Numbered from the stretch's first letter, positions 1 to 64,000 are shown. The stretch is DNA of 64,000 bases from Arcobacteraceae bacterium (GCA_048268245.1 JBLWVX010000007.1:1-64000); one strand, 5' to 3'. Notes: generated by a model not told the origin, from the sequence alone. Program-made: numbers and translations.

Positions 1-34
1 AGCAAAAAGGCTTTATATGCCTAATTGGAAGAAC

Positions 35-2619
35 ATTTCAATACATCATATGTTTTGGTTCAAGATTAGCATACTTTGCTTGTGTAGCCTCATCCATTTG
101 ATTTCAATACATCATATGTTTTGGTTCAAGTATACCTGCAATATCAATTGATGAGATTGCAGATTGATTTCAATACATCATATGTTTTGGTTCAAGCTTT
201 ATTTTCTTGTATTGATGTAAAAGTTTTACTATTTCAATACATCATATGTTTTGGTTCAAGAAATCACTTCCAATTGAAATTAGTGATGTAACCATATTTC
301 AATACATCATATGTTTTGGTTCAAGAATAGAGTTGTTTTGGGAAGTTGTTGATTGAATGCTATTTCAATACATCATATGTTTTGGTTCAAGCACAAAAAA
401 CAACAGCAGCTGCAGCAACACCAGGATTTCAATACATCATATGTTTTGGTTCAAGCAGATCTTGAAGTTGCCAAATACATCAGCATACTTATTTCAATAC
501 ATCATATGTTTTGGTTCAAGTAACATTTCTGCTGTATTTAGTGATGAAGCTGTATTATTTCAATACATCATATGTTTTGGTTCAAGCTGATTGTATGTGA
601 TCGCATGAAGTCTTGATCTCTATTTCAATACATCATATGTTTTGGTTCAAGAGTAGTATCTATTTTTTTTAAGGTAACTACTCCATAATTTCAATACATC
701 ATATGTTTTGGTTCAAGTATTTAGCTTTAGTAATATCGACCTGTAAATAAGTCATTTCAATACATCATATGTTTTGGTTCAAGAATGTTTTACAGTCGTA
801 GTCAATGGACTACAATAAAATTTCAATACATCATATGTTTTGGTTCAAGGATAGCTTCCTCTGTTTCTACTTTATGATATTTTATTTCAATACATCATAT
901 GTTTTGGTTCAAGGTAACTTTAATTTTATAATCTGATATCTTTTCAAATATTTCAATACATCATATGTTTTGGTTCAAGAGGCTTAAGATTATGAATTTA
1001 ACAAAAATAGCCTAATTTCAATACATCATATGTTTTGGTTCAAGTTTATCTCAGGGATCTTAAAAGCTCTCTCTAGAGTTATTTCAATACATCATATGTT
1101 TTGGTTCAAGAAGTCTAACTCTGCTATCTCTTCTAGATCTAACATTATTTCAATACATCATATGTTTTGGTTCAAGCAAAGTTTCTTAAGAGAGCTTGTC
1201 TCTTGTAGTAAATTTCAATACATCATATGTTTTGGTTCAAGGCTCTGATCCAGTTCTAAGAGTATAGATATTCCCTAATTTCAATACATCATATGTTTTG
1301 GTTCAAGAAGACAATGGCTGAAAGTGAGAGTTAATACTCTTTAATTTCAATACATCATATGTTTTGGTTCAAGTTATGTATTAGATAGAACTTTTATCAA
1401 TGCAGGAACATTTCAATACATCATATGTTTTGGTTCAAGGATATTACAACTGCCATGTGCCAAAAGATTATAAAATTTCAATACATCATATGTTTTGGTT
1501 CAAGGACTCAAAGATATTCAAAAGTTCATAGAGATAGTGATTTCAATACATCATATGTTTTGGTTCAAGTTTGCTTTTTGCATATTCTTTAAAATCACAA
1601 TTAACATTTCAATACATCATATGTTTTGGTTCAAGACACGAGAAACTAAGAATGCAAGTTTATTTAGCAAAATTTCAATACATCATATGTTTTGGTTCAA
1701 GATTGTCTGCACCATCATTTGTAACTCTAAGTTTCCCATTTCAATACATCATATGTTTTGGTTCAAGATTTGCAATTGTAGGGCTTAATTCTAAATTTTG
1801 CTTATTTCAATACATCATATGTTTTGGTTCAAGAAGTCTATAAAAGTATTTATTTTATCTTCATCAATATTTCAATACATCATATGTTTTGGTTCAAGCT
1901 TCTGCAAAATTAGCTGGAACAATCATTTCTTTTATTTCAATACATCATATGTTTTGGTTCAAGCTTATTGAATTACAAAAAATCATCTACTAATTGTTAT
2001 TTCAATACATCATATGTTTTGGTTCAAGCCAATTTGTTGAAAGTTAAATAATAATGGAAAAGCTATTTCAATACATCATATGTTTTGGTTCAAGTGGATA
2101 GAAGCGTATACTCTTCCGTTTATGTCTGTATTTCAATACATCATATGTTTTGGTTCAAGAAACCAAATTGTCTTTCTGTTTCCTTATCTAATGCTATTTC
2201 AATACATCATATGTTTTGGTTCAAGTGGCCTGCTGTGTCTGCTGCATCAAATAATAACTGATTTCAATACATCATATGTTTTGGTTCAAGAGGCGTAATA
2301 TCCTCTATTTTTATATTTATAATTATATTTCAATACATCATATGTTTTGGTTCAAGCTTCTCTTACTTGTGCTAAAAAATGTGCAACTCTCAGATTTCAA
2401 TACATCATATGTTTTGGTTCAAGAAACATTTCAGCATTGTATTTCGGATTATCCCCTATTTCAATACATCATATGTTTTGGTTCAAGCATGATTTATTTC
2501 ATATACAATCTCTATACTATCTGATTTCAATACATCATATGTTTTGGTTCAAGAAAAGATGAATTTCTTTTAAATACTATGTTATCAGTATTTCAATACA
2601 TCATATGTTTTGGTTCAAG
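35..2619 (-). CRISPR. CRISPR array: 40 identical 30-bp repeats, 39 complete spacers of 34-37 bp, plus a partial spacer at 1-34; continues past the left edge
   Basis: Repeat is ATTTCAATACATCATATGTTTTGGTTCAAG on + (CTTGAACCAAAACATATGATGTATTGAAAT on -), counted from 35 to 2590-2619. The 3' ATTGAAAT end on - is typical of type I-B repeats, and the leader lies on the cas2 side. Confidence 0.98.
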
Positions 2620-2783
2620 GAAGATAAAATCGTTCATCATAAAATCATCTTTCCCATAAAAAGGTCTTTTCAAAAAGTTTTTCCAAACAATTATTATAAA
2701 AACAATAAATTGTAAAAGAACTCTTTAAAAGTACGATATTATAGCTATTTTTAGATGATATTGTTTTTAAGTAGATTGGAAAA
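2620..2783 (-). promoter_or_regulatory. CRISPR leader
   Basis: AT-rich non-coding stretch between the cas2 stop and the first repeat; contains TATAAT hexamers on -. Confidence 0.8.
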
Positions 2784-4116
<1,333 letters not shown>

Positions 4117-4133
4117 TTGTACCCTTTGCTTTT

Positions 4134-4631
4134 TTATATAAAACAGTACTCATAATAAGCACATTTTCTACACTTTGACTCAAACTTTGCTTGTGGTGGA
4201 GTATCTTGATTTATCAAAGTTTCAATTTCATTCAAAATCTTTAAAAGCTTTTTTTCACTTAGCTCATCAAGTTCAATATAATGTATTTTTTTATCTTGTT
4301 TGTTTTTCTCAATAAACTCAATCTTGCCTTTTTTTATCACGCCTTTTTGCTTTAGTTTATAAAGATAAAGTAAAACTTGCCATTTTACAGACTCCACATC
4401 ACTGTCAGATTTTTTTACCTCAACCAAATAATCTCTTGTAAGCTTGTCGATTTTTATATTTTCTATACTTATTTCAGATTTTTTAGATTTTTCTTCATTT
4501 ATTTCATGTAAGATTTTCCCTATTCGAACATCTTCATTATTATCTTCTAGGTTTATACGGTTTGCATGAAGCCATAATTTTTTCTTACATATAAAAAAGT
4601 ATGAGATTAATGTTCCATTTATATTTACCAA
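4134..4631 (-). CDS. cas4: CRISPR-associated exonuclease Cas4
   Basis: N-terminal Cys (CKKKLW), IDKL..VEVKKS nuclease motif, C-terminal CRKCAYYEYC Fe-S ligands. Confidence 0.96.
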   Translation of the reverse strand: MVNINGTLISYFFICKKKLWLHANRINLEDNNEDVRIGKILHEINEEKSKKSEISIENIKIDKLTRDYLVEVKKSDSDVESVKWQVLLYLYKLKQKGVIKKGKIEFIEKNKQDKKIHYIELDELSEKKLLKILNEIETLINQDTPPQAKFESKCRKCAYYEYCFI

Positions 4632-7096
4632 AACAACCCCTCAATCCTATCTTTCACATATTGATTTAAAATAAGACCTTTTTGAATATCAAAAACTTCA
4701 TCTGTAGCAAGATAAATATGATGTGCAGACTCAAAATCACTAATAATATCAAAAATCATTTTTTCTTTAGAACCCTTATAATAAAAATTTTGATTAACAA
4801 TATATAAACTAATCTCTTTTTTAATTTTAGAATATTCACTATCTATTGCTTTCATATTTTTCCAAAAATTCTTATCTTTTTCTATTAGCTTCTTTTTCTC
4901 ATCAAGTTCTTTTAATATCTTCCATAATTTATTAGCCTCATCATTTATAGGGATAAAAAAACTAAAAGATAAAGGAGCAGAAGATATTAAGGTAAAATAC
5001 TCATCTATTTTTTTATATTCAAGCCTTTTAAATAATTCATCAATCTTTGTTATTTCAGGCTGTGTATTGTAATAACTATCTAATAGTTTATATTCAAGAA
5101 TCTCTTTTTCTGATATACTTTTATAATCTTGAAGTATCCTGCTTGTTTGTTCAATATCATAATCACTATATATTTTATATCCCTGAAATCCATTATCATT
5201 TTTTATAATAATAACATCGGCTTTTCCAATTTGAGATTTTTCACCACTCCTATTTCTTCTTCCCATTGATTGAATAATCAAATCTAATGGAGCTAATTCT
5301 TCAATACCATCTTCTAAAGATATATCAACACCTGCTTGTATTAATTGAGTTGCAACTACTATTTGTTTTATACCTTTCTTAGAATTATTTTTGATTTTTG
5401 ATATTATCTTTTTTCTATGATATGGTGTTATTGCACTTGTTAGTAAAAAAATATCCTCTTTCTCATAACCTTCATCTTCTATTGATATTAAATAATCATA
5501 TATAGCATTAGCACTATTTATTGTATTAACTCTAAAAAGTAGATCTCTTTTAGTTTTTAATTTTTCATTGATTTTTTGAAACAAATCTTTATATTCATAT
5601 ACTTTTAGATTATTTTCCTCATTTGTAATATCTATATTAATCACATACCTATTAAAAAACTTATCTATCTCATCTTTTGATAATATTTTATCAACTGATT
5701 GCATCGTATAACTATTTGATAATATATCCTTTGAGATATTAGGAAAAGTTGCACTTGCAACAATAATCTTACAGTTAAACACTTCACTCATAAATTTTAA
5801 AAATTTAGAAACTGCATACATTAAATTTAAAGGTATTAACTGTATTTCATCTATAAGAATCACACTATTTGAAAACTGATGAAATCTTTTTAAAAGTGAA
5901 TTCTTTCTTTTAAATATTCCATAAAAAAGTTGATGAAATGAGGTAACAATAAACTCACTATCCAAAGTATCCAATAAAAATTGTTTTTTATCAATATCAT
6001 ATTCTTCATTTGATTTATCGACTATAAACTCACCACTTAAAGAATGTTTTTCTAAAAATACTTTGTTATTAGAAGTATCAATATCCATAAAATCTAATAA
6101 TTCTTTTAATATCCCTGCATTTTGTTCAATAAGTGTAATAAATGGTAAAAGATAAAAAACTTTTCGACTTGTTTCCTTTTGTTTAATATCTATTGCAAGT
6201 TTATATAAAAGAAGAGTTTTCCCAGCTCCCGTTGGAAGTTTTATAAAAAACACATCATTTGATTTATTATTATCATATTCAGATACTAAATTCTGATATA
6301 TTTTTTCACGTACTTCATCTAATGGTGTTTTATCTCTAATTTTGAAATACTCATTTTTAAACTCTTCAACTTTTTTAGAATCTACTAAAGTATTTAAATT
6401 ATTAATACTATCTTCCCTAAATATAGCATCTTGTTTATCTGCATAAATAAGTAAAGAAAAAAGTAAATTAAAAACTAAAAAATCATTTTCTTTATAATTA
6501 TTTTTAAATCTAAAATATCCTTCATCAATAACATCTTCATTAAATTCTTCTTCTAAAAACTCACCAAATTTTAAAGTAATATTTTCAACTTCTAAAAAAT
6601 ACTTATATAATCTATCTATTTCTTCAGCATTATTTTTTATTGTTTGATAGATATTTAAAATATTTTCTAACTCATTCTCTTCAAAAAACTGCATAGATTT
6701 TGAGTCATCAAGATTTAAGTGATGGTAACGAATAGCCATAAACACAAAAGATGATATTCTCTTATCAAAATCAAAAATTTCTCTTGCTATAAAAAAACCA
6801 AAAAAAGCAGATATAAGTCCATGCTCTGAAAGTCTTTTTTCTCCTTTTTCAAGTTCTTTTTCTTGTATAATTTTCTTTTGAAAATAAAATGATGCTTTTC
6901 CAAAATCATGACAATAAACTACTATTTTCAGCATCTCTTCAAATTCATTTTTTGAGATACTTAAATTATCAAAATCAATCAATAAACTATCAAATCTTTT
7001 TTTAGCCTTTTTATATACTTCATCCAAATGAACCACAAGTTTTCGCTGTGGTTCAGAATGGGAAATAAGACTAAATGAATTGATAAAGTCTTCCAT
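4625..7096 (-). CDS. cas3: Cas3 HD nuclease-helicase
   Basis: HDFGKA HD motif, LPTGAGKT Walker A, DEIQ, ASAT, ATQLIQAGVDIS, QSMGRRNR. Start could be 7096 or 7108. Confidence 0.96.
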   Translation of the reverse strand: MEDFINSFSLISHSEPQRKLVVHLDEVYKKAKKRFDSLLIDFDNLSISKNEFEEMLKIVVYCHDFGKASFYFQKKIIQEKELEKGEKRLSEHGLISAFFGFFIAREIFDFDKRISSFVFMAIRYHHLNLDDSKSMQFFEENELENILNIYQTIKNNAEEIDRLYKYFLEVENITLKFGEFLEEEFNEDVIDEGYFRFKNNYKENDFLVFNLLFSLLIYADKQDAIFREDSINNLNTLVDSKKVEEFKNEYFKIRDKTPLDEVREKIYQNLVSEYDNNKSNDVFFIKLPTGAGKTLLLYKLAIDIKQKETSRKVFYLLPFITLIEQNAGILKELLDFMDIDTSNNKVFLEKHSLSGEFIVDKSNEEYDIDKKQFLLDTLDSEFIVTSFHQLFYGIFKRKNSLLKRFHQFSNSVILIDEIQLIPLNLMYAVSKFLKFMSEVFNCKIIVASATFPNISKDILSNSYTMQSVDKILSKDEIDKFFNRYVINIDITNEENNLKVYEYKDLFQKINEKLKTKRDLLFRVNTINSANAIYDYLISIEDEGYEKEDIFLLTSAITPYHRKKIISKIKNNSKKGIKQIVVATQLIQAGVDISLEDGIEELAPLDLIIQSMGRRNRSGEKSQIGKADVIIIKNDNGFQGYKIYSDYDIEQTSRILQDYKSISEKEILEYKLLDSYYNTQPEITKIDELFKRLEYKKIDEYFTLISSAPLSFSFFIPINDEANKLWKILKELDEKKKLIEKDKNFWKNMKAIDSEYSKIKKEISLYIVNQNFYYKGSKEKMIFDIISDFESAHHIYLATDEVFDIQKGLILNQYVKDRIEGLFW

Positions 7097-7832
7097 CTCT
7101 ATCTTCATAAAGTTTACTTTCTAAATTTTTTTTATTTTTTATCTTAAGACTATAATCTCCTACAAAACTTATCATCTCCTTTGTTTTTGGTAAACTTCTA
7201 TCAATATTGAAAGATATAGGAATAAGCTCATTATAAAAAGCCACAGGTTTAGTAATCCTGAAATCAATAACACCTTTTTCAAATGAAGTATAAATATTAT
7301 CTGTAATATTTTCTGCTTCTTTTACTTCTATAGGTTCAACTTTATCTATTTTTGCAAAAAGCTGTTGCATTCCAAGATTAGGATTATAAACAAATCTTCC
7401 ATCCTTTAATCTATTAAAAAATATATCATGTACTTTTTTGTTATCTTCTTCAACATCATTATCAATTATAATAAATATTTCCCACTTAATATCTTTTAAA
7501 AATTCGTACCTAGTAGGACTTCTTTGTCCTCTAGCAGGTGGATTTTTTATTGCATTTTCATTAAAAGTAAACTTTGCACTTTTCCCTTGCATTAAATTTA
7601 TACCTACAGTATCTTTTTTTATTTTCGAAGTTAAAAGTTTAACTGCATAATCAAACTTATCAAAAGGAAGATTCAAAATATAATCTTTTTTACTCCATCC
7701 CATAATAGCACCTATCATGCCCAATATTGCAGTTTTGGGTGGTATTACAAAAGATTGTGGTTGATTATTAGCAAATGGCTTTTTAAATAAAGCATAATCA
7801 CCACTTAACCTAAATTTAATTGCTTGTTTCAT
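7071..7832 (-). CDS. cas5: Cas5 (type I-B)
   Basis: N-terminal GDYALFKKP..PPKTAILGMIGAIMG RAMP motif; YNPNLG. Confidence 0.93.
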   Translation of the reverse strand: MKQAIKFRLSGDYALFKKPFANNQPQSFVIPPKTAILGMIGAIMGWSKKDYILNLPFDKFDYAVKLLTSKIKKDTVGINLMQGKSAKFTFNENAIKNPPARGQRSPTRYEFLKDIKWEIFIIIDNDVEEDNKKVHDIFFNRLKDGRFVYNPNLGMQQLFAKIDKVEPIEVKEAENITDNIYTSFEKGVIDFRITKPVAFYNELIPISFNIDRSLPKTKEMISFVGDYSLKIKNKKNLESKLYEDRDGRLYQFI

Positions 7833-7833
7833 T

Positions 7834-8805
7834 TTATTTTAACTCTTCTATTTGTTTACCTTTGATTGTAAAGTAAGTAACTTTCTCTTTTAGCTTATCA
7901 TCTAATTGTAAAAAGTCTTTTTCAAAAGAGAAACTATCTACATAAATACTTACACTTTTTATTAAATCTTCAGATTTATTTAAAAAGCATTCAAGTTTTG
8001 AAAAATCCAAATCACTTTTTATATCATCAAATTTTCTATATTTAAACTTTTTCTCATCTTTTAAAGATATAGAATATTCAATATCTGGTATTTTGTAATA
8101 ATCATCATTATATTCTATATCAATAAATAACCTTGATTGTTGTCCAGTTTTTGAACGAGTATTTTTAGTATTTATTTCATTCCAAAGTGCTATTTTCATT
8201 TTTTCTAAATCTTTTAAATCTTTATTTATAAGATTTTCTACTGCTGTAGTTGGATTAAAATACCCAACACAAGAGAAAAGCCCATAAGGAAGATAAGAAA
8301 AAGTTGCCATAGAACCTTGTGTTTTATCTTCACCACTTTTCATAATAGTAGTATTTTGAGTCGTAGGTAAAAATACTTTATTTAGTGTTCTATTGAATAA
8401 TTTAAATTGAACTGCACCTGTTGCTTGTGTATTATATTGTCCTGTCTTACCAGCAACAACTGTTCCAAAAAGTCTTACATCTATACATTTTGTCTTCAAC
8501 TTCTCTAAGTTTTTAACTTCATCATAGACTTCTTTATTTTTATCATCTTTTTTAATTGTTTTTTTATTGTCTGCTAACTGTATAGCCCTTGTTCCTGTCG
8601 TTTCTTTGGCACCTTTTTCAGAATAAAATATAGTTTCATCTTCAAAATTTAAATCAATAAAATCTCTAATATACCTTTTTAATCTTACATCAGAAACTAA
8701 AGCCATTTGAACATCTTCATCATATCTTTGTTCTCCAGTAAATGGATCACCATTAGGTACACAATCTTTTGCATCATATAAAAATATAAACTCTCTTTTA
8801 TTCAT
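7834..8805 (-). CDS. cas7: Cas7 (Csh2-type, type I-B)
   Basis: FLYDAKDCVPNGDP, VSDVRLKRYIRD, DVRLFG, TGAVQF; AGGAG RBS before ATG at 8805. Confidence 0.93.
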   Translation of the reverse strand: MNKREFIFLYDAKDCVPNGDPFTGEQRYDEDVQMALVSDVRLKRYIRDFIDLNFEDETIFYSEKGAKETTGTRAIQLADNKKTIKKDDKNKEVYDEVKNLEKLKTKCIDVRLFGTVVAGKTGQYNTQATGAVQFKLFNRTLNKVFLPTTQNTTIMKSGEDKTQGSMATFSYLPYGLFSCVGYFNPTTAVENLINKDLKDLEKMKIALWNEINTKNTRSKTGQQSRLFIDIEYNDDYYKIPDIEYSISLKDEKKFKYRKFDDIKSDLDFSKLECFLNKSEDLIKSVSIYVDSFSFEKDFLQLDDKLKEKVTYFTIKGKQIEELK

Positions 8806-10633
8806 TATTTTCTCCTTTATTTTTTTCATCTTCATTTGGTTTTATAGGGTCTTTTTCAGATTTAATATTCGTGTATAAACCATTTCCTAAAAATAAACCA
8901 AATATAAACTCGTCTTTATTAAAACTGCTATCACTAAGATTTAGCATCTCTAAAGTTGCTAACCTACTATTTACACTTTGCAAGCCATCAAAAGAATGAA
9001 ACTTTGTCTTTGCAAATATTTCATTTATGAAAGATTGTAAAGAGTTTAAACTATTTCTCTCAACTCTTTTCCCAACAAATGATAAAACTTTTTTATCATA
9101 ATTATTTATCGACCAACTAAGAATATCTATAGATAAACCTAAGCATACACCTATTCTCATTGAAGCTGAATCTTTTACAAGATTACCCGTACTTAAAAAG
9201 TTTGATAATTTTTCTTCATAAGTTTTACCTTCAAATAATTTCTGACTTTTTTCCTCTTCGCTCATTTTTAACTCACCTTTATTTAATTTATCTATCCAAT
9301 TTAAGAAAATATAATTCTCTTTTTTGGGAATATAAATATATGCCCCTTTCATATTTCTTTTACTTACATCATATTGCATTTTTTCGTTCATCAATAAAAT
9401 TAAATTATCACAATCTATTTTATCTCCTAATGCAATTTTTCTAAAAAGTGATGTTCTAAACTTTTTATATTCATTTTTATTATAAATTTGATAAATATGA
9501 TTTTGCCAATAAAAATTTGTAAAATCATGATTGAACTGTTTTTCAAAGAACTCTTTTAATGATCCATCAAATAATTTTGAAGTTTCTACTAAATAAGAAG
9601 GGATCACATCTTTTATAAACTCAATTATCTCTTTACCACCTCCAGTTTTTGCTGGTTCGAAAAAATAAAAATTTAATAAAATCTCTTTTCGATTAGATAA
9701 ATTATCTTTAACTAAATCTAAAAATCCTTTAAAATTATTCTTAGATAATCTTACATCATTTTGAAATTCATTTAAAGCGTTATCACTTAAAGATGTAGCT
9801 GTTATATATGATTTCATTCCCATAAAATAAAATTCATGAAAAGATTCTAAATAAGTTTTTCCAATCATGAAATTTATATATGCTTCTTTTGATAGTAAAA
9901 ATAAGTTCTTATCATCTTTTAAATCATATTTTACATTTACTTTATCTGTAGAATATGGATAATAAAAACTACCACTTGGAGAATATAGTTCAGTCTCTAT
10001 ATTTAGTATATTACAATTACCAATTACCCTTTGTTTTAATTTTCCACTTCCGTGGTATACCTCTTCTGAAATATTAGAAAACTCTATCTCTTCAAATTTT
10101 TTAAAAATACTTTTTTGACTACTTATATAATAAGTTTTATCATTCTGCTTAAATTTTAAAACAATTGCTATAGTTTCGCTTTTTTTATTTTTCTCTTCAT
10201 TCGCTTTTAAAAGTCCCAAATTAGCTAAATCTAAAATTGAATCTATATTATCAACTATCTTACTACTTAACTTTTTTAAAAAGTTTTTTTCTTCTATTTC
10301 ATTATTTAATTTATATACCTTTTCTATCTCTTTTAATCCATTATCAAATTTCTTTAATAGTTTCTTTTTCTCTTTAGTAATTTCAGATTTAGTTACAATA
10401 AATGAAGTAGGGAAAAAATATAATGTACTACCTTTTTTACCTCTATGTACACCAAACTCTAAATATTTTTCTCTATCATTTATAGATTGAATAGTTTTGT
10501 TAGGCTTGAATTTAAATTCTTTTCCATCCCATTCTAAAATAATCTCTACATAGAAATTAGATAATCCTTTAAATGTAAAAACTGATGCTAATTCATTTGA
10601 TACTTTTCCAATATCAACAATCTCTTTTAACAT
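8798..10633 (-). CDS. cas8b: Cas8b large subunit (Csh1/TM1802-like)
   Basis: 611 aa between cas6 and cas7; YPYSTDK loop; helical C-terminus ending FIFGLFLG. Assigned mostly by position. Confidence 0.8.
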   Translation of the reverse strand: MLKEIVDIGKVSNELASVFTFKGLSNFYVEIILEWDGKEFKFKPNKTIQSINDREKYLEFGVHRGKKGSTLYFFPTSFIVTKSEITKEKKKLLKKFDNGLKEIEKVYKLNNEIEEKNFLKKLSSKIVDNIDSILDLANLGLLKANEEKNKKSETIAIVLKFKQNDKTYYISSQKSIFKKFEEIEFSNISEEVYHGSGKLKQRVIGNCNILNIETELYSPSGSFYYPYSTDKVNVKYDLKDDKNLFLLSKEAYINFMIGKTYLESFHEFYFMGMKSYITATSLSDNALNEFQNDVRLSKNNFKGFLDLVKDNLSNRKEILLNFYFFEPAKTGGGKEIIEFIKDVIPSYLVETSKLFDGSLKEFFEKQFNHDFTNFYWQNHIYQIYNKNEYKKFRTSLFRKIALGDKIDCDNLILLMNEKMQYDVSKRNMKGAYIYIPKKENYIFLNWIDKLNKGELKMSEEEKSQKLFEGKTYEEKLSNFLSTGNLVKDSASMRIGVCLGLSIDILSWSINNYDKKVLSFVGKRVERNSLNSLQSFINEIFAKTKFHSFDGLQSVNSRLATLEMLNLSDSSFNKDEFIFGLFLGNGLYTNIKSEKDPIKPNEDEKNKGENNE

Positions 10634-11373
10634 ACAATCCCCTTCCCAAGAACAAACCCTCCGCCATAACTTTGGCGCTCACCTAAGCCACAAGCAAGTG
10701 CTACAAATGCAAGTTTTTGACTTATTTCATCTTCATTTACTATTATTTTAAACTTATTTCCAAAAAGTCTTACTTTTTGCTCTTTTTTATCATTTATTTT
10801 TTTAGTAAAGTAAATTGATTGAGGTTTTTGGTTTTTTATTTCAAAAAGTTGTATAAAGTTCGAAGTAGCATTTAAGTCTTCATTATAAAATGACTTATAT
10901 TTTTTTAATAAGTTATCTTGAAGTTGCTTTTGTAAAACAAAAATATCATCTTTGATACTCCAAAACATCTGTTTCTCACCTTTTTGTCTTGGAAGTGATA
11001 CTATTACAGGTGTTGCGCTATACAATTCTGTTATAAAAAACTGTTTTACGACTTTTTTATTTGTTTCAACTATTTGTAAGAAGTGATTATTTATATTTTC
11101 ACGAAGATGACTAGACAGTAAGTCTATAAATTCTTCATCAAGTGAACGAAGAGTAAAATTATAAATTTTTCCTTTCTTATAGAGTTTATCTTTTTCAAGG
11201 GGATAAAACCCACCAAAACTATAAGCCTTAAAGCCTTTTTGTCCATGTAACTGTTTTAGTCTTTCATCTTTTAACATAGAAAAATTTATAAATTTTGAGA
11301 TTACATCAAAACTATTTACAAACTCTATGTCTTCTTTTATAAATGCTGTGCATATTAGTTCAAAGTATTTCAT
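10627..11373 (-). CDS. cas6: crRNA-processing endoribonuclease Cas6
   Basis: C-terminal G-rich loop GLGERQSYGGGF; YSFGGFYP; SATPVIV. Confidence 0.95.
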   Translation of the reverse strand: MKYFELICTAFIKEDIEFVNSFDVISKFINFSMLKDERLKQLHGQKGFKAYSFGGFYPLEKDKLYKKGKIYNFTLRSLDEEFIDLLSSHLRENINNHFLQIVETNKKVVKQFFITELYSATPVIVSLPRQKGEKQMFWSIKDDIFVLQKQLQDNLLKKYKSFYNEDLNATSNFIQLFEIKNQKPQSIYFTKKINDKKEQKVRLFGNKFKIIVNEDEISQKLAFVALACGLGERQSYGGGFVLGKGIVC

Positions 11374-11451
11374 ATTAACTCCATTTTTTACATCACTATT
11401 TTATCGCTTTATTATTTTAAAAAAATTAAATACATATTAAAATAACAGTTT

Positions 11452-11529
11452 TTATACAAACTTCTCATCCTCTTCAAAAAAAGTATCGTATATCATATAT
11501 AGCATTCCTACAAACATAAAAAGTTCCAT
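11452..11529 (-). CDS. Uncalled 25-aa peptide MELFMFVGMLYMIYDTFFEEDEKFV
   Basis: AAGGA Shine-Dalgarno closely upstream of ATG at 11529; open to TAA at 11452-11454; hydrophobic N-half and acidic tail. Confidence 0.5.
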   Translation of the reverse strand: MELFMFVGMLYMIYDTFFEEDEKFV

Positions 11530-11575
11530 TTTTTATCCTTTTTGAATATTTATAAAAAGTTTACTATACTTAGTA

Positions 11576-11589
11576 GACATTATAATGTC
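11576..11589. promoter_or_regulatory. Perfect palindrome GACATTATAATGTC; candidate operator overlapping divergent -10 boxes
   Basis: Self-complementary 14-mer with TATAAT on both strands, 23 nt upstream of the WYL ATG. Confidence 0.6.
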
Positions 11590-11612
11590 CGTTTTTATAC
11601 TAGGAAAAACTT

Positions 11613-12541
11613 ATGAAAAAACATGATTATGATAAGATACTTTTTAGACTAACTTCTATTTGGCAACGCCTAAGAGAGGGGGGGGGATTTTAAGTGTAAA
11701 AGATTTAGCGATTGAATACAATGTATCCACAAAAACAATACAACGTGATTTCAATGAACGTTTAGCCTCAAAGCTACCTATTGAAAAAAGTGGACATAAA
11801 TGGAAAGTCAAAGATGGTCATAGTATAGATAAGAATTTAAGCTTTGAAGAAGACTTGGTTTTAGATATATTAAAAGAATTATCTTTATCTATGGGAAGCA
11901 CTTTTAGCACTAGCACAAATAAATTATTTTCTAAGATACAAAACCAACATGAAACTCCTATTTTTTCTAAAATTGAAATAGAAGATATAAGTAATAAAAC
12001 AAATATTATAAAAAATATACAAGAAAGTATCAAAAATAAAACCCAAGTTGAGTTCCAATATAAAGATAAATATAGATTCATTGAACCTTATAAAATAACT
12101 ACTTTTGATGGGTACTGGTATCTTTATGGAAATGATATTTTATCAAATAAACTAAAAACTTTTTATATAAAAGATATTGAGTCTTTAATCTCTACAGACA
12201 AAACATATAAAGAAAATCCAAAAGCAATTGAAAAACTAAAACTTGCAATAAATGTCTGGTTTGAACCAAATGAAGAGTTCTTTGAAATAAGACTTTTAGC
12301 AAAAAGTCAAATTGCAAAATATTTTATTAGAAGACCTCTTAACTCTTCACAAATTATTGTTAAAAAATATGAGGATAATTCTATTGAACTATCTCTAAAC
12401 ATCACAAGCGAAAATGAAATATTATTTGAACTAAAAAAATGGCAACCACATCTTTTAGTAATAGAACCAAAATCTTTAGCAAAAAAAATACTAAATACAA
12501 ACAGAGAGTTTTTTGACAATCAATTAGAACTTATGATTTAG
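11613..12541 (+). pseudogene. HTH-WYL-WCX transcriptional regulator, frameshifted at a G9 tract (11678-11686)
   Basis: AGGA RBS and ATG at 11613 give MKKHDYDKILFRLTSIWQRLREGGGF*. The HTH (LSVKDLAIEYNVSTKTIQRDF) and WYL domain (IEPYKI..GYWYLYG..KTFYIKDI) continue in another frame. G10 or G7 would restore one ORF. Confidence 0.88.
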
Positions 12542-13209
12542 AATTCATGAGGACTACAAACAGATTTTTCAACCAAAGATAAAAACTCTTCTCTTGATAT
12601 ATTTTTTGCTCCAAGTGATTGAAGATGAGAACTTGGGACTTGACAATCAATAAGTTTAAAACCATTATTTTTAAGTCTTTGTACTAAATAGTACAAAGCA
12701 ACTTTGGAAGCATCACTTTTTTTAGCAAACATCGACTCTCCACAAAAGATATTTCCTATATTTATTCCATAACCACCACCTACTAATTTATTATCCAGAT
12801 ATGCTTCAAAAGAGTGAGCAAAACCCATTTCATGCAACTTTACATAAGCTTCTATCACTCCATCCAATATCCAAGTACCTTCTTTATGTTTTCTTGCATT
12901 TGCACACTCAATTATTGTTTGTTCAAAATTACAATCAAATTTTACTTCATAAATATTTTTGCTTATTGTTTTACCTAAGCTTTTAGATACTTTAAACTCA
13001 TCTAAATCTAATACCATTCTAGGATTTGGAGACCACCATAGTATTGGGTCATTTTGATTATACCAAGGAAATATTCCTTTTGTATATGCAGTGATTATTC
13101 TATTTGGATTTAAATCACCACCATGAGCAATAAGACCTTCATCATTTGCATATAAAGGATTAGGAAAGTTAAAAGAGTATTTATCCAATGGATATATATT
13201 TAGATTCAA
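12538..13209 (-). CDS. aat: Leucyl/phenylalanyl-tRNA--protein transferase
   Basis: GGDL, AYTKGIFPW, WWSPNPR, GFAHSFE, FCGESMF, DASKVAL, IDCQ. Confidence 0.96.
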   Translation of the reverse strand: MNLNIYPLDKYSFNFPNPLYANDEGLIAHGGDLNPNRIITAYTKGIFPWYNQNDPILWWSPNPRMVLDLDEFKVSKSLGKTISKNIYEVKFDCNFEQTIIECANARKHKEGTWILDGVIEAYVKLHEMGFAHSFEAYLDNKLVGGGYGINIGNIFCGESMFAKKSDASKVALYYLVQRLKNNGFKLIDCQVPSSHLQSLGAKNISREEFLSLVEKSVCSPHEF

Positions 13210-13230
13210 AAGTAACCTTCATTTTTGAAG

Positions 13231-13239
13231 ATTATAACA
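13231..13239 (-). promoter_or_regulatory. Extended -10 sigma70 promoter (TGTTATAAT) for aat
   Basis: TGnTATAAT about 20 nt upstream of the start codon. Confidence 0.6.
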
Positions 13240-13257
13240 AATAAGTTAAAGAAGTAA

Positions 13258-13283
13258 AATAAAGTAGGAAAACCTACTTTATT
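13258..13283 (-). terminator. Intrinsic terminator after the cytochrome c gene
   Basis: AATAAAGTAGG-AAAA-CCTACTTTATT inverted repeat directly after the stop codon. Confidence 0.75.
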
Positions 13284-13287
13284 TATT

Positions 13288-13920
13288 TTATAAATTTGAG
13301 ATATAAGTAGCTAATGCATCAATTTCAGCATCAGTTTTAGTAGTAACTTGTCCAGTCATAACACCTTTCATAGCTCCACCATAAGTTCCATTTTTATATC
13401 CATTTAAAGCATCAAGAACTTTTTGTTTATCCCATCCTTTTATAATTTGAGATTTTCCAAGTGCAGCTTTTTCACCATTTTGTCCATGACATGCAGCACA
13501 TGAAGCAAATAAAGCTTGACCATTTACAGCTGGTTTTACTTCTTCTTTTTCTTTAGTCATAGAATCAACCATAGCAGCAGCTTCTTTACTTACACTATCA
13601 ACTACCTCTTTAGTTTTTTCAACAGTATCATTTACAACTTCTTTTGTTTTTTGAACTGTTTCATCAACCATAGCAGGTGTATCTTCAGCTACTTTTGATG
13701 CAGCAGTAGCTACTGATTTAGAAATATCTTCAGCAGCTTTAGTAACAGTATTCTTAACTTCATCGGCTGCTTTTGCAACAACTTCTTTTGTTGTTGGCTC
13801 TACTTTTGCTTGCACTTCTTCTTTTACTTCAACATTCGTAGTTGTTTCTTCTTTTTTTTCTTCAGTACAACCTGTAAATAGTAATACAGCAACAGCTGAA
13901 CTTAATAAAATGTTTCTCAT
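13288..13920 (-). CDS. Lipoprotein monoheme cytochrome c (c553-like domain on a long low-complexity tether)
   Basis: Lipobox LFTGC; K/E/T/A/V-rich linker; CAACH heme motif; YGGAMKGVM axial Met region. Confidence 0.9.
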   Translation of the reverse strand: MRNILLSSAVAVLLFTGCTEEKKEETTTNVEVKEEVQAKVEPTTKEVVAKAADEVKNTVTKAAEDISKSVATAASKVAEDTPAMVDETVQKTKEVVNDTVEKTKEVVDSVSKEAAAMVDSMTKEKEEVKPAVNGQALFASCAACHGQNGEKAALGKSQIIKGWDKQKVLDALNGYKNGTYGGAMKGVMTGQVTTKTDAEIDALATYISNL

Positions 13921-14037
13921 GTTCTAATCCTTTTGATTAATAATTTTTTATTTTACTTTATATTTGCTAAATAAGCACTAAATTTTTGGAAGTATACTTT
14001 TATATTGTATAGTAATTGTGTTAATAATCAGAATATA

Positions 14038-14886
14038 TTATTTAAATAAATATTTAAGCATGATATCTTGGATTCTACTTGCTTGAGCAATAGCATACAT
14101 ACCAGCTTCCATTGCAATTTTTAATCTATTTAAATTCATAACCTCTTTTGCATAATCCACATCTCTAATAGTAGACTCACTAGCTCTTAGATTTGTTTCC
14201 ATAGTCATCATATATCTAATAGATGATTCTAGTTGATTTTGAGTAGAACCAAATTCTGATCTAAAAGAGTTTAAAGTAGTTAAAGCATCATCAAGTACGC
14301 TCATATTTGTAGCAGCTACATCTGCTGTAAGTGCACCCTCACCCAAATTTTTTAAAGCTGTTAGATTTAAACCTGTACTGTTTGATCTAACACCACTTAG
14401 CTTTATAGTATCCTTTGCTCTCTCACCTATTTGAAAAGATAGTTCATTTGAAAATGTATCATCATCACTTCCTTGTTGAAGTAAAGATATACCATTATAG
14501 TTAGTCTGTGAAGCTATGTTATCAAGTTGTTCAATATATTTAACAATATCTTTTCTTATGGCTTCTCTACCTTCACTATTTGTTGTAGCAGTTCTTGCTT
14601 GAATAAGTTTTGATTTGATTATATCTATTATATTTGATTGTTCACTCATTGCTTTATCGGCAATTTGAGTTAAAGCTATTGCTGAGTTTGCATTTTCAAT
14701 ACTTTGTTTTACTGAATTTGCTTGAGTTCTTAGTTTATCAGCTATAGCAAGACCTGAGGGATCATCACTTGCACTATTTATTCTAAGTCCACTTGATAAT
14801 CTTTCTAAAGATTTTTGATAGAGGTTACTAGTAGTATTATAATTTACATATGCTATATAAGCTGATATGTTTGTATTTAATCTCAT
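14038..14886 (-). CDS. Short flagellin-family protein
   Basis: MRLNTNI, SLERLSSGLRINSASDDPSGLAIA, RSEFGSTQNQLES, ASESTIRDVDYA. Confidence 0.93.
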   Translation of the reverse strand: MRLNTNISAYIAYVNYNTTSNLYQKSLERLSSGLRINSASDDPSGLAIADKLRTQANSVKQSIENANSAIALTQIADKAMSEQSNIIDIIKSKLIQARTATTNSEGREAIRKDIVKYIEQLDNIASQTNYNGISLLQQGSDDDTFSNELSFQIGERAKDTIKLSGVRSNSTGLNLTALKNLGEGALTADVAATNMSVLDDALTTLNSFRSEFGSTQNQLESSIRYMMTMETNLRASESTIRDVDYAKEVMNLNRLKIAMEAGMYAIAQASRIQDIMLKYLFK

Positions 14887-15000
14887 AGTAAACTCCTTTC
14901 ATAAAATCTAAAAAGTATCATTTATACAAATTGTATTCCTAATTATCTCATCTTTTAGTTTAAACAATTCTTAATATTAGTTTAATTATATTTTAGAGTT

Positions 15001-15028
15001 TAAAAAAAGCCACTTGTTAAAGTGGCTT
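15001..15028 (-). terminator. Intrinsic terminator after clpA
   Basis: AAGCCACTT-N4-AAGTGGCTT stem followed by a T run on -. Confidence 0.75.
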
Positions 15029-17236
15029 ATATTCGAATGTAAAATCTTCTTTATAATCAATCTTAACTTGTCCGCCTTTTTTAAGCTTACCAAATAAGAT
15101 CTCATCTGTAAGTACATTTTTGATTTTCTCAGAAATAACTCTATTAAGAGGTCTAGCTCCCATAGCTTTATCATAACCTAATAGTGCTAACTCTTTTTTA
15201 GCTTTCGCTGTAATAGAAATCTTGATATTCTTATCAACTAATGCCTCTTCTAAGTCTTCTATAAATTTACCTGCAACTTTTGCTACTACATCAGAACTAA
15301 GTGGTGCAAAAGATACAATGTTATCAAGTCTATTTCTAAACTCAGGTGCAAAGAATTTATTGATGGCTTTATTCTCATTTAGACCATCATCTTTAGCAAA
15401 TCCCATAACATTAGCTTCTGTAGCACCAAGATTTGATGTCATAATCAAAATCACATTTTGGAAATCTGCTTTATTTCCTGAGTTGTCAGTAAGCTCAGCA
15501 TTATCCATAACTTGAAGTAATATAGACATTAAATCAGGATGAGCTTTTTCAATCTCATCAAGTAATAAAACCGTATGAGGATGTTTTCTAATAGCTTCTG
15601 TTAAAAGTCCACCTTGCTCAAATCCTACATATCCAGCAGGAGCTCCAATAAGTCTTGAAATTGTATGAGCTTCCATATATTCACTCATATCAAATCTCTC
15701 AAAATGTACACCTAATTGATTTGATAACTCTTTTGCAACTTCTGTTTTACCAACACCAGTAGGTCCAGTGAAAAGAAAACTTCCAATAGGTTTTTTATCA
15801 AGTCCAAGACCTGCTTTATTTCTTTTGATTGACTGAGTAATTGCAGAGATTGCATCATCTTGTCCAAATACTCTTTTTTGCATATTTTTCTCTAAAGATT
15901 TTAATAAAGTTAAATCAGACTTAGTAGCACTTCTAGCTGGGATATGTGCCATTTTTGAAACTGTAAGCTCTATATCTTTTGCTGATACTGTAAGATTGTT
16001 TTTAGTTTTTGTTTTACTAGTAGCTAAACCAATCTTCTTTGAAGCCCCAACCTCATCTATAACATCAATAGCACAATCAGGTAAGAATCTATCCGTAATA
16101 TATTTTTTACTTAACTCAACAGCACTTTGGATAGCACCTTTTGAGTACTTAATACCATGGAACTCTTCATATTTAGACTTTAAGCCTTCTAATATAGTAA
16201 TAGCATCTTCAGTTGATGGCTCTTCAACATCTACTTTAGCAAATCTTCTACTTAAAGCTTTATCTTTTGAAAAATCATTTCTAAACTCAGCAAATGTAGT
16301 AGCTCCTATACATCTTAGCTTTCCATTTGCAAGCATTGGCTTTAAAATATTTGAAGCATCCATAGCACTTCCACCAACACTTCCTGCACCAACTATTGTA
16401 TGAATTTCATCAATAAATAAAATTGCATTTGGAACTTTTACTACTTCTTTTAAAAGTGATTTTAACTTTTTCTCAAAGTCACCTCTATATTTAGTCCCTG
16501 CAATCATAGAACCCATATCAAGTGAAAATACTTTTGCATTATTTAAAAACTCAGGTACTTTTTCATTTGCTATTTCTAAAGCTAAACCTTCAGCAATTGC
16601 AGTTTTACCAACACCTGGTTCACCAACTAAAATAGGATTATTTTTCTTTCTTCTTGAAAGTATTTCAATAACTCTTGAAATCTCTTTTTCTCTTCCAATT
16701 ACAGGATCAATCTCACCTTTTTTTGCAAGTTCAACTAACTCAGTTGAGTTTTGATCTAATACTTTATTCTCTTTTTCTTTACCTATTCTAGAGTCATCCA
16801 TATCTTCATCTACTTCTTTATGAGAAATCTCTTCAAGTATATCTACTTTTTGAATTCCTGCTTTTTTCAATAGATAAGAAGAATAAGACTTTTCATCTTT
16901 TATAAGTGCAACAAACATATCTTCAACATTTGCTTTTTGCTTTCCACTTGTGTGGGTATGTGCTACCATATATTCAATAGTTGATGTTAAAGATACAGTC
17001 TCAATAGGCTCATCTTCAACACCTTCTGGTAATACTGGTGTATTCTCATCAATATATTTTTTAGCCTCATCAAAAAGCTTATTTGAATCAACTCCTAAAT
17101 CAATAAATAGATTTTCGATAGTCTCATCGTGTAGTAACATTAAAAAAATATGTTCACTTGTTAAATACTCATGTTTACTACTTTTTGCATAGCTTACAGC
17201 TTGTGCAAAAATATTTCTTAGCTCATTACTTATCAT
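15017..17236 (-). CDS. clpA: ATP-dependent Clp protease ATP-binding subunit ClpA
   Basis: Two AAA+ modules (GEPGVGKT, GPTGVGKT), no ClpB middle domain, downstream of clpS. Confidence 0.96.
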   Translation of the reverse strand: MISNELRNIFAQAVSYAKSSKHEYLTSEHIFLMLLHDETIENLFIDLGVDSNKLFDEAKKYIDENTPVLPEGVEDEPIETVSLTSTIEYMVAHTHTSGKQKANVEDMFVALIKDEKSYSSYLLKKAGIQKVDILEEISHKEVDEDMDDSRIGKEKENKVLDQNSTELVELAKKGEIDPVIGREKEISRVIEILSRRKKNNPILVGEPGVGKTAIAEGLALEIANEKVPEFLNNAKVFSLDMGSMIAGTKYRGDFEKKLKSLLKEVVKVPNAILFIDEIHTIVGAGSVGGSAMDASNILKPMLANGKLRCIGATTFAEFRNDFSKDKALSRRFAKVDVEEPSTEDAITILEGLKSKYEEFHGIKYSKGAIQSAVELSKKYITDRFLPDCAIDVIDEVGASKKIGLATSKTKTKNNLTVSAKDIELTVSKMAHIPARSATKSDLTLLKSLEKNMQKRVFGQDDAISAITQSIKRNKAGLGLDKKPIGSFLFTGPTGVGKTEVAKELSNQLGVHFERFDMSEYMEAHTISRLIGAPAGYVGFEQGGLLTEAIRKHPHTVLLLDEIEKAHPDLMSILLQVMDNAELTDNSGNKADFQNVILIMTSNLGATEANVMGFAKDDGLNENKAINKFFAPEFRNRLDNIVSFAPLSSDVVAKVAGKFIEDLEEALVDKNIKISITAKAKKELALLGYDKAMGARPLNRVISEKIKNVLTDEILFGKLKKGGQVKIDYKEDFTFEYKPL

Positions 17237-17239
17237 TTT

Positions 17240-17539
17240 TTACTCTTCTTCCATAACAGCTTTTAAAGGAAATCCCTTCTCTCTTGCCATTGTTTTTACT
17301 TGTGCAACTTTTGTTGCTGCGATTTCATGAGTATAAACCCCACAAACTTCCTTACCCTTATTATGAATATTCATCATAATACTTGATGCTTCATCAACAG
17401 ACTTTCTAAAAACTTTTACTAATACATCTATAACAAAGTCCATTGTTGAGTAATCATCATTTAATAGTAAAACCTTAAACTTTTTTGGTTCTTCTAAATC
17501 TAATTCATCATCTAATTCTATTTCTATTTCGTTACTCAC
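17240..17539 (-). CDS. clpS: Clp protease adaptor ClpS
   Basis: KVLLLNDDYSTMDFVIDVL, IHNKG, CGVYTHEIAATKV, FPL; GTG start at 17539. Confidence 0.96.
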   Translation of the reverse strand: MSNEIEIELDDELDLEEPKKFKVLLLNDDYSTMDFVIDVLVKVFRKSVDEASSIMMNIHNKGKEVCGVYTHEIAATKVAQVKTMAREKGFPLKAVMEEE

Positions 17540-17608
17540 TTCAAACCTTTTATGTGATAAAATATAATTTATTTTAAAATACATAAATTATACCAAAAAG
17601 AAAATTAT

Positions 17609-18241
17609 ATGCTAAAACAAAAAGATTATTATAAAAACAAGACAATATTTGTAACTGCTACAAATACAGACGTAGGAAAAACTTATGCAAGTGAAAAGTT
17701 TTTAAGACATTTTGCAAGTTTAGGTTTAAAAGTAGGATATTTTAAACCTTGTGAAACAGGAGTTATAGACTCTCCTTTAGATGGAACAAAGATGCTAAAG
17801 CTAGTAAAACAGTTAAATGAAGATTTTGATGTAACTATAAATGACATAGTTCCCTATCAATTTAAACTCCCAGCAGCTCCTTATGTATCAAAAGGAGATA
17901 TCACTATAGATATAGAGTTTTTAAAACAAAAACAAAAAGAACTTCAAAAAATGTGTGATGTTCTAATCATAGAAGGAGCAGGAGGACTAATGGTTCCTAT
18001 TGAAAAAGATATATTTATTATTGACTTAATAAAAGAGTTTCAAGCTCAAGCTTTTTTAATCACTCCATCAAAGCTAGGATGTATAAACGACACCTTACTT
18101 TCAATCCAAGCTTTAGAAACTAGAAATATTGATTTTGAGTTCTTCATAAATTTATATGAAGATAAAGATAGTTTTGAGGAAGTTTCACTTCCATTTTTAA
18201 AAGACTATTTTAGTGAAATAAACTATCTAAATGACCTTTAG
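17609..18241 (+). CDS. bioD: Dethiobiotin synthase
   Basis: IFVTATNTDVGKT, KPCETG, IEGAGGLMVP, LGCINDTLL. Confidence 0.95.
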   Translation: MLKQKDYYKNKTIFVTATNTDVGKTYASEKFLRHFASLGLKVGYFKPCETGVIDSPLDGTKMLKLVKQLNEDFDVTINDIVPYQFKLPAAPYVSKGDITIDIEFLKQKQKELQKMCDVLIIEGAGGLMVPIEKDIFIIDLIKEFQAQAFLITPSKLGCINDTLLSIQALETRNIDFEFFINLYEDKDSFEEVSLPFLKDYFSEINYLNDL

Positions 18242-18577
18242 ATTTTTTATTTAAATTTTTGAGAAAAACTGATTTTTTTACAAAAAATTTCAAAATTTAT
18301 AAAATTTTAGTTTTTTTCAGTCTTTTATTTATAGTTAAAACCTAGCCTTTTTATACACTTTTTTTACATTTATAGTGCTTCAAAGCACCATAAATACCTA
18401 CTTTTATTATAAATATAAATCTAATCTTAAATAAAATTGCTATTTTAAATAATATGAAAACAATTCATTTTAAATGCTGTATAACTTTCTCGTTCGTTTT
18501 TAATAAGCTATAATCAGTGAGATTAAAAACAAGAAGCAAATATAAAAGCACAAAACAATAAAGAAAGGTAAAGTAAG

Positions 18578-19708
18578 ATGACTTCTGCAATAGATTTATC
18601 TAAATTAACGGCAAATGATGACTTAACACCAGTTCTTGGTGGACACTGGCCAGGTATTCAAATATACTACCCTCCAATTAAGTTTAATCCATTAGACGGA
18701 ACATACGAGAGTATGGAGCAAGCAAAGCTTAGATTACAAAAACATGCTTATAAAACAAAAGCACATACTGTACTTTTTGACTTAGAAGACGGTTGTAGAC
18801 AAAAAGCTATGTCAAGAGAGTTATTAATTCAAGAACTTCCAAAGTTCCCAGAGAGAAACTTTCAAATAGCAGTTAGAATCAACCCATTTAGAACAGATGA
18901 GTATGAAGAAGACTTAAAAATGTTAAAACAAATTCACAAATATGTTGATGTAATTGTTTTAGCAAAAGCTGGAGAGGTTTATGGTTCAGCTGAGATTAGA
19001 GATTTATCTTCTTGGTTAGTATCTATTGGAAGTAACTTAACAATTCAACCAATTATTGAACACCCAAAATCACTTCAAATTGCTGATAGATTAATGGAGC
19101 ATTCAACAGTTAAACATGTTGTATTTGGTATTCATGACTTCTCAAAAGCAATGGCATACAAAATTACTCCAACTGGATGGATTAATGAATTAGAGACTTT
19201 CTTTAATATGTTAACTATGGAAGCAAGAGTAAAAGGTACAGGTGTAATTGGAGGGGTTGAAGTAATGTTAACACCACACTCTTTACCTGACAATTGTTTA
19301 GAGAAAAAAGATATCAGAAGATGGTTAGATTTACATGGTGATGAAGCTTCAAGACAAGTTTACGCTCATGCTAAAAAAGAGTGTGCAATGGGTCTTACAG
19401 GTAAGCAAGTAATTACTCCTAATCATATTAATGTATGTAAAGTTGCATTTACGCCATCTCCAAAAGAGATTGCTAAAGATGTATCTATATTAAAAGCTGC
19501 TATTGAAGCAGATGCATTATTATCTGGTGCGATTAGATATGAAGGTGAGATGTTAGATCCACCAATGTTCGGTAAGTCATTACAAAATTTATTAAGAGCA
19601 TATGCATTAAGAGCATTACCAAAAGAAGATGAGTTATTTGCATTAACTGTATTAAATAAAATGCCAATTCATACATTTAAAGAAAACTGGCCATACGGTC
19701 AAATCTAA
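18578..19708 (+). CDS. CitE/malyl-CoA lyase-family (HpcH/HpaI) enzyme
   Basis: FDLEDG, AVRINP, IIEHP, FGIHDFS, GKQVITPNHI, GEMLDPP. Confidence 0.85.
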   Translation: MTSAIDLSKLTANDDLTPVLGGHWPGIQIYYPPIKFNPLDGTYESMEQAKLRLQKHAYKTKAHTVLFDLEDGCRQKAMSRELLIQELPKFPERNFQIAVRINPFRTDEYEEDLKMLKQIHKYVDVIVLAKAGEVYGSAEIRDLSSWLVSIGSNLTIQPIIEHPKSLQIADRLMEHSTVKHVVFGIHDFSKAMAYKITPTGWINELETFFNMLTMEARVKGTGVIGGVEVMLTPHSLPDNCLEKKDIRRWLDLHGDEASRQVYAHAKKECAMGLTGKQVITPNHINVCKVAFTPSPKEIAKDVSILKAAIEADALLSGAIRYEGEMLDPPMFGKSLQNLLRAYALRALPKEDELFALTVLNKMPIHTFKENWPYGQI

Positions 19709-19722
19709 TAAGGAGTTATAAT

Positions 19723-22242
19723 ATGAGTTCAAATATCAAAATTGAAATACCTGAATTTTTAAATATCGGTGTTGCTTGTACTTCTGCTCACGTAGGAACA
19801 ACAAAAGAAAACAGCACTGCTATGATTATCGAAGATGATAAGTTAGGTACTGATGAAATTTCATATAAAGATTTAGCACAAAAATCTGACCAAATTTGTA
19901 ACTTCTTACAAGGTTTAGGTTTTGAAGCTAGAGATAGAGTACTAGTTTGTTTAAAGAATTCACTTGCATACCCTATTTCTTTCTTTGGTGCTATTAAAGC
20001 AGGAATTATTGCAGTTCCAACTTCAACTTTATTATCAGGTTCTGAAGTAAAATATCTTGCAGAAGATTCACAAGCAAGGGCTATTGTATTAAGTGCAACT
20101 ATGTATGAAAATTTAACTCCATACTTAGAAAACTTAGATAACCTAAAAACAATTATTGTTGCAGGTATTGATAGTGTTTCTGAGTTAAAAGTACCAAAAG
20201 GAATGAATGTTTACGCTTTAACTGAAATTTTAGAGCAAACAGATACAACTCCTAATCACTATAAGTCAAAATCTGGTGAGCCAGCTTACTTAGTATATAC
20301 ATCAGGTACAACTGGTTATCCAAAGGGTGTTTTACACTCTCATAGATCACTTGTAGGTAGAACTCCTGCAACTGAATACTGGTTTGATTTTAAAGAGAAT
20401 GATAGAATCATGCACTCTGGTAAATTTAACTGGACTTATGTATTAGGTTCTGCTTTAATGGATCCATTATTTAATGGTCATACAGTAATTGCATATGAAG
20501 GTGCAAATGAAGCTGGAACATGGATTGATTTAATTAAAAAACATAAATGTACTATCTTTATTGGAGTACCTACAATTTATAGACAAATCATTCAAAAGAC
20601 TGATTTCACAGCTGAAGATTGTCCATCATTAAGATATTGTATGTCTGCTGGTGAGCACTTATCTGATGAGATGATTGGTCTTTGGAGAGAAAGATTTAAA
20701 CAAGATATTTTTGAAGCTATTGGTATGTCTGAGTGTTCATACTATATTTCACACTCTAAGAATAACCCAATTAGACCTGGTTCTGCTGGATTCGTTCAAC
20801 CTGGACATACAGTAAAACTACTTGATCCTGATACTTTAGAAGAAGTAGAAGATGGAACTGAAGGTATGATTTGTATTGGTGAAGATGATCCAGGATTATT
20901 CTTAGAGTACTGGCAACTAGAAGAAGAGACTAGAAAAGCTAGACATAATGGATGGTTCTTTACTGGTGATTATGCTAAGAAAGATGAAGATGGATACATC
21001 TGGTTCATTGGTAGAAAAGATGATATTATCAATACTATGGGATTCAGAGTATCTCCACACGAGATTGAAAGAGTTGTAAAAACTAATAACGATGTAGCTG
21101 ATTGTGTTGCATTTGGTTTAGATATTGCCAAAGATAAAACACTTGTTGCAATTGCAGTAATTGGACATGATACTTTATCAGAAGAAAAAGAAGCTGAAAT
21201 TTTAAAATTTGCTCAAGATAATCTAGCTAAATATAAAGCACCTAAGTTTATTTTTGGACTAAGTGATTACCCAAGAACTAAAAATGGTAAAGTTTTAAGA
21301 AAACAATTAGTTAAAAACTTACATGATCAATACCATGCAAAAGAAACAGGTGAAGAGATTGTTGAGTACAAAGCTAGAAGATCTATGTTATTTGTACCTT
21401 CTTATAATAAACATAATGTTGAAAAAGCAAAATCTGTATTAGCAGATACTGTTATTTTTGACTTAGAAGCTATCTTACCTGAGCAAAGAGAAGCAGGAAG
21501 AGAAACAATTAGAACTGTTTACAAAGAGCAAGGTTGTAAGTTTGGTGAGTCTGAGAGAGTTCTTAGAATTAACAACTTAGGATCTGAAGATATTGCAAAA
21601 GATTTAGAATTAGCAAAAGAAGTTGAACTAGATGCTTTACTATTCTCAAAAATTGAAACAGCCGAGCAAGTAAACGAAGCTGTTAAATTAATTGAAGAAA
21701 TAAATCCTAATTTAACACTTATGATTATGATTGAAACTCCATTATCTGTACTAAATATCCAAGAAATTTGTGCAGCTAGTCCAAAAGTTGCAGTTGTAGT
21801 TGCAGGTTCAAATAAATTAGCTAATAGACTTCAAATTGATATTAAAAAAGGTTCTAAAGCAATGTTTAATTACCTATCGCAAATTGCACTTGCTGCAAAA
21901 GCATACGGTAAGATTGTTATTGATGGTCCTCATTTTGATGTACATGATGAGTTTGCTTGTGAAGATTCAACTAAAGATGCATTTAACTTAGGATTTGATG
22001 GTAAATCATTAATTCACCCAATCCAAATTGAGTACATCAATGATATCTTTACTCCAAAACAAAAAGAAGTTGAAAACTATGAAGCTATGATTGCATCATA
22101 TGAAGAAGCTAAAAAAGAAGGTAAAGAAGTAATCTTACACAACAATAAACTTGTTGATGGTGCTAGAATTAAATGGGCTAGAAAAATGATTGCTTTATAT
22201 GAAACATATAAATCATTAGGTCAAAACCTATTTGGTAAATAA
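19723..22242 (+). CDS. Acyl-CoA ligase (AMP-forming) fused to a C-terminal CitE-family domain
   Basis: YTSGTTGYPKG, EAIGMSE, TGD, GRKDD, PRTKNGK; from about 21370 RRSMLFVP, LRINN, IETP, GFDGKSLIHPIQI. Confidence 0.9.
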   Translation: MSSNIKIEIPEFLNIGVACTSAHVGTTKENSTAMIIEDDKLGTDEISYKDLAQKSDQICNFLQGLGFEARDRVLVCLKNSLAYPISFFGAIKAGIIAVPTSTLLSGSEVKYLAEDSQARAIVLSATMYENLTPYLENLDNLKTIIVAGIDSVSELKVPKGMNVYALTEILEQTDTTPNHYKSKSGEPAYLVYTSGTTGYPKGVLHSHRSLVGRTPATEYWFDFKENDRIMHSGKFNWTYVLGSALMDPLFNGHTVIAYEGANEAGTWIDLIKKHKCTIFIGVPTIYRQIIQKTDFTAEDCPSLRYCMSAGEHLSDEMIGLWRERFKQDIFEAIGMSECSYYISHSKNNPIRPGSAGFVQPGHTVKLLDPDTLEEVEDGTEGMICIGEDDPGLFLEYWQLEEETRKARHNGWFFTGDYAKKDEDGYIWFIGRKDDIINTMGFRVSPHEIERVVKTNNDVADCVAFGLDIAKDKTLVAIAVIGHDTLSEEKEAEILKFAQDNLAKYKAPKFIFGLSDYPRTKNGKVLRKQLVKNLHDQYHAKETGEEIVEYKARRSMLFVPSYNKHNVEKAKSVLADTVIFDLEAILPEQREAGRETIRTVYKEQGCKFGESERVLRINNLGSEDIAKDLELAKEVELDALLFSKIETAEQVNEAVKLIEEINPNLTLMIMIETPLSVLNIQEICAASPKVAVVVAGSNKLANRLQIDIKKGSKAMFNYLSQIALAAKAYGKIVIDGPHFDVHDEFACEDSTKDAFNLGFDGKSLIHPIQIEYINDIFTPKQKEVENYEAMIASYEEAKKEGKEVILHNNKLVDGARIKWARKMIALYETYKSLGQNLFGK

Positions 22243-22252
22243 GGAGAACTAA

Positions 22253-23311
22253 GTGTCTAAAATTAACGTTGGAAACTTTTTCGAAGACTTTTCAATTGGT
22301 CAAAAAATAGTACACCCACTTCCAAGAACAGTAAGTGAAGGTGATGTATCTTTATACATTGCTTTTACTGGTTCTAGATTTGCATTACATTCATCTGATG
22401 TAGTTGCTCAAGAAATGGGATATGAAAAAAGACCTATTGACGATACATTAAACTTCCACTTAACATTTGGTAAGTCGGTACAAGATATTTCGTTAAATGC
22501 TATTGCTAACTTAGGTTATGCAGAGATTTCTTTCCCTAATCCTGTTTACATTGGGGACACTGTTTCAATGACTTCAACTGTTATTGGATTAAAAGAGAAC
22601 TCAAATGGTAAATCTGGAGTTGTTTATGTTCACTCTATTGGTGTAAACCAAAAAGGTGAGGAAGTATTAAACTTCAAAAGATGGGTAATGGTTCACAAAA
22701 AGGACAAGACTACAACAACAGGAATTAAAGAGATTCCTACTTTTGCTGAGTCTACTCCAATTCTAGATGAAATCAATATACCAGAAATCAAATGTGTTGA
22801 TACTAACGCATCTGGTGGAAAGTTTTTCTTTGAAGATTATGAAAAAGGTGAAAGATTAAATCACCCAGAAGGTATTACAATTGATAACAGTGATCATACT
22901 TTAGCAACTAAGTTATACCAAAACAATGCAAAAGTACACTTCAATGACCATATGATGAAATCTACTCCTATGGGAGAGAGATTAATGTATGGGGGAATTG
23001 TAATATCAATGGCCAGAGCTATTTCATTTAATGGTTTACAAAATGCACAATGGATGTATGCTATTAACTCTGGTGCTCATGCAAACCCAACTTATGCTGG
23101 TGATACTATCTATGCTTACACAGAAGTTTTAGATACTATTGATCATAAGAGAGATGATATTGGATTATTAAGATTAAGAACAATTGCCCTTAAAAATCAA
23201 AAATCTGATGAAATTGAGTCACCAAAAGGTGAAGATGGTAAGTACTTAAAGAATGTAGTACTTGATTTAGATTACACGGTAATCATTCCAAAGAAAAAAA
23301 CACAAAAATAA
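22253..23311 (+). CDS. mch: Double hot-dog (MaoC) hydratase resembling mesaconyl-C1-CoA hydratase (beta-methylmalyl-CoA dehydratase)
   Basis: GNFFEDF..PRTVSEGD..FGKSVQDISLNAIANLGY..GVVYVHSIG..RWVMV and a second domain FFEDY..YQNNAKVHF..SFNGL. These match Mch of Chloroflexus/Rhodobacter as I recall the sequences. Confidence 0.82.
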   Translation: MSKINVGNFFEDFSIGQKIVHPLPRTVSEGDVSLYIAFTGSRFALHSSDVVAQEMGYEKRPIDDTLNFHLTFGKSVQDISLNAIANLGYAEISFPNPVYIGDTVSMTSTVIGLKENSNGKSGVVYVHSIGVNQKGEEVLNFKRWVMVHKKDKTTTTGIKEIPTFAESTPILDEINIPEIKCVDTNASGGKFFFEDYEKGERLNHPEGITIDNSDHTLATKLYQNNAKVHFNDHMMKSTPMGERLMYGGIVISMARAISFNGLQNAQWMYAINSGAHANPTYAGDTIYAYTEVLDTIDHKRDDIGLLRLRTIALKNQKSDEIESPKGEDGKYLKNVVLDLDYTVIIPKKKTQK

Positions 23312-23341
23312 ATTTAATTTTAAAAAAGGAAGGAAATTATA

Positions 23342-24325
23342 ATGACACACCCAAACGAAGCACTATTTGAATCTGGTAAATCTTTACCAATTATCCCAAC
23401 TTGTGAGCACTTTGCAGGAAGTGAAAAGCTTATCAAAAAAGGTTTTGATATGCAAAGAAAGCTTGGACCTGTTTTCGATATTACTTGTGATTGTGAAGAT
23501 GGAGCAGAAACTGGTAAAGAAGTTGAGCATGCAGAAATGATCGTTAGAGTTGTTAACTCTGAAGATAACCCATATGGAATGGCTGGTACAAGAATCCACG
23601 ATTTCTCTCATCCAGATTGGAGACAAGATGTTGATATTTTAGTTCCTGGTGCTGGTGAAAAACTAGCATACATTACATTACCAAAATCAACTTCTTACGA
23701 AGATGTAAAAACTCAAATTGAGTACATCCAAGAAGTAGCAAAAAAATCTGGTATTTCAAGAGAGATTCCAATTCATATCTTAATTGAAACTCATGGTGCT
23801 TTACAAGATGTAGAAAAAATCGCTACATTACCATGGTTACAAGTATTAGACTTTGGATTAATGGACTTCGTATCAGGATACCAAGGTGCAATTCCAGCAA
23901 TTAACATGAGAAGCCCAGGTCAATTTGATCACAGATTAATTGGAGCTGCTAAAGCAAAAGTTGCACAAGCTGCAATCCAAAATCATGTTATTCCAGCACA
24001 CAACGTAACACTTGATCTTAAAAACCCATACCAAACTTACAAAGATGCAGAAAGAGCAAGAAACGAGTTTGGATTCATGAGAATGTGGTCAATTTACCCA
24101 ACACAAGTACAAGCAATCGTTGATGCTATGAAACCAGACTTCACTGAGTTAGAAGCTGCACAAAATATTCTTTTAGCTGCACAAGATGCTGAGTGGGGAC
24201 CAATCCAATATGATGGTGAGTTACACGATAGAGCTACTTACAGATATTTCTGGGAATTAGTACAAAGAGCTCACTTCTCTGGTGCTAAATTAATGGAAGA
24301 AGTTAATACAAGATTCTTCTCTTAA
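23342..24325 (+). CDS. CitE/HpcH-family CoA-ester lyase
   Basis: CEHFAGSEK, FDITCDCEDGA, LIETHG, FGLMDFVS, MWSIYPTQV, LHDRATYRY. Confidence 0.85.
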   Translation: MTHPNEALFESGKSLPIIPTCEHFAGSEKLIKKGFDMQRKLGPVFDITCDCEDGAETGKEVEHAEMIVRVVNSEDNPYGMAGTRIHDFSHPDWRQDVDILVPGAGEKLAYITLPKSTSYEDVKTQIEYIQEVAKKSGISREIPIHILIETHGALQDVEKIATLPWLQVLDFGLMDFVSGYQGAIPAINMRSPGQFDHRLIGAAKAKVAQAAIQNHVIPAHNVTLDLKNPYQTYKDAERARNEFGFMRMWSIYPTQVQAIVDAMKPDFTELEAAQNILLAAQDAEWGPIQYDGELHDRATYRYFWELVQRAHFSGAKLMEEVNTRFFS

Positions 24326-24331
24326 TAACAA

Positions 24332-24357
24332 TAATCTAAGGCTTTTGCCTTAGATTA
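24332..24357 (+). terminator. Intrinsic terminator closing the four-gene operon
   Basis: TAATCTAAGGC-TTTT-GCCTTAGATTA perfect 11-bp stem. Confidence 0.8.
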
Positions 24358-24560
24358 ACTTCTTATAAATTACTTAATTTTTTTTCTTATAAAACAAACC
24401 TTTTTTTTACTTAATAATCTTTAGTTAAAATATCAATTATTTATATAGCTGTTAAGAGTTAACACTTTTTTAAAATAAAATTGTTAAGATTTTATGAAAA
24501 AAGATTTTTTTCATAATTACATAGGTATAATATTTACAATTTCTAAAGAAAAGGGAACAA

Positions 24561-26051
24561 ATGAGCGTTATTACAGAACAAGATATTATTGATAGTGTTG
24601 CAGGAGCATGTCAATACATTTCATATTATCACCCAACTGATTTCGTAGAAGGAATGGTTGAGGCTTATGAAAAAGAACAATCTGAATCAGCAAAGAATGC
24701 TATCGGACAAATTTTAATTAACTCAAAAATGTGTGCAATGGGTCACAGACCTTTATGTCAAGATACTGGATCAATCAACATTTTTGTAAAAGTTGGTTTA
24801 AATGCTAAACTTGATATTTCGAGAGAATTAGAAGATATTTTAAATGATGGTGTAGCTAAAGGCTATACTGATCCAGATAATACTTTAAGATTTTCAGTAG
24901 TTTCTGACCCAGCAGGTGAGAGAAAAAATACTAAAAATAATACACCAGCAGTTATTCACATGAGTGTAGATAACTCTGATAAAATTGATATTACAGTAGC
25001 TGCTAAAGGTGGTGGTTCTGAGAACAAATCTAAATTTGCAGTATTAAATCCATCTGATTCAATCTATGACTGGGTTATGGATAATGTAAGACAAATGGGT
25101 GCAGGATGGTGTCCTCCTGGTATCTTAGGAATTGGAATTGGTGGAAATCCAGAAAAAGCTATGTTATTAGCTAAAGAATCATTAATGGATCACGTTGACA
25201 TTCATGAATTAAAAGCTAGAGGTCCTCAAAATGCTCTTGAAGAGTTAAGACTTAAACTTTATGAAGACATTAACAAAATAGGAATTGGAGCACAAGGTTT
25301 AGGTGGTGTTACTACTGTTTTAGATGTTAAAATCTTAGACTATCCATGTCACGCTGCTTCTTTACCAGTTGCTATGATTCCAAACTGTGCTGCTACTAGA
25401 CATATTCACTTTGAATTAGATGGTAATGGTGCTGCTAAATTTGAAAAGCCTGATTTAGATATCTGGCCTGATTTAGAAATTCCAATGGATACAGTAAAAA
25501 AAGTAAATATTGAAGATTTAACAAAAGAGAATTTATCTCAATTTAAATCAGGTGATACTCTATTATTATCTGGAAAAATCTTAACAGCAAGAGATGCTGC
25601 ACATAAGAAAATCGTTGAGTACAAAAATGCTGGTAAACCACTTCCAAATGGTGTTGAATTAAAAGATAGATTTATCTATTATGTTGGACCAGTTGATCCA
25701 GTAAGAGATGAAAAAGTAGGACCAGCAGGACCAACTACATCTACAAGAATGGATAAATTTACTAAAGACATGATGGAAATTGGTATCATGGGTATGATTG
25801 GTAAAGCTGAAAGAAAACAACCAACTATTGATTTAATTAAAGAGTATAAATCTACTTATTTAATTGCAACTGGTGGTGCAGCTTACTTAATTTCTCAATC
25901 AATTAAAGATGCTAAAGTTGTAGCATTTGAAGAACTTGGTATGGAAGCTATTTACGAATTTGAAGTAAAAGACATGCCTGTTACTGTTGCGGTCGACACT
26001 GAGGGTGTATCTATTCACACTACAGGTCCTGCAAAATGGAGAACTATTTAA
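24561..26051 (+). CDS. fumA: Class I (Fe-S) fumarate hydratase
   Basis: RPLCQDTG, KGGGSEN, GWCPP, GPTTSTRMD, IGKAER. Confidence 0.93.
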   Translation: MSVITEQDIIDSVAGACQYISYYHPTDFVEGMVEAYEKEQSESAKNAIGQILINSKMCAMGHRPLCQDTGSINIFVKVGLNAKLDISRELEDILNDGVAKGYTDPDNTLRFSVVSDPAGERKNTKNNTPAVIHMSVDNSDKIDITVAAKGGGSENKSKFAVLNPSDSIYDWVMDNVRQMGAGWCPPGILGIGIGGNPEKAMLLAKESLMDHVDIHELKARGPQNALEELRLKLYEDINKIGIGAQGLGGVTTVLDVKILDYPCHAASLPVAMIPNCAATRHIHFELDGNGAAKFEKPDLDIWPDLEIPMDTVKKVNIEDLTKENLSQFKSGDTLLLSGKILTARDAAHKKIVEYKNAGKPLPNGVELKDRFIYYVGPVDPVRDEKVGPAGPTTSTRMDKFTKDMMEIGIMGMIGKAERKQPTIDLIKEYKSTYLIATGGAAYLISQSIKDAKVVAFEELGMEAIYEFEVKDMPVTVAVDTEGVSIHTTGPAKWRTI

Positions 26052-26079
26052 TTACAAAGGCTTTTGCCTTTGTAATTAA
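26048..26079 (+). terminator. Intrinsic terminator after the fumarase gene
   Basis: TTAATTACAAAGGC-TTTT-GCCTTTGTAATTAA 14-bp stem. Confidence 0.8.
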
Positions 26080-26234
26080 CACTTCTTTTTTCTAACCTTT
26101 TTGAAATAATACTCCCTCCTAAAATAATCCTTATACAAAAAAACTAAGTTTTAACTTTGACTTTAAGAAGATAGATTTATGCTATATTCTTATTCAACAA
26201 AAAAAGATTGATATATTTTATAGGAAAACTCAAT

Positions 26235-27071
26235 ATGTTATTAGACGATTTAAAAGATTATTTAGGATTTGCTGTTGCTGGAAATTTTGCTAACCACTTA
26301 GGAGAAGCTGGAGAAGCTGATGAGTTTTCAGTTATTAAAACACAAGAAAAAGATGCTCCAAAAGGAATGTTTCCCTTTTATATTAAAGGTCATGATTCAT
26401 TTTTAGGAACTTACCCTATTTGTGATGAGATTATTTATACACATGGAAGAGAAAAAGACAACTTACAAGTAGAAGCTGAAGTTGCACTTATTTGTGATTT
26501 TGTTTATGAAGATGGAAAAGTTAAAGATATTATTCCTAAATACTTCTCTGCTTTTAATGATTGTTCTATTAGAATTCAAGATGGAAATAAACTAAGTACA
26601 AAGAAGAACTGGGGAGAAAATACAAAAGGTATTTCTCAAGATATTATTGAAATAGACAATTTTACAGAAGATGGAATACTAAATAGATACCATATTGCTT
26701 CATTTATAAAAAGAGATGGTATTGTACATGACTATGGTACTACTAGTGCTGTAAAATCATATAGTTACTTCTTTGAACAATTGAAAGATTGGATGATAGA
26801 TAAACTAAATACACAAGAAGATTGTGGACCACTTGAAGAATTAACTCAATTCTTAGATGTTGCAGCTAAAGACGCAAAAGGTATCTTAATAGCAGCAGGA
26901 GCTACAGCATATGCTGACTTTGGAAAGAAAAACTTTTTAGAAAAAGGTGATGAAATTTTTGTTTATGTATATGATGCTCACTTCCATTCATTTGATGATA
27001 TCTACAATGATATGTGTGGAATGGATACTTTCTTAAGTCAATGTTCTAAGCTTCATCAAGTTGTACAATAA
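26235..27071 (+). CDS. Conserved protein (DUF5718-like) with fumarylacetoacetate-hydrolase-like motifs
   Basis: AGNFANH, EAEVAL, FNDCSIR, KKNW; AGGA RBS before ATG at 26235. Confidence 0.7.
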   Translation: MLLDDLKDYLGFAVAGNFANHLGEAGEADEFSVIKTQEKDAPKGMFPFYIKGHDSFLGTYPICDEIIYTHGREKDNLQVEAEVALICDFVYEDGKVKDIIPKYFSAFNDCSIRIQDGNKLSTKKNWGENTKGISQDIIEIDNFTEDGILNRYHIASFIKRDGIVHDYGTTSAVKSYSYFFEQLKDWMIDKLNTQEDCGPLEELTQFLDVAAKDAKGILIAAGATAYADFGKKNFLEKGDEIFVYVYDAHFHSFDDIYNDMCGMDTFLSQCSKLHQVVQ

Positions 27072-27101
27072 AGTATAAAAGGGATTAATCCTTTTATACT
27101 T
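27071..27101. terminator. Bidirectional terminator between convergent genes
   Basis: AAGTATAAAAGG...CCTTTTATACTT inverted repeat. Confidence 0.7.
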
Positions 27102-30054
27102 ATTTTCTTAAAGCCTTAGTATTTACAACAGCTATATTATTTAAACATCCAAATAACTCACCAGTTATATCTTCAATCTCTTTAGCCTTTTGTTTTAGTT
27201 CATCATTACTTGCATTTGAAGCATTTAAATCCATAAACTCTTGCATTAAAACATGGAAATTCTCTTTTTTAGTTTTTAATTCTCTCCACTGTGTTGAAGC
27301 TGTATAAGGCATATTTTTTGATTCACTTTCAATAATCCATTTACCTAACTCAGTCTCTTCATTTTTTACTATATCTACATGGCTATAAGTATTTAATTGT
27401 TTATAGTACTCTTTTTTTAGATTGATATTATTATTTTTGTACTTTGATATCTGTTGAATTAAATCAATATCATCAACCATATCATAATATTTTTCATTAA
27501 TTTTTGTTTTCTTAGTAATTCCAAGTAACCTTGATGATAATTGAGCAACTTCCTTTGATAGTAAACCAATACTCGCAGAAGTAGCTGCATTTTCTTGTGT
27601 CATTCTATCAAGATGTGCAACAGCATCATTTACTTGAATCATACCACTTTCTTGTTCTTTTATTGCACCACTTACATTGTCAATAATATTTTTAGTGTCT
27701 ACAATCTTTGAAGATAGTTCATCATAGCCTTTAATCATATTATTAGCTATATTTTTACCTTCATTTGACTTTTGTGTTGCATCTTCAACTAATGCTTTAA
27801 TCTCATTTGCAGCCTCAGCACTTCTACTTGCAAGATTTCTTACTTCTTGTGCAACAACAGCAAAACCTTTTCCAGCTTCACCTGCCGTTGCTGCTTCTAC
27901 AGCTGCATTAAGTGAAAGAATATTTGTTTGGAATGCAATTTTATCAATAACACTAATCGCTTCATTTATTGCTGTTACTTTATCATTTATCTCATCCATT
28001 GATGTAGATGTTTTATTTGCTAATTCATTTCCAGTTTTTGCTGTATTATTAAGTTCATCTGAGATTGTAAGCATTCTTTCAACATCTTTACTACTTGATT
28101 GCATATTGCTTGTAATTTGCTCAATAGAAGCTGCTGTTTGTTCAAGTGAAGCTGCTTGTTCATTTGAACTTGTAGATAAGTTTTGAGAAGATTTACTTAA
28201 AGTAATTGTATTAGATTCTAATTCTTTTCCTGCATTTGTAATCATTGCAACTAGCTGAGATATAGATTGCCCTAATAAGACTGAACCAGCAAATAATGTA
28301 CCAAAATCACCATATAAACCATCTTTTTCATTTTCATCTAATCTTGTATCATATGCACCTTTTGCATACCCATCTAAGACTTTGTTTATATTAGCAACTT
28401 TATTGCTTGTATTTAATATCATATCATTAATACTAAGTCTTAAAGACTCAACCTCAGCTGTTGCACCATGTTGTTTAATTTCATACTGTAAAAAACCATT
28501 TGATGTTTTTTGAGCTACATCAGATAATTCACTTACAACTTTTCTATCCTGTTCTATTATATCTTTGATTTTTATTATTTGTTTATTCATATCTTCAGTC
28601 ATTAAAGCAAACTCATCTGAACCTTTAACTTCCATAGGTTTTAGATAATCTTTTTTTCTACTTACATATAAAAAGAAGTATTCTAAGCCCTGCTTAAACT
28701 CTTTAAGTGAATTAACAATTTTTTTTGTCATAAAAGATACTGATACTATTACTAAAATTAAAACTACAACAATAAGTGTAATTAATATATAAAACTCTTT
28801 ATTTATTTTTGAGATTTTTAAATTTATTCTATCTTTTAACTTATCTACTATTTGTAATTCTAAATTTCTTAACTTTTCAATCCTTTTTAAAGAAACCTCA
28901 TCCCATTTTTTTAAATCAGCACCATATATATTTTTAGATAATTCATCTAAACTATTTAAAGCCCTTTTATCATCAATTTGTACATACTTATCTATTTCTT
29001 CAATACTTTGTTCACTATCTCTTAAAGCTTGAATTTCTGATGCCATTAATAAATAAGAATCAAATACTCTTTGTATTTTTTTTATAAGTTTTTTTTCAAC
29101 TCTTGTTACACCTTTTATTCTTTTATAGGCTTTAAGTTTTCTAATTATTGATACATGTTGTTGTTCAAACTTTTTATAATATGCTCTATCACCTCTTAGA
29201 ACATAGTTCTTAAAGTTATGTATAAGCCCTCCATACCCTGCTAACTCTTTTATTTGTGTAAGTAAACTATCCTTATTATTCTTTATAGTAATTAGTTCTC
29301 TTAACTTTTCAACTTCTAAGTTTTCATCAGACTTTAAAAGCTCATCAAGTTTTTTTAGTTCTTCATCAAACGCAACTTTTTTAAATGTATTTAAATAAGT
29401 ATTTTGAGAAGCAACTAATGAACCAAATTTAAAACCATCTTCATTTGAGATAGATGCAATTTGAAATATATTTCTCAAAATCAATGACTCTTCATATGCT
29501 CTATCTTTTATATTTGATAAAGATACTAAGGATTCTGAGTATTTAGTTAACTGTGCATTATTTGAAAAACTAACTAATTCATCAAGAAATGTAAAAAGAC
29601 TACTTTTCAAAGAATCATAATAAGTTTTTACTTTTAATGAATCTAGTTGGTTGTTTCTTATTTTAGCTCTTATATTAGATAAAGACGAAAGTTGTTTTCT
29701 TAACTTTAATAAATTGTCATCTATTTTAATTCCGAATTTTTTTGAGTTGAAAGTTTTAATAAACCTATCAAATTCTTCATAAGCTTTAGTTGTCTTATCC
29801 TTTTGGTTTTCTAATTCATTTTTAAAACTTTTACCATATGAAGCTATATAAATTAAAGAATAGTATCTTTCTTTTTGAAACTCATTTAATAATGAGCTTG
29901 CTTTAATATTAAACTCTAAATACTCTTGAGTCAAAAGCATTGAGTCTTTTATTTCATACTCTTTTTTTAGTATTATTAAAGATAAAATAATAATACTAAC
30001 TAATGGAAGTACAAGTATAATTAGTATTTTATTTTGCAATTTTAAGGTGTTCAT
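27100..30054 (-). CDS. Methyl-accepting chemotaxis protein with a NIT-like sensor and a C-terminal CZB-like domain
   Basis: Two TM segments; NEFQKER NIT-like motif; [37 protein letters not shown] signalling hairpin; LGKWI tail. Confidence 0.92.
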
Positions 30055-30222
30055 TATTTCTCCATGATAAATTTTCAGTACTATAGTATAAAAATTATCA
30101 ATAGATATTTAATGAATATTTGATTGTAACCAGACTGTAATCATGGGGTTATTAATGAGTTATTTATTATTATTTAAGAATAAGTAGTATTTTTTATAAT
30201 GTGAGATATAACAGTTTTTATA

Positions 30223-30252
30223 TAAAAGAAAAGAGTAAAACTCTTTTCTTTA
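30223..30252 (-). terminator. Intrinsic terminator after the flavin reductase gene
   Basis: AAAGAAAAGAG-TAAAA-CTCTTTTCTTT inverted repeat. Confidence 0.7.
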
Positions 30253-30819
30253 TTAAAGATCAACTAAAGCTTTAAATTTAACTCCACATCTACCTATATT
30301 GTCAATATTAACATGATTTCTTTCATTGATTTTATCATCTTCAATAAACTGATATTTTACTTCTAAAATAACAGGTGTAGTTTTACTTGGTATTTCATAA
30401 GTATCATAATATTCACAAAATAACGCACTTTCACAAGATGAAATCATAGGAGGGAAACCTTCTTTTACAGTTTCAACGTCTATTTCAAACTCTTCTATTT
30501 CACTTTGCCCTTTATCAAGTGGTGTTGCACACTTTTGAACAAGTTCAGCATGCTCTTTTTTCGCAAAACAAATAGTTGCTTTCTTACTTTTATTTATATT
30601 TGCTAATGAGTCCTTAGGAGTTCCATCATCTTTTTGTCCAATAGCCACTAAAACTAAAGCAGGATTAGATGATATAGGAATAAAATATGAGAATGGTGCA
30701 CAGTTTAAAACACCGTTTTCATCTTCTGTAACAATCCAAGCAATTGGTCTTGGAATAACAGTTCCAGACATTATTTTATATCTATTTAAGTCGTTTACAT
30801 CTTTATAATCTAAAATCAT
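30253..30819 (-). CDS. Flavin reductase-like FMN-binding protein
   Basis: VIPRPIAWIVT, NCAPFSYF, KDSLANI. Confidence 0.9.
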   Translation of the reverse strand: MILDYKDVNDLNRYKIMSGTVIPRPIAWIVTEDENGVLNCAPFSYFIPISSNPALVLVAIGQKDDGTPKDSLANINKSKKATICFAKKEHAELVQKCATPLDKGQSEIEEFEIDVETVKEGFPPMISSCESALFCEYYDTYEIPSKTTPVILEVKYQFIEDDKINERNHVNIDNIGRCGVKFKALVDL

Positions 30820-30958
30820 TTACTTCCCTCATTTTTCTTTTGAATATACAAAATTATAGCTAAAGGTTTTAATTAACAAAAATATTAGTTACTATATTTC
30901 AGGCTTAATAAATCTATGTTTCTAAAAGTTATTTATTATAAAGATTTATCAATTTTAT

Positions 30959-32953
30959 TTATTTTGAAAGGGGCAAAGATATTTTAAAATTTGAACCTTT
31001 ATAAACTTGATCTTCTAAAACAAACTCTTCATTTTCAACACTTAAAATGCCATTTGCATGTTTCTCAACAATCTGTTTTGTCATATAAAGACCAATTCCT
31101 GTTCTACCATTTTCACCTTTAGTTGTAAAATGAGCTTTAAAGATATCCTCTTTTATGTTATCAGGAATTCCTCCTGCACTATCTTTTATATTTATGTGAG
31201 CATAATCATCATCACTGTAAATATCAATAACAATAAATCTTTTTGACTCATCAATATCAAGCAAGGCATCTCTTGCATTATTTAAGATATTAAGAGTTGC
31301 TTGTAAAAGTTCATTTTTAATTGCTTTTACTTTTACACTGTTATAGTTTTCAATAATAGTTATATAACTATTTTTCATTGAAGCACTTATTAATGAAAGA
31401 TTTTTTTCAAGTAAATCAGTTAAATCAAACTCTTCTAATATTTTCTTTTCATTAAAAAAGTTCCTAAAGTCTTCTATTGTATCTGATAGATGTATTGCTG
31501 TATCAACTATTTTTGAAAAATCTTTTTTCAATTCATCTTTTTCTAGAATATCAAACTCCATTTTCAATGAATTTCCACTGGCTATTGTAGAAATAGTACT
31601 TAAAGGCTGTCTCCATTGATGTGCAATATTTCCAATCATCTCACCCATTGAGGCCATTTTAGATTGACTATAAAGTAGTTGATCTTTTTTTCTATTTTTT
31701 CTAACTTCTTCTTTAAATCTATTTTTTAACTTCTCATTTAACTCTTCAAGTTCTTTTGTTTTTTCTTCTACTTTAAACTCTAACGTAGCATTTATATTTT
31801 TAAGTGCATTTTTTTGATTCTCAATTCTAAGCTTATGTCTTTCAAATAATTGAGTTAACTTTAGTGATATAAAATATGAGATTATTAAAGCAATTATTAA
31901 AAATACTGATACTATTTGAATAGTCTCTTTTATACTTTGTTCAGTTTTTTGTTTATCTACTCCAATAATCTTTTCAATATTTTTGTCAATATCATCTATA
32001 TAAACTACTACACTTATTAGCCAATTCCAATGTTTTATATAATTTAAAATATACAACTTATAGCTATTATCATCAATTTTTTTCCAAATAAATTTATACT
32101 TTTCATTTGATAAACCAACTTTTGACTTTTTTAAGAATCCACTGATTGATTCAATAACTTCTTTATCTTGTTCATAAAGCAAAAAACTTCTATTTACATA
32201 TGTATATTTTTTAGAATGTTGTAATATTCTTAAATCATCATCCATTGTAAATATATATCCATTATCACTAATACTCATTAGATCTAATCTTTTTTTAACT
32301 TCATTTTTTGAAATAGAAATATACTCTTTTAAATCAACACTATACCCAACTACAATATTCAATTTAGGAAAATCTTTTATATATGAAACTTTAAAATCTT
32401 CTTCATTCGAATTTGATTCATTGTTAGAGTAAAGAATGAAACCTTCACTCTTTTTTTGTATTAGTTTATTGAATTTTTTTAAATAGTCTTTGTTTGTATA
32501 TATTGGTTCACCTAAACTTCTATCATAGTTTAAATCAAGAAATTTAGTATTGTCTTTGTAAGTATAAATAAAATATTCGCCATTATCACTTGACTTAACT
32601 TGACTAAGAGATTTTAAAAGCTCAATTTGAATTGAGCTATGAAGGTCTTTATTTTGTTCATCTTGTTTATTTAAAACTCTACTTGCAAATTCAATCTTTG
32701 ATTTTATATTATCTTTTATAACATTTAAAGAACTTGCTTTCTTAAATTTTATATATGAATTAACAGACTCAACTATTGTCAATACTCTTAACTCTTCTTT
32801 ATCTAAAAAATCTTCTTTTAATTTATTATAATCTGTTTCAAATTTTGAATTAGCTTTTTCTATATGAATAAAAGTAATAATTGATGCTGTTAATATAATA
32901 AACACCATAGGTATTATATATATCAAACCAGTAAAGTGCTTTTCTTTAAACAT
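30959..32953 (-). CDS. Cache-domain sensor histidine kinase
   Basis: Two TMs; MGEMIGNIAHQWRQPL H-box; NILNNARDA; DSAGGI; GIGLY. Confidence 0.93.
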   Translation of the reverse strand: MFKEKHFTGLIYIIPMVFIILTASIITFIHIEKANSKFETDYNKLKEDFLDKEELRVLTIVESVNSYIKFKKASSLNVIKDNIKSKIEFASRVLNKQDEQNKDLHSSIQIELLKSLSQVKSSDNGEYFIYTYKDNTKFLDLNYDRSLGEPIYTNKDYLKKFNKLIQKKSEGFILYSNNESNSNEEDFKVSYIKDFPKLNIVVGYSVDLKEYISISKNEVKKRLDLMSISDNGYIFTMDDDLRILQHSKKYTYVNRSFLLYEQDKEVIESISGFLKKSKVGLSNEKYKFIWKKIDDNSYKLYILNYIKHWNWLISVVVYIDDIDKNIEKIIGVDKQKTEQSIKETIQIVSVFLIIALIISYFISLKLTQLFERHKLRIENQKNALKNINATLEFKVEEKTKELEELNEKLKNRFKEEVRKNRKKDQLLYSQSKMASMGEMIGNIAHQWRQPLSTISTIASGNSLKMEFDILEKDELKKDFSKIVDTAIHLSDTIEDFRNFFNEKKILEEFDLTDLLEKNLSLISASMKNSYITIIENYNSVKVKAIKNELLQATLNILNNARDALLDIDESKRFIVIDIYSDDDYAHINIKDSAGGIPDNIKEDIFKAHFTTKGENGRTGIGLYMTKQIVEKHANGILSVENEEFVLEDQVYKGSNFKISLPLSK

Positions 32954-32961
32954 ATATTATC

Positions 32962-33186
32962 TTAAATTTTAAATTCTTGCTCTACTTGCTTGGCTAAAAG
33001 CTCACCTTTTATACTGAGTGATGAATCTAAAACATATTGATCTTTTTTTAAATTCTTAAGTAATCTTTTTCCCTCTTTTAGTGAAAAAAGTCCACTATTT
33101 TCAAGCTTTAAAACTACATCATTTAAAGACTCATCACTATCTTTTTTAAGAATACCTAAAAGTAAAACTTTTTCATTTATATCCAT
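32962..33186 (-). CDS. Small hypothetical protein (possible winged helix)
   Basis: 74-aa ORF coupled to both neighbours. Confidence 0.7.
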   Translation of the reverse strand: MDINEKVLLLGILKKDSDESLNDVVLKLENSGLFSLKEGKRLLKNLKKDQYVLDSSLSIKGELLAKQVEQEFKI

Positions 33187-34358
33187 GTTTTAATCCTAAT
33201 AAAATATAGAGCAAATAGCATAAATCCAAGCCCTAAAACAACAGTAATTATAGCAAGAGAAGTTAAAGTTGCCATTAATCCAATAAACATAGTCGTTATT
33301 ATGCATGAAATCATGAAAAACATATCATTATAAGAGATTACTCTACCTAAGTACTCATCATCACATTTCTCTTGTAAAAGTGCATAAGTAATAGACCATA
33401 AAACAGTAGTGAACAATCCTGTCATAAAAACAAATATTAATGATACATAAAAGTTATGTTGAGTTAATCCCCAAAGAATGATAGCAATTCCTTGAATTAT
33501 TAATAAATAGTGTATATTTGTTTTATTTACATACTTTGATATAAAAAATGGTCCAATCATTAAAGCAAATGCTCTAACGGCATTTGAAATTCCTATAGCC
33601 AAAGGAACAGCTATTACATACTTATATTCATTTTTAGCAAGTAGTGTTACTAATGTATCAAAAGATGTAAGACCAACACTTGCATGTAAAAAAATTAGGT
33701 GCATGATTTTTGGATTTTCTTTAATATAGAAAAAACCATCTTTTATTAAAGCAAATATTTTATGTTTAATTTCACTTTGTTTTACTTCAAAATCTATTCT
33801 AATAAGTACTAAAAGAGCTGCTAAAAAAAATCCTGCATCTATAATAAAAGCTGTTTTTACACCCACATAATTAACTACAACTCCACTTATTCCCATACCT
33901 GCTGAGTAAGCAAAAGACCAAATAATAGAATGAACCTCATTTGCTTTTTGTAGAGCAGGTCCTTTTACTAATTTTGCAAGTAATGACATCTCTGTAGAGA
34001 AAAACATAGAAGCACAACTCATTCTAATAAATATAAATATCAAAAGAAGCCATATTTGACTTTTGTCATCAATAAGTAAAAAACAAAGTGTCATCAGTAG
34101 CTCAACACTTAAAAGTGCTACCATTAAATTTTTTAGTTTAAATCTATCTATAATAGCCCCTGAAAAAGGAGCTATTAATACAGCTGGTAAAAAGTGCATT
34201 GCTGTTACTACAGCAATTGCTAACTCAGAAGAACCAAATTGAACAAGCATTGTATAAATAGCAACATTTGAAAACCATGCTCCAAAATATGCTATTAATT
34301 GAACTGCTGATAAATCTCTTATTACCTTATGTTTTGAAAATAACTCACGATAATTCAA
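33177..34358 (-). CDS. MFS transporter
   Basis: About 12 hydrophobic segments; GAIIDRF motif A; YLGRV. Confidence 0.92.
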   Translation of the reverse strand: MNYRELFSKHKVIRDLSAVQLIAYFGAWFSNVAIYTMLVQFGSSELAIAVVTAMHFLPAVLIAPFSGAIIDRFKLKNLMVALLSVELLMTLCFLLIDDKSQIWLLLIFIFIRMSCASMFFSTEMSLLAKLVKGPALQKANEVHSIIWSFAYSAGMGISGVVVNYVGVKTAFIIDAGFFLAALLVLIRIDFEVKQSEIKHKIFALIKDGFFYIKENPKIMHLIFLHASVGLTSFDTLVTLLAKNEYKYVIAVPLAIGISNAVRAFALMIGPFFISKYVNKTNIHYLLIIQGIAIILWGLTQHNFYVSLIFVFMTGLFTTVLWSITYALLQEKCDDEYLGRVISYNDMFFMISCIITTMFIGLMATLTSLAIITVVLGLGFMLFALYFIRIKTWI

Positions 34359-36051
34359 TTTGGATTAATACCTCTTGATACATAGCAGAAAAAGAATCTT
34401 CATCCTCTTTATTAGGAGTTAAGTAATTAACATACTTATTCCCAGCATAGAAAAAGGCACAATTTTCTTTTATGTCAACACTTGTTTTTACTTTAAATTG
34501 TGAGCTTCCATATGGTGAAGATATTTTTACTTCACTTCCATCTTCAAAACCTACATTTGGATGAAGATATACATTATTATCACTATTAAACTGCGAATTT
34601 AATGAGTTTTTACTTTTAGCAGTTATTAAATAGAAATTCTCTTCTGTTTTATTTTTGTATAAAGGCTCTACATCAAGCTCTTCTATAAATTCAAAAGTAT
34701 CAAACTTTTCATACTCTACTTTATTATTTTCATAATAATCAAGAATTTCATCTTCTTCTTTTAAAGGCTCATATGAAAACTTTTCTATTAAATACTTAGC
34801 TAAATCATATTCACTAATAGTCTCTTTTGATGCTTCATTTATAACTTCTGATATAGCAATAAATTCATGTCCATAAGATAGTCTAATATCTCTTTTACAT
34901 AAAAAATCACTTGAAGGAATAATAAGATCTGCATATTCACAAGTATCATTATATGTAGTTCCAAAATAAACAACAAAACTTTTTTTAAGTCCATCTATAA
35001 CAGCTTGTGTATTTGGTGCTGATACTACTGGATTTGCCCCTTGGATAAATACTAAATCGTAAGAGCCAAAATCAAGTGAGGCTACTGATACTTTTTTGTT
35101 TTTGCCTTTATATGCAAATTGTTTCTCATATCCATAATTTGAATCACTTAAATACCATACTCCACCTGCTTCTTGATTGTGAATACCCAAAAACATTGCA
35201 AAGCCATCAATAGCTCTCATTATTTGAGCACCTTCAAAATATTTTTGAACACCAAGTCCTAATACTATTGATACTTTTTTACCTTCAATAATGTCAAATA
35301 GTTTATAAGCATCATTTAAAGCAACTCCTGTTGTTGCTTCATAAGATACCAAAGGTCTATTTTTTGATATATCAAAAAACCAATCATGACCTTCACTATT
35401 TTCCTCAAGATACTCTTCATCATCTAATCTATTCATAAATGTAAGTCTAGTTAAATACAAAGCCAACTCATGATCTGTTTTAGGGTTTAATTGTAAGTGA
35501 AGTTCTGACTTTTTAGCAATTTGGGTTTTTATTGGATCTATAGTAATAAATGTTTTATCTTTAACAAGATTATATATATGAGAAGAAGTTTGAGTAAAAT
35601 TTCTACCCCATACAATAATTACATCAGAATCTATTAAATCTTGAATTGGTGGATTTTGTACACTACCTCTATTAGCTTCAATTCCAGCACCTCCACCTCC
35701 ATCACATAAACTTCCTTTTGTTAAAACTGCTCCATGCTTAGCAAAAAAGTTTTTAGGGGCACTTTGCATTACACCTAAATTTCCACTTCCCTTATAAAAT
35801 AAAGTAGAATTAACATCTGTTGTTTTTAATTTATCTTCTAAAATATCTAAAGAGTCTTGTAAAGAAATATCAGCCCCTTCATATTTTGCTGTTTGTAGAT
35901 TATCTTGTTTTAATAAACTTGCAAAGTTTACACATAATTTTCCATTTGTTACACTATTTTCTTTTGAACCTTTTATTACTCCATCAATACTTTTTGCCTG
36001 ACATGCGTCATAACAGTCTAATGGACAGGCTACTTTTTTATCTAAACTCAA
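34345..36051 (-). CDS. Molybdopterin-dependent oxidoreductase
   Basis: ACPLDCYDAC..GKLC Fe-S motif; VWGRN; GANPVVSAPN; ADLIIP; SLNSQF dinucleotide-binding domain. Confidence 0.88.
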   Translation of the reverse strand: MSLDKKVACPLDCYDACQAKSIDGVIKGSKENSVTNGKLCVNFASLLKQDNLQTAKYEGADISLQDSLDILEDKLKTTDVNSTLFYKGSGNLGVMQSAPKNFFAKHGAVLTKGSLCDGGGGAGIEANRGSVQNPPIQDLIDSDVIIVWGRNFTQTSSHIYNLVKDKTFITIDPIKTQIAKKSELHLQLNPKTDHELALYLTRLTFMNRLDDEEYLEENSEGHDWFFDISKNRPLVSYEATTGVALNDAYKLFDIIEGKKVSIVLGLGVQKYFEGAQIMRAIDGFAMFLGIHNQEAGGVWYLSDSNYGYEKQFAYKGKNKKVSVASLDFGSYDLVFIQGANPVVSAPNTQAVIDGLKKSFVVYFGTTYNDTCEYADLIIPSSDFLCKRDIRLSYGHEFIAISEVINEASKETISEYDLAKYLIEKFSYEPLKEEDEILDYYENNKVEYEKFDTFEFIEELDVEPLYKNKTEENFYLITAKSKNSLNSQFNSDNNVYLHPNVGFEDGSEVKISSPYGSSQFKVKTSVDIKENCAFFYAGNKYVNYLTPNKEDEDSFSAMYQEVLIQIELS

Positions 36052-36745
36052 TTTTTACTAACCTTGAAAATGTTTTAACCTTATCTACAATAATTTCCAC
36101 TTTATATGATGAAATATGTGATGAATCAGCAACAGAGTATATTTTATTTATTTTTATATTTGTTTCTTTACCATCTAAAAATATCTTTTTATTTTTTATA
36201 TTATCAATACTTGAAATAGGCACAAAAAACTCTAATTTTCCTTTTGATAAATCTTGTGCTTCATATAAAAGTGTTCCAGGATTAACATAATCCCCTTTTT
36301 TTACTGCGATATTAGATATATAATTTGATTTTTCAATCAACCTTTTTTTTGAAATAGTATCTTTTAAACCCTCTATTTTTATAATAATATCTGCTTTTGA
36401 GGATTTAAGATTTACTACTTTTAACTTTTGTGAGTCTTTTTCAAAAGCTGGTTTTGAAGATACTCTACTTAATCTTTCATAATTCTTTTGTTCAATATTT
36501 ATCATTTCATTTATATATGAAAGTTTATTTTTTGATTGTTCTAAATCTATTTTATTTATATTTGAATCAATTTGTACAATCAATGAATTATTTGCTTTTT
36601 TTCCTTCAATATTTTCATTTGTATATATAACTTTTCCAGAAACTGAAGATTTTATTTTATAACTTTGAACTGGTTGTAGTTTCGCATAATATTCACTTGC
36701 AAAAGCTGAACCAATTAAAAACATACTTATTAACACTGCTTTCAT
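36038..36745 (-). CDS. HlyD-like periplasmic adaptor protein
   Basis: Signal peptide; lipoyl halves IKSSVSGKV and VKKGDYVNPGTLL flanking a coiled coil. Confidence 0.75.
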   Translation of the reverse strand: MKAVLISMFLIGSAFASEYYAKLQPVQSYKIKSSVSGKVIYTNENIEGKKANNSLIVQIDSNINKIDLEQSKNKLSYINEMINIEQKNYERLSRVSSKPAFEKDSQKLKVVNLKSSKADIIIKIEGLKDTISKKRLIEKSNYISNIAVKKGDYVNPGTLLYEAQDLSKGKLEFFVPISSIDNIKNKKIFLDGKETNIKINKIYSVADSSHISSYKVEIIVDKVKTFSRLVKIEFR

Positions 36746-38227
36746 TTATAATCCTTTTATATCAACTGCTTTTAAATATTTGATAATATCTTTCTTTAGT
36801 ATTTCTATATCTTCTTTGTTCTCTTCAACACTAAATATAAACTCATTTAGTTTTTCATCTTTATTTATATAAACACTTAAAACTTTTAAAAGTTCACTTG
36901 TAGTCTTAGATAATCTAACTTTTTTTATTAAAGGTATATCATCAAGTTTTTTTAATTTTCTTGAATTTATAACATAATAATATAAACCTAATGTTAATAG
37001 TGTTGTAATAATACCCAAAGAGAAATATAAAATATTATTGCTTATTGAACTTTTCTCAACAACTTTTACAATTTGTTTTTTTTCTACACTTTTCACTGCT
37101 TTTTCTAAACTAGCTTTTATATTGTTTTGAATATTTTCATTTTTTGTAACTTGTATATTAAAAGTTTGTGTTTTTTTATTTATAATCTCTTTTTTATCCT
37201 TATCAAAATATGAAAACTCAAAAGATGGTATTTTATAAGACTCATTTGAGATTATAGTGTAACTCTTTTCATAAAAGCCTTCATATTTACCATCTATATA
37301 TTTTGTTTCAATTTTAGCTTTATTTGAATATATCTTTGCATTTGGGATATTAAGATCAAAATCTTTTATATCATCAAAATTTCCATTCCCCGAAATTTTA
37401 ATAGTATAATTTACAGCATCAAAAGCATTTACACTCTTTTTATCAACACTTGCTTCTATATCAAAGCTACCAACTAAGTCTATATTTTGAGGTAAAGGCT
37501 TTACTTTAAGTTTTAAAGCATTGGAATAAATCTTTTTATTTGAAACACTATTAGTGAAAAAACTCATACTATTTCTTGAGTTATCTACATATTGAGCATC
37601 AATTCTTAAAGGCTCAATTGTAAGTTCACCACTTTTTTGAGGAAATAGTAAAAACTTTAATTCTGTAACTATATAATCATTGTCTTCATAATTTCTTTGA
37701 TAATTAAGCTTTTTATACCAAAAGCTTTGAAAATTTGGATTTATGAAAGCTAAATCGATTATTTGCATTTGTGATTTATATTTAAATTTTAAAAGTAACT
37801 CAAAAGGTTCTGATACATATAAATCATTTTTACTCGAAACTATTTCAAAATCAAAATCTTTTGAAATACTCTTTTGAGGTAAAACTAGCTTAAACTCTTT
37901 TTCTTTTGTTTCATACTCTTTACCATCAAGAATAAATTTTAATGATGGAAAAATGAAATTATTATTTGGATAAAAAGAATAAGCTCTTTTTATTTTTTTT
38001 GTAATTTTTGAGTTTATGATAGTAGTAGAACTAGAGTTCGAAATAGTTGATACTTTTTGTCCTGATATGTTATCTATTTTAGGAAACTGTATATCTTCAC
38101 CTTGAAGCTCCAAACTAAAAGTAAAAGCTTCATTTTTTATGGCACTGTTTGGTAAGTTAAGTTTTACATTTGCAAAAACACTTGAAAGAAATAAAAAAAA
38201 CAGAATTGCAAATCTAATTTTTTTCAT
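36746..38227 (-). CDS. BatD-family protein
   Basis: Signal peptide; LFPQKSGELTI, VKPLP..VGSF, ISGNGN, FSYFD; C-terminal TM. Confidence 0.8.
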   Translation of the reverse strand: MKKIRFAILFFLFLSSVFANVKLNLPNSAIKNEAFTFSLELQGEDIQFPKIDNISGQKVSTISNSSSTTIINSKITKKIKRAYSFYPNNNFIFPSLKFILDGKEYETKEKEFKLVLPQKSISKDFDFEIVSSKNDLYVSEPFELLLKFKYKSQMQIIDLAFINPNFQSFWYKKLNYQRNYEDNDYIVTELKFLLFPQKSGELTIEPLRIDAQYVDNSRNSMSFFTNSVSNKKIYSNALKLKVKPLPQNIDLVGSFDIEASVDKKSVNAFDAVNYTIKISGNGNFDDIKDFDLNIPNAKIYSNKAKIETKYIDGKYEGFYEKSYTIISNESYKIPSFEFSYFDKDKKEIINKKTQTFNIQVTKNENIQNNIKASLEKAVKSVEKKQIVKVVEKSSISNNILYFSLGIITTLLTLGLYYYVINSRKLKKLDDIPLIKKVRLSKTTSELLKVLSVYINKDEKLNEFIFSVEENKEDIEILKKDIIKYLKAVDIKGL

Positions 38228-38229
38228 AT

Positions 38230-40353
38230 TTAAAACTCCAATGTTCCTTCAATAGCAAAGTTTGCTTTTGAATCTAATTCAGCATGAGATAATACAGCTA
38301 CTTGAAGACCAAACTTTTCATATATTTCAGAAATTCTTTTTCTAAGTGATGGGTCAACTACCATTGCAACTTTACTATACCCTTTTGCTTCAATTTGCTC
38401 AATTAAATCTTTTGTATGGGTTACAAGGTTATTAATTTCAGCAATTGATAACATAAGCTGTGTTGCACCATGTTGGTCTTGTAGTTTTCCAATAAACTGT
38501 TGTTCTAACTCAGGTTTTATAGTAACAATATGTAAAACGCCATCATTATCAACATATTTTTGAGTAATTAATCTATAAAGCTTAGATCTAACATGTTCAA
38601 GTAAAACATCAGGTGCTTTAGTAAATTCAGCAATATCTGCAATAGCTTCAACAATTGTTAACATATCAACAATTGGTATTTTTTCATGAAGTAAATCTTT
38701 TGATACTTTTAATAAAGTTCCATATGATGTAACTTTCATAGCTTCATCAACTACTATAGGGAAGTCTTTTTTTAACCTATCAATAATATCAACAATATCT
38801 TGTCTTGTAATAATATCTTCTGCATGCTTTTTAATAATCTCTGATATATGAGTTGAAATAATAGTAGGAGCATCAACAACTGTAAAACCTTTCATTAATG
38901 CTTCTTCTTTTAAATCTTGAGAAATCCATGTTGCATCAAGATTAAATACAGGTTCTTTTACTTTTAAACCTCTAAGTTTTTCTGTACCTAAACCTCCCAT
39001 TGCAAGAAGTTTGTCAGTTTCAACTCTACCTTTAACTAATGGAATTCTTTTTAAATATAATTGATACTCATTTGGAGCAAGACTTGCATCATCTGAAATT
39101 CTAATTTGAGGAATGATAAAACCTAACTCACCTGCTATTGTCTTTCTAATAGCTTTGATTTTATCTAAAAGTTCAGAATTTCCTTGAACTAATTGAAGAA
39201 GTCTAATTCCAAGTTTTAACTCCAAGACTTCCATTTTCATAATAGTTTCAATATTCTGTTCTTCATTTGCAGCTGCTGCTTGCTTTTTCTTCTCTTTTAT
39301 AGTTTCAATATCATCAGTCATCTTAGTTTTAGATTCTTTTTCCTCCGGTTTAGTTTGAAAGAATCTTGTAATTGCATTTTCTTGACCATTTTCAATCATA
39401 CTTATTGTATAACCTATAAATATCATCATTGCACCCATAACAACTAAAATACCTGTAGGGAAACCTGGTACAAAACCAAAAAGAATCATACCAATACCAA
39501 CTAATACTAAAGCTTTTGAATCTTTTACAAGTTGTATTACAGATTGGTTTGCAAATTTATCTTCATCCATATTAGATCGTGTAATAATAATAGCAGTTGC
39601 TGTTGATAAAATAAGTGCAGGAATTTGAGCTACTAGTCCATCACCAATCGTTAAAATTGTATAAATTTTTCCACTTTCAGTAACAGTCATATCATGTTGG
39701 AAAAGACCTATCAATAATCCACCAATTAAATTTACTAAAGTGATAATAATACCAGCAACAGCATCACCTTTTACAAACTTAGATGACCCATCCATAGCTC
39801 CATAAAAGTTTGCTTCAGAAATCAGTGATTTTCTTCTTTCTTGTGCTTCTTTATCATCAATAAAACCAGCATTTAAATCTGCATCAATAGCCATTTGTTT
39901 ACCAGGCATTGAATCAAGATTAAATCTTGCAGTAACTTCAGCAACCCTTGTAGCACCTTTTGTTACAACCATAAAGTTAATAAGTACTAAAATAATAAAT
40001 ACAATAATACCTATTACCATATTTCCACCAACAACAAATTCACCAAAGGCTGAAATAATCGAACTTACAGCATCAGGGCCATTATGTCCCTCACTTAAAA
40101 TAGATCTAGTAGTTGCAATATTTAAGGAAAGCCTAAATAGTGCTAATATAAGTATAATTGTTGGAAAAGTTGTTAAGTCTGAGGGTTTATGAATATATAA
40201 TGAGATTAATAAAATAAGTAATGATAAAGATAAAGATATTACCAAAAAAAAATCTAATATACCCTTTGATAAGGGAACTATAATAATTACTAATATAGAT
40301 ACAAATAATGCAACTACAAATAAATCTTTCGATAATATCTTTCTTATGTTCAT
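38230..40353 (-). CDS. flhA: Flagellar export gate protein FlhA
   Basis: RVAEVTARFNLDSMPGKQMAIDADL, FYGAMDGSSKFVKGDA. Confidence 0.97.
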   Translation of the reverse strand: MNIRKILSKDLFVVALFVSILVIIIVPLSKGILDFFLVISLSLSLLILLISLYIHKPSDLTTFPTIILILALFRLSLNIATTRSILSEGHNGPDAVSSIISAFGEFVVGGNMVIGIIVFIILVLINFMVVTKGATRVAEVTARFNLDSMPGKQMAIDADLNAGFIDDKEAQERRKSLISEANFYGAMDGSSKFVKGDAVAGIIITLVNLIGGLLIGLFQHDMTVTESGKIYTILTIGDGLVAQIPALILSTATAIIITRSNMDEDKFANQSVIQLVKDSKALVLVGIGMILFGFVPGFPTGILVVMGAMMIFIGYTISMIENGQENAITRFFQTKPEEKESKTKMTDDIETIKEKKKQAAAANEEQNIETIMKMEVLELKLGIRLLQLVQGNSELLDKIKAIRKTIAGELGFIIPQIRISDDASLAPNEYQLYLKRIPLVKGRVETDKLLAMGGLGTEKLRGLKVKEPVFNLDATWISQDLKEEALMKGFTVVDAPTIISTHISEIIKKHAEDIITRQDIVDIIDRLKKDFPIVVDEAMKVTSYGTLLKVSKDLLHEKIPIVDMLTIVEAIADIAEFTKAPDVLLEHVRSKLYRLITQKYVDNDGVLHIVTIKPELEQQFIGKLQDQHGATQLMLSIAEINNLVTHTKDLIEQIEAKGYSKVAMVVDPSLRKRISEIYEKFGLQVAVLSHAELDSKANFAIEGTLEF

Positions 40354-40382
40354 ATATGAATTTAACTTTTAATTTAAAATAA

Positions 40383-41537
40383 CTATCTAATAAAATTAAC
40401 TAATGATAATTCATTAGTCTTATTTATTGTTGAATATAAAGCTGTGAAAGTTAATTCTAAAGCTTTAGCTTCAACAGCAACTTTTGCTAAATCAGCTGCT
40501 GCAATTTCTTGAAACATAATATTGTATTGTGTGATTTTTGCAGAAATTTTCTCTTCTGAAATTTCAAATACTCTGTTTCTTCCACCAAGTTCTGCATGGG
40601 CAACATTTACTGCATCATAAGCACTATTAATGCTTTCTAAACCTTCTGTTAAAGCAGCATTAGCAACTGCATCACTTACAGGATTTCCATCAGAATCAAC
40701 TTTATTCAAAGCATTTACAACATTATCTATTTCATCAAATATGTTTGTTTTTGCTTCAAATTTTGTTCCATCAACATTTGGTGTAGTAATTTGATATGGA
40801 TACTTAGCAGCATTAGCTCCAGTATTTGGAGTAACTGTTAACTCATCTGTTGTAGCATTTCCATTAAAATCATATCTAACTAACTTAGTTGGAGCAGTTA
40901 TAGAATCTGGTTTCCACTCAAAACCATCTTGATCAACTATTCTTTGAGATGTTGAGAATTCTAAAGTTTCTGCTTTTGTTGCAGTATCTGTTGAATACAT
41001 CATCATATCAAAACCATTTACACCTTTTTGTCTATAAGAACCTTCGTCAACTGCTATTTTTCTTAAATGATTATCACCATTGTAATTAACTTCTCCTGTT
41101 ACAGGGTCTTGAACAAAAGATGCAATTGATGAGTCTGATCCTGAGAATAAATACTCTCCATCAATTTTCGTATTAGCTAAATCTAAAATATTTTGCTTAA
41201 CACCTGCAATACTAACTGCAATTGCTTTTTTACCTTCATCAGTTGTTGTATCTGTATTTGCTTTTAAAAGTTCACTTTTTACTTGTTCTAATAGAGTTTT
41301 AATCTCTGCAATAGCTGAATCTGATACATTGTTATGAACTGTTGTTTTATTTAATTGATCTTGAATTCCTTCAAAAGTTCTTATTTTATCTTCAACAAAA
41401 ATTTGTCTAGTAAATAAAACAGCATCATCACTACCATTGTCTATCTTTTTTCCTGTACTAGATTGATAAGATATTCTTTGTTGCTCGGCATTTAATCTAT
41501 CTAATCTATGTAATGTTACTTCTGTTTGATTTATCAT
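40383..41537 (-). CDS. flgL: Flagellar hook-associated protein FlgL
   Basis: STGKKIDNGSDDA, LANTKIDGEYLFSGS, flagellin-like termini. Confidence 0.85.
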   Translation of the reverse strand: MINQTEVTLHRLDRLNAEQQRISYQSSTGKKIDNGSDDAVLFTRQIFVEDKIRTFEGIQDQLNKTTVHNNVSDSAIAEIKTLLEQVKSELLKANTDTTTDEGKKAIAVSIAGVKQNILDLANTKIDGEYLFSGSDSSIASFVQDPVTGEVNYNGDNHLRKIAVDEGSYRQKGVNGFDMMMYSTDTATKAETLEFSTSQRIVDQDGFEWKPDSITAPTKLVRYDFNGNATTDELTVTPNTGANAAKYPYQITTPNVDGTKFEAKTNIFDEIDNVVNALNKVDSDGNPVSDAVANAALTEGLESINSAYDAVNVAHAELGGRNRVFEISEEKISAKITQYNIMFQEIAAADLAKVAVEAKALELTFTALYSTINKTNELSLVNFIR

Positions 41538-42838
41538 TGTAATACCTTTCTGAACATCTGTATAATATCATTGAAATTATACCGTTCCTGTGTACCTTGA
41601 GTTAAAAACTCTCTTATTTGCTCTTTTTTAGCCATTGCTGCATCTAATTCTGGATCCATACCAGGTTTATATGCGCCTACTCTAACTAAAACTTCATTCT
41701 CTTTTATTAACGATAATACTCTTTTTAACTTTAAAAAGCCATTATAATGCTCTTTATCCACTACTTTATCCATTACCCTTGAAGCTGATTTTAGAAGATT
41801 TATAGGGGGATAAAAACCTTGTTCAGTCAACTCTCTGGTAAGAACAATATGTCCATCTAAAATAGATCTACTTTGGTCAGCAATTGGATCATTCATATCA
41901 TCCCCATCAACAAGCACTGTAAAAAAAGCAGTTAATGAGCCTTTGTCATTATTACCAGCACGCTCCATTAGCTGTGGTAAAAGAGCAAAAACTGAGGGTG
42001 GATAACCTCTACTTACAGGTGGTTCGCCTGTACTTAATCCTATTTCTCTTTGAGCCATTGCAAATCTAGTTACAGAATCCATCATAAGTAAAACATCATG
42101 ACCTTTATCTCTAAAATATTCTGCAATTGCCATAGCAGTAAAAGCTCCATATTTTCTCATAAGTGCAGATTCATCAGAAGTTGCAGCAACTATTACTGTG
42201 TTTTCTAAATTATTATCAAGATTATAGTGAATAAATTCAGGTATTTCACGACCCCTTTCACCAATAAGAGCTACAACTTTTATTTGTGCTTCACAACCTT
42301 TTACAATCATTCCCATAAGGGTAGATTTACCAACACCAGAACCTGCAAAGATACCTACTTTTTGACCTTTTCCTGATGTTAGCATAGAATCAATAGACTT
42401 TACACCTGTTGAGAATCTTTCATCAATTATTCCCCTATCAAGAGGAGCCATTGATAGCTTATTTATGGCAGAGTTTTCATGTAAATCTTTTATTTTTCCT
42501 TTATCGTCAATAGGATCACCCAAAGCATTTACTACTCTTCCTAGAAGTCCATATCCACACTTAACAGAAAGACCTTCTTTTTGCAAGTAAACTTTATCAT
42601 GTATTCTAAAACCATCAATAAAAGAAAAAGGAACTATTGTAAAATCACTTCCATTTATAGAAGCAATCATTCCTAAAACAGTATATAGATGCTGAACAGA
42701 TTCAATTTTTACAATATCCCCAACTGCAACTTCTAACCCTGTTGCTATAACAGTTGTACTAGAAATATTTTTGATTCTTCCAAAAGCAACGGATAAATCA
42801 CTTGATTCAATATTACTAATTAATTTATCTAAATCCAT
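41534..42838 (-). CDS. fliI: Flagellar export ATPase FliI
   Basis: GIFAGSGVGKS, IGERGRE, DSVTRFAMAQREIGL. Confidence 0.96.
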   Translation of the reverse strand: MDLDKLISNIESSDLSVAFGRIKNISSTTVIATGLEVAVGDIVKIESVQHLYTVLGMIASINGSDFTIVPFSFIDGFRIHDKVYLQKEGLSVKCGYGLLGRVVNALGDPIDDKGKIKDLHENSAINKLSMAPLDRGIIDERFSTGVKSIDSMLTSGKGQKVGIFAGSGVGKSTLMGMIVKGCEAQIKVVALIGERGREIPEFIHYNLDNNLENTVIVAATSDESALMRKYGAFTAMAIAEYFRDKGHDVLLMMDSVTRFAMAQREIGLSTGEPPVSRGYPPSVFALLPQLMERAGNNDKGSLTAFFTVLVDGDDMNDPIADQSRSILDGHIVLTRELTEQGFYPPINLLKSASRVMDKVVDKEHYNGFLKLKRVLSLIKENEVLVRVGAYKPGMDPELDAAMAKKEQIREFLTQGTQERYNFNDIIQMFRKVLQ

Positions 42839-44832
42839 TACATCTCATCACACATTTTTTTATATAAACTATCAACTGAACCCTTTACTTCTTTACATCT
42901 TGTAATATACTCTTGTTTTTTTGCTTTATTATTTTGTAAATCATATATATTTATTAAATCATAATAAATCTTTACCTCATCATTTGGTTTTATACGTCTT
43001 GTATTCTCTAAACCTTCAATTAAATAATCCTTTGACTTATCTATATTATTTTTATCTTCTTCAAGTTTAGATAAGGCCATTTCAACAAATGGAGAATAAA
43101 TATATGCTTTTATTTCTTTTTGTTTATCATAAAGTTTATTTAAAATATCAATTGCTTCATCTTTTTTAATATGCTTTAACAAATAAAAATAGTAATCATA
43201 ATAAAAATCCACTATCAAAGGATTTGTTTCATTTTTCTTAATGTAATCTTTATTTCTAGTAGCATATGAGAAAAATTTATCTAAAGCTAAACTGTCATTT
43301 TGAAGTTTTATTATTTTATATCTAGTTAAAAATTCTTGTGCTAATACACCCTTATTATTTACCATTTCTACTTTTGCAGAATAATCTAAAGCTTCATCAT
43401 AAAGATTTAATGCTAGTGCCATTTTTTCTAAATATAAGTATATATTTGCATCTCTACTTGTATTAAAAGTACTTTTAATTTGATTATAAGCCCTTTCATA
43501 AGGCACATCAATTAAACATTCAAAGAACTTATATTTTACACTATCATCTTCAATTAGTCTCTCTAAAGTAGAGTTACTTGATGTTTTCAATGCATCATTT
43601 AAAGCAAAACATTTATTTTCATTTAAAAGCATTTTTATTCTATCTATATTAACTTCATCAAATATTGCATTCATTGATTCATATCCAAATCTTTTTGCAA
43701 TTGTATTTGAAATAGTTTTGTAAATCTTCTTTTTTCTTAAGATGTCATCAAATCTTTTTGCTTCTTTTTCATTTATTAGCTCTTGTAATAGAGCTTTTTG
43801 CTGCATTGATTCTGAATTTTCATATTTTTGAGAAACTACAGTTGTTTTTAATATATTTTGTCTCATCAGTATTTCATCAATGTACATTTTTGATTTTTCT
43901 AAATAAGCACCTTGAGAGTAGTCATTAATAATATCAGTGTATAAAGCTTTTGCTTTCTCTAAATAGTAATTTGTTCTATCATACATTAGCATGTAAGTAT
44001 TTGCCAATTTAAACTTAAAATCTTCAATTGACTCTTCTTTTGTTGTTCTATTTAATAACTCTTTTAAAATATTAGCTGCATGCTCTGGCATACCAGCTTT
44101 TATCAATTTATTTATTTTTCTATTTGCTAAATATGAATCATTTGCATAAAAGTCAATATTGTTTTTAAGAACTTGTGATATTAATTCATTTGCTTTTTCA
44201 TAATCTTCAGTAAAAATATATAAGTCAAATAACTCATTTGCTACAATAGTAGCTACTTCTTTATCTTTAGTTTTAGCTAAAATTTCATATAAAATTCTAA
44301 TAGCCATTTTAGGCTCTTGCTGATATTTATAAACCTTAGCTAAAGCTATTTTACCTCTTGTTTTTACAATTTTATCATTAAAGTTATTTACTATAATTTC
44401 AGCAAAATATTTTGCATCTTTTGATCTATTTGATTCAAGTTTTAAATCAACTAAAAGTTCATAAGCTTTTGGTAAATCATATTCATTTATTTGAGCAGAA
44501 TTAATAGCTTGCTCTAAAACTTTTGCAGCCTCAACAATAAATCTTTTTGACTCTTTTTTTAAAGATAACTCACTATAGATAATAATAATATCAGAATTTA
44601 AAACCTTTAATCTATTTTTGTCTTTAAAACTTTTAATTTGAGCATATGCTTCATCAATTTTTCCATCTTTTGCTAATTGTCTTGCATTTTGAATTAAATC
44701 AAAGCCATCACTTATTTCTTGCTTTCTTTGCTCTGATATTTGCGTACCCGAAGAGTTAATAAAACTATAGTAAAAATCCTTTTTTGCATATAGAAAATTT
44801 ATGAAAAGAAAAAATATAATTAAAAATCTCAT
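42838..44832 (-). CDS. Secreted/periplasmic TPR-rich protein in the flagellar operon
   Basis: Signal peptide and helical repeats; coupled between flhB and fliI. Confidence 0.75.
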   Translation of the reverse strand: MRFLIIFFLFINFLYAKKDFYYSFINSSGTQISEQRKQEISDGFDLIQNARQLAKDGKIDEAYAQIKSFKDKNRLKVLNSDIIIIYSELSLKKESKRFIVEAAKVLEQAINSAQINEYDLPKAYELLVDLKLESNRSKDAKYFAEIIVNNFNDKIVKTRGKIALAKVYKYQQEPKMAIRILYEILAKTKDKEVATIVANELFDLYIFTEDYEKANELISQVLKNNIDFYANDSYLANRKINKLIKAGMPEHAANILKELLNRTTKEESIEDFKFKLANTYMLMYDRTNYYLEKAKALYTDIINDYSQGAYLEKSKMYIDEILMRQNILKTTVVSQKYENSESMQQKALLQELINEKEAKRFDDILRKKKIYKTISNTIAKRFGYESMNAIFDEVNIDRIKMLLNENKCFALNDALKTSSNSTLERLIEDDSVKYKFFECLIDVPYERAYNQIKSTFNTSRDANIYLYLEKMALALNLYDEALDYSAKVEMVNNKGVLAQEFLTRYKIIKLQNDSLALDKFFSYATRNKDYIKKNETNPLIVDFYYDYYFYLLKHIKKDEAIDILNKLYDKQKEIKAYIYSPFVEMALSKLEEDKNNIDKSKDYLIEGLENTRRIKPNDEVKIYYDLINIYDLQNNKAKKQEYITRCKEVKGSVDSLYKKMCDEM

Positions 44833-44835
44833 AAT

Positions 44836-45888
44836 TTACCTTTTATTCTTTTTTAGTTCATATATATATGAGAAAATTTCTGCCAATGTTTTATAAAACT
44901 CACTTGGAACTTGTTGTTCAACTTCTATTTGATCAAATAAAGCCCTTGCTAAAGCTGGATTTTCAATAATTGGAATATCATTTTCTTTTGCAATATCTTT
45001 TATTTTTATAGCTAAAAAATCTATACCTTTAGCTATCATTTTAGGTGCAGAATCTACACTGTTATCATATTTCATAGCAACTGCATAATGGGTAGGATTT
45101 GTAATTACAACATCCGCATCAGGAACATCTGACATCATTCTTTTTTGTGCCATTTGCATTTGTATTCTTCTAATACGACCTTTTACTTGTGGATCTCCAT
45201 CCATATTTTTAAATTCATCTTTTATCTCTTGTTTACTCATTCTAAGAGACTTCATATAATAATGTCTTGTAAAATAAAAATCAATTATAGCAAAAATAAT
45301 TATAATAAGTAATATCGCAGCTAAGAAATAAGCTGTTAATTCTATCATTGTATTAATAGTACCTATAGTTTCTTGATCCATCATAGAAAGCATCATTTCA
45401 CCTGTAAAAAGAAAAAGCATAACCATTACAGCCATAATAATTATAAGTTTTAATGTCAATTTGAAAGCTTCGACTAATTTTTTTAAACCAAATACATTTT
45501 TCATTCCCTTAATTGGGTCTAGTTTTTGCAGATCTAACTTTATTGGTGTTACGATCATTCCAAACTGCACCCAATTAAAAATTAGAGCTAATACAAAAAC
45601 TAATATAAAAATAGGTGCTAAAGCTTTAAAAGTTGCCATTGTTACAGAATAAGTCAAAGAATAAAATATTGTATTATCCATTTCTTGACCAATCAAATTA
45701 TAACAATACATCATAAGCTTTTTGATTTCAAACATTGCAGATGATGAAAAAAACAGTAAGTATAAAGAGCCAAAAAACAGTATTGCAGCCCCTGTTACTT
45801 CCATGGATTTAGCAACATTACCTTCTTTCTTGGCATCCTCTATTTTTTTGGGTGTGGGTTCTTCGGTTTTTTCGTCTTCATCAGCCAT
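44836..45888 (-). CDS. flhB: Flagellar export protein FlhB
   Basis: EKTEEPTPKK; NPTH autocleavage motif. Confidence 0.97.
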   Translation of the reverse strand: MADEDEKTEEPTPKKIEDAKKEGNVAKSMEVTGAAILFFGSLYLLFFSSSAMFEIKKLMMYCYNLIGQEMDNTIFYSLTYSVTMATFKALAPIFILVFVLALIFNWVQFGMIVTPIKLDLQKLDPIKGMKNVFGLKKLVEAFKLTLKLIIIMAVMVMLFLFTGEMMLSMMDQETIGTINTMIELTAYFLAAILLIIIIFAIIDFYFTRHYYMKSLRMSKQEIKDEFKNMDGDPQVKGRIRRIQMQMAQKRMMSDVPDADVVITNPTHYAVAMKYDNSVDSAPKMIAKGIDFLAIKIKDIAKENDIPIIENPALARALFDQIEVEQQVPSEFYKTLAEIFSYIYELKKNKR

Positions 45889-45901
45889 TATACAATCCTA
45901 C

Positions 45902-46651
45902 TTATTGAAACTTAGATAAAAAATATTCTGTAAAAGTTTCTGTAAATACTTCCATCCCAAACATTAAAAATAGAAAAATCAAACCAAACTTCATCTGAAA
46001 TGTAATAACAAAAGGTGAAAATGCTGGCATTGATTTTGTTCCATAACCATAATATAAATCTATAATAAAACCAATAAAAAATAAAGGTAAGGCAAATGCG
46101 AAAGCAAATGCGAACATTCTTTTTATCTCATCAATTGCTAGTTGAATTCCATCGTATGAAAATATATCAAAAGATCCTAAATGAACCATTGAAAAACTTT
46201 TAACTAACATTACAATTGTTAATTCATACATTCCTGTTTGAAAAAATAGTGCAATAATTATCCAATATAAAAGCCTAGATACTAAACCTTCTTGAGAACC
46301 AGTTGAAGGGTCAAACATCATAGCCATAGATAAAGCAGTAGAGTAACCTACAAAATCACCAATAATCCTTACTGCTGCAAACATTATATGAAAAAAAAGT
46401 GAAGCTATCGCACCTAAGGTAATCTCTGAAATCAACCCTATAATAAAAGTTTCTTGCGTAATTGCTGTAGTTACATCAACAACAGGAAATAAAAATACTG
46501 TTATATAAAATGCGAAGGCTATTCTTATTCTTACACTTACTGCTGCATCACCAAATATTGGCATAAATGCAACAAATGCTAAGATTCTAGCAAGTAAGAG
46601 TAGAAATTCATAGATTACATTTTCATTTAATAAAGATAGAAAGGCTTCCAT
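45902..46651 (-). CDS. fliR: Flagellar export protein FliR
   Basis: Hydrophobic 249 aa; ARILAF..MPIFG, SEITLG, FDPSTG; precedes flhB. Confidence 0.92.
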   Translation of the reverse strand: MEAFLSLLNENVIYEFLLLLARILAFVAFMPIFGDAAVSVRIRIAFAFYITVFLFPVVDVTTAITQETFIIGLISEITLGAIASLFFHIMFAAVRIIGDFVGYSTALSMAMMFDPSTGSQEGLVSRLLYWIIIALFFQTGMYELTIVMLVKSFSMVHLGSFDIFSYDGIQLAIDEIKRMFAFAFAFALPLFFIGFIIDLYYGYGTKSMPAFSPFVITFQMKFGLIFLFLMFGMEVFTETFTEYFLSKFQ

Positions 46652-46657
46652 TAAATA

Positions 46658-49192
46658 CTACATATAATCTAAATTTTTATCATCAGTTTTATTATTCTCT
46701 CTTGCTTCTAATATACTTCTAGTATCTGAGCTATTATTTTGTGAACCTTTATTTTGTTTAGTATTCTCTTGATTATTTGAAGAGTTATCGTTATTTTCAT
46801 TTGAATTAAAATCTAAATTGAAATTAGACTCTTCATTAAATGTTTTACTTAATGCATTCTTTAAACCATTTTGACTATCAATAAAGGCTTCAAGTGTAGA
46901 ATTATTTGAAATATTCATACTAATATTAATGCCATTATCTTTATCACTTTTCATAATAATTGCAATTGAACCAAGGTTTGCTGGGTTTAAATTAATTCTA
47001 AAAGCAGTCACAGGAGGCTTATAATTTTCATACATTTGTCTAGCAACATCTGACATCATTGTAGACATTTGCTGCTTAGCACCAATAATTCTTGCTTGTA
47101 TACTTTGAGCTAAAGAAGGATTAACATTTACAGTAACCTCTTCTATTTTTTCTGTAGAAGTTGAAACTGTGTTTATTAAAGTTTCAGTTGCCTTTACTGT
47201 ATTTGTAATTTCTATGTTTTTATTTATTATATTTCTAATTTCATCTTGTTTAACACTATTACTCATAGCAAGTCTATCTAAAAGGCTTCTTCTATCTGTA
47301 TAAGCTTTATCTTCAACTTTTATTTCTTGATTATTACTTACTTTCACCTCAACTTTTTTAGCATTTAAATCAAGCTTTTTCGCCGCTTCTTTTACATCTT
47401 CCGTACTTTTTGCATTTTTAACTTGATTTATAGCATCTGCTTTATTTGCAAGTGAGCTTTTATTGGCATTACTTCTTTGTGTGCTTAAATAAATATTTGT
47501 TAAAAAATCTTTTGAATCATTACTATTTTTAACAGAAGAACTAGCATCATTTTTTTGTACTTCAACATTTGTTTTAACATCATTTAATGTTTTTTTCTCA
47601 TCTATTTTTTTACTATCATCAACTAATTTATCAAGCAAAGATTTACTATCTTCTTTTTTATCATCATTTTTAATAATATTAGGTGATTCAAGCTCTTTTT
47701 TTGAAATATTTACTGTTTGTTCACTATTTTTAGAATCAATTGAAGCTAATTCTTTTGCAACTTTTTCACTCTTAATATCATATGATTGACTTGAAACCAA
47801 TGATTCTTTATTTAAATTATTGTTATTCTCAACTTTTGTGTTACTTAAAACTTCACTTGATACTTTTGTTTCTTTTACTTCTTTCTTCTCAGTTAAGTTA
47901 ACATTATTTATATTTTTAGTTTTTTCAAAATCTGAAACTTCTTTAGAATTTGAACTATTAACATCTTTTTTATCAATAGTTTCAGTTTTAAGCTCTGTTG
48001 TTTTTAATATATCTTGATTTTTTTCTGTTTTAACTGAACTATTTGAAGACACAATGATGTCAAGATTAGTACTCTTATCATCAATTGTTGTACTATTTAA
48101 TACTTGTATATTTTTTGATTCTTCAGAAACTTCATTTTGTATTTGATTCTCATTTTTACTTATTTGAGTTAAATTAGCTTCTTGTGTATTCTCAAAAGCT
48201 TTAGAATTAACACTAATATTTTCTTTATTAGATTTCTTTTCACTTATTGAAACTTCTTCTTTTTTATCATTATCAGTGATTATTTTATTCTGAGAGTTTT
48301 TATCTGACGCTTCAACTGTCTTATTATTTAAAGTCGAATTATCTACTTTTAAAGTATCTTTTTTTTCTTCTACTATTTTATCTTTTACACCTGATTTTTC
48401 TAAATCTTTATTTTCAACATCAGTTTTAACTTTTGTATCAGGCAAAGACTCTGCTTTTATATCTTTTGTTTTTTTATCACTAGAGTTTTCTACATCATTT
48501 GAATTATTAGGTAAACTATTAGCAGTATTATTTTTTTCATTCTCTAAATTATCTTTAGCATCTTTTTTAGAAATATTGTGAAGGAGATCTTTTTTTTCTT
48601 CAATTTTATTATCAATATTTTTACTACTTGTTTTATTCTCTTCAGAAGACTCATCTAAGGTATCTTTATTAGATGTTGAAACTTTTTCAACATCTTTAAT
48701 ATTTTCTTTTTCTGTTTTAATTTCTTTTTTAGATTCACTTTTCGCTTCAACTATTAATCTATCAAGTAATGAACTTTGTTTAGAAGAAGATGTATTAGTA
48801 CTATTTTTTGAAGTCTTTAAAGTTGAACTATCTTCAGTATTAACTTTTGCTAAATCTGTATTTTTTGTATTAGACTGTTTTAAATCACTATCTTTTAATG
48901 AAGTTTTATCTTCTTGATTTATATTTTTATCAGTAGTCTTAACTTCTTTTTTTACTTCTTCATTTATAGTTGATTTATTAACATTACTTTCATTTTCACT
49001 ATTTCTTTCTTTAGTGGGAATTTCTGTTTTATTTTCATTTAAAACAGGTTTTTTTTCTTCTTTCATTCCACTTAACATAGAATCAAAAAAAGAAGCTCCT
49101 TCTTTTTTTTCTCCCTTATTAGAAGTTTTATTACTAGATGAAGCTTCATTTACAGTAGTCTGTTTTGTTAAAAAATCAACTTGTTTACTCAT
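46658..49192 (-). CDS. fliK: Flagellar hook-length control protein FliK (long)
   Basis: K/N/S/E low-complexity body; C-terminal INLNPANLGSIAI domain. Confidence 0.85.
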   Translation of the reverse strand: MSKQVDFLTKQTTVNEASSSNKTSNKGEKKEGASFFDSMLSGMKEEKKPVLNENKTEIPTKERNSENESNVNKSTINEEVKKEVKTTDKNINQEDKTSLKDSDLKQSNTKNTDLAKVNTEDSSTLKTSKNSTNTSSSKQSSLLDRLIVEAKSESKKEIKTEKENIKDVEKVSTSNKDTLDESSEENKTSSKNIDNKIEEKKDLLHNISKKDAKDNLENEKNNTANSLPNNSNDVENSSDKKTKDIKAESLPDTKVKTDVENKDLEKSGVKDKIVEEKKDTLKVDNSTLNNKTVEASDKNSQNKIITDNDKKEEVSISEKKSNKENISVNSKAFENTQEANLTQISKNENQIQNEVSEESKNIQVLNSTTIDDKSTNLDIIVSSNSSVKTEKNQDILKTTELKTETIDKKDVNSSNSKEVSDFEKTKNINNVNLTEKKEVKETKVSSEVLSNTKVENNNNLNKESLVSSQSYDIKSEKVAKELASIDSKNSEQTVNISKKELESPNIIKNDDKKEDSKSLLDKLVDDSKKIDEKKTLNDVKTNVEVQKNDASSSVKNSNDSKDFLTNIYLSTQRSNANKSSLANKADAINQVKNAKSTEDVKEAAKKLDLNAKKVEVKVSNNQEIKVEDKAYTDRRSLLDRLAMSNSVKQDEIRNIINKNIEITNTVKATETLINTVSTSTEKIEEVTVNVNPSLAQSIQARIIGAKQQMSTMMSDVARQMYENYKPPVTAFRINLNPANLGSIAIIMKSDKDNGINISMNISNNSTLEAFIDSQNGLKNALSKTFNEESNFNLDFNSNENNDNSSNNQENTKQNKGSQNNSSDTRSILEARENNKTDDKNLDYM

Positions 49193-49195
49193 AAT

Positions 49196-49672
49196 CTATG
49201 CTTTCAATATATCTAATGTTTTTGTATCGATATTCTTATGCGTGTTAAATGCTGCAACATTCGACTCATAAGACCTCATTGCTTCAATTAAGTTAACCAT
49301 TTCAATTACTGGATTAATATCAGGATAAGCTACATATCCTTCTTCATTTGCATCTGGATGTTGGGGTTCAAATCTCATTACAGGCTTAGCATCAGATTCA
49401 ACAATAGATTTAACACCTACTCCTCTTAAAGCTACATCAGTTTGTTCTTTTGCACTCATATTATTCAAAGATGAAGCACTATTTTCTTTAGTATTAGTTT
49501 TACCTAATAATATATCCTCAAAAACTACTTCTTGCTTTTTGTAAGGACCACCTTGTTCTGTGTGTGTTGTCTTTGCGTTTGCTATATTTGCACTTGTAAC
49601 ATTTATTCTTGTTCTTTCCGCACTCATACCAGAAGTTGCTATATTATATCCATCAAAAAAACCCATTATCAA
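49196..49672 (-). CDS. flgC: Flagellar basal-body rod protein FlgC
   Basis: SANIANAKTT, GGPY, HPDAN, EMVNLIEAMRSYESN. Confidence 0.96.
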   Translation of the reverse strand: MIMGFFDGYNIATSGMSAERTRINVTSANIANAKTTHTEQGGPYKKQEVVFEDILLGKTNTKENSASSLNNMSAKEQTDVALRGVGVKSIVESDAKPVMRFEPQHPDANEEGYVAYPDINPVIEMVNLIEAMRSYESNVAAFNTHKNIDTKTLDILKA

Positions 49673-49679
49673 CTCCTAT

Positions 49680-49976
49680 TTATATTTGCATTCTCATAAC
49701 TTCTTTGTATGCATTTAAAGCTTTGTTTTTAACTTCTAGTCCAAGTTTCATAGAAAGTTCAGCTTCCTCTATTTGTTGAACTGCATGTTGAAGATTTGTT
49801 ACTTTTCCACTAGCTATTTCTTCCATGGCTTTATAACCTTGAAGTTGTTCTTTATTCACTTCAGATACAGCATCATTTAGCATATTTGAAAATGTAGAAT
49901 CTTTTTTGTTATCTATATTTACATTATCTTTAAGTGTCAGTGGATTTATTGAGTCTGCTATTGAAGATATATTCAT
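49680..49976 (-). CDS. fliE: Hook-basal body protein FliE
   Basis: C-terminal EVKNKALNAYKEVMRMQI. Confidence 0.95.
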   Translation of the reverse strand: MNISSIADSINPLTLKDNVNIDNKKDSTFSNMLNDAVSEVNKEQLQGYKAMEEIASGKVTNLQHAVQQIEEAELSMKLGLEVKNKALNAYKEVMRMQI

Positions 49977-49986
49977 CTATTATCCT

Positions 49987-50325
49987 TTAGCTTGCATTTT
50001 GTTTTCCAGCTTTTTCTTCAGCTTTTACTATATCTTGAACATTTAGTTCATTTAACATAGCATCTATTTTTTCCTCATTATAGTTAAAATCTAGTTCAGC
50101 TTTTCTATCATCTAAACTAAATAAGGAGATTATTAATGAAAGCATCATATTACTGATACCTTTTAAAATTACTGTTATACCTATTATACCTAAAATCATT
50201 TCATAAGGCGTAAACAGTTCTGCATTTACTACAAAAAATATCACTGTTGCAAAGAATCCAGTGGCTATGTATAATCTAAAAATTCCACTGTTTATAACAT
50301 TTTGAGAAAATCTTTCTACTACCAT
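49987..50325 (-). CDS. Hypothetical two-TM membrane protein
   Basis: 112-aa ORF with two hydrophobic segments inside the flagellar cluster. Confidence 0.75.
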   Translation of the reverse strand: MVVERFSQNVINSGIFRLYIATGFFATVIFFVVNAELFTPYEMILGIIGITVILKGISNMMLSLIISLFSLDDRKAELDFNYNEEKIDAMLNELNVQDIVKAEEKAGKQNAS

Positions 50326-50393
50326 GTTACTCTTTTTTCTTTAACAATAAAAAAAGTACAATATTTTATATGCTCTTGCACTTCAACAAACCT

Positions 50394-51215
50394 TTAGTGA
50401 ATATTTTTTAATAAATAATCAATTATCACCTGCAGTTGTCTTGTAGAATCATCTTGGATAAACTCTTTAGTAAAGAGTTTTCTCAATCTTCCAGTTGTAG
50501 ATATGTTAGCAGATGTTGAAACGTTACCTACATATTTTACCATAAAATCTTCACTTAGTCTATTTTTTTTTGCTAAATTTACAAGAGAATTTACGATAGT
50601 TTGGCCTATCTGGTAGCTCTTAGTATGGTTAAAACACAACATAAGCTTACTTTTATCATTGGATAGCATTTTTATAAGAGAATATACATCTGTCAAGGCA
50701 CTTGGATCAGTAGTTGTAATAGCTAATATATTGTCAGAAATTGATAAAAACTCTTTTACATAATCATTTAATCCCGCTCCTGTATCTACAAGAACTATAT
50801 CAAATTTATTTAAGTCAATTACATCTTGAACAATTCTTGAAAAAATAAAAGAGTTTGAATGATTTGAATACTGATATCCACTCTTTCCAGCTACTAAATA
50901 TAAATCTTCGTAATCTGTTTTTAAAATAACTTCATCTAAACTTTTCATTCCATCTATATAATCAAAAAGTGTCACTTTTGGTTTTATATTTAGAAGTACT
51001 TGCATATTAGCCAAACCAATATCTGCATCAATTACTGCTACTTTAAAACCTCTTTGTGATAATAAAAAAGCCATATTTGCTGTAAAAGTAGATTTTCCAA
51101 CCCCACCTTTACCTGAAGTGATAGTGACAAGTTTTGTTTTAGATTTATAGTTACCTCTAACTTTATTAGTTAGATTTACAAGCTTACTAGCTTGTGATGA
51201 AATTGCATCAAACAA
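50394..51215 (-). CDS. flhG: MinD-like ATPase FlhG
   Basis: TSGKGGVGKS, DADIGLAN, DTGAG; follows flhF. Confidence 0.93.
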   Translation of the reverse strand: MFDAISSQASKLVNLTNKVRGNYKSKTKLVTITSGKGGVGKSTFTANMAFLLSQRGFKVAVIDADIGLANMQVLLNIKPKVTLFDYIDGMKSLDEVILKTDYEDLYLVAGKSGYQYSNHSNSFIFSRIVQDVIDLNKFDIVLVDTGAGLNDYVKEFLSISDNILAITTTDPSALTDVYSLIKMLSNDKSKLMLCFNHTKSYQIGQTIVNSLVNLAKKNRLSEDFMVKYVGNVSTSANISTTGRLRKLFTKEFIQDDSTRQLQVIIDYLLKNIH

Positions 51216-51217
51216 GC

Positions 51218-52372
51218 CTATCTCCTAGCACATTCATTATTCATAAAACAATCAATTAAAAAAGAGCTATCTGATACAACTAAATCATCTGGAACATTCT
51301 GCCCAATTGAAAAATATGTTATTGATTTTTTTGTTTTATGAGCAAATGAAATTAGATTACCAAAACTTTTTGTCTCATCAAGTTTTGTAAATGTTAAATA
51401 ATCAATATTTAATCTTGAATAGTTTGCATATATTTCAAGTAAATCACTTTGTTTAACATTTGCAGGCATTACCAGTATTTTCTCTATAGGTAACTCTTCT
51501 ACTTTCTTTTGGTAATCATTAATCATCTCAATTTTATCAACATCATATTGACTAGATCCTGCTGTATCAATAAATATATAATTACAATCTTTTAATCTTA
51601 AAAGTGCCTCAGATAAATCCTCTGGTTTTTTTACAATCTCCAAAGGAAGTCGCATAATATTTGTATAAGCTTGTAATTGCTCAATAGCACCAACTCTAAA
51701 TGAATCTAAAGTAACAATTCCTACTTTATAACTTTGTCCTAATTTATATGCATATCTAGCAGCCAATTTTGAAATAGTAGTAGTTTTACCAACACCTGTT
51801 GGCCCTACCATCATAATAATCTTTCTTTGATGTTTTCTTAATGGCATTTCATATTTAATAGGAATAATTCTTCTAAGAATTAATTTGAAAAAATCATTAA
51901 CTTTTTTAGGATTTGATTTTAGAGAAATAGGCAATTGTTTAATTGTCTTTTTCATAATAGTATAAGTCATTTCTTGATCAAACTCATTTTGTTCAAATAA
52001 ATTATAAATATCTACAAATTCATGGGGAATAGTTAAATCATATAACTGGCTTTTAGGATTCCATAAAGATTTTTGAACAAGTTCCAACTTTTCTTGCATT
52101 TTTGTAATTTCTTCTTTGAAATCATAAACTTGCGTTTGAATAGGAGTTGAATCTTGTTTATATTTTTTTGTAACAACTGACTTTTTATATGGCATATCAT
52201 TTTTATTGTCTTCATCTTCTAAAGCAACAACCACTTCATACATGTTTTTACCTGCATCATGAGCATTGGCAATTTTTTTAGTTGATATTACAATAGCTTC
52301 TTCACCACACTCATCTTGCGCAGCCCTTAGTGCAGCAGTAGGTGTTTCTCCTAAGAAAGAGAGCATATTCAT
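51218..52372 (-). CDS. flhF: SRP-family GTPase FlhF
   Basis: GPTGVGKTTT, DSFRVGA, DTAG, TKLDE, GQNVPDD. Confidence 0.95.
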   Translation of the reverse strand: MNMLSFLGETPTAALRAAQDECGEEAIVISTKKIANAHDAGKNMYEVVVALEDEDNKNDMPYKKSVVTKKYKQDSTPIQTQVYDFKEEITKMQEKLELVQKSLWNPKSQLYDLTIPHEFVDIYNLFEQNEFDQEMTYTIMKKTIKQLPISLKSNPKKVNDFFKLILRRIIPIKYEMPLRKHQRKIIMMVGPTGVGKTTTISKLAARYAYKLGQSYKVGIVTLDSFRVGAIEQLQAYTNIMRLPLEIVKKPEDLSEALLRLKDCNYIFIDTAGSSQYDVDKIEMINDYQKKVEELPIEKILVMPANVKQSDLLEIYANYSRLNIDYLTFTKLDETKSFGNLISFAHKTKKSITYFSIGQNVPDDLVVSDSSFLIDCFMNNECARR

Positions 52373-52761
52373 TTTAATCTTCCATCTTTATAGATTTTCT
52401 CGATTGTACCATCAGCCTTTTTTATTCTGATAAAATCATCATTTTCATAAATAATTTTACCTTTTTTCTCTATTTCTAATGCACCGAACTTAAATGTAAC
52501 ACTCTCTTTTTTATAAGTCTTTACATTTTTTTGACAAAGAATTGATCCATCATTTATATAATGTCTTGTTACATACTCATTTTGATTTATATCTTTCAAA
52601 GTTAAAGGTATACAAGACTTTCTGATTTTATTAACATTAGCTAATCTTAATTTTGATTTAGATAGTTTTTCTTCATATGCAAATGATTCTTTTGCAATAA
52701 GAACAGTTATTGCATAAGAGTGAATTGATAAAAGAATAATCAATAAACTATGCTTTAACAT
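52369..52761 (-). CDS. Small secreted protein, possibly a reduced FlgA (SAF-like)
   Basis: Signal peptide; VLIAKE.., YINDGSIL.., VTFKFGALEIEKKG resemble the FlgA C-terminal domains. Confidence 0.5.
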   Translation of the reverse strand: MLKHSLLIILLSIHSYAITVLIAKESFAYEEKLSKSKLRLANVNKIRKSCIPLTLKDINQNEYVTRHYINDGSILCQKNVKTYKKESVTFKFGALEIEKKGKIIYENDDFIRIKKADGTIEKIYKDGRLK

Positions 52762-53125
52762 CGAAGATTTGTCCTCCATTTACAGCTGTAATTTCGTCAA
52801 CTAAATCACTATACATTTGTTTAATAGGTAAAACAATTGAAGCTAGTTTTTTATTTAATTCATATAGTTCTTTTAATTCATTTTCCAAGGCATCAACTTC
52901 TTCTCTGTATATATTTACGTCAATACCCTCTTTCATTTCAGAAATTAGTTCACGATTTAAATCTGATTTCAAAGAAACAATTTCATTAATTAAATAGTGT
53001 TTATGGTCATTTCTTTCAAGTAAACCTTCATTTTTACCTTCTTTTATATCCACAATATCTTGTTTAATTGAATCTTTTAATTCATTTACAAGCTTTGTCA
53101 TATTATCCACTACATCTGTAACCAT
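52748..53125 (-). CDS. FlgN-like flagellar chaperone
   Basis: Helical 125 aa with LKELYELNKKLA; follows the flgJ-like gene. Confidence 0.55.
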   Translation of the reverse strand: MVTDVVDNMTKLVNELKDSIKQDIVDIKEGKNEGLLERNDHKHYLINEIVSLKSDLNRELISEMKEGIDVNIYREEVDALENELKELYELNKKLASIVLPIKQMYSDLVDEITAVNGGQIFDVKA

Positions 53126-53134
53126 AATTTATCC

Positions 53135-53434
53135 TTACTTATTATTTCTTGATAAGAACTCATAAAGCATATTACTTATTCCTAAACTACCTGTTGAATT
53201 ATCTGAAACAGCTTGTGTGTACATCCCTTTTATAATATCAGAACCTGCACCATCTCCTGCAACTTTTGTTGATTTTAGAGATATATCCATAATTTGTTTT
53301 AAAAAAAATGCTTCAAACTCATCACTTACTTTTTTCAACTGATCTTCTTCTAATTTATCTGTTTTTATATTGTCGAATTTTTTTGTATTATTTATTACTG
53401 ACATATTTACTAAATTATTGCTATTAATATTCAT
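53135..53434 (-). CDS. flgJ: Rod-binding protein (FlgJ N-terminal domain only)
   Basis: LKKVSDEFEAFFLKQIM, GISNMLYEFL. Confidence 0.82.
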   Translation of the reverse strand: MNINSNNLVNMSVINNTKKFDNIKTDKLEEDQLKKVSDEFEAFFLKQIMDISLKSTKVAGDGAGSDIIKGMYTQAVSDNSTGSLGISNMLYEFLSRNNK

Positions 53435-54210
53435 TATTCCAACCTATCAAAGAAATTTTCTTCACTTAAAATATCATCTTGTGCTTCTTGTGCAAAGAAT
53501 CTCATTTCAACTCTTCTATTATCTGCTGAAAGTTCACTTTTAGGATGATATGACGAATAAGCAGATACCTTTAAAATTGATGGGTCGATTCTATTTTTTA
53601 TAAGCTCTTTTACAACAGATATAGATCTTAATGCTGATATATCCCACCCATCTCTTGGTATTTCGCTATTATTTAAATTGTTTCTATCTGTATGCCCTAT
53701 AATTTCAATATTAAAAGTTTGAGGCATAGTTCTAATAACTCTTGCTATTTTTGCAACAAAGTTTTTAGCTGCTGGATTTGCTAAATCATATTCTCCTGGT
53801 TTAAACATAATTGTTGAAGGGATGTCTAATGTAAACTCATTCTTACCTTTTTCAATATTCACTTCTTGAAGTTCAGTTGTAGAGTTTGAATTTATTTCTT
53901 GTACAATTTGAGACATTTCCTCTGCTGCATTTTCTGCTGCATTCTCACTAGAACCATCACTATCATCATTTTCTGAAGTACTTTGAGCATTATCATGTTT
54001 TTCTGTTTGAGTTTCTACTGAAGTATTAGTATCAATAAATCCCATTGCCTTTTTCATTACTTCAAAATACTCTTCTACTTTCTTTTTATCCATTACTGCC
54101 ATAGATAAAAGAAGAATAAAGAATGTTAAAAGTAATGACATTAAATCACCAAATTGAACTAACCAACCTGGCAAACATTTTGGACATTCAGGACATTTAT
54201 CTTTACCCAT
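53434..54210 (-). CDS. motB: Flagellar stator protein MotB
   Basis: WLVQFGDLMSLLLTFFILL; OmpA-like GHTD..NRRVE. Confidence 0.95.
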   Translation of the reverse strand: MGKDKCPECPKCLPGWLVQFGDLMSLLLTFFILLLSMAVMDKKKVEEYFEVMKKAMGFIDTNTSVETQTEKHDNAQSTSENDDSDGSSENAAENAAEEMSQIVQEINSNSTTELQEVNIEKGKNEFTLDIPSTIMFKPGEYDLANPAAKNFVAKIARVIRTMPQTFNIEIIGHTDRNNLNNSEIPRDGWDISALRSISVVKELIKNRIDPSILKVSAYSSYHPKSELSADNRRVEMRFFAQEAQDDILSEENFFDRLE

Positions 54211-54218
54211 TTTATTTT

Positions 54219-54974
54219 CTACTCTTCCACTTCAGTTAAAATTGCATTTAACTGCATTTTAATATTACCAATTGATTCTTCAGCTGCAATCATAGTAGTA
54301 CCTTTAATAATTACTTCACATACAACCATCTCTTTACTATGTTTTTGTTCTAATTTACTTTCAAAAATACCTGCGATTAAAGTTCCTACTAAAGCTCCGT
54401 ACATTGTAGTAAGTAAAGCAACGGCCATTGCAGGACCAACTGCTGCTGGATCTGAAAGGTTAGCAAGCATAGCAACAAGACCAACAAGTGTACCAATCAT
54501 ACCCATGGCACCAGCAGTTCCTCCGATATTTCCAAAGATACTAATCATTGTCTTGTGTCTTTTTTCCATATGCTCTAATTTATACTCAAGTAAAGGTTGT
54601 AAAACCTCTGGTTTTGTACCATCAACTAAAAGCTGAAAACCTTCTTTGAAGAAAGGATTTGTTTCTTCCATTACCTTTTGTTCAATTTGCATTACACCAT
54701 GCTTTTTAATCTCAGTAGCATAAAATATAATTTTTTCAACTAATTCAGGTAAAGGTTCTACTTTAACTTCATTTATTGCAACTTTCATTGAAGCACCAAT
54801 TCTTTTTAAATCACTTGCTTCAAATTGTCCTGCTGTAACAGCAATTGTACCACCAAATACAATAACAACAGAAGGTACATCAATATAAGGGCCAAAACCA
54901 ACACCACCTAAAATAATGGCTAATGCTACTAACCCCCATCCACCAGCAAATCCAGCTAAGGTACTTTTATCCAT
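54219..54974 (-). CDS. motA: Flagellar stator protein MotA
   Basis: GMIGTLVGLVAML, GPAMAVALLTTMYG. Confidence 0.95.
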   Translation of the reverse strand: MDKSTLAGFAGGWGLVALAIILGGVGFGPYIDVPSVVIVFGGTIAVTAGQFEASDLKRIGASMKVAINEVKVEPLPELVEKIIFYATEIKKHGVMQIEQKVMEETNPFFKEGFQLLVDGTKPEVLQPLLEYKLEHMEKRHKTMISIFGNIGGTAGAMGMIGTLVGLVAMLANLSDPAAVGPAMAVALLTTMYGALVGTLIAGIFESKLEQKHSKEMVVCEVIIKGTTMIAAEESIGNIKMQLNAILTEVEE

Positions 54975-54977
54975 AAC

Positions 54978-55850
54978 TTACATCCCTATTTGACTTAATC
55001 TTAAGTCTTCGTTTCCAATTTTTTTGATTTTTAAACCAAATTTTCCTTCAACAATAACGGCTTCACCTTCACCAATCTTTACCCCATTTACTAAAACTTC
55101 TAAAGGCTCATTTACCATTTGTTCAAGTTCAATAATTTCTCCAACATCCCATTTTAAAATATCTTTTAATAAAACAATCTTTGTACCAAGTCTTACACTA
55201 AGTTTTAATTTTACATCATATAATAATTCTAAATTTTTAGGTGGTTTAAAAGAGTTGTCAATGTTATGGCTTGGACTTGAAATAGGAGCCTGTGGCGCAC
55301 TTTGAGGTGCTTGTTCCTGAATAGGAGCTGTATCACCAACAATTGTAGAGAAAAAAGGAAGTATAATTTCATCAAAACTTACAATAATCGGTAATTTTTC
55401 ATCTCCTAAAGATACTATAAACTCATGACTATTTTGTTTTGATTCTAAAACATCAATTTCAATTATTTTTGAACCTACAACTTCAGCTTTAATTGATTCA
55501 ACATCACCAAAACCTTGTGCATTAACTGCTGTACAAAAGCTTCCACATATATTTGATATAATTTCATTTACAGCATCAGTAATTTCATCATCAATATGCT
55601 CTTTTAAATCTCCCATCCCACCTAACATTAAGTACTCAAATTTTGTGGCACTTATAGTTGGTACATAAAAAAAACAAGTTGAAGATATAGATTTAAATTC
55701 AAATTTAACTTGTGCTTCTATGAACTGTGAAGACTCATAGTTTTCTAGTGATAAAGGGTTTACTGTTTCAACTTGTGAACTATTTGATAATAACTGCTCT
55801 AGGGTATTTGCAAGTTCATCTTTGAATATATTTGATAAATCTGATGCCAA
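54978..55850 (-). CDS. fliY: C-ring protein FliY (CheC-like plus FliN domain)
   Basis: DAVNEIISNI; C-terminal NLELLYDVKLKLSVRLG..GEGEAV. Confidence 0.82.
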   Translation of the reverse strand: MASDLSNIFKDELANTLEQLLSNSSQVETVNPLSLENYESSQFIEAQVKFEFKSISSTCFFYVPTISATKFEYLMLGGMGDLKEHIDDEITDAVNEIISNICGSFCTAVNAQGFGDVESIKAEVVGSKIIEIDVLESKQNSHEFIVSLGDEKLPIIVSFDEIILPFFSTIVGDTAPIQEQAPQSAPQAPISSPSHNIDNSFKPPKNLELLYDVKLKLSVRLGTKIVLLKDILKWDVGEIIELEQMVNEPLEVLVNGVKIGEGEAVIVEGKFGLKIKKIGNEDLRLSQIGM

Positions 55851-55861
55851 TTAAACTAACC

Positions 55862-56179
55862 TTATTTTTTATTTTGTGTTTCTTCTAATTGTTGAAGGAT
55901 GTATGCTTTTACTTTCATCATATCTTCTGTAGGATATTTATATTCCGCATCACCTTTAGTAATTTTTACAAAAAAATCTTTTGAGTTTTTGTTATACCCA
56001 AATCGTACATTGTCTAAAATTACTTCATTTGCTTGTATTTCTTGCTTACTTCCAAGTGTTTTTTTATACTCTTCATCTTGAATAAGTTTACTTTTTTCAC
56101 TAGTTTCATTTACTTTTTCAACTTTTTCAATGTTATTTAGTTTTGCATTATCTATTCCAGCTATTCTACCAAGTTCCAT
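55862..56179 (-). CDS. FlaG-like flagellar protein
   Basis: NVRFGYNKNSKDFFVKI..KYPTEDMMK resembles the FlaG C-terminus. Confidence 0.65.
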   Translation of the reverse strand: MELGRIAGIDNAKLNNIEKVEKVNETSEKSKLIQDEEYKKTLGSKQEIQANEVILDNVRFGYNKNSKDFFVKITKGDAEYKYPTEDMMKVKAYILQQLEETQNKK

Positions 56180-56211
56180 ACTAGACTCCTTGAAAGATAC
56201 TATTTTTAGAT

Positions 56212-56220
56212 ATTATAGCA
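56212..56220 (-). promoter_or_regulatory. Extended -10 sigma70 promoter (TGCTATAAT)
   Basis: TGnTATAAT 32 nt upstream of the flaG-like ATG; AAGGAG RBS. Confidence 0.65.
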
Positions 56221-56266
56221 GAAAAAAATTTAAATAATTAGTTGTATAAAAAGTTTTGTGTATAAA

Positions 56267-58336
56267 TTATAAAGATTCTAAATATTCATCAAAGCCAATA
56301 AGTTTAAAGTCAATAAGAGCATCTTTATAAGCTTGTGTTATATATTGTTTTGCACTTGATATTTTAAGTTCTTGAATAAGCTGTACTGCAGTTAAAAAGT
56401 CTGCATCTTTATCATTTAAAATTGCTTTAATTAATGAAATTTGGATAGAAGCATCATTATATCTACCTGCTTTAAGTAAGCCAGCAACTAAAAGATACAT
56501 AGTGTATTTATCCTCTAATTTATACTCTTTTTGAAGATATTCAATTGTTTTAATAGTTTCATCTGGTTTACCTAAATGTAAATCACTTAAAGCTTTAGTT
56601 CTAAGATAGGATGGGGATTTTTTACCTGCAATTGTTAAATCTGCTTTTCTCATTAGTCCAATCGCTTTTAAAGTATCAATATAATACTGTGTTATTATTA
56701 ATGGACCTTCTAAGAAATTATTATTAAGAGTTAATGGAACACTATCTTGAAGTCTTGAATAATACCTATAATTAGATTCATTTTCATTTCTATAAACCAA
56801 TCTCATTAAATATGTCAAAGGATCTTTAAAATGCTTAGATAATAAAGGATGATCAATTGTTTGTTCATTATCTTTTAGTTTTTCTAAGTAATCTAATGCT
56901 TTAAAGAATATTGTACTTTTATAAGCTAAAGGTTCTTTTTCAAACTTGTATTCTTCATTTATAAAAAGTTTATAAACTTTTTTTGCAAAATAGTTATAAG
57001 TACCTTCCTTTGTTCTAATAATAGCATCAATATAATCTTTATCCTCAAGTTTTTTACCTAACTTATTTGCAGTAATAAGAGTCATTACAGCATAAAGTTT
57101 ATTACCTGGATTTAATTTAAAGGCTTTTAAGAAATATTTATGAGCATTAAAATAGTCTTGAATGTGAGTATAAGATAAAGCTAAATTATAATAGATATAT
57201 GATTTGGTATCTGTAACAAGAAGCTTTTTTAATTTAACCACTCTAATAATTGGATCTTCTTTTATAATACTTAAAAATTTTGTATTATATTCAACCATTT
57301 CCTCTAATGAGTTTAAATTTCCTTCAGAATTAAATATAAATCCTTTTGAGCTATCATATATAATCTCTTGTGAATCAGAAAATATGAAAGGTGCAAAATA
57401 AAATAAAAAATTATATTTTCTATCATCATCAAAATTTAATATAAAGTTTAAGTAATCTTTAGCAGTGTATTTATTTTCATTAAAAAATATTTCTAAAGGT
57501 AAATCTTGATTAGCTTTAAAAATAGATTTTCTTTCTTGTACTAAATCTAGATTTTCTCTTAACCTTTCAATGTTATTTGATTTTAAATCTACAAAAACTC
57601 TAAACCAAAGAATATGATTTAATCTATTAGGATTTAAAGTATTATTTTGTGCTTTTTCTAAAAGAAGATTCGCTTTTTCATAGTCTTTTAACTTTATATG
57701 TAAAAGTGCTTTTTTTAAATCCATTGCATAATCCATTGAATTTAAGATTTTTAAAGCACTTTTATACTCTTTTAGAATTATATATGTGTCAGCTAACATT
57801 CTTTTTGAATGTTCAGTTAAATTTTTATATTTTCTTGCAATCTTTACAATAGTATCTAAGTACTTATTATCTTTAGATATTTGATATAAATAATAACATG
57901 CTGACATATAAGAATAAGTGTTTGTATTAGCACTAGCTTTATTTTCATAAATACTATTTAAGTAGACAATTGCTTTGTCAATTGCTTCAAGCTTATAATA
58001 AGCAATTCCCATATTCAATTTTGAGGGTATTTTAATTACTTTTGAAGTTCTTTCAAGAATTTCTATAGCTTTTTTGTACTCGCCTTTTCCTAAAAAAAGT
58101 ACAGCTTTATTAAATTCCACCTGTAAGGCTAAATTTTCTTGTGTTTTTTTTAATTTGTCATATTGAAAAAGTATCTCAGGTTGAGACTCAATTAATTCAT
58201 TTTTAGCATATAAAGTATTACTAAAAATAGTAAATACTAATAATATTTTATATACTAAACTACTTATTAATTTATTTTTTCTAAACCATTGTATTAACTT
58301 GTGCATATAACTCTTCATTTCTACTTTCAAGTTCAT
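56267..58336 (-). CDS. TPR-rich exported protein in the flagellar cluster (start uncertain)
   Basis: N-terminal hydrophobic segment; TPR patterns such as YYNLALSY..AFKLNP. Confidence 0.75.
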   Translation of the reverse strand: MNLKVEMKSYMHKLIQWFRKNKLISSLVYKILLVFTIFSNTLYAKNELIESQPEILFQYDKLKKTQENLALQVEFNKAVLFLGKGEYKKAIEILERTSKVIKIPSKLNMGIAYYKLEAIDKAIVYLNSIYENKASANTNTYSYMSACYYLYQISKDNKYLDTIVKIARKYKNLTEHSKRMLADTYIILKEYKSALKILNSMDYAMDLKKALLHIKLKDYEKANLLLEKAQNNTLNPNRLNHILWFRVFVDLKSNNIERLRENLDLVQERKSIFKANQDLPLEIFFNENKYTAKDYLNFILNFDDDRKYNFLFYFAPFIFSDSQEIIYDSSKGFIFNSEGNLNSLEEMVEYNTKFLSIIKEDPIIRVVKLKKLLVTDTKSYIYYNLALSYTHIQDYFNAHKYFLKAFKLNPGNKLYAVMTLITANKLGKKLEDKDYIDAIIRTKEGTYNYFAKKVYKLFINEEYKFEKEPLAYKSTIFFKALDYLEKLKDNEQTIDHPLLSKHFKDPLTYLMRLVYRNENESNYRYYSRLQDSVPLTLNNNFLEGPLIITQYYIDTLKAIGLMRKADLTIAGKKSPSYLRTKALSDLHLGKPDETIKTIEYLQKEYKLEDKYTMYLLVAGLLKAGRYNDASIQISLIKAILNDKDADFLTAVQLIQELKISSAKQYITQAYKDALIDFKLIGFDEYLESL

Positions 58337-58610
58337 CTACTCTATGTCTTAGATTCATATTTTCAAGTCTTGCTTCTTGCAAGTCATCCCTAGCAACTTG
58401 AAGATTATCATGACTTTTTGACAATGTATTAGAACTAATTTTTGCTTGTTTTTCATATCTATCAACAATTTTTTGTAACTTATTTATTTCTTCTTCTAAT
58501 AGATTTTTTTCTTCATTTACCTTCCTATACAAAGACTTGTATACATTAGCACTTGAGAAAAAATATAATAATAAGATTCCTATAATTGTAATTAATAAAA
58601 AATTTTCCAA
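58281..58610 (-). CDS. Hypothetical membrane-anchored coiled-coil protein
   Basis: N-terminal TM followed by heptad repeats; AGGA RBS before a TTG start. Confidence 0.75.
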   Translation of the reverse strand: MENFLLITIIGILLLYFFSSANVYKSLYRKVNEEKNLLEEEINKLQKIVDRYEKQAKISSNTLSKSHDNLQVARDDLQEARLENMNLRHRVDELESRNEELYAQVNTMV

Positions 58611-58628
58611 AACTATCCTACGTAATTT

Positions 58629-58657
58629 AAGTAAAGTAGTATAATACTACTCTACTT
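58629..58657 (-). terminator. Hairpin/terminator after the long flgE
   Basis: AAGTAAAGTAGTAT-A-ATACTACTCTACTT near-perfect inverted repeat. Confidence 0.6.
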
Positions 58658-58658
58658 A

Positions 58659-60890
58659 TTATCTTTTTAAGTTGATTAATGTATTTAATAACTGATCTGA
58701 AGTTGTGATTGATTTAGCATTTGCTTCAAAGGCTCTTTGGAAAACCATAAGATTTACTAAACTCTCACTTAAATCAGCTGTACTAAGCTCAAGTGTTTTA
58801 CCTTCAACCTTAGCAGTTTTGTCATTATTTAAGTTATAAATGGGCTCACCTGATTCATTTGTTTTAGCAAGTAAGTTATCCCCTGATGGATTTAATCCTC
58901 TGTTATTATTAAATAAAGCAATTGCTACTTGACCAATAGCAAAATCAGCACCATCTTGTTTCATCATAATAAGACCAGTGCTGTCAACAGAAAACTCACC
59001 AAAGGCCGAATCTGATATACCTAAAGTATCAAGTCTTAATTGTAATGACCCTTTTGTTGCAGTTTGATCAACTTTATTTATAAGTTCAATAAACTCTGCC
59101 CCAGCACCTTGTCTTCCACTGTAATCATTATTTTTATCAAGTGGAGTATAAACAGCTGTTAAGTTGGCACCAGCTGTATCTGTAGTGTGATCATCAGCAA
59201 TTTTCATAGAACCTGTAAACTCTACATCATAATTTTCATTTAACGTTTCAATTACTAAATGTCCATTTACATTTTTTGCAACTATATGATCAGGTAAGTT
59301 ATTTGTTACTGTTGATGTAGTACCATCCTCTGACGAATAAGTAATTCTTGAACTATCATTAATAGCTGCAACAATATCATCTATTGATGTAACACCATCT
59401 AAGTGAATATTTAAAGCATTTGGAGGAGTTGCACCATCATTTGGAATTGGTACACTTTGACCTAACTCTTTATCATAAATTGTAATACCATATATAAAGT
59501 CCTTTGTAACACTTCCATCTTTTGCCAATGATAAATCAGTAGTAGTATAAACATCTCTTTGCTTACCAGTAATAAGTTTAGATAAAGCATCTTTTGATGA
59601 CTCTAATGCTCCTATCCCTTCACCTTTTTTAGCCTCTATTGTTGTTAAATAGTTACCTTGTACTGTTGTATTCCCTGAACTCTCACCTACTTCTGATATT
59701 GTAAACTCTTGTCCTGGTATAAGTGATTTAATCTGTATTATACCTTTTGACATTTGGTATAAGTCATGAGAATTTGGAGTTAATGTATCATCTAATTCTA
59801 ATACATCATTATTTGTTCCACCACCTTCATCTGACATATATGCTACTAACCCTGGAACTTCATCTGATATCTTATTTGCTAGACCTTTATATGTCTCTAT
59901 TCTACTTGCTATCATATTTAAAGTATCTCTTTGATTACTTGTTAAAGCATCAATCTCAGCATCTGTTGGAGGTGATGATAATGTTCCTGTTGCTGGTAAA
60001 CTATAATCTGCTAAGTAAGCATCACCAAATGGTGCATTTGCTGCTGCATCAACATAAAAGTCTTTTATCCATTGTTCTGTTGCTGTTGTTGATATATATG
60101 TTTGTGATTTTTTTACACCATCTATAAATACATATATCTCTTCACCCTCTTTACTTACTAGAGAATCGGCATCTGACGTTTTAAAGTTAATATGTGATAC
60201 TTGTGCTGTTGATGTTGCAGACGCTCCATCTGGCTCTTCTGATAATCTTTGTAACCATGTAGCATAATCTTTTATTGCTGCTTCTATATCTGATACTTTT
60301 GCTGATTTACTTTTATATCCTGCTCCATCAAATACTGTTTCTGAATCACCCTTTGCAGTTTGTGTATAATCAGTGGCTTTTGCTGTAATTGTCTCAACAT
60401 ATGTACTATGCTTTATTATTTTTGATGATAAAAGTTTTGTATAATCATTTGTGAACACATTTACATTTGGGTTTGTACTTGTTACATCTTTTATTGGATC
60501 TATTGAAGACATCATCCAACCTTGTACTTCATTTCCAGCAGAATCTTGCAAGGTTCCATTATCACCCATTCTAAAGTTTCCAGCTCTTGTATAGAAGTTT
60601 TCAGTTGTTCCTGTTGCTCTTGTATTTGCAACTGTAAAGAAACCCTCACCACTTAAGGCCATATCGTAATCAACACCTGTTAATTTTAGGTTACCTTGTG
60701 TGTATAGTTTCTCTGCATCTAATATTTTTGAACCTTTACCAATTCTATCTTGGTACATTTGGTCTGCAAATGATATTCTTGATGACTTAAATCCGATTGT
60801 ATTTACATTGGCAATGTTATTTGATTCATTGTCTAATGCTTGTTGTTGTGAAGATAGTCCAGATATCCCCGTCCATAGTGCGCCAATCAT
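58659..60890 (-). CDS. flgE: Flagellar hook protein FlgE (long, 743 aa)
   Basis: NNIANVNTIGFK, YTRAGNF, LELSTADLSESLVNLMVFQRAFEAN. Confidence 0.9.
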   Translation of the reverse strand: MIGALWTGISGLSSQQQALDNESNNIANVNTIGFKSSRISFADQMYQDRIGKGSKILDAEKLYTQGNLKLTGVDYDMALSGEGFFTVANTRATGTTENFYTRAGNFRMGDNGTLQDSAGNEVQGWMMSSIDPIKDVTSTNPNVNVFTNDYTKLLSSKIIKHSTYVETITAKATDYTQTAKGDSETVFDGAGYKSKSAKVSDIEAAIKDYATWLQRLSEEPDGASATSTAQVSHINFKTSDADSLVSKEGEEIYVFIDGVKKSQTYISTTATEQWIKDFYVDAAANAPFGDAYLADYSLPATGTLSSPPTDAEIDALTSNQRDTLNMIASRIETYKGLANKISDEVPGLVAYMSDEGGGTNNDVLELDDTLTPNSHDLYQMSKGIIQIKSLIPGQEFTISEVGESSGNTTVQGNYLTTIEAKKGEGIGALESSKDALSKLITGKQRDVYTTTDLSLAKDGSVTKDFIYGITIYDKELGQSVPIPNDGATPPNALNIHLDGVTSIDDIVAAINDSSRITYSSEDGTTSTVTNNLPDHIVAKNVNGHLVIETLNENYDVEFTGSMKIADDHTTDTAGANLTAVYTPLDKNNDYSGRQGAGAEFIELINKVDQTATKGSLQLRLDTLGISDSAFGEFSVDSTGLIMMKQDGADFAIGQVAIALFNNNRGLNPSGDNLLAKTNESGEPIYNLNNDKTAKVEGKTLELSTADLSESLVNLMVFQRAFEANAKSITTSDQLLNTLINLKR

Positions 60891-60975
60891 GATTTATCCT
60901 TTTTATAAAAATGGTGAACAAAATGTTCACATATTAACACTTCAAAAAGTACTAATATGAAAACACAAATAGCTA

Positions 60976-62436
60976 TTATTTTCTAAGATTAATAGCTGTT
61001 TTTAATAACTCATCAGATGTAGTTATTGATTTAGAGTTCGCTTCAAAAGCTTTTTGATAAGTTAGTAAATTAGTCATAGTGTCAGCATTATTCGTATTAC
61101 TAACTTCCAATGAGTCTTTATGCAAAGTATTAATTTTTCCTGCATACTGTGGTTTTCCTGCTTCTAAACCGCTTTTATACAAGTTATTTCCTTGAGGTTC
61201 TAATCCTTGATCATTTCTAAAGAATGCAGTTTGGATCTTACCTACTACAAACTTATTATCTCCATCAGATAAATAAATAATACCCTCATCCATACTGATA
61301 GATCCAAACGTATATTCTGAAAGATTTAAATTAGCTAATTTCATTTGAATATCATTAACCTGTAAAGCTTCTTGATTTTGTAAATTGATTGTACTTGTTA
61401 TTTCAATAAACTCTGAACCAGCTGTTTCAACTGCAGCTTTTAGTGCATCTCTAGCACTTATTACCATTCCATAACCTGTACCTAAACTTTGATTTTGTAT
61501 TTGGTTAATAGAAGCTGCTTTATCATTTACAGCAACATCAACTATAGCTATTTCTTTAGCTGGTATCATAGATTCAACTGTTACTTTTCCAACTGTAGTA
61601 TCGACATAAGAGTTCATACCTTGTATATTAGCTATTTTATCTGCAAATAATCTCATCGTCGTATCAACATCAGTATCAAATTGTTGTCTTACTTCTCTAT
61701 TATTAATGTTAACTTTTATAAAATCATTTTCATCTTTTAACTCTGATAAATAACTGCTAAAATCTAAACTTGTAATTTGATTTTGTGAAAGTGTTGTTTC
61801 TTCAGTAGAAACTGATCTATATAAATCTAATTTATCTTTATAATCAGTAATTAAAGCTTCAATATCAACTACTTTTGAACTAGCTCTTTTAAAACCTTCT
61901 CCACTAATACCACTAGCTTGAGCAGTTTTTGAATAATCACCAATTCTTGCATTAATTGTTTGAATAAAGTTCTCATTACCTATTGATTCACTTGCAAGAA
62001 AATTTGAATGAATACCACTTAATTGTGTGTAATTTGGGTTAGTTGTAATAATTTGTGGTTCTTGAGGAGTTAAACCTTGAACTTTTAATCCATCTGGCGT
62101 TTGTAATAATCCATCTGCACCTAGCTTAAAGTTTCCAGCTCTAGTATAGTAAAGTTCATTATTTTGTGGATCATTTACCATAAAATAACCCTTACCCTCA
62201 ATACCTATATCTAAACTATGTCCTGTGGGTTTAATATCACCTTGTTGAAACCTCTTAAATACTTGCTCGACTTGGACACCATTACCTGTACCGTTTTTAT
62301 ACATTAAATCTTCAAATCTTACATCATTAGCTTTATATCCAACAGTATTAGTATTTGAAGAGTTATTTGATTCAGCTGTTAAAGCTTTTTCATATGTATT
62401 TAAACCAGAGTATCCGTTCCAAAGTCCACCAATCAT
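60976..62436 (-). CDS. flgE: Second FlgE-family hook protein (486 aa)
   Basis: NNSSNTNTVGYK, YYTRAGNF, LEVSN..YQKAFEAN; follows flgD. Confidence 0.85.
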   Translation of the reverse strand: MIGGLWNGYSGLNTYEKALTAESNNSSNTNTVGYKANDVRFEDLMYKNGTGNGVQVEQVFKRFQQGDIKPTGHSLDIGIEGKGYFMVNDPQNNELYYTRAGNFKLGADGLLQTPDGLKVQGLTPQEPQIITTNPNYTQLSGIHSNFLASESIGNENFIQTINARIGDYSKTAQASGISGEGFKRASSKVVDIEALITDYKDKLDLYRSVSTEETTLSQNQITSLDFSSYLSELKDENDFIKVNINNREVRQQFDTDVDTTMRLFADKIANIQGMNSYVDTTVGKVTVESMIPAKEIAIVDVAVNDKAASINQIQNQSLGTGYGMVISARDALKAAVETAGSEFIEITSTINLQNQEALQVNDIQMKLANLNLSEYTFGSISMDEGIIYLSDGDNKFVVGKIQTAFFRNDQGLEPQGNNLYKSGLEAGKPQYAGKINTLHKDSLEVSNTNNADTMTNLLTYQKAFEANSKSITTSDELLKTAINLRK

Positions 62437-62446
62437 AGTTCAGCCT

Positions 62447-63133
62447 TTAAAATATTTTTGTTAGACTAGAGAAAGGAATTGAAGTTAGCTGATCTGAATA
62501 TACAGGTGTTGTAGCCCCTGTTAACTCATACTTATGATCTGCTATTTCTTCATTATTTTCATCAAGAATAACTAATTTACCATCTCTAACTAAAGGAAGT
62601 CCTGGTTCTTGTAATACTATTTTATTACCTGTAACATTACCTTCACTATCTAAGATTTCACCTTTTACATTATAATTTACTAAAGTATCTGGTGTAGAAT
62701 CATCGTCATCAGTAAGTTTTACTCTATCTTCGTAATATAAAATTTCTTGTGCTTTTACTTGAACTTCACCATCAGTTGTTTCAACAGATCTAACAGTATA
62801 AGCTTTATTTACGCCATTTTCACTAATATTACCATCTTCAACATTTTTTCCTATAATATTTGCAGCATTTGATAATGCAGTTTGGGCATAAGAATTCTGC
62901 AATGAAGCCATAGCTTTTACCATTTCTTGATTTGTACTAATAGTTGACATTTGCATTTGAGAAGCCAACATTTGTTTTGAATCCATAGGTTTTGTAGGAT
63001 CTTGAAGTTTTAATTCTTGAATCATTAATCTTAAAAAATCATCATTAGTTAATTCATCATTACTAATAGAAGAAGTGTATGAACTTCCATCAATACCTGT
63101 GTTTGTATTTACTTGAACATTATCAACAGCCAT
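62447..63133 (-). CDS. flgD: Hook capping protein FlgD
   Basis: DDFLRLMIQELKLQDPTKPMD. Confidence 0.95.
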   Translation of the reverse strand: MAVDNVQVNTNTGIDGSSYTSSISNDELTNDDFLRLMIQELKLQDPTKPMDSKQMLASQMQMSTISTNQEMVKAMASLQNSYAQTALSNAANIIGKNVEDGNISENGVNKAYTVRSVETTDGEVQVKAQEILYYEDRVKLTDDDDSTPDTLVNYNVKGEILDSEGNVTGNKIVLQEPGLPLVRDGKLVILDENNEEIADHKYELTGATTPVYSDQLTSIPFSSLTKIF

Positions 63134-63143
63134 AATATAACTC

Positions 63144-63437
63144 CTATACTAAATTTTCATCAAAGAAATATCTAACAACATTGTCTGAATCCATTGCATC
63201 TTGAACTCTTACAGCTAATTTATCATCAATTACAATAATATCGCCTGTACCAATAATTCTTTGATTTACATATATATCTCCACCAGCACCTGCTGGCTTA
63301 TCCAATGAAATTATGTCTCCATCACCTAGTTTTAGAAACTCTGCAATTGTAATATCTGAGTTTCCTAGCATCACATCAACAGTAATTTCCGTATCAACTA
63401 ATATATCATAATCTCTTTCACTTATTTCCATAACCAA
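63144..63437 (-). CDS. fliN: Motor switch protein FliN
   Basis: SpoA domain: VDVMLG..GDIISLDK..GDIIVID. Confidence 0.85.
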   Translation of the reverse strand: MVMEISERDYDILVDTEITVDVMLGNSDITIAEFLKLGDGDIISLDKPAGAGGDIYVNQRIIGTGDIIVIDDKLAVRVQDAMDSDNVVRYFFDENLV

Positions 63438-63466
63438 ACTTTTATAAAAAATATTATTCTACATAC

Positions 63467-63475
63467 ATTATAACA
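63467..63475 (-). promoter_or_regulatory. Extended -10 sigma70 promoter (TGTTATAAT) upstream of fliN-flgD-flgE
   Basis: TGnTATAAT in the intergenic gap. Confidence 0.6.
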
Positions 63476-63512
63476 TAAACTTTTAAGAAATAAAATAGCA
63501 ACTTGTATTTAA

Positions 63513-64000
63513 CTAAATAACAGTATCTAAGGTTTCTAACATTGAAGCAACTTTTGCTTCAATATTTCCATCAAAGTTACCTAAATCACTTGCAATTACA
63601 ACTCCACCTGCAGCAACATTAGGATCTTCTCTTAATTCTATATAAGGCTCAAGTGCTAATTGGTCTTTTAAAAGTTGATAATCTTTAGGATTCAAATGAA
63701 TTTGAACTTTTGAAGCAGTTTTAATTTTATCTAGTAAATGAGAAATAGTTTGTTTAGCAATCTTTGCTGAATTCTCTCCAACTTCAATACTAATTATTTT
63801 TTGTGCAATTGAGATAGAAGTTTTTAAAAGTTTTGATTCCATTTGAAAAGTTGCTTGCTCAAAAAAAGCAGCATAATGTTTTAAATCTTTTATAGCTTGT
63901 ACTACTTGTGCATCAATATCTCTACCTTGAACCCCACCATTTTCAATACTATTAACTTTTTGTGAAATTTGACTAATTTGTGCTGCAAGATTCCTAACTT
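63513..64000 (-). CDS. fliH: Flagellar assembly protein FliH (5' end outside the window)
   Basis: Frame is open to the window edge; IHLNPKD, GGVVIASDLGNFDG. Confidence 0.88.
   Translation of the reverse strand, partial: VRNLAAQISQISQKVNSIENGGVQGRDIDAQVVQAIKDLKHYAAFFEQATFQMESKLLKTSISIAQKIISIEVGENSAKIAKQTISHLLDKIKTASKVQIHLNPKDYQLLKDQLALEPYIELREDPNVAAGGVVIASDLGNFDGNIEAKVASMLETLDTVI

What the first reader, a model, noticed from the sequence alone, without database searches (positions are those of the whole stretch)
18578..26051. Candidate citramalate/mesaconate cycle for acetate or glyoxylate assimilation in a Campylobacterota bacterium
Seen: a tight operon of CitE lyase, CoA-ligase::CitE fusion, Mch-like hydratase and second CitE lyase, followed by a class I fumarase, with no transporter in the cluster. 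By eye the codons look like those of highly expressed genes (many TTC/AAC/TAC/CAC). Known: class I fumarases interconvert (S)-citramalate and mesaconate; Mch interconverts mesaconyl-C1-CoA and beta-methylmalyl-CoA; CitE-family enzymes act as malyl-, methylmalyl- and citramalyl-CoA lyases and thioesterases in the ethylmalonyl-CoA, 3-hydroxypropionate and methylaspartate pathways. Inference: these parts suffice for acetyl-CoA + pyruvate -> citramalate -> mesaconate -> mesaconyl-CoA (by an ATP-dependent ligase rather than the usual CoA-transferase) -> methylmalyl-CoA -> propionyl-CoA + glyoxylate -> malate. That would be an isocitrate-lyase-independent anaplerotic route resembling the proposed citramalate cycle. 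Alternatives are the reverse direction (glyoxylate/propionate co-assimilation) or mesaconate/itaconate catabolism.
Basis: partly seen in the sequence, partly recalled or inferred. Interest (0 to 1): 0.85.

Follow-up and report, generated by a model that had tools for sequence, protein, structure and literature searches.

The report
Mesaconyl-CoA operon linked to methylcitrate cycle
This is a real, probably highly expressed gene cluster for CoA-ester chemistry around five-carbon acids and glyoxylate; it was already predicted in Arcobacter butzleri in 2007 and has never been tested biochemically, and it most likely works with the methylcitrate cycle as a substitute for the missing isocitrate lyase.

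Summary
A class I fumarase and a DUF5718 gene follow as separate units. The codon-usage claim holds.

Miller et al. 2007 proposed the same citramalate/3-hydroxypropionate-like scheme for the orthologous A. butzleri cluster ab1917-ab1921. Earlier agents of this scan also met the module on other DNA.

The same parts form one conserved module in Arcobacteraceae, Sulfurospirillum, Methylophilaceae, Methylophaga and Thiobacillus. In methylotrophs it lies in one operon with prpB-prpC. This genome has a methylcitrate cycle. I found no isocitrate lyase, malate synthase, ccr, methylmalonyl-CoA mutase or family III CoA-transferase.

Best reading (about 0.45): pyruvate + acetyl-CoA go through citramalate, mesaconate and mesaconyl-CoA to propionyl-CoA + glyoxylate, and the methylcitrate cycle regenerates pyruvate.

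Against it: the fused CitE domain has lost a metal ligand, A. butzleri reportedly does not grow on acetate, and no enzyme has been assayed.

The parts
18578..19708 (+). CitE1: divergent CitE/malyl-CoA-lyase-like protein, 376 aa. It always lies directly upstream of the ligase.
   Evidence: Pfam HpcH_HpaI 34.5 bits. Weak sequence hits to CLYBL and malyl-CoA lyases. The AF2 model is of low confidence (pLDDT 66); its best Foldseek matches are malyl-CoA lyases 4l9y, 5ugr and 4l7z. Arg100, Glu161 and Asp187 are invariant in 65 of 65 sequences and Asp327 in 63 of 65.
19723..21327 (+). AMP-forming acyl-CoA ligase domain of the 839-aa fusion (aa 1-535).
   Evidence: AMP-binding 247 bits plus AMP-binding_C. 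No NCBIfam equivalog cut-off is reached; the best models are a long-chain-fatty-acid-CoA ligase subfamily model (305.8 bits), benzoate-CoA ligase family and MbcS. PDB best hits are aromatic and short-chain acid ligases, E about 1e-57. It is a stand-alone gene in the beta- and gammaproteobacterial versions.
21328..22242 (+). CitE2: the CitE/Ccl-like domain of the fusion (aa 536-839), with a degenerate metal site.
   Evidence: HpcH_HpaI 116.5 bits. NCBIfam citE 151 bits and RipC/Ccl 124.5 bits, both below cut-off. The Asp that aligns with the G-x-x-D motif of CLYBL and RipC is Lys here. That Asp is missing in 35 of 35 fused forms and kept in 39 of 41 forms called stand-alone.
22253..23311 (+). 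Mch: mesaconyl-C1-CoA hydratase / beta-methylmalyl-CoA dehydratase homologue, 352 aa.
   Evidence: PDB 4e3e E 2.6e-110 and 8hgn ('Beta-methylmalyl-CoA dehydratase') E 3.9e-101, both over the full length. Pfam MC_hydratase 89.7 bits.
23342..24325 (+). CitE3: malyl-CoA-lyase-like protein of the 3QQW/3R4I group, 327 aa. It always lies directly downstream of Mch.
   Evidence: PDB 3qqw E 2.3e-140 and 3r4i E 4.8e-101 (both of unknown function), 4l9y malyl-CoA lyase E 6.4e-14. Arg84, Glu149, Asp175 and Asp296 are invariant in 81 of 81 sequences. Fifth highest C-ending codon index of 1973 ORFs.
24332..24357 (+). Terminator-like hairpin that ends the four-gene operon.
   Evidence: 11-bp stem with 4 GC pairs; a consensus match only.
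24561..26051 (+). Fused (alpha+beta) class I Fe-S fumarase, 496 aa; the candidate mesaconase.
   Evidence: Fumerase 316 bits plus Fumerase_C 265 bits. It is the only class I fumarase in the genome, while three FumaraseC_C proteins lie elsewhere. The fused type tracks the module in Arcobacteraceae. It is present at 59-63% identity in 5 of 5 distant module-bearing genomes, and in the two Methylophilaceae genomes it lies 1.2-1.7 kb before the CitE1 end of the fetched locus, a gap that would fit the ligase gene.
26235..27071 (+). DUF5718 protein, 278 aa from the ATG (287 aa from the TTG at 26208), with a fumarylacetoacetate-hydrolase-like fold. Membership of the pathway is uncertain.
   Evidence: Pfam DUF5718 320 bits. 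AF2 pLDDT 80, pTM 0.82. Foldseek top hits are Cg1458, L-2,4-diketo-3-deoxyrhamnonate hydrolase, YisK and FAHD1, probability 1.0, TM 0.44-0.50. Found within 9 kb downstream of CitE3 in 26 of 80 loci, all of them among the Campylobacterota-like loci L043-L078 by their close identities, though some records carry other MAG labels.

Best explanation
The four-gene operon and the neighbouring class I fumarase are the Arcobacteraceae version of a conserved six-part module: CitE1, AMP-forming ligase, CitE2, Mch, CitE3 and a fused class I fumarase.

I propose that the module runs in the energy-requiring direction, in these steps:
1. Acetyl-CoA + pyruvate give (S)-citramalyl-CoA (a CitE-type lyase).
2. 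(S)-citramalyl-CoA is hydrolysed to (S)-citramalate (a CitE-type thioesterase).
3. (S)-citramalate gives mesaconate (the fumarase acting as mesaconase).
4. Mesaconate gives mesaconyl-C1-CoA (the ligase; ATP to AMP).
5. Mesaconyl-C1-CoA gives beta-methylmalyl-CoA (Mch).
6. beta-Methylmalyl-CoA gives propionyl-CoA + glyoxylate (CitE3).

The methylcitrate cycle (PrpC, AcnD/PrpF, PrpB) then condenses propionyl-CoA with oxaloacetate and returns pyruvate plus succinate. The net reaction is acetyl-CoA + oxaloacetate -> glyoxylate + succinate, the reaction normally delivered by citrate synthase, aconitase and isocitrate lyase. Glyoxylate plus a second acetyl-CoA gives malyl-CoA and then malate through the CitE paralogues.

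What is shown: the gene content, its conservation, its linkage to prp genes and the missing alternative routes. What rests on strong homology: step 5 and the methylcitrate cycle. What is inferred: the ligase substrate, the mesaconase role, the thioesterase, the direction of flux and the physiological purpose (anaplerosis on acetate, or a bypass of 2-oxoglutarate oxidation).
For: 1. Mch is about as close as sequence can show to solved beta-methylmalyl-CoA dehydratases (E 4e-101 to 3e-110).

2. CitE1 and CitE3 keep every canonical catalytic residue across 65 and 81 sequences.

3. Module conservation. Of 80 loci found with CitE3, 77 hold Mch, 75 CitE2 and 68 CitE1, and 50 hold the ligase within 9 kb. 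The hosts are Arcobacteraceae, Sulfurospirillum, Methylophilaceae including a 1.3-Mb genome, Methylophaga, Thiobacillus, Sideroxydans, Gallionellales and Sedimenticolaceae.

4. In 33 of 80 loci prpB follows CitE3 directly, and prpC follows prpB wherever the locus reaches that far. In Methylotenera the order is CitE2-Mch-CitE3-PrpB-PrpC-PrpD, divergent from GntR, malic enzyme, SdhCDAB, SdhE and CitE1.

5. Among 151 Arcobacteraceae genomes, 96 of the 97 with Mch also have PrpB.

6. Of the 97 Mch-positive genomes, 94 have the fused fumarase type. Of the 54 Mch-negative genomes, 42 have the split type and only 4 the fused type. The switch also occurs within two genera. The same fused fumarase is present in 5 of 5 distant module-bearing genomes, and in the two Methylophilaceae genomes it lies 1.2-1.7 kb before the CitE1 end of the fetched locus, a gap that would fit the ligase gene.

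7. Alternatives not found in this 99.3%-complete genome: ICL, malate synthase (21), ccr (24), methylmalonyl-CoA mutase (25), family III CoA-transferase (94) and methylaspartate ammonia-lyase (95). All three HpcH/CitE domains of the genome lie in this cluster. ICL was found in 0 of 151 Arcobacteraceae genomes. Malate synthase was found in 16 of 151, all of them Mch-positive.

8. Predicted high expression of both the module and the prp genes. CAI ranks of 1973 ORFs: AcnD 1, PrpC 9, CitE3 27, fumarase 49, fusion 63.

9. Near-identical contigs (9 of 10 at 99% or more) in an oyster RNA library cover parts of CitE1, CitE2, the Mch-CitE3 junction, CitE3, the fumarase and DUF5718. DNA carry-over cannot be excluded.

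10. Thermodynamic inference from established knowledge (recalled). The 3-hydroxypropionate bi-cycle runs from glyoxylate + propionyl-CoA to pyruvate + acetyl-CoA without ATP, so a thioesterase plus an AMP-forming ligase make sense only to drive the opposite direction.

11. Environmental Arcobacter phylotypes grow on and incorporate 13C-acetate (PMC6175234, passages).
Against: 1. No enzyme of the module has been assayed. The phrase 'mesaconyl-CoA synthetase' and four similar names occur in only one paper of the held library, Miller 2007.

2. [quoted passage not shown] One Arcobacter isolate used acetate only minimally but used propionate well (PMC6249378).

3. In all 35 fused proteins, this one included, the CitE2 domain has lost the Asp that aligns with the Mg ligand. 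The replacement varies (K, N, T, S, Q, H, R), and 6 of the 35 have also lost the Glu. CitE2 is also the fastest-evolving part. The best candidate citramalyl-CoA lyase may therefore be inactive here.

4. The ligase is fused to a CitE domain, yet mesaconyl-CoA is not a CitE substrate. On its face the fusion fits citramalate-CoA ligase plus citramalyl-CoA lyase better.

5. In this genome the prp genes lie on another contig, and the fumarase has its own terminator-bounded unit.

6. Co-occurrence counts come from related genomes and are not independent.

7. Class I fumarases also serve the ordinary TCA cycle, so linkage to sdh and prp genes does not by itself show mesaconase activity.
Confidence: 0.45

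Rival explanations
1. Catabolism of free C5-dicarboxylates. (S)-citramalate or mesaconate taken from outside is converted by the fumarase, the ligase, Mch and CitE3 to propionyl-CoA + glyoxylate. Propionyl-CoA is disposed of by the methylcitrate cycle. Glyoxylate is turned into malate by the other two CitE paralogues, one acting as malyl-CoA lyase and one as thioesterase. No citramalyl-CoA is made.
For: It uses the same well-supported steps (Mch; canonical CitE1 and CitE3). It gives all three CitE paralogues a role. It explains the link to prp genes without needing the degenerate CitE2 to act as a citramalyl-CoA lyase. Class I fumarases support growth on mesaconate in Burkholderia (recalled; not read here).
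Against: No transporter or dedicated regulator lies in or beside the cluster. The module is kept in obligate methylotrophs and autotrophs, including a 1.3-Mb genome. Codon usage places it and the prp genes among the most highly expressed genes, which is odd for rare substrates. No internal source of mesaconate was found: no methylaspartate ammonia-lyase.
Confidence: 0.2
2. Reverse direction, the scheme preferred by Miller 2007 and resembling the second cycle of the 3-hydroxypropionate bi-cycle. Glyoxylate + propionyl-CoA give beta-methylmalyl-CoA, then mesaconyl-CoA, mesaconate and citramalate. The ligase activates citramalate, and the fused CitE domain cleaves citramalyl-CoA to pyruvate + acetyl-CoA. 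This would be glyoxylate/propionate co-assimilation.
For: A ligase fused to a CitE/Ccl-like domain would catalyse consecutive steps. The CitE2 domain scores best with citE and RipC/Ccl models. Malate synthase genes in 16 module-bearing genomes show that glyoxylate is a metabolite in this family. The scheme is in print.
Against: The fused CitE2 domain lacks the conserved Asp in 35 of 35 cases. The route needs a mesaconyl-CoA thioesterase, which has no precedent in the CitE family (recalled). Both this route and the co-transcribed methylcitrate cycle would consume propionyl-CoA with no evident source. Spending ATP on an already favourable direction is wasteful (inference).
Confidence: 0.12
3. 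The ligase is an ordinary short-chain acid activator (acetate or propionate, as the public annotations 'acetyl-CoA synthetase' and 'prpE' say). The fumarase is simply the cycle's fumarase for succinate to malate. The three CitE paralogues and Mch then perform a partly unknown reaction set that does not pass through free mesaconate.
For: No AcsA-type enzyme reaches the cut-off in this genome, and the best Acs-like hit is this ligase (214 bits against 725). Methylophilaceae papers list the gene as prpE and fum beside sdhABCD. The fumarase is a separate transcription unit here.
Against: Mesaconyl-C1-CoA would then be a dead end: no family III CoA-transferase and no second hydratase in the module. 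The ligase has Gly where acetyl-CoA synthetases have the pocket-closing Trp (motif 'IGMSE'; the ACS residue is recalled). CitE1-ligase adjacency is universal, and in the two Methylophilaceae genomes the fumarase lies just beyond the CitE1 end of the locus, which together with the published gene list 'cyl3, prpE, fum' suggests a CitE1-ligase-fumarase unit. The fused fumarase type travels with the module even within genera.
Confidence: 0.13

Closest known systems
Arcobacter butzleri RM4018 cluster ab1917-ab1921 (Miller et al. 2007, PLoS One, PMC2147049; passages read)
   Same: Same gene order and domain structure: CitE, ligase with a C-terminal CitE domain, enoyl-CoA hydratase, CitE, then the 'anaerobic' fumarase. 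A. butzleri proteins are 84% identical to the fusion here. The paper proposes mesaconyl-CoA synthetase, mesaconyl-CoA hydratase, beta-methylmalyl-CoA lyase and malyl-CoA lyase, links them to the methylcitrate pathway, and draws 'citramalate cycles' in its Figure 3.
   Different: That paper favoured flow from glyoxylate + propionyl-CoA to pyruvate + acetyl-CoA. It offered no comparative or expression evidence. It did not note the degenerate metal site, the wider distribution or the DUF5718 neighbour.
[quoted passage not shown]
   Same: cyl1-3, maoC, prpE and fum are homologues of CitE3/CitE2/CitE1, Mch, the ligase and the fumarase here. Identities: 66-70% for CitE3, 50-56% for Mch, 59-66% for CitE1 and 33-40% for CitE2; 54-61% for the ligase in the beta- and gammaproteobacterial loci that hold it; 59-63% for the fumarase. 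Gene order checked. The cluster is highly transcribed in situ, and its substrate is described as unknown.
   Different: There the ligase and CitE2 are separate genes, CitE2 keeps its Asp, and the module is contiguous with prp, sdh and malic-enzyme genes. Here the prp genes lie on another contig.
Citramalate cycle proposed for Rhodospirillum rubrum (Ivanovsky et al. 1997; seen only through the review PMC8307300, passages)
   Same: The same intermediates from pyruvate + acetyl-CoA to propionyl-CoA + glyoxylate.
   Different: The proposal regenerates pyruvate through propionyl-CoA carboxylase and methylmalonyl-CoA mutase, and uses a CoA-transferase for mesaconate. Here the mutase is not found and the methylcitrate cycle and an AMP-forming ligase would take those places. 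The original cycle never acquired a gene set.
Glyoxylate-assimilation cycle of the 3-hydroxypropionate bi-cycle (Chloroflexus: Mcl, Mch, Mct, Meh; recalled)
   Same: Mch is closely related, and CitE1 and CitE3 resemble the tri-functional malyl-CoA lyases.
   Different: No Mct-type CoA-transferase was found and no Meh. Free acids, a fumarase and a ligase would replace them, and the proposed direction is opposite.
Mcl1/Mcl2 pair of Rhodobacter sphaeroides (ethylmalonyl-CoA pathway; 4l9y solved; the Mcl2 thioesterase is recalled)
   Same: It is a precedent for CitE-family paralogues that split lyase and thioesterase duties and together act as a malate synthase.
   Different: Sequence relationship is remote (E 6e-14 for CitE3, 1e-6 for CitE1). 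No ccr or mutases are present here.

Membership tests
Mesaconyl-C1-CoA hydratase (Mch, beta-methylmalyl-CoA dehydratase) | One chain of about 350 aa with two MaoC/hot-dog halves, alignable over its full length to a solved Mch | tested here: met
   Pfam MC_hydratase covers aa 6-317. PDB 8hgn E 3.9e-101 over aa 3-348 and 4e3e E 2.6e-110.
Mesaconyl-C1-CoA hydratase (Mch, beta-methylmalyl-CoA dehydratase) | Score above a curated equivalog cut-off | tested here: not met
   The only NCBIfam Mch model is haloarchaeal: 87 bits against a cut-off of 560. That model is lineage-specific, so this weighs little.
Mesaconyl-C1-CoA hydratase (Mch, beta-methylmalyl-CoA dehydratase) | Hydration of mesaconyl-C1-CoA to erythro-beta-methylmalyl-CoA | not testable with these tools
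   Needs an enzyme assay.
CitE / malyl-CoA lyase family (Mg-dependent acyl-CoA C-C lyases) | HpcH_HpaI TIM-barrel domain | tested here: met
   All three domains are over the Pfam cut-off of 25 bits: 34.5, 116.5 and 31.4.
CitE / malyl-CoA lyase family (Mg-dependent acyl-CoA C-C lyases) | Conserved Arg, Glu and Asp metal ligands and the C-terminal Asp (the roles of these residues are recalled from the malyl-CoA lyase structures) | tested here: met
   CitE1: R100, E161 and D187 invariant in 65 of 65 and D327 in 63 of 65. CitE3: R84, E149, D175 and D296 invariant in 81 of 81. This row covers CitE1 and CitE3 only.
CitE / malyl-CoA lyase family (Mg-dependent acyl-CoA C-C lyases) | The same residues in the CitE2 domain of the fusion | tested here: not met
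   The Asp of the G-x-x-D motif is Lys here and is missing in 35 of 35 fused forms; the Glu is lost in 6 of 35.
Class I (Fe-S) fumarate hydratase | Fumerase plus Fumerase_C domains in one chain | tested here: met
   316 and 265 bits. TIGR00722 and TIGR00723 are over their cut-offs.
Class I (Fe-S) fumarate hydratase | Mesaconase activity ((S)-citramalate to mesaconate) | not testable with these tools
   Known for some class I fumarases (recalled). No sequence signature is available.
Citramalate cycle as originally proposed | Regeneration of pyruvate from propionyl-CoA through carboxylation and methylmalonyl-CoA mutase | tested here: not met
   No MM_CoA_mutase match in the genome. A methylcitrate cycle is present instead.
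3-hydroxypropionate bi-cycle, second cycle | Mesaconyl-CoA C1-C4 CoA-transferase (family III) | tested here: not met
   No PF02515 match in the genome, which is 99.3% complete.
Methylaspartate cycle | Methylaspartate ammonia-lyase | tested here: not met
   No PF07476 match.
Ethylmalonyl-CoA pathway | Crotonyl-CoA carboxylase/reductase | tested here: not met
   Best hit 40 bits against a cut-off of 379.
Glyoxylate shunt | Isocitrate lyase and malate synthase | tested here: not met
   The ICL-family hit is PrpB. No malate synthase in this genome. ICL found in 0 of 151 genomes of the family.
Itaconate degradation (Ict, Ich, Ccl/RipC) | RipC/Ccl and RipB/Ich equivalogs plus a CoA-transferase | tested here: not met
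   RipC 124.5, 53.8 and 36.3 bits against a cut-off of 375; RipB/Ich 115.6 against 340. No family III CoA-transferase.
Methylophilaceae 'MCC' super-cluster | Homologues of cyl1-3, maoC, prpE and fum | tested here: met
   tblastn identities 33-70% with conserved order. Methylotenera locus annotated. Fumarase 59-63% identical.
Methylophilaceae 'MCC' super-cluster | Contiguity with prpBCD, sdhABCD and a GntR regulator | tested here: not met
   Here prpB-prpC-acnD-prpF lie on contig C3. The flanks in the window are bioD, clpS/clpA and an MCP.

The most novel reading that the evidence does not exclude
The module plus the methylcitrate cycle is a true, ATP-driven 'citramalate-methylcitrate bicycle'. 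This would be an isocitrate-lyase-independent glyoxylate cycle in which pyruvate and propionyl-CoA act as catalytic carriers. It would serve as a main carbon route in Arcobacteraceae, Methylophilaceae including OM43-type cells, Methylophaga, Thiobacillus and Gallionellaceae. It would contain the first mesaconate-CoA ligase and new CitE-family thioesterases. It would also explain the long-unexplained high in-situ expression of the 'methylcitric acid cycle' cluster in methylotrophs.
Probability: 0.4. Interest if true: 0.85.

Novelty: already known. Interest (0 to 1): 0.5.

Why it matters

It would give a gene set to the old 'citramalate cycle' idea, which was abandoned for purple bacteria.

It would explain how bacteria that lack isocitrate lyase use acetate or bypass 2-oxoglutarate oxidation. 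ICL was found in 0 of 151 Arcobacteraceae genomes. Obligate methylotrophs and autotrophs that lack 2-oxoglutarate dehydrogenase would be covered too.

It would also answer a question stated as open in the methylotroph literature: which metabolite the highly expressed MCC cluster processes (PMC3728764).

As it stands, the cluster in this window is an orthologue of a published but untested prediction.

Tried and rejected
- Names from curated models. None of the first four gene products (CitE1, the fusion, Mch, CitE3) reaches an NCBIfam cut-off, and the fumarase passes only two subfamily-domain models (TIGR00722, TIGR00723), so no function can be read off.
- Representative search with the whole fusion. 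The list was swamped by NRPS adenylation domains. Only one full-length fused representative (840 aa, 68% identity) and one partial one (477 aa, 42%) appeared. A cluster look-up gave almost no taxon names.
- Structure of CitE1. The model is poor (pLDDT 66; residues 185-291 below 50), so only the family-level match to malyl-CoA lyases is usable.
- Telling lyase from thioesterase by sequence. I know of no residue signature, so this was left open.
- Ligase substrate from sequence. I saw only that the pocket motif is 'IGMSE' and that an invariant polar stretch 'HSGKFNWTYVLGS' exists. Neither is decisive.
- Depth in RNA-type runs. In wastewater run X1 the operon shows 176-1016x and the fumarase 22-438x (64-438x over all but its last bin), against 0-15x over the flanks bioD/clpS and DUF5718/MCP. 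X1 is only guessed to be RNA, the depths are sums of contigs from several strains, and conserved genes recruit relatives. So I make no claim about expression level.
- Parts of the stretch without cover in runs X7, X8 and X10: no conclusion drawn.
- NifJ-type pyruvate:ferredoxin oxidoreductase. None is over the cut-off, and a four-subunit 2-oxoacid oxidoreductase-like locus on contig C4 was not resolved further. Reductive carboxylation of acetyl-CoA therefore remains an unexcluded alternative for acetate assimilation.
- Papers not held: Lapidus 2011, Chistoserdova 2011 and Beck 2011. They may contain a proposal for the cyl/maoC genes that I could not see.
- I considered testing a hetero-oligomer of CitE paralogues with complex prediction. 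I dropped it because the report makes no binding claim.

Full report
**Observation**

- CitE1: 18578-19708, 376 aa, weak HpcH_HpaI match.
- A fusion: 19723-22242, 839 aa, an AMP-forming acyl-CoA ligase joined to an HpcH_HpaI domain that I call CitE2.
- Mch: 22253-23311, 352 aa, a double-MaoC hydratase.
- CitE3: 23342-24325, 327 aa.
- A fused class I fumarase: 24561-26051, 496 aa.

The first four genes are separated by 14, 10 and 30 nt and are followed by a terminator-like hairpin. The fumarase comes after a 235-nt gap and has its own hairpin. So does the next gene, a DUF5718 protein.

The flanks hold no transporter: bioD, clpS/clpA on one side, a NIT-domain chemoreceptor on the other. The best homologues of the fusion are 82-94% identical proteins of Arcobacter, Aliarcobacter, Malaciobacter and Poseidonibacter, so the organism belongs to the Arcobacteraceae.

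**Codon usage**

I called 1973 long ORFs in the genome. Ranked by C-ending Phe/Asn/Tyr/His codons, the cluster genes stand at 5 (CitE3), 36 (Mch), 101 (fusion), 130 (CitE1), 208 (fumarase) and 250 (DUF5718).

Of the 24 best-ranked ORFs I scanned 20; the four left out were this cluster's CitE3 and prpB, prpC and acnD. The 20 include seven ribosomal proteins, EF-Ts, IF3, ATP synthase beta, AhpC, isocitrate dehydrogenase and an aconitase. The index therefore tracks expression.

A CAI built on 11 translation and ATP-synthase genes gives these ranks: CitE3 27, fumarase 49, fusion 63, CitE1 109, Mch 225. The methylcitrate genes rank AcnD 1, PrpC 9, PrpF 74 and PrpB 76. GC3 is only slightly raised.

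**Prior knowledge**

Miller et al. 2007 (PMC2147049; passages read) describe the orthologous A. butzleri cluster ab1917-ab1921. They name mesaconyl-CoA synthetase, mesaconyl-CoA hydratase, beta-methylmalyl-CoA lyase, malyl-CoA lyase and a broad-specificity fumarase, and draw 'methylcitrate and citramalate cycles'. They also report, as data not shown, no growth of A. butzleri on acetate, citrate or propionate.

[quoted passage not shown] It is highly transcribed in situ, and its substrate is described as unknown (PMC4109929 and PMC3728764; passages).

A search for five possible names of a mesaconate- or citramalate-CoA ligase found only Miller 2007. Three relevant papers were not held.

After my own comparisons I looked at the scan's notes. 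Earlier agents met the same module on other DNA and reached similar conclusions. Those notes are not independent evidence.

**The proteins**

Mch matches two solved structures over its full length: 4e3e (E 2.6e-110) and 8hgn, named beta-methylmalyl-CoA dehydratase (E 3.9e-101).

CitE3 matches two structural-genomics proteins of unknown function, 3qqw (E 2.3e-140) and 3r4i. More distantly it matches malyl-CoA lyases.

CitE1 is remote from everything solved. Its low-confidence model finds malyl-CoA lyases first.

CitE2 scores best with citE and RipC/Ccl models, below cut-off.

From 80 related loci I extracted orthologues and checked the residues that align with the Arg, the Glu and Asp metal ligands and the C-terminal Asp of malyl-CoA lyases; the roles of those residues are recalled. 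The results:
- CitE1: Arg, Glu and the metal-ligand Asp invariant in 65 of 65 sequences, the C-terminal Asp in 63 of 65.
- CitE3: all invariant in 81 of 81 sequences.
- CitE2, fused forms: the Asp is missing in all 35, replaced by K18, N8, T4, S2, Q, H or R. Six of the 35 also lack the Glu.
- CitE2, forms called stand-alone: 39 of 41 keep the Asp. One exception, L043, looks like a broken fusion.

CitE2 is also the least conserved part: 33-40% identity to methylotroph homologues, against 66-70% for CitE3.

**Distribution and linkage**

In 401 Campylobacterota genomes Mch was found in 22. These were 19 of 23 other Arcobacteraceae, 2 of 19 genomes of one further family, and the window's own genome. 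None was found in the 358 genomes of the other 12 families sampled.

A genome-contig scan with CitE3 returned 80 loci. Besides Arcobacteraceae they come from Sulfurospirillum, Methylophilaceae (including a 1.3-Mb genome), Methylophaga, Thiobacillus, Tepidiphilus, Sideroxydans, Gallionellales, Sedimenticolaceae and Chromatiales. By tblastn:
- 77 of the 80 loci hold Mch, 75 CitE2, 68 CitE1 and 50 the ligase.
- The order CitE1-ligase and CitE2-Mch-CitE3 is constant.
- One locus (Leptospiraceae) has CitE3 alone.
- In 33 loci prpB follows CitE3 directly, and prpC follows prpB wherever the locus reaches that far.

A Methylotenera locus reads CitE2-Mch-CitE3-PrpB-PrpC-PrpD. Divergent from it lie GntR, malic enzyme, SdhCDAB, SdhE and CitE1. 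A Thiobacillus locus has the fumarase divergent from CitE1-ligase-CitE2-Mch-CitE3.

In 151 Arcobacteraceae genomes Mch and PrpB are distributed as follows: both 96, Mch only 1 (an 85%-complete genome), PrpB only 9, neither 45.

Class I fumarases come in two forms in the family:
- 94 of the 97 Mch-positive genomes have the fused form of about 500 aa.
- Of the 54 Mch-negative genomes, 42 have a split alpha-subunit form, 4 the fused form, 1 is unclear and 7 have none.
- The switch also occurs inside two genera.

The fused form is present at 59-63% identity in 5 of 5 distant module-bearing genomes. In the two Methylophilaceae genomes it lies 1.2-1.7 kb before the CitE1 end of the fetched locus, a gap that would fit the ligase gene.

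All these genomes are related to one another, so the counts overstate independence.

**Rest of the genome (99.3% complete)**

Present: prpB, prpC, acnD and prpF, all over curated cut-offs.

Not found:
- Isocitrate lyase.
- Malate synthase.
- ccr.
- Methylmalonyl-CoA mutase.
- Family III CoA-transferase.
- Methylaspartate ammonia-lyase.
- AcsA over cut-off.

The genome's only three HpcH/CitE domains are those of this cluster. ICL was found in 0 of 151 Arcobacteraceae genomes. Malate synthase G was found in 16 of 151, all Mch-positive.

**Interpretation**

With no CoA-transferase and no second hydratase, the only way to connect mesaconyl-C1-CoA to citramalate-level chemistry is through free acids. 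That requires a thioesterase, the fumarase acting as mesaconase, and the ligase.

The physical and phyletic coupling to the methylcitrate cycle suggests a closed loop. The module makes propionyl-CoA and glyoxylate from pyruvate and acetyl-CoA. The methylcitrate cycle returns pyruvate and yields succinate. The net result is the isocitrate-lyase reaction.

This direction is also the one that needs energy, which explains a thioesterase plus an AMP-forming ligase (inference from the known direction of the 3-hydroxypropionate bi-cycle; recalled).

The sdh and malic-enzyme genes in the methylotroph cluster, and fum there by the published gene list, fit regeneration of oxaloacetate and pyruvate.

I give this reading about 0.45. 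The main doubts are these:
- The metal site of the fused CitE2 is degenerate.
- The fusion would fit a citramalate ligase-lyase pair more naturally.
- A. butzleri is reported not to grow on acetate, and another isolate uses it only weakly, although environmental Arcobacter do assimilate acetate.
- There is no biochemistry at all.

The rivals are catabolism of external C5 acids (0.2), the reverse glyoxylate/propionate route (0.12) and a short-chain acid ligase with a housekeeping fumarase (0.13).

**Expression data**

An oyster metatranscriptome holds contigs, 9 of 10 at 99% identity or more, over parts of CitE1, CitE2, the Mch-CitE3 junction, CitE3, the fumarase and DUF5718. This shows presence in an RNA library only.

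**Side finding**

The DUF5718 protein folds with confidence (pLDDT 80). It matches FAH-superfamily enzymes, first the protein Cg1458, then YisK and FAHD1. It keeps an invariant E-x-E...D pattern. It accompanies the module in 26 of 80 loci, all among the Campylobacterota-like loci. An oxaloacetate-decarboxylase-like role that supplies pyruvate would fit the cycle, but this is speculation.

**Verdict**

The feature is real, conserved and probably highly expressed. But it was published as a prediction in 2007 and remains untested.

Noticed in passing
window 26235-27071 (+): The DUF5718 protein downstream of the fumarase has a fumarylacetoacetate-hydrolase-like fold. The top PDB matches are Cg1458, YisK and FAHD1. 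It keeps an invariant E80-x-E82...D109 pattern. It lies next to the module in 26 of 80 loci, all among the Campylobacterota-like loci. It may supply pyruvate from oxaloacetate.
   Followed up: partly
window 21328-22242 (CitE2 domain), position 163 of P0282: Every fused ligase::CitE protein (35 of 35) lacks the conserved metal-ligand Asp, and the replacement varies. 39 of the 41 forms called stand-alone keep it. The domain may be a pseudo-enzyme or may have changed chemistry after the fusion.
   Followed up: yes
G000:C3:131512-137652 (outside the window): prpF-acnD-prpC-prpB show the strongest codon adaptation in the genome: AcnD has CAI rank 1 and PrpC rank 9 of 1973. That is unusual for a pathway normally seen as propionate detoxification.
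   Followed up: partly
Arcobacteraceae genomes G400, G435, G445, G375, G456, G464, G477, G482, G486, G491, G496, G505, G508, G511, G520, G526: Malate synthase G genes occur in 16 of 151 genomes of a family in which no isocitrate lyase was found (0 of 151). All 16 carry the Mch module.
   Followed up: partly
Arcobacteraceae genomes: Two mutually exclusive class I fumarase forms occur. A split alpha-subunit form of about 285-320 aa is found in module-less, mostly small genomes. A fused form of about 500 aa is found in module-bearing genomes, some of which have two fused copies.
   Followed up: partly
L043:about 6998-8000 (Halarcobacter ebronensis MAG record): My ORF extraction gave the CitE2 part as a separate 339-aa ORF, although it carries the Lys typical of fused forms. 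This may be a frameshift or assembly break in the fusion gene.
   Followed up: no
G000:C1:37487-39382 (outside the window): A 631-aa sodium/solute symporter of the VC_2705 family is distantly related to acetate/monocarboxylate symporters. It ranks 17 of 1973 on the codon index and is a possible organic-acid uptake system.
   Followed up: no
window 27100-30054 (-): A 984-aa methyl-accepting chemotaxis protein with an N-terminal NIT (nitrate/nitrite-sensing) domain lies convergent with the DUF5718 gene. A flavin reductase-like gene and a dCache histidine kinase follow it.
   Followed up: no
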